Source: Anthoceros angustus
Taxonomy: Eukaryota; Plantae; Anthocerotophyta
Length of the DNA stretch: 64,000 nt
Reading direction: 5' to 3'
Assembly (NCBI GenBank): GCA_010909165.1
Contig: VJWM01000126.1
Location: 558,001-622,000 of the forward strand
The position numbers were made by a program, and so were the translations under genes. Positions within the stretch are counted from its first letter, which is position 1. The number at the start of each line of letters is the position of its first letter. The notes under the pieces were generated by a model. It was not told where the DNA came from. It ran no database searches and worked only from the letters and a program-made list of their open reading frames with translations. Positions 1-64,000 of this stretch are shown one piece after another.

Positions 1-1290
1 GGGTGCAACCGGGCATTCGGGAACCAAGGGAGGCTCGGTGGATGAACCCGTGGCTAGCCCGGAGGAGGCATGCCGAGCACGAGGTCGGACTTTGTCCTGA
101 CCCGAGGAAAGGCCGATCCCGAGGTCCGCCTCAAGGAAGTCCGACTTAGGGATCCAGACTCAGTGAGTCCGACCCGAGGTCCGGACCCTGTGGAAGGGTT
201 GGGTCCAAGACCGACCCCAGAGGCCCGGCCCCGAGGACCTGACTCAAAGAAGGCCGGACCTAGAGGTCCGGACCCGGAGGAAGGCCGGACCTAGAGGTCC
301 GGACCGAGTCGAGACAGTGGTCCCGAGGTCCAAACTCGGGAGTGGGGAGAGCCACCACACCAACCCCAGCAGATCCAACCTTGAGGGCCCACGCAGGGCC
401 CGCCAGAGAGAGAAGAGGGAGGACGAGGAAGACTTGGTGGTGATCGTTGTCGGCCGCACCGCCGTGGCGCAGGCTGCACTGAAGAGGAAGGGTCCGCCTC
501 GCGGATCATCCGATTGGGTGCATGACCGGAGGCTCGGCTTTGGGCCGCCGGTGCCAAGAAGGAATCAGGGGCTATCCACCACCACCGACCACGCGATAGG
601 TGAATAGGCAGGTAGTAGGCGGCCGGTTAGGCACACCGAAATGGCCCTCACCGTAATAGAGGTGTAATAAAGGCGCCGACCTTCGAGTATAAGAGGGCTA
701 AGGCCTAATAAATCATCTTTCTCTTGGTGTTGATGCGCGTTCTTGCGGACCTTTGTGTGTCTTCTTGCTAACGTGAGTCCCGAGTCACCGAAAGGTGCAC
801 GGCTCCCGGGAGATTGATCGGTCCCGTGACGACCTAACGTGTTGTGGTGTGGAAGGGTGATCGGACCCGTGCTCGTCGGGCAGCGGCCCGGCAGACGTGG
901 GCGTGTGGCCGGAGGAACTCGGGAGGCGTCTGAGCCGGAGGAACTCGGGAGGCGTCTGAGCCGGACGGAGAGGCCCGCGAACGACGAGGAGGTCCGACTG
1001 TAACCCGCGCTGCCTTTTCTAAGACCGATGAGTGTAGCGTGAGGGAGAGAGGAAAGGACCGGATGTGTGAGTGACGAATGTGAACGATACGGACGCGAAC
1101 GGGTCCTTAAACGCTTGGCCATACCGGCCCCAGACGGTGAACGCGAGTAGTTAGGAGTATGTGCGTGAGGCCGAACGAGCGCGGTAGGAATCACCAAACG
1201 TAAACGGAGCCTATCATTCCCCTTGGGAACGGACTTCTTCCTACAACGACACGGGATTGTGCGCTATAGCCATCACCGAAAGTCGCCACA
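1..1290. mobile_element. End of a GC-rich LTR-like insertion, cut by the window start
   Basis: Ends ...GTCGCCACA at 1290, where array-unit sequence resumes (cttctctc..cattgttcctccaaaac, cf. ~35796 and ~47412). Its terminal ~90 bp are the reverse complement of the start of the 25076-26882 insert. Short internal tandem repeats (ggacctagaggtcc). Confidence 0.5.
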
Positions 1291-2348
1291 CTTCTCTCCG
1301 CACATTGTTCCTCCAAAACTTTATGTTATCGAGAAAAGCGCATCGTAATGGCATCCATAGTCCAAGGACCGGATATCAATCTGCAATGTTAGATTCCACA
1401 AGGAGTCTCGCACCCTCGAGTCTCATCCCAAAGCTTTGTACCAATGAATTGCAAAAAATCATGCTCAACACCGGTCTCTCATGTGCACCTGTGAATTGGT
1501 GTCACGCAGTGAATCACGGTAGAAAGCAATACTGACCATAGTTAGAATCTAACAATGAAACACTAACCACTCAAAGCTTGAACATCAAGCTTTGAATATT
1601 CTTGAACATCAAGCTCGAATATTCGAGCTTGAATATCGAGCTTGAATATTCGCTTGAACAAGATGCTTGAATATTCAGCTTGAATAACATGTGTGAATAT
1701 TCGTGGGCTTGAACAACATGTGTGAATATTCGTGCTTGAACAACATGCCCGAATATTCGAGCTAACACGCGATCTAAACAACAGCGATGACACACTCCTA
1801 TGGTACACTAGGAACTACCCGTAGGAAAACAAGATGGTGGCACTCGAATCTACTAGTGGAAAAGAGAACAGAAATTAAATCAACTTACTTGACACAGGAC
1901 ATATATCCTCTTCGGGAATATCATACTCCACATCAAAATTTCTTCGACACTTCACAGGATGAAGGACAAGTTTATCGACATCTTTTGCACAGCATGCGCC
2001 CTCCTTACATATCTGCACACCAGCTTTAACCCTCTTGCTCACGGTCTTCTTCAATACTTCAGGAATGGGGGTCCTCTGACCTCTTGGAAGGAGTGGAGCT
2101 TCCTTAGGCCCTTCATGAATCTCCCTGTCACAAGGGGAATCATCGCCATTGGCTTGACTATCACGCACTTCATACACCTCATCATAAGGCGTGACATTCA
2201 AATTTGGATGGACACAAGGTTTGTACACAAGGCATAGACCCCATAGGCACAAAATCAATCGCAGCATGGTGGACAAGGCGAGAATTGTGGAATTCCGCTG
2301 CGCAGGATCTAGTGGGAGGTCTCCCGGTGGACATTATTTAGCGGTCTA

Positions 2349-2521
2349 TGTCGGCGCGGCATAGCATGCCTACCTAGCACATCTACAAAGCTAAGTCACC
2401 AAACACCACTGCGATCTCCTTGGCCTTGGCCGGGAGCAACAATCTTAGCCATAAATTGTCCTTGGCCTATGACCAAGGGCAAGGCTACAAAAGGCTGGTG
2501 CCTAAGAGAGGCAGGCCGGGG
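2349..2521 (-). repeat. Terminal repeat B2 of Gypsy element 1
   Basis: Direct repeat of 3164-3327 (gcatgcctacctag...ggctggtgcctaagag). Confidence 0.85.
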
Positions 2522-2527
2522 GCTGAA

Positions 2528-3163
2528 GTGAAATCAAGCTGGAAAATTCTCCCAACGACAATGCAACGAACCACAAGAACCTCTAGGAGACAAAGACACG
2601 GCGAGGACAGTATGGGCTATTAGAACAAGACAAACATCAACAATCCAGAATCCATGGTGGGTGCCTACATATATAGGCAAAACCCCAGAGTTCTCGATGA
2701 AGTGTCCACCCATATCGATGGTGGGCACTTTATAATCCTACTTTCCTTGGCCTTGAAATAATAATATTTTATGTGTTTAACAGCCTATTCGTCCTTTTCC
2801 TTGATTTATGATTTTTATGTATTTTCTAATATAAATCTATCTATATATGCGTCATGCACGCGCCTTACATGCATAACCATGCATATAGATTGCATGCGCC
2901 ATGACACATCACGCCACATGTCCACATCACATGTCATCCTTCATCTCCATACGTATGCATACATGGCACACATGCATACATGGCATATACATGCAGGCCA
3001 TCCATGGGCCATGTACATGACATCATCAAGCACTTCAGCGGGGCTTATGCGAGATGCTCCGATCGATATCTAGTCATTTCGGCATTCGGGCTTATGCCGG
3101 GATGCTCTAGTCGATATCGATCATAGAGTCTTAGGTGCTCTGTTTCCCATCGACAAGCATGCA
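2528..3163 (-). repeat. Terminal repeat A2 of Gypsy element 1
   Basis: Direct repeat of 13110-13759. Confidence 0.88.
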
Positions 3164-3327
3164 TGTTGCGCCGCGCATGCCTACCTAGCTGTCTACAAAG
3201 CTAAGTCACCAAACACCACTGCGATCTCCTTGGCCTTGGCCCGAGCAACAATCTAGCCATAAATTGTCCTTGGCCTATGACCAAGGGCAAGGCTAAAAAG
3301 GCTGGTGCCTAAGAGGCGGGCCGGGGT
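3164..3327 (-). repeat. Internal repeat B1 of Gypsy element 1
   Basis: Copy of 2349-2521 that abuts A2 at a CA|TG junction. Confidence 0.85.
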
Positions 3328-3449
3328 CGACCCACAGGAAACTTGGAGGCCTAGCCACGGTTTCCCACAAAATTGTCTAGACCATCTTGGCCTAGAAAAC
3401 ACCGCTACCAACGTCCCCACCAGCGAGCGTAGCTTGTCCAACAGCGGTG

Positions 3450-4900
3450 GTTACGAGGAGGAGGAATGGCGTCATCTTCTAGATCCTCATCATCGATGGG
3501 TCTTCTTGTGCCTCTGCTTAAGTAATCTCACCGGGCGCTTGAATCGGAGAGGCATCCTGTTCTTCCACAAAGCGCTTCTGTGCATCGAACTGGCTGAAAA
3601 CAGGATGTACGCCATCCTGTCCAGCATCCATGTCCCGACTGTAAGCTTCCTGTGTTGGATAATTGAAAAACGGTAACTTACAGGAAGTGTAGATGTGCGG
3701 GCTGGCGAGCCTCCTGAGACAGTTGAAAGCATTCTTCTCCTCTCGAGTCCAAGCACGCTGATCAACATGAGGGGTCCTCAGCTTGTTGGTCAGAATGTAA
3801 AACTGCCGAGGCCACCCTACCACATGATGCCCTGTCGCAGATGGTGGAAAACTCGAAACCACTCTTTGAGAAAAATCAAACGGCGAGGGTATGTGTCTCC
3901 CCAGTCAACGAACTCTGCTGGCAACCTCATCCCATCAAACCATTGATGCATTTGGAAGTGATGCTGCAACTTCCTCCATGCACCCTCTGTATAGCTTGTC
4001 CAGGTCCAGGGCAAACGCTTGTGACCCCGGCGCTGGAGCTCAAATAAATCCCGATGTTCCGTGGGATAATGCTCCACCCTACTGTCATGATGCTCCTCAA
4101 CATACAGTAGGAAGATGTGAAGCTCGTCATAACTTGCAGGTGGAATACCTCGTTCCGGGTCATACTGGCGGGAGTAGAAGATGCTCCACTTACCCGCATC
4201 TTCGTCATCCACGAATTGGGGTCCCATCACCGCAAACCTTGCTTGAGTTGGCGGTCATAGCACACCACGGAGGCATTCCAATATCTCTACCTCGCTGCGA
4301 GACCTCCTCCATGGGCTGCATGCGGTGAGAACTACCGCCCTAGGTGCAACCACGAATTTTCAGCACGTGAAGGCCGACATACATGCTGTACGAGTAGGAT
4401 CGAGGTGCGCTCCGGTTGCCTTGGCGGTGGCGGTTGCTCCGCTCTGTGCGGCGTGGTGTTCTCCTGCCGTCGACGGGCCGACCGCTCCTTGATTGGGATT
4501 GCCTCAAACTCCTGCGGCTTTCCATGTTCGCCGACAAAGGATGCTTGCGATCGTCCCCTCTTGCGCTTGGTTGGTGGCACTTCCTCTCGGCGCTTCACCT
4601 TCCGTAATTGTGGATAGGCGGCTTTCGCCTTCTCCTATGCACGTATGAAACGGGCGACCATGGCGCTCCCTATCCAGCTCAAGCAATGAAACCACCTTTA
4701 GAAAACGTGAGGAATTCTCAACCAGCCGATCGATCTGTGCATGCAAAGGTTCCTCTTCCAAAATGAGATGCTCCCTCGCATGTGTGCCCAATTTGCTCTC
4801 GTTTCCGGTAGGAATTAGACCCTTGTCGTGCCTCCTCATGTCTGTAATTCCTCTTTTCACAATTCCTTGCACATGCGAGCGGCTTCTAACAACTCATGCG
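3450..4900 (-). pseudogene. Extra sense-strand ORF 3' of pol, unknown Trp-rich product, frameshifted
   Basis: Chain of overlapping minus-strand ORFs (4504-4872, 4332-4598, 3817-4230, 3518-3862) with protein-like composition. No family recognised. Confidence 0.45.
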
Positions 4901-5054
4901 CCCCTTAGCATGTGCGGATCCCATTTGTGAATTTGGCCCCAAGCATCTTGTGTCCTTCTTCTTTGTACTGTCAAGCTGCTGTTTGACTTCCAACGTGTGT
5001 GAATTTAAGACAACCTCGGTACCACCTTACGAGAGCCACGTTCACACTTAGCAC

Positions 5055-5185
5055 ATTCTGATGCTCACATAGCCATTCTCCTTGGAACACATCCGATCTT
5101 GGTTTGAGGCAAAGCAGATGGTAACCACGGTTACATCACATAGCAACATGAATTCTTCGGTTGTGTCCACACTCCTCCGCAACCG
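5055..5185 (-). pseudogene. PHD finger at the integrase C-terminus
   Basis: Across frameshifts it reads EEC...EEFMLLCD(x)CNRGYHLLCLKPRSDVFQGEWLCEH, fitting the C4HC3 PHD pattern including the conserved W. Confidence 0.75.
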
Positions 5186-5449
5186 TCTGCTGGTGGCGTC
5201 CGGTCGAGGCACGATTCGTGTATCCGGTCGGGCAAATGGCATGGAGCCAAATGCTTCATGTGTTCCTTGCACCTTCGCCATCTCTTCCTTCAAGTTCAAC
5301 CACACCTTGCTCACCAACTCGACAACTCTCGATAAGCCTCCTGTGCGACATCTAACGTGCTTGCGGCTGTTTGCAAGTACACATAATCTCGGATGCAAAC
5401 TTGCGGCTTTGGGCTTCCACGAGCCCCAGCGTATAAGCATACCTCGGTG

Positions 5450-6260
5450 GTCCGATCTTTGGGCCACAAATTGTCCATAGCCATGGGAAGAATTCTTTGA
5501 AATACTTACGCTCGGCTTGAACTTGCGCACACATTTGCATCTTTGCTCCGATCAAGGATGGAGTAAGTGTCCTTCACCACATTCGGCAACAACTGCGTTG
5601 CGTCCGAATAACAAAAAGTATGGTGAAACTTCCAAGAGCGCACCGACCTGTACCCCAACACGATGTAAGGGAGCAATTCATCCCAACACTTGGGCTCCAC
5701 GATGTCGATTTCCTTAGTGCATCCTTGAAGGTTTGCACTAGCCTTTGCCGCCATCGGCTGTGGATGATCCTCGATGTCCTCCCGTGATCAATGAGACTCT
5801 GTCAGCAAGGTGGAATTCACCTCGAAACTCGTTACCACAGTGCAGCACCTCTGCGCACTCCCAAATCGGTGAGCACACTGCAGCTCTGCTGGTGTAATGC
5901 GAGGTTCTCGTGGTAAGAACTTCAACCCACTTAGAGAAATGCTCAATCATGACCATGCAATGTCGGTTACCTTGCTTTGTGAGAGGAAGCTCGGCATAAG
6001 GTCAACCGACCATCTAAAGAATAGCCACGATTGGTAGGGTGCAACACCACATCACAGGTGTTAAATCTAGCTTTGACGCATCACATGCCAGCCCCACCAC
6101 CTTCTCGACATCGCATACATCCCCGAGTCGTACTCTTCAACATGTGGTGTGTCCTCTTCACACCAAAGTGGCCAAGGGTTTCGTGCACCTTGGTCACTAT
6201 GCCCACTCTTTCCTCGGGACTTGGTACTTTCCTTACGAGTTCTCCTTACGCGATGTGACT
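5450..6260 (-). pseudogene. Gypsy integrase (HHCC zinc finger and DDE core), frameshifted
   Basis: TLATLV/LGHFGVKRT, CDAS/CDV, RWSVDL, MVMIEHFSKWVEV, AEVL..GNEFRGEF, WDELLPYIVLGYR. Confidence 0.85.
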
Positions 6261-6479
6261 CACCATCTTCCCATGAGTATCGGCCACGCCTTGAGTTTAG
6301 CCAAGCTGCTTGATCATTCCGACGTGCCTTCCTTCAAGAATCAGTGGCTTGAGGATGTCTCCAAACATCCACGGACTCAGACATGTCCTTCTTCATGATC
6401 ATCTATCACGGCCGCCAGTGCCATGAAGCTGCTGGGTGCACCATCTACGTGCCCCTCATCTGCCGAGCTCTGTGACATC

Positions 6480-7560
6480 CTTGTCACTTTCCAGTGATTC
6501 TGCTTAGCCCATCGCATTGTGATGTACCTTGCACGCCACATGCACGATCTCCATATCGTACTCGAGACGGCGCCACACGGCTAGCTTACCACTCAACTTC
6601 ATGTTGGTCATCACCAATGAAGTGGCGGTGATCTGTGACCGATTAACGCCTTCCATACGGATAGACCACGAAATGCAGCGCCCATACCGCAGAAGACACT
6701 CTCCCTCATATGAGGAGTAGTTCACTTTGAGTTGTTAGATCGGCTTGCATAAGCTATCACTCGCTCAACACCATCTGCACCATGTTGTGACAACACCGCT
6801 CCAATTCCCGATGCTCCATGCGTGTCTGAGTGAAAGGGTGATCAAAATTCGGCTGGCGCAGCTTCTCTTGCGGTCCGAAGATCTTGCCAAGCCAACTCCT
6901 GGTCTTGGTCCCATTTCCACACAATGTCTTTCTTCAACAGCTCATACAGAGGTTTACATGTGGAACTGAGGTCCTTCATAAACCTCCTGTAATAGTTCAC
7001 CAAACCCAGGAAGGCTCTAAGAGCAGCTACATCCTTTAGTCTAGGCATTTGCATCACGGCCTGCACCTTAGCCAGTTGAGGCATGATGCCTCCTGGTACT
7101 ATCTCATGCCCCAGATACTCGATCTGGAAAGCAAACTTGCATTTCTTAGGATGAGCTTTCAAACTGAGCTTGTGACCTCATATCTCTAGATGCTCCATAT
7201 GTTCTTGATTGTCTCACGAAGACCGGATATCATCTATGTAGCAACGCACAAATGGCGACCCTACTCTAGATCCGATTCTTTGGAAATATATAGAAGCATT
7301 TTCAGCCCAAAGCGGCATTGTCTCCCACTCCCAAAGCTGGTCCTTCCCCAGTGTCTTGCACTTGTCCTCTTCAATCACAATTTGGTTGAAGCACAGGCGG
7401 AAAGCGGTAAAGAACTTTGCCTTACCTATGGCATCGAAAATCTCGTCTGGAGTAGGCATGGGGTACCGCTCCATAGGAGTCACCTCGTTTAGAGGTCGGT
7501 GTCGCCACACATCCTCCTGTCCTTCCATTCACCGTTCTCATCCTTCTTGAGCGGTAGGGC
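6480..7560 (-). pseudogene. Gypsy reverse transcriptase and RNase H
   Basis: ORFs 7214-7528, 6842-7162 and 6504-6725 with YIDD, FLGLVNYYRRF and NYSSYEGECL. Confidence 0.92.
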
Positions 7561-7780
7561 GATTGACATATTGAGAGCTTGATTTTCTTATCAACCCGCT
7601 TGAACAACTCTTGACGGCGTTTGTCAACAATCTCCCATTCTCCGAGGCGGTGCCTCCTTAAGACGGGCTCTTCATGAGTCGTCACTACTTTGAACTTGAT
7701 CTTCTCATACCTGACTCCTTCGAATGCAAAAGCACCCTTGTTTTTCTCAAGCATGTTGATGATTTTCTGCTTATCTTCCG

Positions 7781-8790
7781 GCTCACATCTTACGCAATGT
7801 GCCATACATGAACCTCTTCGTCACACTCTTGGTGGGCGATTCGGTATCCACGGCCATCTTGAATCTCTCCCAGACTCATCTTCCTCTGCCTTAGGAACCT
7901 CTTTATCCTGCGTAGTTGGAGGAAGGCTTTCGCTTCCTTCCACGCAAGTTGGAAACATGCTGTGCTCCCACCACCTCGGTGTACAAGTCAAATGCCTCCA
8001 AGCATCCGCATCTTGCAGTTACGTGATGCCCATGGTCCGAGTGTCCTTCTTGGCAAAGCCCATCGCTTGCTCGCGTTCCTCAACATTGAGCTCTCAAGCT
8101 CATTCCCTTCAAATCGAATCACACCATCTCCTCCGGCGAAGGCATAAGATTGCGGTGTGCTCACGAGTTGGCCATGCCCTTGGCTTCCCCTACTCGATTC
8201 ACGGGGTAAAATGGCAACTTGTCCATCCTCTTCACTGTGAGCACCTTCCCAACTCTAGGATGTCATCCACAACCTTCCGCTTGAGTTGTCAAATTCTGTC
8301 TTTGTCGAGCACCTCCGGTCCGACCACATTTGTCCGATGCTGCTGTGTGCATATGAGCCACCGCGCGTCCATGATCAACTCATTGCGAACCACGCCCGAA
8401 TCTCTTCATACGGGGCCCTAACGGTACGCGTTTGTCCATGGTCGCACACATTCTCCGAATGTACCAACATCGTGGATTCGCAATCTGGACTTCTCGCGTG
8501 ATTAAATGCGAGCTCGGCCAGCAACGCCTTCACCTTTGCCTCACTGCTTGCCGAAAATGTCTTGCATTCCCATCCCGCGATCGGCATATCCACCGGGCTT
8601 GACAAGGCTTCTAGCCGCTTCCCAACCGAGTTCACGTCAGGCAGCTGCTCGCGACCTCGAGCGCTTCCTCGCTCATAGTGTTGGATCGCTTGCGAGAACA
8701 CGAGATTCGACCCTAGCGGCTCGAATCTTCTCATCCTTTTCCACGCGGTATATTGCCGTATCTTGGCGCCACCCGCAACACCGCTTCCGG
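7781..8790 (-). repeat. ~1.0 kb tandem duplicate of 8791-9785 (second copy of DNMT motifs II-X)
   Basis: gctcacatcttacgcaatgtgcc occurs at 7781 and 8791; ORFs 8286-8501 and 9280-9495 are identical. Confidence 0.85.
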
Positions 8791-8974
8791 GCTCACATCT
8801 TACGCAATGTGCCATACATGAACCTCTTCGTCACACTCTTGGTGGGCGATTCGGTATCCACAATCAATCTCTCCAGACTCATCTTCCTCTCTTAGGAACC
8901 TCTTTATCCTGCGGTAGTTGGAGGAAGGCTTTCGCTTCCTTGGCACGCAAGTTGGAACGCCGCTGTGCTTCACC

Positions 8975-9900
8975 TCGGTGTACAAGTCAAATCCAAGCAT
9001 CCACACCTTGCAGTTACGTGATGCCCATGGTCCGAGTGTCCTTCTTGGCAAAGCCCATCGCTTGCGTTCCTCAACATTGAGCTCTCAAGCTCATTCCCTT
9101 CAAATCGAATCACACCATCTCCTCACAGTGCAGGCATAAGATTGCGGTGTGCTCACGAGTTGGCCATGCCCTTCTTCCCCTACTCGATTCACGAGGGTAA
9201 AATGGCAACTTGTCCATCCTCTTCACTGTTGTGAGCACCTTCCCAACTCTAGGATATCATCCACAACCTTCCGCTTGAGTTGTCAAATTCTGTCTTTGTC
9301 GAGCACCTCCGGTCCGACCACATTTGTCCGATGCTGCTGTGTGCATATGAGCCACCGCGCGTCCATGATCAACTCATTGCGAACCACGCCCGAATCTCTT
9401 CATACGGGGCCCTAACGGTACGCGTTTGTCCATGGTCGCACACATTCTCCGAATGTACCAACATCGTGGATTCGCAATCTGGACTTCTCGCGTGATTAAA
9501 TGCGAGCTCGGCCAGCAACGCCTTCACCTTTGCCTCACTGCTTGCCGAAAATGTCTTGCATTCCCATCCCGCGATCAGCATATCCACCGGGCTTGACAAA
9601 GCTTCTAGCTGCCGCTTCCCAACCAAGTTCACGTCAGGCAGCTGCTCGCGACCTCGAGCGCTTCCTCGCTCGGTAGTGTTGGATCGCTTGCGAGAACACG
9701 AGATTCGACCCTAGCGGCTCGAATCTTCTCATCTTTTTCCACGCAGGTATATTGCCGTATCTTGACGCCACACTGCAACACCGCTTCCAGGCCACTGCTG
9801 ATTCCCGAGCTCCAACAAATGGATGCCTTGACGCCACACCGCAACACCGCCTGTGCCATCGCCGATTCTGGCGAGCTCCAAATGGATGCCTTGACCCACC
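8975..9900 (-). pseudogene. DNMT3-like C5 cytosine methyltransferase domain inside pol
   Basis: Motifs in canonical order across frameshifts: I GIHLLEL..GISSGLEAVLQCGVKI; II YTCVEKD; III LPDV; IV VDMLIAGWECKTFS; VI WYI.ENV; VIII MDA..GSYAH; IX-X LNVEERE.AMGFAKKDT..GIT.LQ..MLG.FDL. Confidence 0.82.
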
Positions 9901-10319
9901 TTCCATCGTACTAGAGCATCGTCGATGCGTCGATCTCCCGACTTGGCAGGCCTCATACCTGGGATCGACCTCTCAGGACATGTGTCTGTGAGATTCCACG
10001 GTCGATCCTCCTTCCTTCGCTGGTTCTCTCGAACCCTCGCTTGATCCAAATATTCTGAGCGCACAACCTTAAGCACACCCTTCTGCTCTCTTGGCTTCGG
10101 CATCTCCAGAGAGGATAACTCCTGCGTTTCCTCCCACATCTCATGTCGATGCTCACTCGAGCACTGTGGCAATCATGGCCCGTCATCCTCGTCGCTCTTG
10201 CCACCACTCCTATTCATCCTTAGAGGAATTCGCAACATGCGTGAAATCTCCTCTCCACCAGAATGGTCTGTAGAAAGCTTCAGCGTGCAAGGGATCAACC
10301 CCATGGCAGGACGGTGAGT

Positions 10320-10570
10320 TCCGTCCGACCCAGCAAGACATCATATGTCTTTGCCGTGACCAAACATCTCACTTCAACGATCTTGGCATCCTTCGTGCGA
10401 GCTTCAATTCAATCTTCACGGGCCTCCTCGTCATTCCCGACTTCCTTGGTACTGCGGTGGTGATGTTCACGTCGCTCGGAACGAGCTTGTGTCCGTCTGA
10501 CTTTAGTGCCTCCTGCACCGTGCTCCCGAGCGGATCCGCTCCGTGTCTACAAATGCGTTCTCGGAGCATA
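10320..10570 (-). pseudogene. Aspartic protease of Gypsy element 1
   Basis: AFVDT(G)ADP with one indel at ~10545 and VTAKTYDVLLG at ~10330-10360. Confidence 0.7.
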
Positions 10571-10574
10571 GCCA

Positions 10575-12800
10575 TCAAAGGTCACGTGCGTCCGTGTTGT
10601 CAATCATGGCAACACCTCCTTCACCTCGCTCCTCTGGCATCAGATGCTCGCCACACAAACTGGCCATACTAGGAAGAGATCCTGCGGATTCGAGCTCCTT
10701 TCTCAGCCATTCTCGCATGATGTTTTTGAAGTTGTTGCCCTTCACTCCCAGATCCACAAGACTTACTGCAGGCACCTCCATGGCCTTGTCCAGCAACGCC
10801 TCAACGTCTCGACCTGATCTTGACACCTTCTGTGTCGTGGAGTTTTCCTCGACCTGCCGGAAACTCTCCGGCATCTTGGTCGATTCCCGTTCCGGCACTC
10901 CCTTCGCAGTGACGCCTTCACCAAAGTCAACAACAGTCCTTTTCTTTTTCTTGCGCACCGCCATCATGCCAAACGCCTCATCTTCGCCAGTCGAGAACAA
11001 AATCCTCGCTGCATTCTGGCCATGTTGGCCATCTCCTTCTTGAGCTCCTCCACTTGCCCGAGGAGAGCCTTACGACTTGGGCCCTTGCCCTTCTCCTTCT
11101 CGGTGATGCAAGCTTGGGCTTGACTGGATGAGCTTCCCAACACGCTGCCTCCATGTGACCCCATCGCCACAAGACTTACAGCTTCCTTGCCCTTGGACCA
11201 CGGCTTGTAGTCGCATTCCGCCTGCTCCGGCATCGGATGCTCGCCACACAACCGGCCATACTAGGAAGAGATCCTGGATTCAAGCTCCTTTCTCGCCCAT
11301 TCTCGCATGATGTTTTTGAAGTTGTTGCCCTTCACTCCCGGATCCACAAGACTTCTGCAGGCACCTCCATGGCCTTGTCCGAACGCCTCAACGTCTCGAC
11401 CGATCTTGACACCTTCCGGTCGTGGAGTTTTCTCGACACGGAAACTCTCCGGCATCTTGGTCGATTCGCTCCGACTCCTTCGTGGACGCCTTCACCAAAG
11501 TCAACAACTTTTCTTTTCTTGCGCACCGCCATCATGCCAAACGCCTCATCTTCATGAGTCGAGAACAAAATCCTGCTCTGCTGGCGCCATGTTGGCCATC
11601 TCCTTCTTGAGCTCCTCCACTTGCCCGAGGAGAGCCTTACGACTTGGGCCCTTGCCCTTCTCCTTCTCAACCGATGCAAGCTTGGGCTTCAGCTCTGGAT
11701 GAGCTTCCCAACACGCTGCCTCCATGTGACCCCATCTGCCACAAGACTTACAGGCTTCTTGCCCTTCGGACCACGGCTTGTAGTCGCCAACGCCTTTGCG
11801 CTCCACGATCCGCCACACTTCACACCGCTTGACTGCATTGTTAGTGGCCTCTCCTTGGCACATGTGGTGCATGTCACGAGGATGCTTGCTCCCGATCTTG
11901 GTACCTTGGAACAAACACGAATTCCGTGTCCTCCGGACGTCTGCGAAGGGCCCTTCACGACTCGTGATCCTCCAAGTAAGCAGCTTCGCATCTCCTTTGA
12001 GCACCTTCTCGGCAATTTGATAGGCGTCTATCAAGCGATATCTCTCTCCCATCGCTCCATGCGAGTCCATCACCTTCCTTCTTTGTCGCGGGCAATGCGC
12101 CATGAAGATCTCGGCAGCCTCCTCATCGTCTTCACATCCGTGTCTTCCACCAGAACCTTCAATCTGAGGTAAGATGCACGCAATGTCTCATTAGGCTGAA
12201 GAAAACCTCGACAATTCTGGATCTTTTCGTAAGTCAGGAAACATGGTGGTTAACTTGGCGAACATCAAGTCCACCAGATGCTCGAGCTTGTCCTCGTCAG
12301 TAGGGGGTGCAGTCGAACCAGCCCTCTTGGCTGCCTCGTGCACTGCTTCTCTTCTCTCGGCCACCTTCGGATCCCGGCCTTCTCATCTCGTAATACATTA
12401 GAGCCTCACCGCAAGGTAGGATGACATCTTCATGAACGCCATCCTCCGAGTGAACTCGTCCTTGTATTTCATCTTGTTTTCCGCCATTGCCCAACGAAAC
12501 TTCTCCTCGAAATCGCAAGAGACATGCTTCCATGTTTTCCTGTGAAGACATCGTTCTTACTTGGTGTGAACTCAAGCTCCATTCTTGCAGACTCTCCGCT
12601 CCAATCGCCGAACTGTCTCCTTGTGACTGGGGCGTTGTCTCTGTATTGTTCCGGTGTCCTCTTGAATGGCGAGTAGTAGACGTCGTGCACTTCTCCGATC
12701 GAAGGCAGAGTGTCCTCGTCCACCACGATCTCGGGAACACCATCAATGGTTACTTCTCCTATGCTCGACCACGCACGGATGTTGTCAAATGGCAAATTGT
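10575..12800 (-). pseudogene. gag of Gypsy element 1, including a ~0.6 kb internal duplication (10640-11215 / 11235-11785)
   Basis: CCHC knuckle CKSCGRWGHMEAACW in ORF 11552-12103; upstream-most coding position in the element. Confidence 0.75.
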
Positions 12801-13109
12801 TCCACCGTTAGCCCAACCAGCGAAAAGTACATCCACCGCCTCTATCCACAAAGCGGCTCCAGGGCGTATGCGAGGCTCTTCTCAGACGCTACGCTCGGCA
12901 ATCGTGAGACTACCACACCTAAGGCTGTATAATCAATGGCGAAATTCATCCATCGAAAAACATCAGCCTATCTCTCGGTGTTATACGCAACAACCTTCTC
13001 GGATCGCTTGTTGTCTGGATGGTGGGCGACTTCCGCCTCTTCCTCCAATCTCCGGTAGCGTCTCCTCCGATCCAGTATCTTAGTCCCCAACAAGAGGATT
13101 GTTGATGTG

Positions 13110-13759
13110 GTGAAATCAAGTGGAAAATTCTCCCAACGACAATGCAACGAACCACAAGAACCTCTAGGAGACAAAGACACAGTGAGGGGCGTATGGCTCT
13201 ATTAGAACAAGACAAACATCAACAATCCAGAATCCATGGTGGGTGCCTACATATATAGGCAAAACCCCAGAGTTCTCAATGAAGTGTCCACCCATATCGA
13301 TGGTGGGCACTTTATAGTCCTACTTTCCTTGGCCTTCGAAATAATAATATTTTATGTGTTTAACAGCCTATTCGTCCTTTTCCTCGATTTATGATTTTTA
13401 TGTATTTTCCAATATAAATTTGCTATCTATATATGCGTCATTGCACCGCGCCTTACATGCATATCCATGCATATAGATTGCATGCGCCATGACACATCAC
13501 CTGCCACATGTCCACATCACATGTCATCCTTCACCTCCATACGTATGCATACATGGCACACATGCATACATGGCATACATGTCATGTGCAGGCCATCCAT
13601 GGGCCATGTACATGACATCATCAAGCACTTGACGCCGGGGCTTATGCGAGATGCTCCAGTCGATATCCGATCATTTCGACATTCGGGGCTTATGCGGGAT
13701 GCTCAGTTTCGATCCTTAGAGTCTTAGGTGCTGCTTTCCCATACAACAACGGCATGACA
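13110..13759 (-). repeat. 5' terminal repeat A1 of Gypsy element 1, with TATA-like CCTATATAT at ~13251-13259
   Basis: Matches 2528-3163 and is not adjoined by a B segment. Confidence 0.88.
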
Positions 13760-15620
13760 TCTACGCTAAATAATGTTTGCACAGGGTGTCCTACACCTTG
13801 GCCCTGCATCCCCAATCTCCACTAGCCCTAGGCGAGGGCATATGATGCCATGCTTGTGTGGATATCTTGCCATGAAGAGGATACCGCCATCTCAATGACC
13901 CACTCGGCATTTTCTTCAATTTTTCACCCCTAGATGCGTGTGCAAGCTTCAATTTTGATCGTGGCACCTCGTGGCAGCGATCGTGGCACTTTGGACACCT
14001 CGAGTCTTCTCTAGATGTTGGCAGCGATGCAAGGCTCACGCCACGTCTCGCTTGCCTCATCACGACCTGCATCTCGCCAGGGACAGCATATGCCGTGAAA
14101 ATCGACATGTGGGGCACAGCCTTCCCATGCAAACGTGCAGCAGCAGCAGGTACAGTGGCGCCATCCCCATGTGCTGCAAGTGTAGCGGCGCCATCCCCAT
14201 CCCCACGCGCTGCAGGTGCAGCGACGCCATCTCTTTTACTTGGCCCTTCGCCCCTACCTCTACACCTGCCACGAGAAGATTCCCTTGCCCCTTTCCCACC
14301 GGCCCCACGTCCAGGGTCCTCCTCCTGTACCACCCTGGACGGTCCTGAATGATTCTTGCTGAAGATACATAGGGAGACTTCCCACACTTGCCTCATCCTC
14401 GCACAATACTGCTAGTGCATTCAACGACATATTGGCTCTCAGATTCTACATCAGATATCTCTTTCTCGAGAATGTGAGTTGCCTCCGTCCTTTTGGATTT
14501 GAGCTTGATCCATTTCTCCCTCAAGCGTGCACCACCCAACATTGTTTTTGCAGCCAACAAGTTCTGCTATTCACACCTGCGTGAGTCCTCAAGCCCCATA
14601 CCACCAATCGGGCATCGACAGCATCTCCACATATGAGGCTGTTGTTGCCAAGCGTCTAATGTCATGTGCCTCCGCTTGAAATATCGGCTTCTTGTGTTTG
14701 GGCATCCGAGACGTGAGTTGTGAGCGGGCAGCACACAAATCAAGATATACAGCCATGCCTGACAAGCAAGCAAGAAGCAAGCAGACAAAGGTGGAGTATT
14801 GTGTTGAAGTTCTAGCTCTGTCGTGACCTAGTCTTGCCTTTGGATAGTGTCGCCACTATCCACGTTGTAAAACCCGGATCGGATGCACTCTTTACGATGA
14901 AGTGGGCGCTATGAACCTAAAGGCAAAGACATGTCGTTGAGGAAGACAAGGTAAGCTACACGGTGAATACAGCAGAGAACTAGACCCGCTCAAAGCTTTC
15001 GGAAAAGACGGTTCGGAGCAGATTAGGTTTTAGTCGGTTTTGTACAATGGTGGCGGTTGGAGAACTCTCGTGAAAAAAATGGTTGCTAGCATATATGGTA
15101 CAAAGTATGCGAAGCATTCGGTTTCCCTTGCGGGAATGCCAACAGCAACGCAATTTTGTTTCTCCGTCTCGAAATCTTGAAAGGCACGCTTCAGACAATG
15201 CGGGACAATGTTATACACCGGTCTAATGATGAAACTATTGCCTCGGCTTACAAGTCTTCCTTGCCAAGTTTGCTGCACTGTTTGTTTCCATCGAATCCTC
15301 GAGAACGAACACGTGCAAAATCAGAACGGCTAAGTATCGACCTAGGTAGATTGCAAAATCCTAAAAAGTGCAGCACATCACCATCAATGGTGCGGTTTCA
15401 TTTGGTCTACTTGTGACTCATTTACTTTATAGCGCTCCAAGAACACAAAGTCCAAGTGCAAGGCATAATTCCGACAAGCGGCATAACTTTGATAAAATTG
15501 CGGAAGAATGGAGTGCAAGTCGTTCGATTAAGATCCTCCACACTCTAGCGGAGGAATCACCATGCCTCGGTGAGAGCTCCAAGTTGAGAGGAATCACCAC
15601 GCCTCCTTGTGAGAGCTCCA
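13760..15620 (-). pseudogene. Decayed multi-exon Cys/His-rich gene of the array unit (unit 1 part; continues at 1291-2348)
   Basis: Homologous to 36830-38720; split by Gypsy element 1. Confidence 0.4.
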
Positions 15621-16284
15621 AGTTTAGTCGCGGAGCGTGTGCAGAATAGATTATTATTCCTAATCTAGTAGGTTTTCATATAGAGATGCATATAGTGTAG
15701 TGGACAAGGTCAAACACTTGGTCTCGAGTTTGAATCGATCTCGCGCACATGTCGACTAATAGATTGTTTCTCCTAATCAAATAGGGTTTCGTATGTATTG
15801 GTGTTCAGGGGTCGTCTCTGAGAGACATGTAAGTGTAAAATATTATTTCCAATTAAACACGTTTCCGCAAGGATGGTATTAGTCTGGTGGATAAGATCAT
15901 GCACTGCAAATAAGCGTTTGAGGGTTCGATGGTATTAGTCTGGTGGATAAGATCATGCACTGCAAATAAGCGTTTGAGGGCAAAGAACGCTTATTTGAGG
16001 GTTCGAGTTCTTTTCCCTACAGTCCATATGCTATGTTATGGCTCAAAACCCTATGTATGTACTTGGGTACCAATGTATGCTACTTGGGTATCTCCAATAC
16101 TACAGTATTACTTTTAATTTTATGAATTATTGTATAGAGATGAAAATTTTTATGAATTATTGTATAGAAATAAAAACATTTATGAATTATTGTATAGAGA
16201 TGAAATTAGTGTTGTGGTTGGTGTTATGTCCTATGTATGCGATTGTTTTTCAAGGGGGTCTAGACCCCCCTTTCGAATCGCTCA

Positions 16285-16735
16285 AGTGTTAGGGGCTAGT
16301 TGCTTGTTGGCTATGGAGAAGCCCACCCCCGGGGTCCGCCCTATTGGAGTGAGAGGCTTTTTTGCGGCTTGTTAGTCGCAGCATAGCCATCTTGCTTCGG
16401 GAGCAATTCCAGGGGCACTTAGTCCACACTAATTCGGCATCGCCGCTCCGGGGGGGTGTGAGTCTGTGGCTTTTGGCGTGGGGGCGATTATGGAGTCTCA
16501 TCCTGATTGGCTCGCACTGCAGGTGGACGTCGAGAATGCTTTTAACACGGTCTCCGGGGTGGCCATTTTTGACGAGTTCAAGGACGTAGGTGGACATGTA
16601 CAGCTTGCCAGTCTTGTCCCTTTGGTTCGCTCTTCCTGAGTCTCCTTCCAATCTCTACTATCGGCATGGGCCCTTGATCGAGGGGTTTGTTGGCCTTAGT
16701 AGTGGCACAAGGCGGGGGATCCATTGGGATTGTTT
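16285..16735 (+). mobile_element. Non-LTR (CRE-like) reverse transcriptase fragment
   Basis: LLAMEKP..GVRPIGV, RLVSRSIA, SHPDWLALQVDVENAFNTVS and GTR(Q)GDPLG across frameshifts. Confidence 0.75.
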
Positions 16736-19700
16736 TGTTGATGTTGTTTGCACGATTTGGAGTTTCTCGACGCTTTTCTAGTTCTGTAGATGGCTCTTAA
16801 AAGAAAACCCTCAGGGCGTCTTTGGACCGGGCAAGAAACAAGGTTCTATGGCCAAAGTCACGGCTAAGTACACACGATAACGTATCAAACAACAATTCTT
16901 CACACTACAACCCACGCGGATGATGGTAAAGTTGATGGTGTCCTTGTGCACAGTGAGGGAACTTATTTGGTGCCTAAGAAGGCCACTCCCAAACCGCCAA
17001 GGCACTTCTCATCCAAGAAGGATGCCCGGCGTGCAGCTGAATTTGTTCAGAAGAGAAGAAGGGTGGACACCCGACCTGTGCCATTGGTGGAGGGCCGCTT
17101 TGGAGATTACTAAGCGTGTTCTTGGGGTGAGAGGGGTTTGAGTATGTTGGTGAGAATGACCATTTGATAACCGATTCCAAAGTTCTTAGCATGAGAGTTT
17201 GTCTGATCCGAGAAATGTATGTAGTCTTTGTACAACAAGATGCCTTATAGGTTGGTCAATTTTCCATGCATCTTGGTTCCTAACCCTACGAGACCGATCA
17301 GAATGTCTTGATTTGTTTGAGAGATTGAGGAGTGCGGATCTTGAGGATGATTTTGCTATGGGCATGGAGGAAATTGATGACGAGGCTAACGAGAACCGGG
17401 TTTGACCTCTGTCCCCGGTGCTGTTAATGATGCTTTGAGTGGTGGTGAGGACAAGTCCAAACGCCAAAGTAATTGGTGCAGTCGTCTTAAGGCTTTCATG
17501 AAAGTCGGTGTTTGGGGTTAGGATAGCGCAATAGAGGACATCCCTTATAAGGACTTAAACCTTATATTGATACCCTTTTTCCACGAAGTTTGGGGCTTAA
17601 AAAACAACTCTATATTCTCTCCGGAAACATAAGCTCTGTACCCTTCTTTTTGTTTCGTCTCTCATGTAAGTTGTTGAGTTTGACCTTTTGTGCAGGCTGA
17701 TGTCCTTCTCTCGAGGATTCAATCGAATCTTAGAGAGAAAGTGTATTCTGGACCAGAGCCGGCTTGGATCTAACATACCTATGATAAACATGTTTCACGG
17801 GATATTCCATGGGGCTTAGGCACTGGTCTCGTCGATGAAAATCGCAAGGACCTTAGAAGCTTTCATGTTGAAAGGAGGTTGTGATATCGATGATGATGAG
17901 CGCATACTATCCCATAGAGACCATCAATGTTCTTTTGGGTGTGGTGCCCAAAATGGTACTTCTCTTGTCAGTGTTTTGGGATGATTTTGTTGCCTTGTTG
18001 TTGCAACGCTTTTGCCTTGCCTTGGTATCGACATTCAATTGTCTCGGTTTGCGTATTTGCATGAATCGATTTGGAGTTCGTGGAGAGGAGTTACATAACC
18101 TTTAATTAGGGACTTTTCATTTTCATCACGGGGACAATTTGTACAGTATATTTATTACGTTGTGTTTCATGATTTTTGTTGTGATGTAATCTTGTATAGT
18201 GTTGACGCTCGTTTTTTGTCACAGATATGAAGATATCCTAACAATTTGAGGATATCCTAACAATTTGAGGACTTGCAGATATGACCGTTCGGGGAAAGCA
18301 AAACAGGCAGCTGCAGCAAGGGTTCTAGTTCCTAGTGAACGAAGATCTTCCAAGGAGTTGCTCAATGAAGAACTTACTCGGATGCAGGATGATGCGGGGT
18401 GCTTAAGTCAAGCCACGAATATGACTCGAGTAGTATTTGCCGATTAGCGGAAGATGTAAGTGTATTCATGCATGAGGAAAATCTATTTGTTCTTTGAAAA
18501 TGTTTTGATATTGTGAGTTATGTACGGCTGCGGTCAATGTCCCTTACAAGTGCAACGCATTGAGAATGTTAGCAATAATAAGTTTGTGGATGTTTTCCAA
18601 AATCGTGTCTTCATTCGTAATGTGTTCTCGACTCCCATTTTAATTGTCGTCTTGGCCGTTGCTACCCCGATATCCATCATGAAAGTAGACCAGTTCTAAC
18701 TTTTCCCTTATGTAGTGATACTCAACAGCTATATGTTTAGTTCTAGAGTGAAAAGCGATTTCGTGCAAGTGCAATGGCACCACTATCACTAAACAAAGAT
18801 GTAGGCTTAAGTTGAGGATGGTGAAGTTCACTCAAAACTAACTGGACCACACTATGTCTTTAGAACCGAGGTTAGTACCAGCTCAGTTATTTGACAAAGC
18901 TATAGTAGGTTGTTTCTTACTTGACCAGGATATTGGTGCTCCTCCCAAGAGTAATACATACCCGATACAGATTTTCGTGTGTCGGGGTCACCAGCATAGT
19001 CGGCATCAGCATATGCCGTTAGAGTTAATGTGTTGATAGCTGGTGTATGCTTGAACATCAGTCCTGTGTACATAGTGCCTTTAAGGTATCTGAATATACG
19101 CTTAACAGACATCCAGTGCTCACGTCCAGGGTTCTCCAAGAATTGTGAGCAGGAACTGACTTCAAAAGATATATCTGGTCTCGTAAAATTGCATAAATAT
19201 ATTAGAGTGCCAACAGCATGTCGGTATGGAACTGCTGACATTTCTAGCTTTTCTTCAGCTGTTTTGGGACTCATATCTGAGGTAAGCCTAACACCACTTG
19301 CAAAAGGTGTGGGTGCAGGCTTTGCATCCTCAAGTCCAAATTTAGCTAAACTCTCCTTAATATACTTGGTTTGAACTATACTTAGAGTCTTATTACCTCT
19401 ATTTCGTATAATATTAACACCAAGTGCATATGTCATTTCTCCTAGATCGGACATCTCAAATAGAGTCCTAAGCCATGCTTTAGTTTCGCTAGGAGAGTGA
19501 GGGAGTTTGTTGCCATAAAAACATCATCAACATAAAGTAGAAGATAAAATATATCATTGCGGATATTAGGATGTACATACAAGCATCACCGGCTTTGCTT
19601 AAATCCTCTCCCAATAAGTTGTACATGTATGGTTAAATTCCAATTCTTGTTGCTTAAGGCCATACAAACCTTTGATGAGTCGGCATACCCAATCTTCTTT

Positions 19701-22700
19701 GCCTTTGACTTGTAACCCTCGGGTTGTCTCATGTATATTTCCTCTTGCGGCCCATACAAATATTGTCTTAACATCCATCATGTGGAGTTCAAGATCATGT
19801 TGGGCACATAAGGCAAATATCATTCAAGTGTGGCAAATTTGGCTCTTGGGGCATAAGTGGCCCAAGGTATGTAATCTAGACCAGAATTTGTGTAAACCTC
19901 TACTAGGCGTGCCTTATACCTTTCTATAGAACCATCTCCTTTTCTTTTAATTTTGAATACCCATTTGCTGGTTACTATCTTCCTACCCCTAGGTGGTTTG
20001 ACCAATTCCATGTAGAGTTATTAACTAGGGAATTATATTAATCTCTGACTACCTTCCATAAGTCTTTTTCAGGAGAAGAGAAAGCTTGTTTTAAGGTAAG
20101 AGGTTCTTCGGGTCTATAGTTGCCTTGTAGCACTTGAGAATAAAGTGATATAGGGGTATAGGATCATCAAAACAGCTAGGTATCCTAAAGGAGGTTCCTT
20201 CCAACTGCAGGACTGAGATAGTAGGTCGGGATCTAAGGTTGTACCTTTGTGCAGTGCATCATCCACGGGAGCGGGATCAACGAGGATCTGGCTCCACAAT
20301 GTCATCCTCCGAGGGTCATCAAACTCATCATCATGAGTGTCATGGCGCCTCTGCTGGGATGTCAACATCGTTGAGTTGAGTTGTACCGTTGTGGAATAGA
20401 TGCTAACTCCTCCTCCTCCCGCATAATAGGTTCAACTAAAGGAACACGAAGCGGGGAATGGGAAATGGAGTGAAATAATCGGATCATCAAAATAAGAAGG
20501 GTCAATGGTCTCATCAAGAGGAGGACCAAGCCTATCGCTCCCTGTGGGGAAAAGAGGTAAGACTCATGAAAAGTAACACTCCGGGCGTATAAAAGTTGCC
20601 TTGTAGAAGGGTTGAACAATTTGTACCCTTTGATACCTTCGTGTAGCCAATGAAAAGTGTACTTAGCTTTGGGATCCAACTTCTTACGCAATGCTTTGGG
20701 AATAAAAACATATGCGGGGATCCAAAAATTCAAGGTGGTCAATAGAAGGCTTCTTGCCAATGAATGCTTCATATGGAGTCATACCTTGAAGCTGATGTAG
20801 GCAATCGATTCATGAGATAGGTTCTTTGTAGGAGGGCCTTTGCCCAATAAGCCTTAGATAACTTAGCTTGTACCAATAAGCAACCGTGATCTCTTGGAGG
20901 CGTAGATTCTTGTTCTCACGCCATTTTGTTGAGGAGTGTAGACAAGCGTAAGTTGTTGAGCTATACCTTCACTCGACAAAATCCTCAAATTCGATGATGT
21001 AAACTCTCCACCATTGTCGGAACGTAAGGTCTTGAGTTTGTGATCCGTAAGTCTCTCATTTCATGTAGTCCTTGAAGAAGTGAAAGGCATCACTCTTGTT
21101 TTTCGGGATGTAGGAAAAGACAAAGCGAGAGAAATCATCATGAAGGTCAAAAATATCTACTACCACTAAAGGAGGGTGTAGACAAGGGTCCACAAATGTC
21201 TGTGCACTATCTCTAAAGGTGACTTGGCCCTTTGTGGAGATTTATTTTGAAAGGCTCTTGATGTCGTTTAGTGAGGACACAAGATTCGCACCAAGGTAGG
21301 TGTTCAACCTTTGCAAGGCAAGGGTTCTATATAAAGCTCCCTTAGACATTTGGATTAATTTTTGACTATTAGGATGACCAAGGCGACAATGCCAAAGCAT
21401 GGTTTGGGTAGGTGTCGGGTTTGGAATGGCAACATTAGCGTAATGGGTGGCTCCCACTTGTCGACAATCTATAGAGACCATCATCTAAAGTGCCTGCAGA
21501 TTGTATAGTTTCTATCACTTATGAAAGAGAGAAGACAACTATTCGCATAAAGGATCACCCGAGTGTGTTCTTGACAAAGACTTGCGGTGATACTAGATTC
21601 TTGCACATTGAAGGAACATGGAGGACTTGATGAAGATGAAGAACGACCGAATCACACTTGAATACAATCAACCGACACCCGCAATGGGTAGGTTGTGATC
21701 ATCTCCGGAGGACGGGCCCGATGTCCTGTGGTGTAAGACTCAAAAGAGTTTGTTGTAACAAATATGTGAAGTAGCTCCTGTCTAAGTACCATGAGGTATT
21801 GGAGGGCTTGGAAGAAGCCAAGCACATGGAGCACGCTGGAGTTGAGGAAGATTGTTTCTTCGTTGCAATGTTAGCTCCAGGTGGGGCCTCCTTGCGAGGT
21901 TCCCCATTCTTCTTCTTACGACAATCCTTTTCCATGTGATTTGGGATTCTGCACCAATTACATATAATCCCAGTCTTCTTGTTACCTCTTGCAGGTGTTG
22001 AAGAAGATGCCTCTCCATCATGGAAAGTATGTGCAGGATATGGGGGTCTGGAAAGTAGAACCTCGGCCTCGCCTCGTCCTCTTCCTCTACCCTTTGTGAA
22101 TACATCACTGCGCTTGTTGGCTGGAGTGATGATGACGTCGCTTGCCTCCTCCTGTAGCAATGCTCCAATAAGTTCGAAACACGATGTCGGCTCTTCATTT
22201 GGATCTTCATCTGCAGCTTTTCGACATTGCGAATCACGCATTTTGAGTTGTAATGAAAGCCCTATAAGAAGGTGGCAATGAAGATAAGAGAATGACGTAA
22301 GCCTCCATCTCCGAGATAGGTACGCCATTGAAGATTCCAAATGGGATCGTGCCAATCGAAATGCATTAACATGATGTTCGATGGTGTCGGACTCCTTCAT
22401 TGAGAGGTTGCGGAAGTTACGTGAAGGCGCAACAATACTCATTACATCTCGAGATGAATATAATTGAGCAAGGTGAGTCCACATATCCTTGGAGGTCTTT
22501 GCGTGCGACATGTCTCACCATATGTTGAGAAAGTCCACGACCAATAAATCTTGTGCCTTCTCGCCCAGGCGTCCCGGAAGGTTGAAGTTCACGTTCAAAT
22601 CGGGCGTGTGGCCTTGGAATTGATCCATCGACGATGCCCCAAAGGTCTCTTTGCCGCAAAGCTCCTCGCATTCTCAATGACCGATGTCATAATCCCTTCC

Positions 22701-23576
22701 ATTGAATCTATCTTTCTCTTTGCTCACCATAATGATAATGCAATGAAGTGTTAGCATTATCATTACCCAATGGGGAATTAGGAGCTTTGTTCTTCATTAT
22801 TGATCACTCCAGCCATTGTAGGTGATTTAGAGGACTAGGCCTCGCGATCGACCTCTCATCTTCTCTATTGCACGAAACTCTTCTCTTGCATCATAATCGA
22901 TTCGGATGATGATAGCATGCTCTCAAATCTCTGCGCATTATCAACCTTAGAGAGAATAGACAATTTTGTCCTTAATTCAGATAATTCTCCCTTAAGATCA
23001 AAGGATTGGATTCTAAGAGTTGCTAATTGACTATCAATTTCTTGAAATCTAAGAGTTTCTATGCTATTTTTGTCTTGCGACTAGAAGATACTAATACCAT
23101 TCAAATTTGGGATATGTTGGAGCTAATTCTAATGCCTTGACGTGAATTGGACTAAAACTTCTAGCAAATCACGTCTAGCTAGCTTGATAAACTTCCCTTG
23201 ATCCGGTTTAGAAATTAAAATAGATGCAATGAAGTTTGCTATACAAGAGGAGGTTTCTACTATCTCTCCCTCTATAGCTTGTTGTCTTCTATTGCTTCTA
23301 TGTGTTGGGCTCCTAATTTGTTCTTGTTGTCTTGCAGACTACTTCTCTTCTTAACTCTATGCCTTCTCCTTCTAAGGGAACACAAATCCATGGAGGAAGA
23401 ACAAAGAATTAGTGCATAAAAGCATTGTTAGAAGAGAAATGTTAGCATAAAAGAATGCATGCAAAGATAGCAATTCTAGGATAAACACAATCCATCTAGG
23501 CAAATGCTAGATTAGAAAGTGTCTCCTAGATAAGCTACTTAGATGCATGAGGATGCAAGCAAACAAAGAGCAAGTG

Positions 23577-23588
23577 TGCTCGATACCA
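23577..23588 (-). promoter_or_regulatory. tRNA-iMet primer-binding site
   Basis: Minus strand TGGTATCGAGC versus consensus TGGTATCAGAGC. Confidence 0.85.
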
Positions 23589-23811
23589 TGATGAGAATCA
23601 TACACAAGCTCTAGCAATATGTGTTGCATTACATTCATAATAGAAAGTACATGCCTTTATGTAGGCAAGGTAGTTGTAACCAATAAGTGGTTGTAACAAC
23701 TAACCAATTAAATAACTACTAAAGAAACTACCTAGAGCCCTAAGGACTAAATTAATTATTAAGTCCTAGGTGCCCTAGTGAAGAGTGCCCTAATAGTAAG
23801 CTATTTTATCA
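23589..23811 (-). repeat. Copia 5' LTR (223 bp)
   Basis: TGAT...ATCA termini, immediately followed on the minus strand by the PBS. Confidence 0.88.
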
Positions 23812-23863
23812 TGATGTCCTTCTTCGAGGATTCAATCGAATCTTAGAGAGAAAGTGTATTCGA

Positions 23864-24930
23864 CCAGCCATTGTAGGTGATTTAGAGGACTAGGCCTCGC
23901 GATCGACCTCTCATCTTCTCTATTGCACGAAACTCTTCTCTTGCATCATAATCGATTCGGATGATGATATCATGCTCTCGAATCTCTGCGCATTATCAAC
24001 CTTAGAGAGAATAGACAATTTTGTTCTTAATTCAGATAATTCTCCCTTAAGATCAAAGGATTGGATTCTAAGAGTTGCTAATTGATGATCAATTTCTTGA
24101 AATCTAAGAGTTTCTATGCTATTTTTGTCTTGCAGACTAGAAGATACTAATACCAGCTTTCAAGTTTGGGATATGTTGGAGAGCTAATTCTAATGCCTTG
24201 ACGTGAATTGGGCTAAAAACTTCTAGCAAATCACGTCTAGCTAGCTTGATAAACTTCCCTTGATCTGGTTTAGAGATAAAAATAGATGCAATAAAGTTTG
24301 CTATACAAGAGGAGGTTTCTTCTATCTCTCCTCTATAGCTTGTTGTCTTCTATTGCTTCTATGTGTTGGGCTCCTAATTTGTTCTTGTTGTCTTGCAGAC
24401 TACTTCTCTTCTTAACTCTATGCCTTCTCCTTCTAAGGGAACACAAATCCATGGAGGAAGAACAAAGAATTAGTGCATAAAAGCATTGTTAGAAGAGAAA
24501 TGTTAGCATAAAAGAATGCATGCAAAGATAGCAATTCTAGGATAAACACAATCCATCTAGGCAAATGCTAGATTAGAAAGTGTCTCCTAGATAAGCTACT
24601 TAGATGCATGAGGATGCAAGCAAACAAAGAGCAAGTGTGCTCGATACCATGATGAGAATCATACACAAGCTCTAGCAATATGTGTTGCATTACATTCATA
24701 ATAGAAAGTACATGCCTTTATGTAGGCAAGGTTGTTGTAACCAATAAGTAGTTGTAACAACTAACCAATTAAATAACTACTAGAAGAAACTACCTAGAGC
24801 CCTAAGGACTAAATTAATTATTAAGTCCTAGGTGCCCTAGTGAAGAGTGCCCTAATAGTAAGCTATTTTATCATGATGTCCTTCTTTCGAGGATTCAATC
24901 GAATCTTAGAGAGAAAGTGTATTCTGGACC
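23864..24930. repeat. Tandem duplicate of 22808-23863 (Copia leader, LTR 24650-24873 and flank)
   Basis: Near-identical sequence starting ccagccattgtagg. Confidence 0.85.
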
Positions 24931-25494
24931 AGAGCCGGCTTGGATCTGACATACCTATGATAAACATGTTTCACGAATATTCCATGGGCTTAGGCTTTGG
25001 TCGCGTCGATGAAAATCGAAGGACCTTAGAATTTCCATGTTGAAAGGAGGTTGTCGATATCGATGATGATGAGCGGTAGCGCGATTTTGCGACGGCCGAC
25101 GGCGCACAATCCGTGTCGTTGTAGTAAGGAGTTCGTTCCACGTGAATGGTCTCCGTGCTTAATGCACAGCTCTATGCCCTATCGCTTGAACGGACTTCAT
25201 CATGTTGGGTCCGGCTCCACAACCCTAAGGTGTGCCCTCCACATTTCGTCGGACGGCGACCCAGGACCTTCCCACAAACCCCACCCGGGTTTCTCCAGTA
25301 CCACCGGAACAGGTTTAGCGACGCGTTCCTCCATCATTCTACGTACTCTAGCGCCCCTCCTCAACTCTGTCCGGCCCCAACTCCACCTCAACACACACGC
25401 CGCAACGCGACCCTCCTCTCTTATCCATCACCAGCTGGTAGTCACAACACCAACACGCCGATGTATTCACACCAGGCCGCCTTTGCCCCTTCCG

Positions 25495-25895
25495 GCTGCT
25501 TCACGCTCATGAGAAGTAGCTTGCACCGCAACTCCACGCCTCCGCTCCAGAAATTTCCAAGGATGGCTTCCGCCCACAGTCACCCCAAGCGCCTCCTAAT
25601 CCCTCCTCCGACCGCTTCACGCTCGCAGAGAAGTGACTGACAACTCCACGCCTCCGCTCCAGCCTCCAAGGATGGCTTCCGCCCGGGTCACCCCCAAGCG
25701 CCTCTAATCCTCCGACCGCCCACGCTCGCAGAGAAGTGACTTGCACTGCAACTCCACGCCTCCGCTCCAGCAGCCTCCAAGGATGGCTTCCACCCGGCAG
25801 TCACCCCAAGCGCCCTAATCCCTCCGACCGCCCACGCTCGCAGAGAAGTGACTTCAGCACTGCAACTCCACGCCTCCGCTCCAGCAGCCTCCAAG
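25495..25895. repeat. ~110-115 bp tandem repeat, ~3.5 copies
   Basis: caactccacgcctccgctccag recurs at ~25529, 25641, 25749 and 25863. Confidence 0.85.
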
Positions 25896-26299
25896 GTTAG
25901 TCTACGAGAATTCACCCGAGCACCTCCCGAGCTCAGTCCGTCCCGGTCTACACCCATCAAGCGTGTTGGCGGAGCTCGTCACGAGCTCTAAACACATCCC
26001 TCTACCACCAATTAATCACGCGGTGGCGGGAACTCACTCCGCGCCTCGAGCACGAAAGGCAAGAGCACACGGGCCTTGAAGATGGTACCGGGATAGTGCC
26101 GTCTTGGGCGCCAGCCTTCCTATATACTCCCATACCCTAACCCAACCCGCCTATGTATGTATCCTAACCTCGCTATGTATGTACCCTAACACAGGTCATG
26201 GTAACCGCCGGACGTAGCTCATCACTGCGCGGACTTCTTGCACCACCGCTTCCGCCAAACAAGAGATCCATGCCAGCGATGCCCACCAAACTAAACCAC

Positions 26300-26760
26300 C
26301 GCCCGGACGGACCACTCCGCCCGGACCTCGCCGGGCAGACCACTCCGCCCGGACCTCTCAAGCGGACCACTCCGGACCTCGCCGGGCAGACCACTCCGTC
26401 GGACCTCGCCCGGACGGACCACTCCGGACCTCGCCGGACCTCGCCGGACCTCGCCCGACGGACCACTCCGCCGGACCTCGCCGGGCAGACCACTCCGTCG
26501 GACCTCGCCGGGCAGACCACTCCGCCGGACCTCGCCGGGCAGACCACTCCGTCGGACCTCGCCGGACCTCGCCCGACGGACCACTCCGCCGGACCTCGCC
26601 GGACCACTCCGCCGGACCTCGCCCGACGGACCACTCCGTCGGACCTCGCCGGGCAGACCACTCCCAGACCTCGCCGGGCAGACCACTCCGTCGGACCTCG
26701 CCCGGACGGACCACTCCGTCGGACCTCGCCCGGACGGACCACTCCGACTCCAACGGACCG
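26300..26760. repeat. GC-rich ~28-30 bp minisatellite
   Basis: Repeats of ggacctcgccgggcagaccactccg(t/c)c with variants. Confidence 0.9.
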
Positions 26761-27088
26761 AGGTCTAGGATTGCTTGTAAGTGCAATCGGCCAGCCTTAT
26801 TGGCTAACTCCTCCTATCCTCTTATGTGACCCAAAAAAGCAAAACAAGCCGCCAAGAGTACGGACATGGTTGGCACTCCACAAAGATACTATCCCATAGA
26901 GATCATCAATGTTCTTTTGGGTGTGGTGCCCAAAATGGTACTTCTCTTGTCGCCGTGTTTTGGATGATTTTGTTGCCTTGTTGTTGCAACGCTTTGCCTT
27001 GCCTTGGTATCCGACATTCGAATTGTCTCGGTTTATGATTGCATGAATCGATTTGGAGTTCAAAAAGTGAGAGGAGTTACATAACCTT

Positions 27089-29640
27089 TTAATTAGGGAC
27101 TTTTCATTTTCATCACATTGGGCGGACAATTTATGCAGTATGTTTATTACGTTGTGTTTCATGATTTTGTTGTGATGTAATCTTGTATAGTGTTGACGCC
27201 GCTGCTTTTGTCACATGTATAAGGAAGATATCCTAACAATTTGAGGATATCCTAACAATTTGAGGACTTGCGATATGACCGCTTCGGGCAAGCAAAACAA
27301 AGCAAAGCAAGGGTTCTAGTTCCTAGTGAAATCCAAGATCTTCCAAGGAGTTGCTCAATGAAGAACTTACTCGGATGCGGGATGATTCATGGTGCTTCCG
27401 CCAATCGTCTCGAATATGACTCAAAAGTAGTATTTGCCATAATAGCCTAAGATGTAAGTGTATTCATGCATGAGGAAAATCTATTTGTTCTTTGAAAATG
27501 TTTTGATATTGTGAGTTATGTACAGCTGCTCAATGTCCCTTACAAGTGCAACGCATTGAGAATGTTAGCAATAATAAGTTTGTGGACCTGGGTTTTTCCT
27601 TTTAATTAGGGACTTTTCATTTTCATCACATTGGGCGGACAATTTATGCAGTATGTTTATTACGTTGTGATTTTGTTGTGATGTAATCTTGTATAGTGTT
27701 GACGTGTTTTTCGTTTTATAGATATGAAGATATCCTAACAATTTGAGGATATCCTAACAATTTGAGGACTTGCGATATGACCGCTTCGGGGCAAGCAAAA
27801 CAGTGCAAAGAAGGGTTCTAGTTCCTAGTGAACGAAGATCTTCCAAGGAGTTGCTCAATGAAGAACTTACTCGGATGCGGGATGATTCATGGTGCTTCCG
27901 CCAATCGTCACGAATATGACTCAAAAGTAGTATTTGCCGGTTAGCCTAAGATGTAAGTGTATTCATGCATGAGGAAAATCTATTTGTTCTTTGAAAATGT
28001 TTTGATATTGTGAGTTATGTGCGGTCAATGTCCCTTACAAGTGCAACGCATTGAGAATGTTAGCAATAATAAGTTTGTGGATGTTTTTCGAATCGTGTCT
28101 TCATTCGTAATGTGTTCTCGACTCCCATTTTAATTATCGTATTTTGTCAATTTTGTCGCTACCGGTCACAATTTATGCAGTATGTTTATTACGTTGTGTT
28201 TCATGATTTTGTTGTGATGTAATCTTGTATAGTGTTGACGCTTTCGTTTTTGTCAAGAGATATGAAGATATCCTAACAATTTGAGGATATCCTAACAATT
28301 TGAGGACTTGCGATATGACCGCTTCGGGCAAGCAAAACAAATGCAAAGAAGGGTTCTAGTTCCTAGTGAACGAAGATCTTCCAAGGAGTTGCTCAATGAA
28401 GAACTTACTCGGATGCGGGATGATCTGCTTCCGCCAATCGTCTCCGAATATGACTCAAAAGTAGTATTTGCCAGGAAGATGTAAGTGTATTCATGCATGA
28501 GGAAAATCTATTTGTTCTTTGAAAATGTTTTGATATTGTGAGTTATGTACAGCTGCTCAATGTCCCTTACAAGTGCAACGCATTGAGAATGTTAGCAATA
28601 ATAAGTTTGTGGACCTGGGTTTTTCCTTTTAATTAGGGACTTTTCATTTTCATCACATTGGGCGGACAATTTATGCAGTATGTTTATTACGTTGTGATTT
28701 TGTTGTGATGTAATCTTGTATAGTGTTGACGTGTTTTTCGTTTTATAGATATGAAGATATCCTAACAATTTGAGGATATCCTAACAATTTGAGGACTTGC
28801 GATATGACCGCTTCGGGGCAAGCAAAACAGTGCAAAGAAGGGTTCTAGTTCCTAGTGAACGAAGATCTTCCAAGGAGTTGCTCAATGAAGAACTTACTCG
28901 GATGCGGGATGATTCATGGTGCTTCCGCCAATCGTCACGAATATGACTCAAAAGTAGTATTTGCCGGTTAGCCTAAGATGTAAGTGTATTCATGCATGAG
29001 GAAAATCTATTTGTTCTTTGAAAATGTTTTGATATTGTGAGTTATGTGCGGTCAATGTCCCTTACAAGTGCAACGCATTGAGAATGTTAGCAATAATAAG
29101 TTTGTGGATGTTTTTCGAATCGTGTCTTCATTCGTAATGTGTTCTCGACTCCCATTTTAATTATCGTATTTTGTCAATTTTGTCGCTACCGGTCACAATT
29201 TATGCAGTATGTTTATTACGTTGTGTTTCATGATTTTGTTGTGATGTAATCTTGTATAGTGTTGACGCTTTCGTTTTTGTCAAGAGATATGAAGATATCC
29301 TAACAATTTGAGGATATCCTAACAATTTGAGGACTTGCGATATGACCGCTTCGGGCAAGCAAAACAAATGCAAAGAAGGGTTCTAGTTCCTAGTGAACGA
29401 AGATCTTCCAAGGAGTTGCTCAATGAAGAACTTACTCGGATGCGGGATGATCTGCTTCCGCCAATCGTCTCCGAATATGACTCAAAAGTAGTATTTGCCA
29501 GGAAGATGTAAGTGTATTCATGCATGAGGAAAATCTATTTGTTCTTTGAAAATGTTTTGATATTGTGAGTTATGTACAGTCATGTCAATGTCCCTTACAA
29601 GTGCAACGCATTGAGAATGTTAGCAATAATAAGTTTGTGG
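27089..29640. repeat. Five tandem copies of a ~0.5 kb unit segment, including an apparently exact 1027-bp duplication
   Basis: Block restarts near 27089, 27602, 28165, 28629 and 29192. ORFs 28292-28498 and 29319-29525 are identical. Confidence 0.88.
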
Positions 29641-31553
29641 ACCTGTTTTCCAATCGTGTCTTCATTCTGTAATGTGTTCTCGACTCCCATTTTAATTGTC
29701 GTCTTGGCCGCTGTTACCCCGATATCCATCATGAAAGTAGACCGCAGCTTCAACGCCGTGAGTGAACCAAATTTTCCTCCACGGACTTGGCGCCCGAAGA
29801 TCGTGTTATTAATGCAGAGTTGTTACGGTTACTATTGGTCCTTTTGGATGATCTCGCTTTTAACCCTATTTTGTGGCTCTTATTGATAGGTGAAGGACTT
29901 TGGAGCCATGGATGTTGATAAAGTGCTTGAAAGCAATGCTCGATCTGCAGATCAACAATAGCGAGACCATCCAGTGGTCTTTCATTCAAATTCAATATGT
30001 TGACAAGGTTAGGTGTTTTTCGATTGTTCTCCGTCCTTCCTATTCCATTTGAGTCATCCGACTTCCCCGTGGCTTGCCGGGTGATTTCAAACCCATCCGA
30101 AGATGCAACCCACCTACCACTGAGCAGCCTTACAGCCCACATTTCAACATTGATGAAGCTCGATCCTCTGCGTAGATGCAAGGCTCTCGGCCGACCGGAG
30201 GCTATTGTGCCAAGTGATTGCGACGAGACATCAAGTGCAGACGAATATGGCTATATCGCTTTATATCTAGATATCGTAGATGGGGATGAATGGAAATTCA
30301 AGCAAGTTTGAGCGTCTGTCGAGATCTCAGGAACGGGAGTTGGAGTTTGATGGAGAGAAATAGGAAAGGAGTTTCAGCTAGGCAAAAGATTTAGAGGTAT
30401 TGATTGAGCGGCAGAGGTACAAAGCTGTTGAACTGTGAGTGTCCAAGCAAAGAGAGAAAGGTCTGGAGATCCAGAGGCGAAAAAATGTGGGAAGGAGACA
30501 AGAACACTTCAAACATCAAGAAAAACTCAAACAAAGACCACGGAAAGAACAATAGGACATCACGAAGCGCGTGGGAAGGCAATAGAATCAAAAGATTGAT
30601 AATGGGGCTCGAGGGGTCTCCACTGCTACCCACGAAAAACCGTCGGGATCAGTAAGTGATCTTATCTTCCCTTTATTACTTTCAGCAGAGTGAAAACTAA
30701 TGTTTGTGTTTGATTATGTTGTTACCTTACAGGAAGATGAAGAATTTCTTCGAAGCCCTCAGCTTCATCAACTTCTGGTCAACTATGATAATGTTGGACA
30801 AGTTGTGCCAATCAAAACAAGTGGTCGTGAAAATTATATTTTCAATTTTTACAATTGTACAGTCAATTTTCCAAAATAAAGTAAGTATCTTTGCTTAAGT
30901 ATCTGTGCCTCTATTACCGAATACGTTCAGTATGTCCCCTAGTTATATGCTTAATTTACATTGTTTATGTAGGTTTCAGTATTCGAATTATGGGGATCAA
31001 TCTATTATGGTATTTACTCTATATTTTTTAATTTTTATTTCATACCATTCTAGATATATAGGTAACTTTGCAAAGAATAAATTTATTTGTTTGGGGTTTC
31101 TTGTAACTCTGGATCCGCATGAATATTACTTAATGGAATATGTTTTCTTGCGCCAAATTAGCGATTTTGGCTCGGATTTCAATGATCTTCTATTTAGATT
31201 TACCTAATATTCACCTGGTTACCCATTTTTCAACTCTGCTGTCCTGATTTCAACATTGATGGTGAAATATTTTCACCTATCAGTGCATATTTTCTATTCT
31301 ATTGTAATAAATTTGATCCTACTCAGCAAAATAATGATCTTCAATTTACCTCCTCCACCCTGGAAGAAAATCGAGCGAGCGCGTCGAGGCCCCATACGAG
31401 GCAGCGACTTTACATACTGAAAGCAGAGTGTTTCCGCTCCACAAACGGTTACGCTTTCCCGCACCTCACGCTCCTTCCTGCAATATTAAATCCTCGAGAT
31501 CCCATCCAACTTTCAACATCCGATTTGAGTTTAATTTGGGGTTCCCCGAGGGG

Positions 31554-31751
31554 GTGGGGTGCGCCAGGCAATGGAAGTAGTGCAAGCCCAAAGCGACGCT
31601 CGAGAAGCCGTGGAAGCAAGCTACCACATAAAGCTCCTCGCCCCGAAAGAAATTAGATTCATATCATGTGGGTCGATGACCCACATATCGAATATTAAAC
31701 TGATAAGAACAGATACTACACTTGATCTTAGCCAAAAGGCCGAGAAAGTGT
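31554..31751 (-). ncRNA. U2: U2 snRNA, type A (no USE upstream)
   Basis: Reverse complement contains CTCGGCCTTTTGGCTAAGATCAAGTGTAGTATCTGTTCTTATCAGTTTAATAT; 5' end variant. Confidence 0.9.
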
Positions 31752-32162
31752 ACCTTCCTTTCGCAAGTCAGGGTCTATATGGGCCAGAGGCGTTAGGGTG
31801 TGTTATACACGCCGTCCATGACTCCTGGCGGGCGGGCCTGTAAACGCCGCGCTCCTGTCCTGGCGAAACCGGCAGCGAAGGCGGATGGCGAAATTAAAAG
31901 CGAATGAAGCAAGTGTCTCGGAAGCAGGCGACTGTACCATCCATATATCATCGCAACATTTGATTGGAGAACCGTGCACGGCGCACGCAGGCAAGCTCGG
32001 TAGCAACCAAGATTTCTGGCAATCGCTCCTCGGAGTTCAGGAAGGCTGCTGTAAATCCATGGTATTTTGCCTCCTTCCTCAAGCCATCGTCTCCGGATCG
32101 TCTTCGTCGAAGTGTTTAACAGCTTCGTCCCCAGATAGATACAACTTTGAGCCTGCACAGAA

Positions 32163-32956
32163 ATGGCCATGGTTCGGATTGCCATGCTCACGTGCTGCGG
32201 CTCACCCTTGACCCTGAGCGGAATTGTGCCGAGATGGGCTGGCCAGATGCGGGAATGCTGCCAGGTGAAGTGCACCAACGACGGATGCAACGACACGCCC
32301 ACCACTGTCGTGATGACGGATCAGTGCCCGGGTGGCGTGGAAGCCCCATTTCGATCTCAGCGGCTCTGCATTCGAAACCTCGCTGCCGCCGGCCGATCGT
32401 CTGACCTCGTCACGCTGGGCGGGTCCTGGCTGCTCCGGATACATCCCTGAGGCTGTAATGACAATGCAATGCTTCGAATAGACGATGGCATGGATGCGTT
32501 GCGCGCAGGGTGCCTTGCTCCTACGGTTCCCAGACTGTGGCATTCGACATGGACGCGAATTGCAATCCCAATTGGGTCGCCTTCGTGGTCGAGTTTCAAG
32601 CAGGCGATGGAGATCTCCACTCTGTCGAACTCAAGGTTAGGAAAAGCTATGCATGGTGTCTCGGTTTTGGACACTGTTGATTACTCTTGGATGGCATTGG
32701 CTTTCATGAGTTGAAACCAGCCACAAGATCTCACATGTGGTGAATGTTGGGGTGGCAGGATGCGTCTTCAGCTTGGCAGGCAGTGAGTCACAATTGGGGA
32801 GCCAACTGGCAATTCTTCGGGAGCCTTAACGGCCCCGTTTCTGTTCGGCTCAAATCCTCCAATACTGCCGACCAAGTGCTGGTTGCCAAGGATGCCATTC
32901 CAGCTGACTGGACACCTGGCCACACCTACCAATACCAAGACCAGTTTAGCTACTAG
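32163..32956 (+). pseudogene. Beta-expansin (EXPB-like), internally deleted and frameshifted
   Basis: CGECCQVKC..TVVMTDQCPGG..HFDLSGSAF; exon RVPCSY..NPNWVAFVVEFQAGDGDLHSVELK|gt; last exon HNWGANWQ..GPVSVRL..LVAKDAIPADWTPGHTY*. The GACG-containing N-terminal part is missing. Confidence 0.85.
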
Positions 32957-33721
32957 GAAAATTTGATGCACCGCACATTTGGGTCGGGTCCTGCATCCAG
33001 TGCGCCCACAATCAAAGCTTGGGTGCATTTGTACGTAGTGCTTTTCAAACTGTACTATTATTCTAAAATTACATTATTCTCACATTCCTGATTCTGTGTT
33101 TGAGGGAAACAACAGCAACCCATCTTCAACTTACCAGCAGTGTTACCAGTTTTTTTGACGGAAACACTAGCAAATTGGCTTCAAGTAATTTACGGGCCTG
33201 TCCAGCGGTTCAAGCTTATTGAAAGAATGATAATGACCCATCCAGCTTCACAAATGTTCCAAGTGTATCTCATCCTGCATTCGAGCTCGGGTATTCAGTA
33301 ATGGACAAACAGAAGCCTCACATCCGCCCAACTGTGAGTTCACACAAGGCTGTAGGGCTGTACCTGACCGAAACCTGAAGACTTCAGTGAAGGCTCGGAT
33401 CTTGTGTCGGGTGCTCAAGCACACTTCTTCTGATAACTGCAACGACATGCTGAACAGGAAAAGATTTGTTAGCAGTCCACCAAAGAAACTAATGCCTGAA
33501 GGCAAGAATACGAATCCAAGCGTTGTTTGAGGTTAGGAGGTTGCGGAACTCATGTTAGAAGAACCGCCGTAATATGTATGTACTGAAAGCAGAGTGTTTC
33601 CGCCCACATACGGTTGGTTACGGTTTCCCGCACCTCCTGCTCCTTCCTGCAATATTAAATCCTCACGATCCAATCCAACTTTCAACGTCCGATTTGGGTT
33701 TAATTTGGGGTCCCCTGAGGG

Positions 33722-33914
33722 GTGGGGTGCGCCAGGCAATGGAAGTAGTGCAAGCCCAAAGCGACGCTCGAGGAGCCGTGGTAGCAAGCTACCACTTGAG
33801 GCCTCGCCCCGAAATTAGATTAATATCATGTGGGTCGATGACCCACGTATCAGATATTAAACTGATAAGAACAGATACTACACTTGATCTTAGCCAAAAG
33901 GCCGAGAAAGGTAT
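33722..33914 (-). ncRNA. U2: U2 snRNA, type B
   Basis: Starts ATACCTTTCTCGGCCTTTTGGCTAAGATCAAGTGTAGTATC; stem IV loop TTGCACTAC. Confidence 0.95.
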
Positions 33915-33935
33915 ACCTCCTCTCGCAGGTCAGGG

Positions 33936-33984
33936 TCTATATGGGCCAGAGGTGTTACGGTTTGTTCCCTACCGATATGGGGTA
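33936..33984 (-). promoter_or_regulatory. snRNA promoter: TATA-like box and USE-like element (also 45596-45644 and 60827-60875)
   Basis: Minus strand TACCCCATATCG at about -70 to -59 (plant USE consensus RTCCCACATCG) and CATATAGA at about -29 to -22. Confidence 0.7.
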
Positions 33985-34139
33985 ATACCCTATATGGTTA
34001 TCGTTTCGTTTGACACTAGCTGGTCTTGAGGTCCTCTCAACGCTTTGCTTCTATGTTTTTTTCGTGGGTACCCAATAAGAAACCGTCTCCACTATCCTTC
34101 ATCGCTAGTATGTAGTGGGCATCTGCTACATTTTGTTGT

Positions 34140-34450
34140 CTGCAAAATTGTTGCCATAGCTGCTCTGCTCTGGAGACCCTGGCCCCCACCCACAAATTTT
34201 CCGGGAAGTGGAACCGCTGGGCTCCTTACACTGCTGCACCTAGAGGCTTGGTTGTTTGTCAAGGCTTGAATCCCCAAAGTGAGGTGGCGGGAGCTCTCGT
34301 AGAATCCCTATAGACACACCGATTTGTTCGGTCCACAACAGGTACTGTCCACGTGGCCATCGTTGCCATCGTTGCCCCTGATTGTGCCCTCCATTGGGCA
34401 TCTTCGGTCCGCACTTCTTCTGAGCCTTTTGTCTGGATATGGCCATCGGC
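34140..34450 (-). pseudogene. Inverted 5' fragment of a PDF-PPR paralogue
   Basis: Reverse complement matches 61080-61305 (GIQALTNNQASRCSSVRSPAVPLPGKFVG). Confidence 0.8.
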
Positions 34451-34571
34451 CTTATCTTTGCCTTTCCTCGAAGTCTCGAAACGGTCTGACCATCTCAAGG
34501 ATTACTTTACCCCAAAGGATCCCTCTAGGCGGTTCTAGGTTTCTTTTGGCGGTGCGGTGGCAAGGGGAGAT

Positions 34572-35175
34572 CACTACTAGGAAAAGTATCCTTTACACGA
34601 GTTTTGCAGTTTTACAACACTTCTGGCGACCGTTGTAAAATTGTTGTTGTAAACACCCCTTAGTAATATACGTGTAAAAGCGTCAAAGCGTATATACTAC
34701 ATAAGCGATCGTCCTTGCATATAGTATACGAGCATGGTATACCTTGTTGTAAATGGACCGTTGTAAATATTCTAAATCCTTGTAAATTCTACCATTGTAT
34801 GAGTGTATGCGTTGTAAATATAGATGGCCTTGTTATTGAAACCATTGTAAATTGAGCCCTTGTAAAACTTTGTACCATTGTAAATATCTCACAATTCAAA
34901 CTATTATAAATAACAATAAATTAACCCATTACAAACTCCAATATTGTCAATAAAATATACCTATTGTAAAACGTTTCCGTCAAATGCAAACCCTTGTAAA
35001 AAATGTATACATATTGTAAATTCTCATTGTAAATATTTCCAAAATTCAAATCTTTGTAGATAATTCAACCCATTGAATTACATTGTTGTAAAGAGTTTAC
35101 GCCTTTGTAGATTTCTCCGCCAAAATTCAAAACATTGTTAATAATTTAAACCAATATAAATTCGGCGTTGTAAAT
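34572..35175 (+). mobile_element. CACTA (En/Spm) terminus with subterminal repeats
   Basis: CACTACTAGGAAAA followed by more than a dozen TTGTAAA motifs, with inverted TTTACA copies nearest the end. No partner TIR found. Confidence 0.8.
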
Positions 35176-35187
35176 AATTTAGGTCAT

Positions 35188-35243
35188 ACTAAATAGTAAA
35201 TAGTAAATAGTAAATAGTAAATAGTAAATAGTAAATAGTAAAT
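35188..35243. repeat. (TAAATAG)n heptamer run (also 46826-46878)
   Basis: About 7-8 perfect units. Confidence 0.95.
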
Positions 35244-35329
35244 GGAAAAAGCCCATCCGAGGAGGGACAATCGAGGGGACCACGGGTCGGCGTGGAGAGA
35301 ACAAGAGCTCCCTACCTAAAGTCACCCTC

Positions 35330-38300
35330 TTGCACCCAATGTCATATGCGGGAAGAATAGGCACACGCAAACCACCGAGGTAGAGGAAGATGTGTCACCG
35401 AGCATCGACTCTTCAATTCCATACTGCAGCAATCAAGTCGTTCCACATAGTTAAAGCCTTCATCTTCTTCCCATTTGAGTGCTTGTTGAACCATCCAAGG
35501 GGAAGTGTCTCTCCTTCCAATATGCATTCAACTTCTTGACCATGAACCGGGTTTGGGCCACGGTGGCAATCTCTGGTGGGGCTCTTACCAAACCTACCTT
35601 CATACATCGGCCACAAAGACCTTTTGAACTCCATTGCCAAAATGGCGAAAGGTTTGATCCTGTTGTTATCCACCTTACTGCTGGGATGGGGCCACTATCC
35701 CATCCCTCTTGTCACGTTCTCCTTCAAGAAAATGCGCGTGCTCCTCCTTCCGCAGTTTGGGCCTCACCTTCTTGACTCCATCCAAAAGTTCCTAGCTTCT
35801 CTCACATTGTTCCTCCAAAACTTTATATTCGAGAAAAGCGCATCAATGGCATCCATAGTCCAAGGACCGGATATCAATCGAATGTTAGATTCCACAAGGA
35901 GTCTCGTACCCTCGATCTCATCCCAAAAGCTTTGTACCAATGAATTGCAAAAATCTCATGCTCCAGCAACACCTTTGGTCTCTCATGTGCACCCGAGGTG
36001 GTGTCACGCTTGATGAATCCTACCGGCGCAAAAGCAATACGGCCATAGTTAGAATCTAACAATGAAACACTAACCACTCAAAGCTTGAACATCAAGCTTT
36101 GAATATTCAGAACATCAAGCTCAATATTCGAGCTTGAATATCGGGCTTGAATATTCGAGCTTGAGCGATGCTTGAATATTCGAGCTTGACAACATGTGTG
36201 AATATTGGGGCTTGAACAACATGTGTGAATATTGAGGCTTGAACAACATGCACGAATATTGAGGCTTGAACATCGATCTAAACAATAGGCACGATGACAC
36301 ACTCCTATGGTACACTAGGAACTACCGTAGGAAAACAAGATGGTGGCACTTTCGAATCTACTAGTGGAAAAGAAGCAGAAATTAAATCAACTTACGACAC
36401 GGGACATATATCCTCTTGAATATCATACTCCACATCAAAATTTCTTGATGCTTCACACGATGAAGGACAAGTTTATCGACATCTTTTGCACAAAGATGCC
36501 CTCCTTACATATCGCACACGGCTTTAACCCTCTTGCTCACGGTCTTCTTCAATACTTGAGAATGGGGTCCTCGACCTCTTGGAAGAGTGGAGCTTCCTTA
36601 GGTCCTTCATGAATCTCCTTGTCACAAGGGGAATCATCGCCATTGGCTTGACTATCACGCACTTCATACACCTCATCATAAGGCGTGACATTCAAATCTG
36701 GATGGACACAAGGGTTGTTTGTACACAAGGCATAGACCCCATAGGCACAAAATCAATGAGCATGGTGGACAAGGCGAAATTGGAATTCCCCAGGATCTAG
36801 TGGGAGGTCTCCCGAGACATTATTTAGCTCACCTAAATAATGTTTACTGAGAGTGTCACCCCTTACTGCATCCCCAATCTCCACTAGCCCTAGAGGGCAT
36901 ATGATGCCATGCTTGTGTGGATATCTTGCCATGAGAGGATACCGCCATCTCAATGACCCACTGCGCATTTCCTTCAATTTTTCACCCAGATGCGTGTGCA
37001 GCTTCAATTTTGATCGTGGCACCTGGCAGCACGGCATCGTGGACTGGACACCTCGAGTCTTCTCTAGATGTTGGCGGCGATGCGAGGGCTCACGCCTCAT
37101 CTCGCTTGCCTCATCACGGCCCGCATCTCGCCGAGGGGCGAGATCCGTGAAAATCGACATGGGGCCGACCTTCCCATGCAAACGCGCGTGCAGCCAGTGC
37201 AGTGCAACGCGCCAATCCCCATCCCCGCTCATAGGGTGCGGTGCCATCTCCAGCACCCTGACCCTCCACTGCGGTGCACTTGCGGCGCCATCCCCATCCC
37301 CACGCATTGCAGGTGCAGCGACACCATCTCTTTTGCCTGGCCCTTTGCCCCTACCTCTACGCCAAGATTCCCTTGCCCCTTTCCCACGCGCCCCACATCG
37401 AGGGTCCTCCTCCTCTACCACCCTGGACGGTCCTGAATGATTTCTTGCTGAAGATACATAGGGAGACTTCCCACACTTGCCTCATCCTCGCACAATACTG
37501 CTAGTGCATTGGACGACATATTGGCTTCAGATTCTACATCAAATAGCTCTTTCTCGAGAATGTGAGTTGCCTCCGTCCTTTTGGATTTGAGCTTGATCCA
37601 TTTCTCCCTCAAGCCTGACGATGCACCACCCAACATTGTTTTTGCGGTAACAAGTTCACGCTATTCACACCTGCGTGAGTCCTCGAGCCCCATACCACCA
37701 ATCGGCGTCGACAAGCTCTCCACATATGAGGGTTGTTGCCAGCGTCTAATGTATGTTGCCTCCGCGAAATATATCGGCTTGTGTTTGGGCATCAGATGAG
37801 CGGAGTTAATAGTGAGGCTATCACGACACAAATCAAGATATACGGCCATGCACAAGCAAGCAAGAAACAAGCAGACAAAGGTGGAGTATTGTGTTGAAGT
37901 TCGGCTCCGTGTACCAGTGACCTAGTCACCTTTGTATAGTGTCGCCACTATCCACGTTGTAAAACCGGATCGAGATGCACTCTTTCACGATGAAGTGGCT
38001 GCTATGAACCTAAAGGCAAAGACATGTCGTTGAGGAAGACAAGGTAGCTGAAGCCACAGGTGGGAATGCAACAGAGAACTGAACCCGCTCAAAGATTTGG
38101 CAGGAAAAGATGGGTTGAACCGATTGAGTTTTAATCGGTTTTGTACAATGGTGGCAGTTGGAGAACTCTCGTGAAAAAATGGTTGCTAGCATATACGGTA
38201 CAAAGTATGCGAAGCATTCGGTTGCTTGCAGAATGCCAACAACCCATTTTTTGTTCTGTCTCAGAAATCTTGAAAGGTGAAACTGGGGCGGACAATGCGG

Positions 38301-38720
38301 GACAATACAAGCACGGTCTAATGATGAAACTATTGCCGATCGAAAACTTACAAGTCTTCCTTGCCAAGTTTCTGCCTGTTTGTTCCATCCCCAGAATCAC
38401 GGAGATGTGCAAGCTATGCGGCTAAGTATCCGACCTAGATAGATTGCAAAATCCTAAAAAGTGCAGCACATCACCATCAATGGTGTTTCATTTGGTCTAC
38501 TTGTGACTCATTTACTTTAGCCAACGCTCCAAGAACACAAAGTCCAAGTCTGCAAGGCATAATTTCCAGAAAGCGGCATAACTTTGATAAAAGGTGGAAG
38601 AATGGAGTGCAAGTCGTTGATTAAGATCCTCCACACTCTAGGCGGAGGAATCATGCCTCCTGGTGAGAGCTCCAAGTTCGAGAATCACCACGCCTCCTTG
38701 TGAGAGCTCCAAGTTTAGTC
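35330..38720 (-). pseudogene. Decayed multi-exon gene with a PHD-like Cys cluster (unit 2; unit 3 copy ~46970-50240)
   Basis: Composite reading ...LHCTGCTRV.HGKV.P...ARC.PC...SRCPKCH. Protein-like segments alternate with AT-rich repeat-containing intron-like segments. Confidence 0.4.
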
Positions 38721-39284
38721 GCGGGCGTGTCACAGATAGATTATTATTCCTAATCTAGTAGGTTTTCATATAGAGATGCATATAGTATAGTGGACAAGGT
38801 CAAACACTTGGTCTCGAGTTGAATCGATCTCGCGCATATCGATGTTCTAATAGATTGTTTCTCCTAATCAAATAGGGTTTCGTATGTATTGGTGTTCACG
38901 GGTCGTCTCCCGAGAGACATGTAAGTGTAGAATATTTTTTCCAATTAAACACGTTTCCGCAAGGATGGTATTGTCCATGGATAAGATCATGCAGCAAAAT
39001 AAGCGTTTGAGGGTTCAGTTGTTTTTCTGAAATCATATGCTATGTTATGGCTCGAAACCCTATGTATGTGTGGTACCAATGTATGCTACTTGGGTATCTC
39101 AATACTATGATTACTTTTAATTTTATGAATTATTGTATAGAGATGAAAATTTTTATGAATTATTGTATAGAGATAAAAAATTTATGAATTATTGTATAGA
39201 GATGAAATTAGTGTTGTGGTTGGTGTTATGTCCTATGTATGCGATTGTTTTCAAGGGGTCTAGACCCCTTCGAATCGCTCAAGT

Positions 39285-39700
39285 GTTAGGGCTAGTTGCT
39301 TGTTGGCTATGGAGAAGCCCACCGGGTCCGCCCTATTGGAGTGAGAGGCTTTTGCGGCTTGTTAGTCAGCGGCATAGCCATCTTGCTTGGGAGCAATTCA
39401 GGGGCACTTTAGTCCACTAATTGCATCGCCTCGGGGTGTGAGTCGTGGCTTTTGGCGTGGGGGCGTTAGAGTCTCATCCCGATTGGCTCGCCTTTCTGGT
39501 GGACGTCGAGAATGCTTTTAACACGGTCTCCGGTGGCCATTTTGACGAGTTCAAGGGCGTGGGTGGACATGTGACTTGCCGATCTTATCCCTTTGGTTCC
39601 TCCTTACGAGTCTCCTTCCAATCTCTACTATCAAGCATGGGCCCTCGAGGGGTTTTGTGTTGGCCTTAGTAGGCGCACAGCGGGGGATCCATTGGGATTG
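39285..39700 (+). mobile_element. CRE-like RT fragment, unit 2 copy
   Basis: ESHPDWLAFLVDVENAFNTVS in ORF 39445-39669. Confidence 0.72.
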
Positions 39701-39749
39701 TTTTGTTGATGTTGTTTGCGATTTGGAGTTTCTCCGGCGCTTTTCTAGT

Positions 39750-42520
39750 TCCCGTAGATGGCTCTTAAAAGAAACCCATCAAGGGCGTCTTGGACCGGGC
39801 AAGAAACAAGGTTCTATGGCCAAAGTCACGGCTAAAACACACGATAACGTATCAAAACAACAATTCTTCACACTACACAACCACCCTTTGGGATGATGGT
39901 AAAGTTGATGGTGTCCTTGTGCACAGTGAGGGAACTTATTTGGTGCCTAAGAAGGCCACTCCCAAAACCACAAGGCACTTCTCATCCAAGAAGGATGCGT
40001 GAATTTTGTTGAGAGAAGAAGGGTGGACACACTGTGCCATTGGTGGAGGCTCGCTTTCGGAGATTACTAAGCATGTTCTTGGTGAGAGGGGTTTGAGTAT
40101 GTTGGTGAGAATGACCATTTGATAATTGATTCCAAAGTTCTTAGCCTGAGTTTGTCTGCGATCGAAATGTATGTAGTCTTTGTACAACAAGATGCCTTAT
40201 AGGTTGGTCAATTTTCCATGCTGTCTTGGTTCCTAACCCTAGGTGAGACGATCGAGAATGTCTTGATTTTGTTTGAGAGATTGAGGTGCGGGTCTTGAGG
40301 ATGATTTTGCTATGGGCATGGAGGAAATTGATGACGAGGCTAACTTGAGAAGGGTTTGACCTCTGTCCCAGGGTGCTGTTAATGATGCTTTGAGTGGTGG
40401 TGAGGACAAGTCCAAAGCATAAAGTAATGGTGCCAGTTGTCTTAAGGCTTTCATGAAAGTCAGTGGTGTTTGGGGTTAGGATAGCGCAATAGAGGACATC
40501 CCTTATAAGGACTTAAACCTTATATTGATACCCTTTTTCCACCAAGTTCGGGGTTTAAAAAACAACTCTATATTCTCTCCGGAAACATAAGTTCTGTACC
40601 CTTCTTTTTGTTTCGTCTCTCATGTAAGTTGTTGATTTTGACTTTTTGTGCAGGCTGATGTCCTTCTTTCGAGGATTCAATCGAATCTTTCATCAATGTT
40701 CTTTTGGGTGTGGTGCCCAAAAATGGTATTTCTCTTGTCGCTGTTTTTTGAGTTGATTTTTGTTGCCTTGTTGTTTAGCTTGCCTTGTGGTATTTAGCGT
40801 TCCAAAATTGTCTCGGTTTTACTGATGAATCGATTTGGAGTTCGTGGCGGAGAGGAGTTACATAACCTTTAATTAGGGACTTTCATTTTCATCACATTGG
40901 GCGGACAATTTATGCAGTATGTTTATTACGTTGTGTTTCATGATTTTGTTGTGATGTAATCTTGTATAGTGTTGGCCTTTCGTTTTTATGCAGATATGAA
41001 GATATCCTAACAATTTGAGGATATCCTAACAATTTGAGGACTTGCGATATGACCGTTCGGGGCGTAGCAGAGTGAGGGTTCTAGTTCCTAGTGAGCGAAG
41101 ATCTTCCAAGGAGTTGCTCAATGAAGAACTTACTCGGATGCGGGATGATCGGTGTGATCAAGCTCACGAATATGACTCCAAAAGTAGTATTTGCCGCTTA
41201 GCCGAATGTAAGTGTATTCATGCATGAGGAAAATCTATTTGTTCTTTGAAAATGTTTTGATATTGTGAGTTATATGCGCTGCGTCAATGTCCCTTACAAG
41301 TGCAACGCATTGAGAATGTTAGCAATAATAAGTTTGTGGTTGTTTCCAATCGTGTCTTCATTACATGTAATGTGTTCTCGACTCCCATTTTAATTATCGT
41401 CTTCTTTTGGCATTGCTGCCGATATCCATCATGAAAGCGGTTCACGCGTGGGAGTGAACCAAATTTTCCTCCACGGGACTTGGCGTCCACGAAAAGTATT
41501 AATGCAAGTTCAGTATGTTACGGTCGGGTCCTTTTGGATGATACTGTTTAACCCTATTTTGTGGCTCTTATTGATAGGTGAAGGACTTTGGAGCCATGGA
41601 TGTTGATAAAGTGCTTGAAAGCAATGCTCGGGATCTGCAGATCAACAATAGCGGACCATCCAGTGGTCTTCATTCAAATTCAATATGTTGACAAGGTTAG
41701 GTGTTTTGATTGTTCTCCGTCCTTCCTATTCCATTTGGAGTTGGTCCGATTACGTAGCAGCGATTTCAAACCCATCCACGAAGATGCAATTCCGGCCCGC
41801 AGTTTGAGCAGCCTTACGGTTCCACATTTCAACATTGATGAAGCTCTGATCCCTGTTGTAGATGCAGTGGCCCCTCAGTCGGAGGCTATTGTGCCAAGTG
41901 ATTGCGACGAGACATCAGAAGTGCAACAGGACAGAAATATGGCTATATCGCCTTTATATCTAGATATCGTAGTGCAGCGTGGGACTGAGAATGGAAATTC
42001 AAGCAAGTTTGAGCGGCGTCTTGCTGAGATCTCCCGAGAACGGGAGTTGGAGTTTTATGGAGAGAAATAGGAAAGGGAGTTTCAACGGCAAAAAGATTTA
42101 GAGGTATTGATTGAGCGGCAGAGGTACAAAGCTGTTGAACTGTGAGTGTCCAAGCAAAGAGAGAAAGGTCTGGAGATCCAGAGGCGAAAAAATGTGGGAA
42201 GGAGACAAGAACACTTCAAACATCAAGAAAAACTCAACAGCAGAAAGAACAATAGGACATCACGGTAGTGGGAAGGCAATAGAATCAAAAGATTGATAAT
42301 GGGGCTCGAGGGGTCTCCACGCTACCCACGAAACCGTCGGGATCGATAAGTGATCTTATCTTCCCTTTATTACTTTCACAGAGTGAAAACTAATGTTTGT
42401 GTTTGATTATGTTGCCTTACGGAAGATGAAGAATTTCTTGAAGCCCTACTTCATCAACCACGCCAACTATGATAATGTTGGACAAGTTGTGCCGATCAAA
42501 ACAAGTGGTCGTGAAAATTA
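39750..42520 (+). pseudogene. Decayed multi-exon gene of unknown function (unit 2; interrupted copies at ~16790-30830 and ~51200-59900)
   Basis: Conserved AG|exon|GT blocks, e.g. ag|GTGAAGGACTTTGG...GACAAG|gttagg (VKDFGAMDVDKV..) followed by the exon ..SSKFERRLAEISRERELEF. Confidence 0.45.
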
Positions 42521-43213
42521 TATTTTCAATTTCTACAATTATGATCAATTTTCCAAAATAAGGTAAATATCTTTGCTTAAGTATATGTGCCTCTATTACG
42601 AATCGTTGTGTCCCTAGTTATATGTAATTTACATTGTTTTAGGTTTATTATTCAATAATGGGGGTCAATCTATTATGGTATTATTTACTCTATATTTTTA
42701 ATTTTTATTTCATACCATTCTAGATATATAGGTAACTTTGCAAAGAATAAATTTATTTGTGGTTTCTTGTAAATCCTGGATCCGCATGAATATTACTTAA
42801 TGGAATATGTTCTTTACTGCCAAATTAGCGATTTTGGTGGATTTCTAGTCAATGATCTTCTATTTAGATTTACCTAATATTCACCTGGTTACCCATTTTT
42901 CAACTCTGCTGTCCTGATTTCAACATTGATGGTGAAATATTTTCACCTATCAGTGCATATTTTCTATTCTATTGTAATAAATTTGATCCTACTCAGCAAA
43001 ATAATGATCTTCAATTTACCTCCTCCACCCTGGAAGAAAATCGAGCGAGCGCGTCGAGGCCCCATACGAGGCAGCGACTTTACATACTGAAAGCAGAGTG
43101 TTTCCGCTCCACAAACGGTTACGCTTTCCGCACCTCACGCTCCTTCCTGCAATATTAAATCCTCGATCCCATCCAACTTTCAACATCCGATTTGAGTTTA
43201 ATTTGGGGTCCCC

Positions 43214-43409
43214 TGGGGTGCGCCAGGCAATGGAAGTAGTGCAAGCCAAAGCGACGCTCGAGAAGCCGTGGAAGCAAGCTACCACATAAAGCTCCTCGCC
43301 CCGAAGAAATTAGATTCATATCATGTGGGTCGATGACCCACATATCAGATATTAAACTGATAAGAACAGATACTACACTTGATCTTAGCCAAAAGGCCGA
43401 GAAAGGTGT
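43214..43409 (-). ncRNA. U2: U2 snRNA, type A (no USE upstream)
   Basis: Same U2 core; starts ACACC instead of ATACC. Confidence 0.92.
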
Positions 43410-43822
43410 ACCTTCCTTTCGCAAGTCAGGGTCTATATGGGCCAGAGGCGTTAGGGTGTGTTATACACGCCGTCCATGACTCCTGGCGGGCGGGCCTGTA
43501 AAACGCCGCCGCGCTCTGTCCTGGCGAAACCGGCAGCGGCGGGATGGCGAAATTAAAAGCGAATGAAGCAAGTGTCTCGGAAGCAGGCGACTGTACCATC
43601 CATATATCATCGCAACATTTGATTGGAGAACCCGTGCACGGCGCACGCAGGCAAGCTCGGTAGCAACCAAGATTTCTGGCAATCGCTCCTCGGAGTTCAG
43701 GAAGGCTGCTGTAAATCCATGGTATTTTGCCTCCTTCCTCAAGCCATCGTCTCCGGATCGTCTTCGTCGAAGTGTTTAACAGCTTCGTCCCCAGATAGAT
43801 ACAACTTTGAGCCTGCACAGAA

Positions 43823-44616
43823 ATGGCCATGGTTCGGATTGCCATGCTCACGTGCTGCGGCTCACCCTTGACCCTGAGCGGAATTGTGCCGAGATGGGCT
43901 GGCCAGATGCGGGGAATGCTGCCAGGTGAAGTGCACCAACGACGGATGCAACGACACGCCCACCACTGTCGTGATGACGGATCAGTGCCCGGGTGGCGTG
44001 GGAAGCCCCATTTCGATCTCAGCGGCTCTGCATTCGGAAACCTCGCTGCCGCCGGCCGATCGTCTGACCTCGTCACGCTGGGCGGGTCCGGCTGCTCCGG
44101 ATACATCCCTGAGGCTGTAATGACAATGCAATGCTTCGAATAGACGATGGCATGGATGCGTTGCGCGCAGGGTGCCTTGCTCCTACGGTTCCCAGACTGT
44201 GGCATTCGACATGGACGCGAATTGCAATCCCAATTGGGTCGCCTTCGTGGTCGAGTTTCAAGCAGGCGATGGAGATCTCCACTCTGTCGAACTCAAGGTT
44301 AGGAAAAGCTATGCATGGTGTCTCGGTTTTGGACACTGTTGATTACTCTTGGATGGCATTGGCTTTCATGAGTTGAAACCAGCCACAAGATCTCACATGT
44401 GGTGAATGTTGGGGTGGCAGGATGCGTCTTCAGCTTGGCAGGCAGTGAGTCACAATTGGGGAGCCAACTGGCAATTCTTCGGGAGCCTTAACGGCCCCGT
44501 TTCTGTTCGGCTCAAATCCCAATACTGCCGACCAAGTGCTGGTTGCCAAGGATGCCATTCCAGCTGACTGGACACCTGGCCACACCTACCAATACCAAGA
44601 CCAGTTTAGCTACTAG
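43823..44616 (+). pseudogene. Beta-expansin (EXPB-like), unit 2 copy
   Basis: Near-identical to 32163-32956; KPHFDLSGSAFGNLA in ORF 43823-44143. Confidence 0.85.
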
Positions 44617-45377
44617 GAAAATTTGATGCACCGCACATTTGGGTCGGGTCCTGCATCCAGTGCGCCCACAATCAAAGCTTGGGTGCATTTGTACGTAGTG
44701 CTTTTCAAACTGTACTATTATTCTAAAATTACATTATTCTCACATTCCTGATTCTGTGTTTTGAGGGAAACAACAGCAACCCATCTTCAACTTACCAGCA
44801 GTGTTACCAGTTTTTTTGACGGAAACACTAGCAAATTGGCTTCAAGTAATTTACGGGCCTGTCCAGCGGTTCAAGCTTATTGAAAGAATGATAATGACCC
44901 ATCCAGCTTCACAAATGTTCCAAGTGTATCTCATCCTGCATTCGAGCTCGGGTATTCAGTAATGGACAAACAGAAGCCTCACATCCGCCCAACTGTGAGT
45001 TCACACAAGGCTGTAGGGCTGTACCTGACCGAAACCTGAAGACTTCAGTGAAGGCTCGGATCTTGTGTCGGGTGCTCAGGCACACTTCTTCTGATAACTG
45101 CAACGACATGCTGAACAGGAAAAGATTTGTTAGCAGTCCCACCAAAGAAACTAATGCCTGAAGGCAAGAATACGAATCAAGCGTTGTTTGAGGTTAGGAG
45201 GTTGCGGAACTCATGTTAGAAGAACCGCCGTAATATGTATGTACTGAAAGCAGAGTGTTTCCACATACGGTTGGTTACGCTTCCCGCACCTCCGTGCTCC
45301 TTCCTGCAATATTAAATCCTCACGATCCAATCCAACTTTCAACGTCCGATTTGGGTTTAATTTGGGGTCCCCGAGGG

Positions 45378-45573
45378 GTGGGGTGCGCCAGGCAATGGAA
45401 GTAGTGCAAGCCCAAAGCGACGCTCGAGGAGCCGTGGCAAGCTACCACTTGAGGCTCCTCGCCCCGAGAGAAATTAGATTAATATCATGTGGGTCGATGA
45501 CCCACGTATCAGATATTAAACTGATAAGAACAGATACTACACTTGATCTTAGCCAAAAGGCCGAGAAAGGTAT
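45378..45573 (-). ncRNA. U2: U2 snRNA, type B
   Basis: Canonical plant U2 5' half and stem IV. Confidence 0.95.
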
Positions 45574-45797
45574 ACCTCCATCTCGCAGGTCAGGGTCTAT
45601 ATGGGCCAGAGGTGTTACGGTTTGTTCCCTACCGATATGGGGTAATACCCTATATGGTTATCGTTTCGTTTGACACTAGCTGGTCTTGAGGTCCTCTCAA
45701 CGCTTTGCTTCTATGTTTTTCGTGGGTACCCAATAAGAAACCGTCTCCACTATCCTTCATCGCTAGTATGTAGTGGGCATCTGCTACATTTTGTTGT

Positions 45798-46055
45798 CTG
45801 CAAAATTGTTGCCATAGCTGCTCCCTCACGGAGACCGTCCCACCCACAAATTTTGGGAAGTGGCTGGGCTCCTTACCTGCTGCACCTAGAGGCTTGGTTG
45901 TTTGTCAAGGCTTGAATCCCCAAAGTGAGGTGAGCGGAGCTCCTCGTAGAATCCCTATAGACACCTTGATTTGTTCGGTCCACAACAACGGGTCCGATTG
46001 CCCATCGTTGAGGCCATCGTTTTCGGAAGATGAGACTATGGCCATCTCCATCCGA
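45798..46055 (-). pseudogene. Inverted 5' fragment of a PDF-PPR paralogue, unit 2
   Basis: Reverse complement matches 61033-61305 and breaks at EQLWQQF. Confidence 0.8.
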
Positions 46056-46222
46056 CGTCGGGCAATCCCATTTATCTTTGCCCTTTCGCCTTTTTTCGGC
46101 ATCTTGTGCCTTATCTTTGCCCGTGCCTTTCCTCGACGGTCTCGACCATCTCAAGGATTACTTTACCCCAAAGGATCCCTCTAGTTCTTACATTTCTTTT
46201 GGCTGCGGTGGCAAAGGGAGAT

Positions 46223-46812
46223 CACTACTAGGAAAAGTATCCTTTACAGCAGTTTACAACACTTTTACAACGACCGTTGTAAAATTGTTGTAAACACCTT
46301 AGTAATATACGTTGTAAAACGTCAAGCGTATATACTACATAAGCGTATCGTCCTTGCATATAGTATACGAGCATGGTATACACTGTTGTAAATGGACCGT
46401 TGTAAATCCTTGTAAATTCTACCATTGTAAGTTATGTATGCCGTTGTAAATATAGATGGCCTTGTTATTGAACCATTGTAAATTGAGCCCTTGTAAAACT
46501 TTGTACCATTGTAAATATCTCACAATTCAAACTATTATAAATAACAATAAATTAACCCATTACAAACTCCAATATTGTCAATAAAATATACCATTGTAAA
46601 ACGTTTCCGTCAAATGCAAACCCTTGTAAAAAATGTATACTATTGTAAATTCTCATTGTAAATATTTCCCCAAAATTCAAATCTTTGTAGATAATTCAAC
46701 CCATTGTGAATTACATTTTGTTGTAAAGAGTTTACGCCTTTGTAGATTTCTCCGCCTAAAATTCAAAACATTGTTAATAATTTAAACCAATATAAATTCG
46801 GCGTTGTAAATA
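46223..46812 (+). mobile_element. CACTA terminus with subterminal repeats, unit 3
   Basis: Same as 34572, with the same left flank (..ggagat). Confidence 0.8.
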
Positions 46813-49800
46813 ATTTAGGTCATACTAAATAGTAAATAGTAAATAGTAAATAGTAAATAGTAAATAGTAAATAGTAAATGGAAAAAGCCCATCCAGGAGG
46901 GACAATCGAAGGGACCAGGGGTCGGCGTGGAGGAGCAAAGCGAGCTCCCTACCTAAAGTCACCCTCACCCACAATGTCATATGCGGGAAGAATAACCACG
47001 CAAACCACGGAGGTAGAGGAAGATGTGTCACACAGCATCGACTCTTCAATTCCATACTCTGCAATTAAGTCGTTCCACATAGTTAAAGCCTTCATCTTCT
47101 TCCCATTTGAGTGCTTGTTGAACCATCCAAGGCGGTGTCCACTCTCCTTCCAATATGCATTCAACTTCTTGACCATGAACGGGTTTGGGCCAGTAGCAAT
47201 CTCGTGGGGCTCTTACCAAACCTACCTTCATGGCCACAAAGACCTTTTGAACTCCATTGCCAAAATGAGCGAAAGGTTTGATCCTTTGTTGCATCCACCT
47301 TACTGGGATGGGGCCACTATCCATCCCTCTTGTCACGTTCTCCTTCAAGAAAATGCTAGTGCTCCTCCTTATTTGGGCCTCACCTTCTTGACTCCATCCA
47401 AAAGTTCCTAGCTTCTCTCCGCATTGTTCCTCCAAAACTTTATATTCGAGAAAAGCGCATAATGGCATCCATAGTCCAAGGACCAGATATCAATCTGTGA
47501 ATGTTAGATTCCACAAGGAGTCTACCCTCGTCTCATCCCAAAAGCTTTGTACCAATGAATTGCAAAAATCTCATGCTCCACAACATCGGTCTCTCATGTG
47601 CACCCGGAATTGGTGTCACGCATGAATCCTACGGCCGGCGCAAAAGCAATACGGCCATAGTTAGAATCTAACAATGAAACACTAACCACTCAAAGCTTGA
47701 ACATCAAGCTTTGAATATTCTTGAACATCAAGCTCAATATTCAGCTTGAATATCGAGCTTGAATATTCGACTTGAGCGGCGAATATTCAGGCTTGACCAA
47801 CATGTGTGAATATTCAGGCTTGAACAACATGTGTGAATATTCAGGCTTGAACAACATGCCTGAATATTCAGGCTTGAACATGCGATCTAAACAATAGGCC
47901 TGATGACACACTCCTATGGTACACTAGGAACTACCCGTAGGAAAACAAGATGGTGGCACTCGAATCTACTAGTGGAAAAAGAGAACAGAAATTAAATCAA
48001 CTTACCTGACACGGACATATATCCTCTTGGAATATCATACTCAAAATTTCTTGATGCTTCACACGATGAAGGACAAGTTTATCGACATCTTTTGCGATGC
48101 GCCTCCCCTTACATACGACTTTAACCCTCTTGCTCACGGTCTTCTTCAATACTTGAGAATGGGGTCCTCGACCTCTTGGAAGGAGTGGAGCTCTTAGGTC
48201 CTTCATGAATCTCCTTGTCACAAGGGGAATCACGCCATTGGCTTGACTATCACGCACTTCATACACCTCATCATAAGGCGTGACATTCAAATCTGGATGG
48301 ACACAAGGGTTGTAAGGCATTGTACACAAGGCATAGACCCCAGAGGACCGCAGGCATGGTGGACAAGGCGACGGTGGAATTCCCCATGAGATCTAGTGGG
48401 AGGTCTCGACATTATTTAGCGGTCTACGCTAAATAATGTTACTGGTGTCCTGCCAGCTGCATCCCCAATCTCCACTAGCCCTAGCGGGCATATGATGCCA
48501 TGCTTGTGTGGATATCTTGCCATGAAGAGGATACATCTCAATGACCCACTCGGCATTTTCTTCAATTTTTCACCCTAGATGGGGCTTCAATTTTGATCGT
48601 GGCACCTCGTGCACGCGCAATCGTGGACTTTGGACACCTCGAGTCTTCTCTAGATGTTGTTGGCAGCGGCGATGCAAGGGCTCACGCCTACATCTCGCCT
48701 CATCACGACCCGCATCTCGCCAGGCGTAGATGCCGTGAAAATCGACATGTGGGCATGACCTTCCCATGCAAACGCGCGTGCAGCCAGTGCAGTGCAACGC
48801 GCCAATCCCCATCCCCATGCAGTGGCGGTGCATCTCCACAGCGCACCCTGCTGCAGTGCGGGCGCCATCCCCATCCCCACTTGCTGCCCATCTCTTTGCG
48901 GCCCTTTGCCTACCTCGCCAAGATTCCCTTGCCCCTTTCCCACGCGCCCCATCGAGGTCCTCCTCCTCTACCACCAGGCGGTCTGAATGATTCTTGAAGA
49001 TACATAGGAGACTTCCCACACTTGCCTCATCCTCTGTCTGCTAGTGCATTCGACATATTGGCTCTCGATTCTACATCAAATAGCTCTTTCTCGAGAATGT
49101 GAGTTGCCTCGTCCTTTTGGATTTGAGCTTGATCCATTTCTCCCTCAAGCTGACCACCCAACATTGTTTTGCAGCCAACAAGTTCTGCTATTCACACCTG
49201 TGAGTCCTCGAGCCCCATACCACCAATCGGCGCGTCGACAACATCTCCACATGTGAGGGCTTGTTGCCAAGCGTCTAATGTCTATGTTGCCTCGCTTGAA
49301 ATATCGGCTTGTGTTTGGGCATCTGACGGCGGAGTTGTGAGATAGGGCTTGCACACAAATCAAGATATACGACCATGCACGAAGCAAGCAAAAAGCAAAG
49401 CAGACAAAGGTGGAGTATTGTGTTGAAGTTCTCCTGTCCGTGACCTAGTCACGTATAGTGTCGCCACTATCCACGTTGTAAAACCGGATCACTTTTTTAC
49501 GATGAAGTGGTATATGAACCTAAAGACATGTCGTTGAGGAAGACAAGGCTACACACGGGTGGGAATGCAACCGAGGAACTAGACCCCGCTCAAAGCTTTG
49601 GAAAAGATGGGTTGAGCAGCTTAGGTTTTTTCATCGGTTTTGTACAATGGTGGCGGTTGGAGAACTCTCGTGAAAAAATGGTTGCTAGCATATACGGTAC
49701 AAAGTATAAGCATTCGGTTTCTACTTGCGGGGAATGCCAACAGCGCAATTTTGTTTCTCCGTCTCGGCCTCTTGAAGGCCGGGCACGGCAACCATACAAT

Positions 49801-50794
49801 GCAGACAATGTTATACAGTCTAATGATGAAACTATTGCCATCGAAAACTTACAAGTCTTCCTTGCCAAGTTTCTGCACTGTTTGTTTCCATCGAATCACG
49901 GAGAGCGATGAAACACGTGCAAACTGTAACGGCTAAGTATCCTGACCTAGGTAGATTGCAAAATCCTAAAAAAGTGCAGCACATCACCATCAATGGTGCG
50001 GTTTCATTTGGTCTACTTGTGACTCATTTACTTTAGCCAACGCTCCAAGAACACAAAGTCCAAGTCTGCAAGGCATAATTCCAGCAAACGGCATAACTTT
50101 GATAAAATTGCGGAAGAATGGAGTGCAAGTCGTTCGATTAAGATCCTCCACACTCTAGACAGAGGATCACCATGCCTCCTGGTGAGAGCTCCAAGTTGAG
50201 AGGAATCACCACGCCTCCTTGTGAGCTCCAAGTTTAGTCACGGAGGCGTGTCAGATAGATTATTATTCCTAATCTAGTAGGTTTTCATATAGAGATGCAT
50301 ATAGTATAGTGGACAAGGTCAAACACTTGGTCTCGAGTTTGAATCGATCTCGCGCATATCGACTTGTTCTAATAGATTGTTTCTCCTAATCAAATAGGGT
50401 TTCGTATGTATTGGTGTTCATGGGGTCAAGTCTCGAGAGACATGTAAGTGTAGAATATTATTTCCAATTAAACACGTTTCCATGAGGATGGTATTATGAG
50501 TGGATAAGATCATACTTTGCAAATATGCGTTTGAGGTTGAGTTGAAATCATCCATATGCTATGTTATCGAAACCCTATGCATACTTGTGCAATGTATGCT
50601 ACTTGGGTATCTCAAATACTCGATTACTTTTAATTTTATGAATTATTGTATAGAGATGAAAATTTTTATGAATTGTATAGAGATAAAAAATTTATGAATT
50701 ATTGTATAGAGATGAAATTAGTGTTGTGGTTGGTGTTATGTCCTATGTATGCGATTGTTTTCAAGGGGTCTAGACCCCCTTCGAATCGCTCAAG

Positions 50795-51145
50795 TGTTAG
50801 AGCTAGTTGCTTGTTGGCTATGGAAGCCACCGGGTCCGCCCTATTGGAGTGAGAGAGGCTTTTGCGGCTTGTTAGTCATAGCCATCTTGCTTGGGAGCAA
50901 TTCGGGGGCACTTTAGTCCACACTAATTGACATCGTGTTCCGTGGGGTGTGAGTGCTGGCGTTATCATTGGCTCGCCTCTGTCGGTCTCGGTGGCCATTT
51001 TTGAGTTCAAGGGCGTAGGTGGACATGTCTGACTTGCAGTCTTATGTCCCTTTGGTTCCTCCATGCGAGTCTCCTTCCAATCTCTACTATCGGCGCCGAG
51101 GGGTTTTGGTGTTGGCCTTAATGGCGCGGCGGGATCCATTGGGAT
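50795..51145 (+). mobile_element. CRE-like RT fragment, unit 3 copy (more deleted)
   Basis: Nucleotide homology to 16285-16735. Confidence 0.65.
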
Positions 51146-52431
51146 TGTTTTGTTGATGTTGTTTGCGATTTGGAGTTTCTCGGCGCTTTTCTAGTTCAGA
51201 TGGCTCTTAAAAGAAAACCCACAGGCGTCTTTGGACCGGGCAAGAAACAAGGTTCTATGGCCAAAGTCACGGCTAAGTACACGATAACGTATCAAAACAA
51301 CAATTCTTCACTACAACCACCTGCAGGATGATGGTAAAGTTGATGGTGTCCTTGTGCACGGTGAGGGAACTTATTTGGTGTAAGAAGGCCACTCCCAAAC
51401 CACCAAGGCACTTCTCATCCAAGAAGGATGCCGACGTCAATTTGTTCAAGAGAAGAAGGGTGGACACCGACTGTGCCATTGGTGGAGGCCGCTTTGAGAG
51501 ATTACTATGTGTTCTTGGGGGAGAGGGGTTTGAGTATGTTGGTGAGAATGACCATTTGATAATGATTCCAAAGTTCTTATGAGAGTTTGTCTGCGATCCG
51601 AAATGTATGTAGTCTTTGTGTGAGATGCCTTATAGGTTGGTCAATTTTCCATGCTGTCTGGTTCCTAACCCTATGAGACCGATCGAGAATGTCTTGATTT
51701 TGTTTGAGAGATTGAGGAGTCGGGTCTTGAGGATGATTTTGCTATGGGCATGGAGGAAATTGATGACGAGGCTAACTTCAGAAGCGGGTTTGACCTCTCA
51801 TCCCAGGGTCTGTTAATGATGCTTTGAGTGGTGGTGAGGACAAGTCCAAAGCCAAAGTAATTGGTGCGAGTTGTCTTAAGGCTTTCATGAAAGTCGGTGG
51901 TGTTTGGGGTTAGGATAGCGCAATAGAGGACATCCCTTATAAGGACTTAAACCTTATATTGATACCCTTTTCCACCAAGTTGGGGCTTAAAAACAACTCT
52001 ATATTCTCTCGGAAACATAAGCTTGACCCTTCTTTTGTTTTGTCTCTCATGTAAGTTGTTGATTTTGACCTTTTTTGTGCGGTGATGTCCTTCTTTCGAG
52101 GATTCAATCGAATCTTTCATCAATGTTCTTTGTGTGGTGCCCAAAATGGTATTTCTCTTGTCCCATTTTTTTGGGGTTGATTTTATTGCCTTATTTGCAT
52201 TTTACATTTTTGCTGCCTTGGTATTTGGTTCAAAATTGTCTCGGTTTCGTTTTTCGTGATGAATTTGGAGTTCGTGGCGGAGAGGAGTTACACTTTTAAT
52301 TAGGGACTTTTCATTTCATCACATTCGATGGACAATTTGTACAATATGTTTATTACGTTGTGTTTCATGATTTTTGTTGTGATGTAATCTTGTATAGTGT
52401 TGACGCTGCTTTCTTGTCATAGATATGAAGA

Positions 52432-52907
52432 GCGTTTGTCAAAAATTACAAAGTTGATATGCGTTACCAAAGTGAGCATTTCGTAAAAGTTAAAAATATG
52501 AGAAAGACTTTATTGAACTTTCAAGTGATTGATCACTCTCAAGTGGGTGCAAATGATAAGAATTCTATTCAAGGGTTTCTTCAACTCTACCATTGATAAT
52601 CCAAGATCTGATGTAAGTTTGTGTTGATTAGGGCTATGATCTTTTTTGCCTTTTAATGTACTAACTGTAAGTTTTCTTTAACTAGTCTTGGTATGCAAAA
52701 CTCCGGGTTTCTAAAGGAATGCTCTCAAGATTTATGTAGACTATGGCAGAAGCAATTGGTCTTGATGGGTATTTCACCAACAAGAGCTGTCGTGTAACAA
52801 TGATTACCGCATTCGACCATGGCTTAGCACGCAGGCCAGTGTCAACGACAAGTGATTTTGTATTAGCCGCGATGTTTTGACTTGTTGATGCCATTTTCTT
52901 ACATTCT
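52432..52907. other. 476-bp insertion specific to unit 3
   Basis: Interrupts gatatgaaga|tatcctaac; no TSD or TIR seen. Confidence 0.7.
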
Positions 52908-53347
52908 TATCCTAACAATTTGAGGTGCGGAAGGATTCGGAATGCAAAACAACCCGATTCTGAAGGGTCTAGTTCTAGTGAGCAAGTCAATCGTCACGAA
53001 TGTGGCTCGAGTAGTATTTGCGCTTAGCGGAAGATGTAAGTGTATTCATGCATGAGGAAAATCTATTTGTTCTTTGAAAATGTTTTGATATTGTGAGTTA
53101 TGTACAGCGTGGTCAATGTCCCTTACAAGTGCAACGCATTGAGAATGGTAGCAATAATAAGTTTGTGGTATTTTTTAATCGTGTCTTCATTACGTAATGT
53201 GTTCTCCTCCCATTTTAATTGTCGGTCTTCTTGGCATTGCTACCCCAGAGTATCCATCATGAAAGTAGACCCTTCAACGTATGAACCAAATTTTCCTTAT
53301 GGTGACTACCTCAAAGTTATTAATGCAAGTTCTAAGTTCAATGGGTC

Positions 53348-53765
53348 TGCAAGAGGTAAGCACTTGAATTCATGTAAGCACTTTCCAACAACCAAGCGAA
53401 CAAATCCGTCTGGCGAGATATATAGGTGCAACCAGAACAATGCTTTGTTCAGTGATCGCCGGACCTTGACCCTTACTGCGAGGATAGTCCTTGACTCCCA
53501 ACTGCGATGACAAGGTCCACGGTTGCCAAGACAACTCAAATGGGACAACCCTATCATGCGAACATCCATCGGCGCCGGTGGTAACCCTTCACGGCTCCCA
53601 CGTCGGAGGTTGGGTACTCCCCATCAAGTCTCTTACGCTTGACCTGATCGCTTTTGGATCCGGGTCACAATGCGTATCTTAGCACTTTGATGCCACACTT
53701 TGTGCTTCAAGCGATGCGATGCCTCCAAAGAGTTCCACGAGCACTATGCCGTCTTCAGGTCGCCA
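53348..53765 (-). pseudogene. DNMT3-like domain, N-terminal half
   Basis: WRPEDGIVLVELFGGIAS.LEA (motif I, in one frame), CGIKVLRYA.CDPDPKA (II) and VDLVIA(G)WE(C)QGLSS..KGQG (IV, with indels). Confidence 0.8.
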
Positions 53766-56419
53766 TGATGACACAGGTGTTTAGGTCTAAGCAGGCTCAA
53801 CCCTAGGCAGAACTTACGGTTCTCGGCTCATAGGACTGGTCCTCTTGCACCATCCTCCACAGCTTTTGCGGCTCATTCTGCGATCACCGGCTCCGTCCGG
53901 TGACTTGAAGAACCTCCTCAGGGTGGTTGCAACCCTAGCTTGTTTTCCTCCTCCTCGTCGAAATCCTCCATCGGTCGATTCGGTTGTTAGACACACGCCA
54001 AGAGGTTCAAGCACGTATGGCGTGTCCTTCACTCGCCAAACCGGGTGAGCCATTGGCAATGAGGTTCTCATGATCCTTGCCATGATGTAGAGGGATGCGG
54101 GCAATCCGTTCATCGGTTTTGCTCCAGCTTCTCCGGCTGATCGATATAGGTCTCCGTCCACAAATCCACCATGACTCGAGGTTTGTACAAAGCGTCCGCT
54201 CCCGGCAAGACATCAAAAGTGTATGCGCATCGGTGACCAAGCGGTGTACCTCGACAAAGGTGAAGTCTGCTGTTCTTGGTTTGAATGAAACCTTGCTTGT
54301 ACCTTGTCACCCCAACACATGCTCGTGGTCCCAGTGATGCGGATCTTCCACTTGGTTTCCTTCAACCTTTCTTGGTGGAGACCCAACGCTTCCTTCACTC
54401 TTCTTCCAACGATCGTGCTCGGTGTCAATCAACACCCTCCTTGGTGCGAATCCATTGATTTCAATGTGCCTCTCGATTGTTGACCAAAGCCACTCCCACT
54501 CGTGCGTTAGCTTCCGAGATGCTTGGCTCGAGGTCGGCAATGACATCATTGCCACTGTTGTGGCACATTGTCGACACTTGCTTCGCCTTCAAGGGTTGTC
54601 AACATCCGCCGAGTCAAACCCCGACTTCCTTCACGCTCAACCCCATGTCTTGTAATGAAACATGGCATCTCGAAGCTTTTGTGCCATCGTCTCGTCAATC
54701 GCATGGGTTTCTCCACATCGCCCACTCTGGACTTTGATGTTGCTCCCAGTTGCTCTGGCAATGGCTCAAACGACTTTGGCATCTTGGCATAGGTTCGGAA
54801 GAGGATCCGAAGCTTCCTTCCGTGTCTTCCGTGACCGGTGTCAAGACATCCTCTTCTTCCTCTGAGCTATCTTCTCTCGTAGAGGTTTCTTCCTGCCCTT
54901 GGATCTCACGATCGCCATGTATCCAAGCTTGTGCTCATCTTCTTCGTCCTCGATGATGAGCTGCTCTCCTTGATCTTCGCCTTCACCAACTTCTCCGGCT
55001 TTTGCAAGGCGTGCCACGTGGTATCGTCTTCTTTGATGCTTCCGTTTCTTTTGTCCACGGGACTTCTTGGGTGCCTCCTCCACGGCGCCTTTGCTCTTGA
55101 TTTTGTGGATGAGGTTGGCGGATGCATTGGCGGGGTTCTGCTCGATAACCGTGAGCGCAATTCGGATGCTTCTCCCAACATGCCGCTTCATTGTGCGTAC
55201 CTCCACACCTAGGGCATGGCTCCACCCTTGACTCAATGCATGCTCGCACTCATGAGGGAATGGTCCGTCCTCGGCACCTCGGGGGCTCCACTTGGGGCTG
55301 TGGGTGGCTTGTCTCAGCTCCTCCACTCGACCTCCGCGTCGGTCATGTCGTCCACCACTCCTACTTGTCTTGGAGTAATCACTTGCAACCACGAGAAAGT
55401 GTCATGGGCCCTATCTTGTCGACCATCTCGTACACTTCCTTGAGGGTGTAGTGTTGCCCCTTCGTCGCGTGCACGCTTGTTGCACCTTCATGCATGCATG
55501 TATGCTGCAAGTACTTCTGCTGACGATCGGTCCTCATGATCTTGGTGTCACGTACCAGGTCGATTCTTGATAAGCCATCTTGCGGTCTCGCGACTTCATC
55601 TTGAAGTGTGTCATTTCGGAGATCTTCTCAGTGCTTGCGAAACTCCGTAGGAAGATGTCAAACATCTCTTGATGGGATCGTGCCCACTCGGACTGCTTGC
55701 TCTGCCTGGTTCCGAGCTTGAGCGCTACTACTCCTGGTCCTCCATGTGCTCAACAACCTCGCCTTGTGCTCGCGATAACACGCCAATGCTTCATCCCCAA
55801 GTACTTGGCATTTGGATGGAAGTATCGCTTCGTATCCGGTCTTCAATTCCATCTCCGCACACGCATGCTTCTCGATGAAGTCCTCCGGTGGCAAGGTGCC
55901 GCTCGTCCATGAACAACTCCATTCGATCCTTGTCTCCTCCCATCTTGGCGACTCCAAAGACAAGTCCTCCTCATCGCTTCCAGTTGTCCGGCGCACTAAC
56001 GTGTCTTGTGTGTTGCCACTCACGGATCCTTCAAAGATTGTTGATTGTGTCATGGGTTCCTCGCGTCCTTGTGGTACCAAAATCGGTGTTAGCACTTCTC
56101 TCTCTTGGTCGGGACTTGAATTCGCTCGATGGACTTTTGGTTGGTAGCTCCGTCCGGATCGAGTGTGTCGAGCATGCACTCCAGGCGGTTAGTGGCTAGA
56201 TCAAACCCTTAATCAAGGTTAACACACCCGCTATCTTAGATCGTGATTAGTGAAACCTCTAAGTATCTATGCATGTTAAAATCGCATACAAATACTCTGC
56301 AGGCTATCTTAAAAATGTGAGCTGGGTGAGTTGGATAGCAAAGGCATAGAACTCAGTTAAGCACCGTGGGGTGGATCAGTACTGGATGGGGTGCCGACTA
56401 GGACTTTTGGACAGAAAGT

Positions 56420-57503
56420 GAAATCAAATGGGTGATGACATACCCATGTCTATCCGCTTCCCTTATCCCTTGGAATCAGGGCCCAAGAGTAAAATACTCT
56501 TGTTTCTCCTTGGTTGGTTGGCCTTAAAGGCCAGCCCCCTTGTGGCCTCATTCCTCTCCTTGGTATGGGCTTCTTCGCCTTCTTCGCCTCCTCTCCTTGG
56601 CCTTGGACTTGGGCTTCTTCGCCTCCTCTCCTTGGCCTTGGACTTGGGCTTCTTCGCCTCCTCTCCTTGGCCTTGGACTTGGGCTTCTTCGCCTCCTCTC
56701 CTTGGCCTTGGACTTGGGCTTCTTCGCCTCCTCTCCTTGGCCTTGGACTTGGGCTTCTTCGCCTCCTCTCCTTGGCCTTGGGCTTGGTCCCCTCTCTAGG
56801 CCTCAAGCCTTGGGCACACTTTAGAGAGTCCCTTGCCTACTTGCTTAAAGAGCTAGCGTCGCCTCGCGTAGCCTCGCCTAGCACGGCCTAGCATCGCCTA
56901 GCATCGCCTAGCATCGCCTAGCATCGCCTAGCATCACTGGCTAAGCTAGTGCTGGTGGCACACAGGATCATAGCTTGTAACAGGAGGGAGTAGCTGCGTG
57001 GCACAAACACACTCTCCCACGAGAACAACACGCAAATTCCTCACACATCGCTCTCGGGGTCATAGCTTTGGCCTCCTCACAACCTCTTGCATTGCATAGA
57101 GGACAAGCTATGATCGAGCTCCTCAATGGAAGGGTCTATATATACTAGACCTGGCATCGGCATATTCCTAAGATATCCTATTGGCATCGTATGCGGAAAT
57201 ATCCTAAGAATACACTATAATATGCAAGGAATATGCCAAAGCATATTACTTGAGCTTATCCACTTAGCTATTGTATCCTAAGAATACACTATAATATGCA
57301 AGGAATATGCCAAAGCATATTACTTGAGCTTATCCACTTAGCTATTGCTAACCATGTTTAATTAACACTAATCAATGCTTAATTAACATAAGCACATTAG
57401 ATTAATTAACACTAATTACTTACTTAAAGATAAGTAATTAGATTAACTAATGCTAATCAAACACTAAACCCAAGTGCGGAGATTAGTATCACACGGCATG
57501 ACA
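56420..57503 (-). repeat. 5' terminal repeat of Gypsy element 2, with internal 35-bp (56579-56782), 10-bp (56885-56935) and ~73-bp (57200-57346) tandem repeats
   Basis: Ends at the conserved terminus; TATATATA at ~57137. Confidence 0.7.
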
Positions 57504-57917
57504 GGTCCTTTTGGATGATCTGTTTTAACCCTATTTTGTGGCTCTTATTGGCAGGTGAAGGACTTTGGAGCCATGGATGTTGATAAAGTGGTTGAAAGCA
57601 ATGCTCAGGATCTGCAGATCGATAATAGTAGACCATCCACAGGGTCTTTCATTCAAATTCAATATGTTGACAAGGTTAAGTGTTTGCCTGATTGTTCTCC
57701 GTCCTTCCTATTCCATTTGGAGTTGGTCTGATTTTGTGCTTGCTGGCAGATTTCAAACCCATCCACTAAAGATGCAATTCCAGCCACCAGTTTGAGCAGC
57801 CTTACAGTTCCACATTTCAACATTGATGAAGCTCATTCACTGTGTAGGTCTGTTGGCCCCTCGGTTGGAGGCTATTGTGCCAAGTGATTGCGACGAGACA
57901 TCGAAGTGCAGCAGGAC

Positions 57918-59315
57918 TGATGACATACCCATGTCTATTTCCCTTATCCCTTGGAATCAGGGCCCAAGAGTAAAATACTCTTGTTTCTCCTTGGTTGGTT
58001 GGCCTTAAAGGCCCCCTGTGGAGCCTCATTCCTCTCCTTGGCCTTGGGCTTCGCCTCCTCCTCTCCTTGGCCTTGGGCTTCTTCTCCTTGGCCTTGGGCT
58101 TCTTCTCCTTGGCCTTGGACTTGGGCTTCTTCGCCTCCTCCTTGGCCTTGGACTTGGGCTTCGCCTCCTCCTGGCCTTGGGCTTGAGCTTCTTCTCCTCC
58201 TCTCCTTGGCCTTGGGCTTGGTCCCTCTCTGGGCCTCAAGCCTTGGGCACACTTAGAGTCCCTTGCTTGCTTAAAGAACTAGCGTTGCCTCGCGTAGCCT
58301 CGCCTAGCACGGCCTAGCATCGCCTAGCATCGCCTAGCATCGCCTAGCATCGCCTAGCATCGCCTAGCATCGCCTAGCATCAGCCTATCTGGTGTCCGCG
58401 ATCATAGCTTGTAACAACGGAGGGAGCTTGCGTCGTGCACACACTCTCCCCGAACAACACGATTCCTCACACATCGCTCTCGAGTCATAGCTTTGGCCTC
58501 CTCACAACGCTCTTGCATTGCATGCTCTGAGGCTATGATCAGCTTGTCCTCAATGGAAGGGTCTATATATAGACTGGCATCGGCATATTCCTAAGATATC
58601 CTATTGGCATCGTATGCCGGAAATATCCTAAGAATACACTATAATATGCAAGGAATATGCCAAGCATACTTGAGCTTATCCACTTAGCTATTGTATCCTA
58701 AGAATACACTATAATATGCAAGGAATATGCCAAAGCATATTACTTGAGCTTATCCACTTAGCTATTGCTAACCATGTTTAATTAACACTAATCAATGCTT
58801 AATTAACATAAGCATTAGATTAATTAACACTAATTACTTACTTAAAGATAAGTAATTAGATTAACTAATGCTAATCAAACACTAAACCCAAGTGGAGATT
58901 AGTATCACCACGGCGGGTCCTTTTGGATGATCTGTTTTAACCCTATTTTGTGGCTCTTATTGGCGGGTGAAGGACTTTGGAGCCATGGATGTTGATAAAG
59001 TGGTTGAAAGCAATGCTGGGATCTGCGGATCGATAATAGTAGACCATCCATGGTCTTTCATTCAAATTCAATATGTTGACAAGGTTAGGTGTTTTGATTG
59101 TTCTCTCCTTCCTATTCCATTTGGAGTTGGTCTGATTTTGTGCTTGCTGGCAGATTTCAAACCCATCCACTAAAGATGCAATTCCACCACGTTTGAGCAA
59201 TAGGTTCCACATTTCAACATTGATGAAGCTCTGATCCCTGTTGTAGATGCAGTGGCCCCTCAGTTGGAGGCTATTGTGCCAAGTGATTGCGACGAGACAT
59301 CAGAAGTGCAACAGG
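57918..59315. repeat. Tandem duplicate of 56433-57917 (terminal repeat plus host flank)
   Basis: Restarts at tgatgacatacccatgtc and includes the same junction to ggtccttttggatg. Confidence 0.85.
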
Positions 59316-60605
59316 ACAGAATTGTGGCTATATCGCCTTTATATCTAGATATCGTAGTGCAGCGTGGGACTGAGAATGGAAATTCAAGCAAGTTTGAGCG
59401 GCGTCTTGCTGAGATCTCCCGAGAACGGGAGTTGGAGTTTTATGGAGAAATAGGAAAGGGGTTTCAACGGCAAAAGATTTAGAGGTATTGATTGGTAGGT
59501 ACAAAGCTGTTGAACCGTGAGTGTCCAAGCAAGAGAAAGGTCCCGGAGGAGGAGGCGAAAAAATGTGGAAAGGAGACAAGAACACTTCAAACATCAAGAA
59601 AAACTCAAGCGACACGGAAAGAGCAATAGGACATGAAGGCTATGTGGAAAGGCAATAGAATCAAAAGATTGATAATGGGGCTCGAGGGGTCTCCACTTGC
59701 CCACGAAAAACCGTCGGGATCGATAAGTGATCTTATCTTCCCTTTATTACTTTCGGTGAAAACTAATGTTTGTGTTTGATTATGTTGTTACCTTACAGGA
59801 AGATGAAGAATTTCTTCGAAGCCCTCGGCTTCATCAACTTCCGGAACTATGATAATGTTGGACAAGTTGTGCGATCAAAACAAGTGGTCGTGAAAATTAT
59901 ATTTTCAATTTCTACAATTATACTGATCAATTTTCCAAAATAAGGTAAATATCTTTGCTTAAGTATATGTGCCTCTATTACGAATCGTTCGATGTCCCTA
60001 GTTATATGCTTAATTTACATTGTTTATGTAGGTTTAGTATTCCAATAATGGGGTCAATCTATTATGGTATTTACTCTATATTTTTAATTTTATTTCATAC
60101 CATTCTAGATATATAGGTAACTTTGCAAAGAATAAATTTATTTGTCGGTTTCTTGTAAATCCTGGATCCGCATGAATATTACTTAATGGAATATGTTTTC
60201 TTGCCAAATTAGCGATTTTGGTCGGATTTCTAGTCAATGATCTTCTATTTAGATTTACCTAATATTCACCTGGTTACCCATTTTTCCAACTCTGCTGTCC
60301 TGATTTCAACATTGATGGTGAAATATTTTCACCTATCAGTGCATATTTTCTATTCTATTGTAATAAATTTGATCCTACTCAGCAAAATAATGATCTTCAA
60401 TTTACCTCCTCCACCCTGGAAGAAAATCGAGCGAGCACGTCGAGGCCCCATCCGAGGCCGCGACTTTACATACTGAAAGCAGAGTGTTTCCGCTCCACAA
60501 ACGGTTACGCTTTCCCGCACCTCACGCTCCTTCCTGCAATATTAAATCCTCACGATCCCATCCAACTTTCAACATCCGATTTGAGTTTAATTTGGGGTCC
60601 CCGAG

Positions 60606-60804
60606 GTGGGGTGCGCCAGGCAATGGAAGTAGTGCAAGCCCAAAGCGACGCTCGAGAAGCCGTGGAAGCAAGCTACCACATAAAGCTCCTCGCCCCGAAA
60701 GAAATTAGATCAATATCGTGTGGGTCGATGACCCACGTATCAGATATTAAACTGATAAGAACAGATACTACACTTGATCTTAGCCAAAAGGCCGAGAAAG
60801 GTAT
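60606..60804 (-). ncRNA. U2: U2 snRNA, mostly type A, with intact promoter
   Basis: Canonical plant U2 5' half, branch-point pairing GTAGTA and stem IV. Confidence 0.95.
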
Positions 60805-61108
60805 GCCTTCCTTTCGCAGGTCAGGGTCTATATGGGCCAGAGGCGTTAGGGTGTGTTCCCTACCGATATGGGGTAATACCCTATATGGTTATCGTTTCGT
60901 TTGACACTAGGTGGTCTTGAGGTCCTCTCAACGCTTTGCTTCTATGTTTTTTTCATGGGTACCCAATAAGAAACCGTCTCCACTATCCTTCATCGCTAGT
61001 ATGTTGTGGGCATCTGCTACATTCTGTTGTTTTAGTCTCGTCTTCAAACTGTGGCCCTGAACGATGGCCACAGTGTGGCAACCGGACCCGTTGTTGTGAA
61101 CCCAACAA

Positions 61109-63703
61109 ATGGGTGTGTCTACAGGGGTTCTACGAGGAGCTCCCGCTCAGCTCACTTTTGGGATTCAAGCCTCGGCAAACAACCAAGCCTCCAGGTGCAG
61201 CAGTGTAAGGAGCCCAGCAGTTCCACTTCCCAGAAAATTTGTGGGTTGGGACGGGGTTTCCAGCGATGGCCGTCTCCAGGAGCAGGAGCAGTTGTGGCAA
61301 CAATCTTTTCTGGATCCTACAATGTGGTGGGACAACAGACGAGATAAGTGGAGCTCCCGTGCGCCTGACTTCCGGCATAAGGGGTCCGGGGAGGTCCTGT
61401 GGTTAAACAGCATGTTCAAGCCAGCGTGGGTCGATGAGCAGCTCGTTTCCTTGGATATGCAGATGGGTCATGATGCCTCTCCTTCCAAGTCCAGCTCTCC
61501 GGATAAGGCTGAACCTTGCAGGCGTGCAGGATCGTAAGGGCAGGAACCGTGAACATGTTATGTAAGGAGGGGAAGCTTTCTGAGGCCGTTGGAGCCCTGG
61601 AATCTCTGGTGCAAACAGACTCTCCTGTTTCTCAGTCTCTGTTGCACACTGTGCTAAAACTTTGTATAGCTAAGAAGGATATGGTTATGGGCCGACGAGT
61701 TCATGACCTCACTGTCGAACTTGGTTACGAGTCGAATGCATACTTGGGGAACCATATCTTGCGCATGTATGCAGGTGGAGGTACGCTAGAGGAGGCCATG
61801 GATGTGCTCACCAAGGTGGGCAAACCAGATGCCTTCATGTGGTCTTCCATTATCTCTGCATACACTAAGCACGGGAAACCTATTGAGGCCGTAAAACTGT
61901 ACCATGAGATGCGTAGGTCAGGAGTGAAGGCGGATGCTCACGTCTTTGTAGCTGCCCTTCAAGCTTGTGCATTTGCTGCCGACTTGGAATCTGGCAGAAA
62001 AGTGCACTGTGATGTGTTGCACAGTGGCATTCCTCCTGACTTGTTTGTTGGCACCTGCCTGGTGGACATGTATGCAAAATGTGGTGAACTGAAAGATGCA
62101 CGCCAGGTTTTTGACAGCATGGCCACAAAGGATGTGGTGACATGGAATGCCCTGATTGCTGGGTATGCACAGCAAGGACTCGGCCAAGAGGCGCTTGTTG
62201 TGTATGGACAAATGGAGGAGGAGGGCCTTATTTTGGCTGACCATGTTACTTGCCTTCTGAAGGCCTGTGCAAGCACTGGTGCCTTACAGAAGGGCAGGCA
62301 GCTGCACTCACAGATTGTCGAAAGAGGACTGCTGGATGACGTAGTGTGGCAACTGCCTGGTGGACATGTATGCAAAATGTGGTGAACTGAAAGATGCACG
62401 CCAGGTTTTTGACAGCATGTTGGCATGAAGGGTATGCAAAATGTGGTGAACTGGAAGATGCACGCCAGGTTTTTGACAGCATGGCCACAAAGGATGTGGT
62501 GACATGGAACGCCCTGATATCTGGGTATGCACAGAAAGGACTCGGCCAGGAGGCGTTTGTTGTGTATGTACAAATGGAGGAGGAAGGCCTCATTTCGGCT
62601 GACCGTGTTACTTTTGCTTGCCTTCTGAATGCCTGTGCAAGCAGTGGTGCCTTAGAGAAGGGCAGGCAGCTGCACTCAGATTGTCGAAAGAGGACTGCTG
62701 GATAAGTGGTGGGCACCTGCCTGGTGGACATGTATGCAAAATGTGGTGAACTGGAAGATGCACGCCAGGTTTTTGACAGCTATGGCCAGAAATGATGTGG
62801 TGACATGGAATGCCCTGATATTTGGGTATGATACTTGTGATGATAGTCACAGAGCACTAGCTTGTTTTAAGGAGATGTTAGTTGCCGGTATTCAGCCTAA
62901 TGAGGTGACTTTTACTTGCCCTCTAGCAGCATGCAGTCATGAGGGACTGGTCCAGGAGGGTCTTCGATTCCATGGCTGAACATCATGGCATCAAACCTAG
63001 TGTTGAACATTACATTTGCATGATTGACCTGCTTTGGCGTGCAGGCCATCTAGATGAGGCAGAGGACATGCTCTTATCATGTGAGAACCAAAGTAATCTT
63101 GTGGGGTTGACCACTTTGCTGGCTGCCTGCAAAAGTCATGGTGATGTAGAGAGGGCTACGCGGTGCTTTGAAAGCCTTGTAAAACTGGACCCTCAGCGGG
63201 CGTCCACATATACGCTCATGGCCCAAGCGTATGCAGATGCAGGTATGTGGACGGATGTAGAGACGATTGAAGCACAGAGAATGGTTGCAGGAGCGAACAA
63301 GTAACCTGCAGTGGCAACCATCGAGGTGAAGGAGCAGGTTCATACATTTCTGGTGGGAGAAAGAAGAGAGGATATTGCGCCTACAGTAGAGATCACGAAT
63401 CCACGACTGAAGCAGGAAGGTGGCCACGTACCCCACACAAAGTTGGTGTTGAAGCCACTGGGTGAGAAGGAAAAGGAAGATGCGCTATGTGGGCAAGCTG
63501 AGAAGCTAGCTCTGGCGTTTGGTCTGTTGAACACTCCGAGTGGCACACCTCTGGTGGTGACGAAGAATCTACGCATATGCAGTGACTGCCACAGTTCCAC
63601 GGAGATCATGTCAAGGCTTGAACAGAGAGACATTGTTGTAAGGGATGGGTACCGTGTGCATCGATTTGCAAATGGTTGTTGCAGTTGTAAGGGTCGACCG
63701 TGA
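61109..63703 (+). pseudogene. PLS-class PPR-E-DYW:KP (GRP-type) RNA editing factor with N-terminal PDF motif; frameshifts and one in-frame stop as assembled
   Basis: PLS repeats (LVDMYAKCG.L.DARQVFDSM..KDVVTWNALI), E domain (HYICMIDLL.RAGHLDEAE), DYW-like domain with LVLKPL, GQAEKLALAFGL, KNLRICSDCH and terminal CSCKGRP. Start codon uncertain. Confidence 0.9.
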
Positions 63704-63969
63704 CAGTAACCTCTTGAAGAACTGATGGCCAGTGCCTCAAGTGTGTCGCCAGAGAATATTGCTCTCCCTTGAGGCTGAATCGGGTTGATTAACCCCGTCC
63801 CTGTTCAAACTGGGACAGGGACACGTGAAGAAATTGAGCTGATTGCAAGTGGGAATGGGCCTTTATCAAATGTGTTCTGATTTAAGGGAGAAGGATGCAC
63901 CTGCCATGGTGTAAAAGAATTAGTAAAAATTATTTTATTTATATTTTCTTTTATCCTTTGGCGTCAACC

Positions 63970-64000
63970 GGGCATTTGGTCTAGTGGTATGATTCTCGCT
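63970..64000 (+). tRNA. tRNA-Pro, 5' part (anticodon outside the window)
   Basis: GGGCATTTGGTCTAGTGGTATGATTCTCGCT matches plant cytosolic tRNA-Pro; CAA and an AT-rich tract lie upstream. Confidence 0.88.

Follow-up and report, generated by a model that had tools for sequence, protein, structure and literature searches.

A Gypsy-type retrotransposon of a hornwort with a DNMT3-like cytosine methyltransferase domain between protease and reverse transcriptase

The window, i.e., the whole 64,000-nucleotide stretch of Anthoceros angustus DNA analyzed here, harbors an 11.4 kb Gypsy-type retrotransposon (2349..13759, minus strand) in which a DNMT3-like C5-methyltransferase domain (DNMT) lies between the protease (PR) and the reverse transcriptase (RT), as it does in intact relatives. 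The reading favored here, to which a probability of roughly 0.55 can be given, is that this DNMT is packaged and would methylate the element's own cDNA, inside or just after the virus-like particle, a role already proposed for element-borne DNMTs (de Mendoza 2018, PMC5890265, partial text). Directly observed are the domain order, homology and fold of the family, the ends, target duplication and repeat layout of the element, and purifying selection in three related loci.

The coding part of the element, read along the minus strand, starts with gag (10600..12750, limits approximate), which was recognized by tblastn to the gag of relatives and by a weak zf-CCHC_4 match (E 0.13), with a CCHC knuckle near 11700-11760; a tandem duplicate within it (10629-11214 and 11222-11787) is probably an assembly error. 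Gag is followed by a frameshifted aspartic protease (10264..10600; score 77 in a frameshift-aware alignment to the protease of the relative P0330), by the DNMT, and by a pre-RT segment with the RT (YIDD) and RNase H (RH) domains (6500..7820). The DDE integrase (IN) with its H2C2 zinc-binding part (5230..6300) gives a weak rve match (E 0.16) and aligns to P0330. Behind it lies a frameshifted PHD finger (5067..5200), to which the integrase end and PHD of P0330, a protein carrying PF00628, align over 5318-5067 with a score of 122. The segment between pol and the 3' repeats (3330..4950, no strand assigned) gave no Pfam family and no informative Atlas match, and 3514-4987 is skipped in the high-depth contigs of the short-read runs X2 and X3. 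The order gag-PR-RT-RH-IN with a DDE integrase is that of Gypsy elements, and the Gypsy-type assignment made in the sequence-only reading is supported by the Pol alignments and by the RT tree described below.

The DNMT is present twice on the same strand. Copy A (8990..9830) holds motifs I-X in unpermuted order, with GWEC as motif IV at ~9555-9570, and copy B (7984..8790), which lacks motif I, is contained in a 1-kb tandem duplicate. Each copy has 13-14 frameshifts and one stop, with no open frame and the motifs spread over three frames. The frames being too broken, scans of fragments remained empty (no PF00145 match in 30 window ORF fragments; nothing relevant in a PDB sequence scan); a homolog search with one window fragment yielded none among 425 candidates. 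By frameshift-aware alignment with an X at each break, a profile of 34 pre-RT relatives (i.e., with the DNMT ahead of RT) scores 127 bits on 9808-9017 and 118 bits on 8787-7984, aligning to both copies over nearly the whole profile length, vs 14-16 bits for six shuffles and 17 for the plus strand. Single relatives compared with the window score 205-219 for three of them and 131-135 for two others, ten shuffles giving 44-59. The C5-methyltransferase motifs listed at first are indeed co-linear and far above chance, but they had been taken from both duplicate copies, the second of which is without motif I. Likewise, the unusually long interval between protease and RT does hold a DNMT3-like domain, but holds it twice through the 1-kb duplication. 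Motif IV is Glu-Cys (E-C), not Pro-Cys (P-C), in both copies; the Cys and the EN of ENV are readable, but a break at the R-x-R of motif VIII prevents a confident reading there.

The duplication itself spans 7775-8796 and 8784-9795, which are 94% identical (20 substitutions, 19 indel events). A further 64-bp repeat (9832..9895, minus strand) doubles motif I once more; it is missing from the short-read contigs, and its joint (9831-9895) is skipped in all four short-read runs. Short-read contigs are 5-10% longer than the matching window stretches (e.g., 934 vs 852 bases over the DNMT), and the summed depth of the two DNMT copies in X2 and X3, which are one sample, is about that of gag and not double. 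The same variants occur at <1% of the X2/X3 depth in run X5 (organism B) of the same study, which is not counted as a second species. Given the indel-rich duplicates, the longer short-read contigs and the X2/X3 depth, the DNMT tandem duplication, like most of the frameshifts, is probably an error of an unpolished long-read assembly rather than a true duplication of this particular copy. Elsewhere in the window, too (22809-24932, 27126-29645, 56433-59317, and others), there are many head-to-tail duplicates, 0.4-1.5 kb in size and with about as many gaps as substitutions. GC-rich and short-unit tandem arrays are located at 25000-26900 and 56400-58400.

Relatives are numerous. An RT search gave 71 matches, two of which, volvocine Pol proteins, carry a DNMT-like stretch after RNase H; this stretch led to 576 clusters at 50% identity (E up to 0.001; 150 of them listed), and an alignment-based search added 113 matches, some of them named, including one from Sphagnum. 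No Klebsormidium-named protein was among the matches of the RT and alignment-based searches, and a locus scan with P0263 found no relatives in 23 stretches. The annotated plant proteins P0232, P0253 (Marchantia) and P0297 (Sphagnum) are gag-protease-DNMT ORFs of the family, and the Marchantia element ORF Mp_8g17980 is named DNA methyltransferase in UniRef. In P0041 (Pleodorina) and P0024 (Volvox), a degenerate or partial DNMT-like stretch, missed by Pfam, is located between RNase H and integrase. Checked against PF00145, as the sequence-only reading had proposed, relatives score above the curated cut-off (8 of 10 in one scan, 6 of 6 in another, and 3 of 4 named proteins in a third). A profile of 31 relatives retrieves DNMT3A best (E 3e-17), then DNMT3B/C, DRM, and M.HhaI. 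The model of the relative P0168 (pLDDT 92) best matches DNMT3A/B (E 5e-21, TM 0.69-0.71), with an identity of 22-24%. The family domain is thus predicted to have a DNMT3-type fold, on a model of P0168 and not of the window's own domain, and the DNMT3-like identity first proposed is upheld by both profile and fold.

Regarding the active site, motif IV is Glu-Cys in 127 of the 226 domains long enough to count, Pro-Cys in 80, and other in 19. The Cys, the ENV glutamate and both Arg of motif VIII are all kept in 215 of the 226 (125/127 E-C, 76/80 P-C, 14/19 others), while some members, e.g., P0041, have neither the Cys nor ENV. E-C is found in both branches of the family (9/36 pre-RT domains and 70/107 post-RH domains, the latter lying behind RNase H), it co-varies with neighboring positions (L to T, V to T), and most E-C domains keep the SAM-binding glycines. 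The change from PC to EC with a retained Cys, correctly seen in the window at first, is, on these alignments, a stable and common family state with its own co-varying neighbors and not decay; the co-variation looks like that of a retuned active site. This common state, the probable duplication artifact, the PHD finger and the split direct repeats described below all go beyond the first reading.

The position of the DNMT in Pol varies. Among 247 proteins, it is found behind RT or RNase H in 112, behind gag/protease or before RT in 37 (eight of which have RT following in the same ORF), only before integrase in 40, and alone in 58. All four full-length relatives scanned display PR-DNMT-RT-RH-IN in one ORF, two of them with a PHD finger. 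More generally, intact relatives show gag-PR-DNMT-RT-RH-IN(-PHD) in one frame and without introns, an integrase-PHD association being common in the family. Gypsy-7a_cRei of Chlamydomonas is another Gypsy element with a PHD finger, and an active one (PMC9940879). The window has the order of these relatives, including the PHD after the integrase. As the first reading expected of other copies, the domain is in frame with pol (4 of 4); the in-frame fusion is seen in relatives only, the frame of the window copy being broken. In short-read contigs, the protease region runs into motif I and the end of the DNMT into the pre-RT segment, with no single contig spanning DNMT-RT-RH-IN. One contig of run X1, perhaps an RNA run, continues from the DNMT into the first pre-RT codons, which independently confirms the order and, together with the relatives, the position between protease and RT originally assigned to the domain.

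This X1 contig then jumps to the linker before the integrase, with a deletion of ~6399-7769 (RT-RH) in which the frame is kept by a hand reading of the joint. In X2 and X3, mismatches at 6398-6416 (depth 292 and 373) fit the same deletion. A gag-PR-DNMT-IN derivative therefore exists, which has lost RT and RNase H and kept gag, DNMT and integrase, and it is probably a common form. The lower depth of RT (76-107 vs 355-640) hints that it is commoner than the full form, contig depth not being copy number. In P0302 (Haematococcus), protease and DNMT are associated without RT in one predicted protein, whose DNMT groups with post-RH members; this is perhaps another RT-less derivative or a gene-model effect.

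In the metagenome contigs L001-L003, a single TAG separates gag-PR-DNMT from RT-RH-IN-PHD. In all three of these loci, which cover the spot, the TAG is in frame between DNMT and RT and is followed by CAR-YYA (L001 5083-5091, L003 4661-4669, and L002), which we take to be a readthrough context. Lying ahead of the stop, the DNMT would be made at Gag level, and such expression is likely in these relatives; in the window, the element strand shows no TAG/TGA/TAA-CAR-YYA. Three pairwise comparisons among L001-L003, which are not independent and come from P-C relatives rather than from the hornwort family, give dN/dS values of 0.10-0.12 for the DNMT and 0.43 for the tail that follows it, RT-RH and integrase having 0.03-0.04. 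The DNMT is under purifying selection in these three loci, with a dN/dS about three times that of RT.

The RT tree (86 rows, FastTree) unites all DNMT-bearing elements (99) and separates them from other Gypsy elements; their group contains the post-RH members (99), the pre-RT members including the window (98), and two outlying pre-RT rows. The DNMT tree was a quick IQ-TREE without bootstrap. Its 86 rows comprise all pre-RT and named domains and every third post-RH and pre-integrase domain, context-free domains being mostly left out and host plant DNMT3 and Klebsormidium sequences left out altogether. The window falls with 35 of the 36 pre-RT rows (support 98), together with Closterium, Marchantia, and Sphagnum, on a long branch (1.74) that is attributed to sequence errors. 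Named post-RH members are chlorophytes. One old acquisition together with one move of the domain between two Pol positions would fit these trees, and the lineage is likely as old as the chlorophyte-streptophyte split, as judged from trees in which most rows are without taxon and sampling was by DNMT similarity.

The limits of the element are set by an empty site in a host repeat, at ~48408-48440. On its own strand the element begins with TGTCA and ends with CGACA, and it is flanked by a 4-bp target-site duplication, TCTA (13760..13763 on the 5' side, 2345..2348 on the 3' side). TG..CA ends with a 4-bp duplication are as in Ty3/Gypsy elements (Metaviridae, 4-6 bp). The insertion host is one copy of a long repeat unit (1291-2348 plus 13760-17731), other copies of which (35803-41437, 47412-53271) have the empty site. 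A copia-type element at ~18500-22600 (minus strand; RT, integrase and gag-like ORFs by eye) is also inserted in the repeat unit. Five U2 snRNA genes (minus strand; 31554-31751, 33722-33914, 43213-43409, 45378-45573, and 60606-60804) sit in a repeat unit of ~11.5-11.7 kb that recurs several times in the window. With regard to the host, a PLS-class PPR gene with a DYW domain, a KP-type start and a GRP end is found at 61513-63703 (plus strand; internal duplicate 62070-62784). DRH and GRP are hornwort variants of DYW:KP (PMC9478123, partial text), and by its sequence the window gene is likely the hornwort variant of candidate U-to-C editing factors, in agreement with a land-plant host. As a single gene, it makes a hornwort the likely host.

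Within the element, the repeats are arranged as A1-coding-B1-A2-B2, i.e., as split, DIRS-like direct repeats. All are on the minus strand: A1 at the 5' end (13110..13759) is 92% identical to A2 (2528..3165), with 22 substitutions and 22 indel events, and B1 (3166..3326) is 94% identical to B2 at the 3' end (2349..2527). The A1/A2 divergence gives no age since it is no larger than the noise between artifact duplicates. The ordinary layout of two complete LTRs, a tRNA primer site and a polypurine tract was not found in the window element; by eye, no TGG primer site follows A1 and no purine tract precedes B1. DIRS, PAT, and Ngaro elements encode a tyrosine recombinase and are usually without target duplication; such an identity is rejected here in view of the DDE integrase and the 4-bp duplication, and no recombinase match was obtained in 3330-4950, a segment with broken frames. 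A Troyka identity is rejected as well, the element having neither CG..CG ends nor a 3-bp duplication.

This layout joins the 3' end of the element to its 5' end at an internal junction (3155..3176, minus strand), which is garbled in the window. As the window is prone to false duplicates, outside support for the layout was sought. An X1 contig with a loose end at 2364 reads the junction as CGACA-GC-TGTCA, and CGACA-nn-TGTCA, whose chance occurrence is about 0.01 per 9 kb, is also present in L001 (8655-8666) and L003 (8234-8245), ~430 bp behind pol. The spacer is GC or GT overall in the hornwort contig, L001 and L003. The junction contains CG and, in two of the three cases, the palindrome CAGCTG, which is broken by the GT spacer of L001. 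L001 and L003 are collapsed contigs without long repeats and show the junction, not the full repeat layout. The ends are compared in three elements, no post-RH member among them. Inverted CA/TG ends with 2 bp between them are reminiscent of the junctions cut by some DDE enzymes, such as those of IS3/IS30 circles and foamy-virus LTR junctions, and by this analogy the integrase may use the CGACA-nn-TGTCA junction.

Methylation of the cDNA could proceed as follows. Gag-Pol would be packaged, and the protease would free the DNMT or leave it bound to Gag or RT. The internal B-A junction would act as the template restoring both ends during reverse transcription, so that under this proposal no tRNA primer site would be needed next to A1. 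The DNMT, with SAM and its Cys/Glu/Arg-Arg set, would mark the cDNA, and the integrase, guided by the PHD finger, would cut at the CA on either side of the 2-bp spacer and insert with a 4-bp stagger. The marked new copy would resemble old methylated transposon DNA and might be at once quiet or tolerated. In favor of this reading are the intact catalytic set of the family, purifying selection, likely Gag-level expression, retention of the DNMT in the RT-less form, the place of the window among pre-RT members in both the RT and DNMT trees (98 and 98), and the de novo methylation of CG in yeast by a related Symbiodinium Dnmt3 (PMC5890265, partial text). Against it are the replaced Pro before the catalytic Cys, the broken frame of the window copy, and the absence of CpG depletion, the CpG observed/expected ratio being 0.84 in the element (0.96 in the DNMT part) vs 0.77 in the window and 0.59 in the neighboring copia-type element. 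KnitGypsy-Dnmt3 from Klebsormidium nitens gave no methylation in yeast, a result that its authors call inconclusive, and also counts against (PMC5890265, partial text). CHH methylation is nearly absent from the vegetative tissue of hornworts (PMC10952607, partial text), so that an enzyme writing CHH would not be active there.

Alternatively, the domain would be a non-enzymatic or weak DNA-binding module, a pseudo-enzyme that helps to package, coat or chaperone the cDNA. Glu-Cys does replace Pro-Cys in more than half of the domains (127/226), members such as P0041 have lost both the Cys and ENV, Gag-level expression in relatives fits a stoichiometric role, the Klebsormidium domain was without activity in yeast (PMC5890265, partial text), and the element shows no CpG loss. 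However, the full Cys/Glu/Arg/Arg set persists in 125 of the 127 E-C domains, most of which keep the SAM-binding glycines, and their co-varying neighbors suggest retuning; this explanation is judged unlikely. It would be improbable that methylation is aimed at CGACA-nn-TGTCA or at the cDNA around it, leaving the internal junction uncut and preventing self-integration of the cDNA. The junction is conserved in the hornwort contig, L001 and L003, with CG inside and CAGCTG in two of them; an integrated copy keeps it ready-made, presumably a hazard with a DDE enzyme; and the RT-less derivative retains DNMT and integrase together. Yet L001 breaks the palindrome, only three elements, none of them post-RH, have had their ends compared, and LINEs of Symbiodinium carry DNMTs without such a junction (PMC5890265, partial text).

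A DNMT that works chiefly on host DNA, either in trans or at and near the insertion site, with the PHD finger bringing the complex to chromatin, appears improbable as well. In host DNMT3 enzymes the catalytic domain does come with a histone-reading ADD/PHD module, the family often has integrase-PHD, and post-RH members place the DNMT beside the integrase, but in the pre-RT branch it is far from the integrase and, in L001-L003, is encoded ahead of the stop, with Gag. Barely credible, and largely refuted, is an arrangement due to an assembly chimera or to a host DNMT3 fragment in a dead element. Tandem duplicates and indels do abound in the window, but short-read contigs bridge both borders of the domain, from protease to motif I and from its end to the pre-RT segment; intact relatives show an identical domain order and no introns, and by its RT the window element belongs with DNMT-bearing ones. 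That the DNMT methylates the cDNA of its own element is thus the preferred reading. A wider picture can be drawn, which is rather improbable as a whole: an ancient green-plant lineage, alive in hornworts and other bryophytes, with split repeats and a junction cut by a DDE enzyme, in which a Glu-Cys DNMT3 would shield both cDNA and junction and RT-less forms would keep the enzyme for integration.

What transposon-borne DNA methyltransferases do has been an open question since 2018, and their known hosts are hard to work with. With the family in bryophytes, methylomes and genetics become feasible, in hornwort tissue almost without CHH background (PMC10952607, partial text). According to the available text of PMC5890265, DNMT-bearing retrotransposons are reported in Symbiodinium and Klebsormidium only, and that of PMC6338049 (2019) holds that land plants such as tracheophytes have no methylase-encoding transposons; the relatives in Marchantia and Sphagnum contradict this printed absence, the emphasis of which is on tracheophytes. 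A 2026 preprint on EpiLTRs (bioRxiv 10.64898/2026.05.21.726589) mentions Gypsy-DNMT3 in 'streptophytes', its available part containing neither 'land plant' nor 'moss'. No report of a DNMT-Gypsy in bryophytes or chlorophytes was found in the literature outside subscription papers, theses and Repbase, nor in the available parts of PMC10952607, PMC11982613, and PMC9940879; a term search of the available supplements of PMC10952607, apart from Table S3, gave no DNMT names. What was a one-species curiosity thus becomes a lineage with no fewer than 576 protein clusters (50% identity), probably older than the chlorophyte-streptophyte split. For annotation, it matters that element ORFs are filed as host methyltransferases (Mp_8g17980). 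The Glu-Cys active site and the association of a DDE integrase with split repeats each raise a concrete mechanistic question.

Among known systems, host DNMT3 (animal DNMT3A/B, bryophyte DNMT3) shares the unpermuted catalytic domain, DNMT3A/B being the best profile and fold match, whereas the element domain is an intronless part of a polyprotein, only 22-24% identical to DNMT3A/B in P0168. Troyka elements (Kojima 2025, PMC12440569, partial text) have a Gypsy-like domain order and distinctive conserved ends, but these are CG..CG with a 3-bp target duplication, and the elements are restricted to animals, with ordinary LTRs and no DNMT. EpiLTRs of Euglena and Cymbomonas (bioRxiv 10.64898/2026.05.21.726589, partial text) are LTR retrotransposons with a DNMT and a chromatin reader; their DNMT is sister to DNMT4 and accompanied by DAM and a chromodomain, while the hornwort element has a DNMT3-like domain and a PHD finger, with no DAM seen. 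SymbioDIRS-Dnmt3 and SymbioLINE-Dnmt are retrotransposons bearing a C5-methyltransferase, the former with A-B-A-B repeats and two alternative domain orders, but they use a tyrosine recombinase or a LINE endonuclease instead of a DDE integrase and live in dinoflagellates (PMC5890265, partial text). The closest design is that of KnitGypsy-Dnmt3, with Gypsy domains, a DNMT3-like domain in Pol, no introns, A-coding-B-A-B repeats and purifying selection (PMC5890265, partial text). The window element works like it in combining such a domain in Gypsy Pol with DIRS-like split repeats, a likeness of features and not of sequence kinship. The two differ in host, algal vs land plant, and in the Glu-Cys motif IV of the hornwort. 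KnitGypsy-Dnmt3 is described as having been acquired within the K. nitens lineage, whereas the relatives found here come from chlorophytes as well as streptophytes and show two domain positions; its termini, target duplication and junction, and any readthrough or RT-less derivative, go unmentioned in the available text (PMC5890265). To a design of the KnitGypsy-Dnmt3 kind, the present analysis adds the junction, the RT-less derivative, the TAG readthrough context in three relatives, and the post-RH position in chlorophytes.
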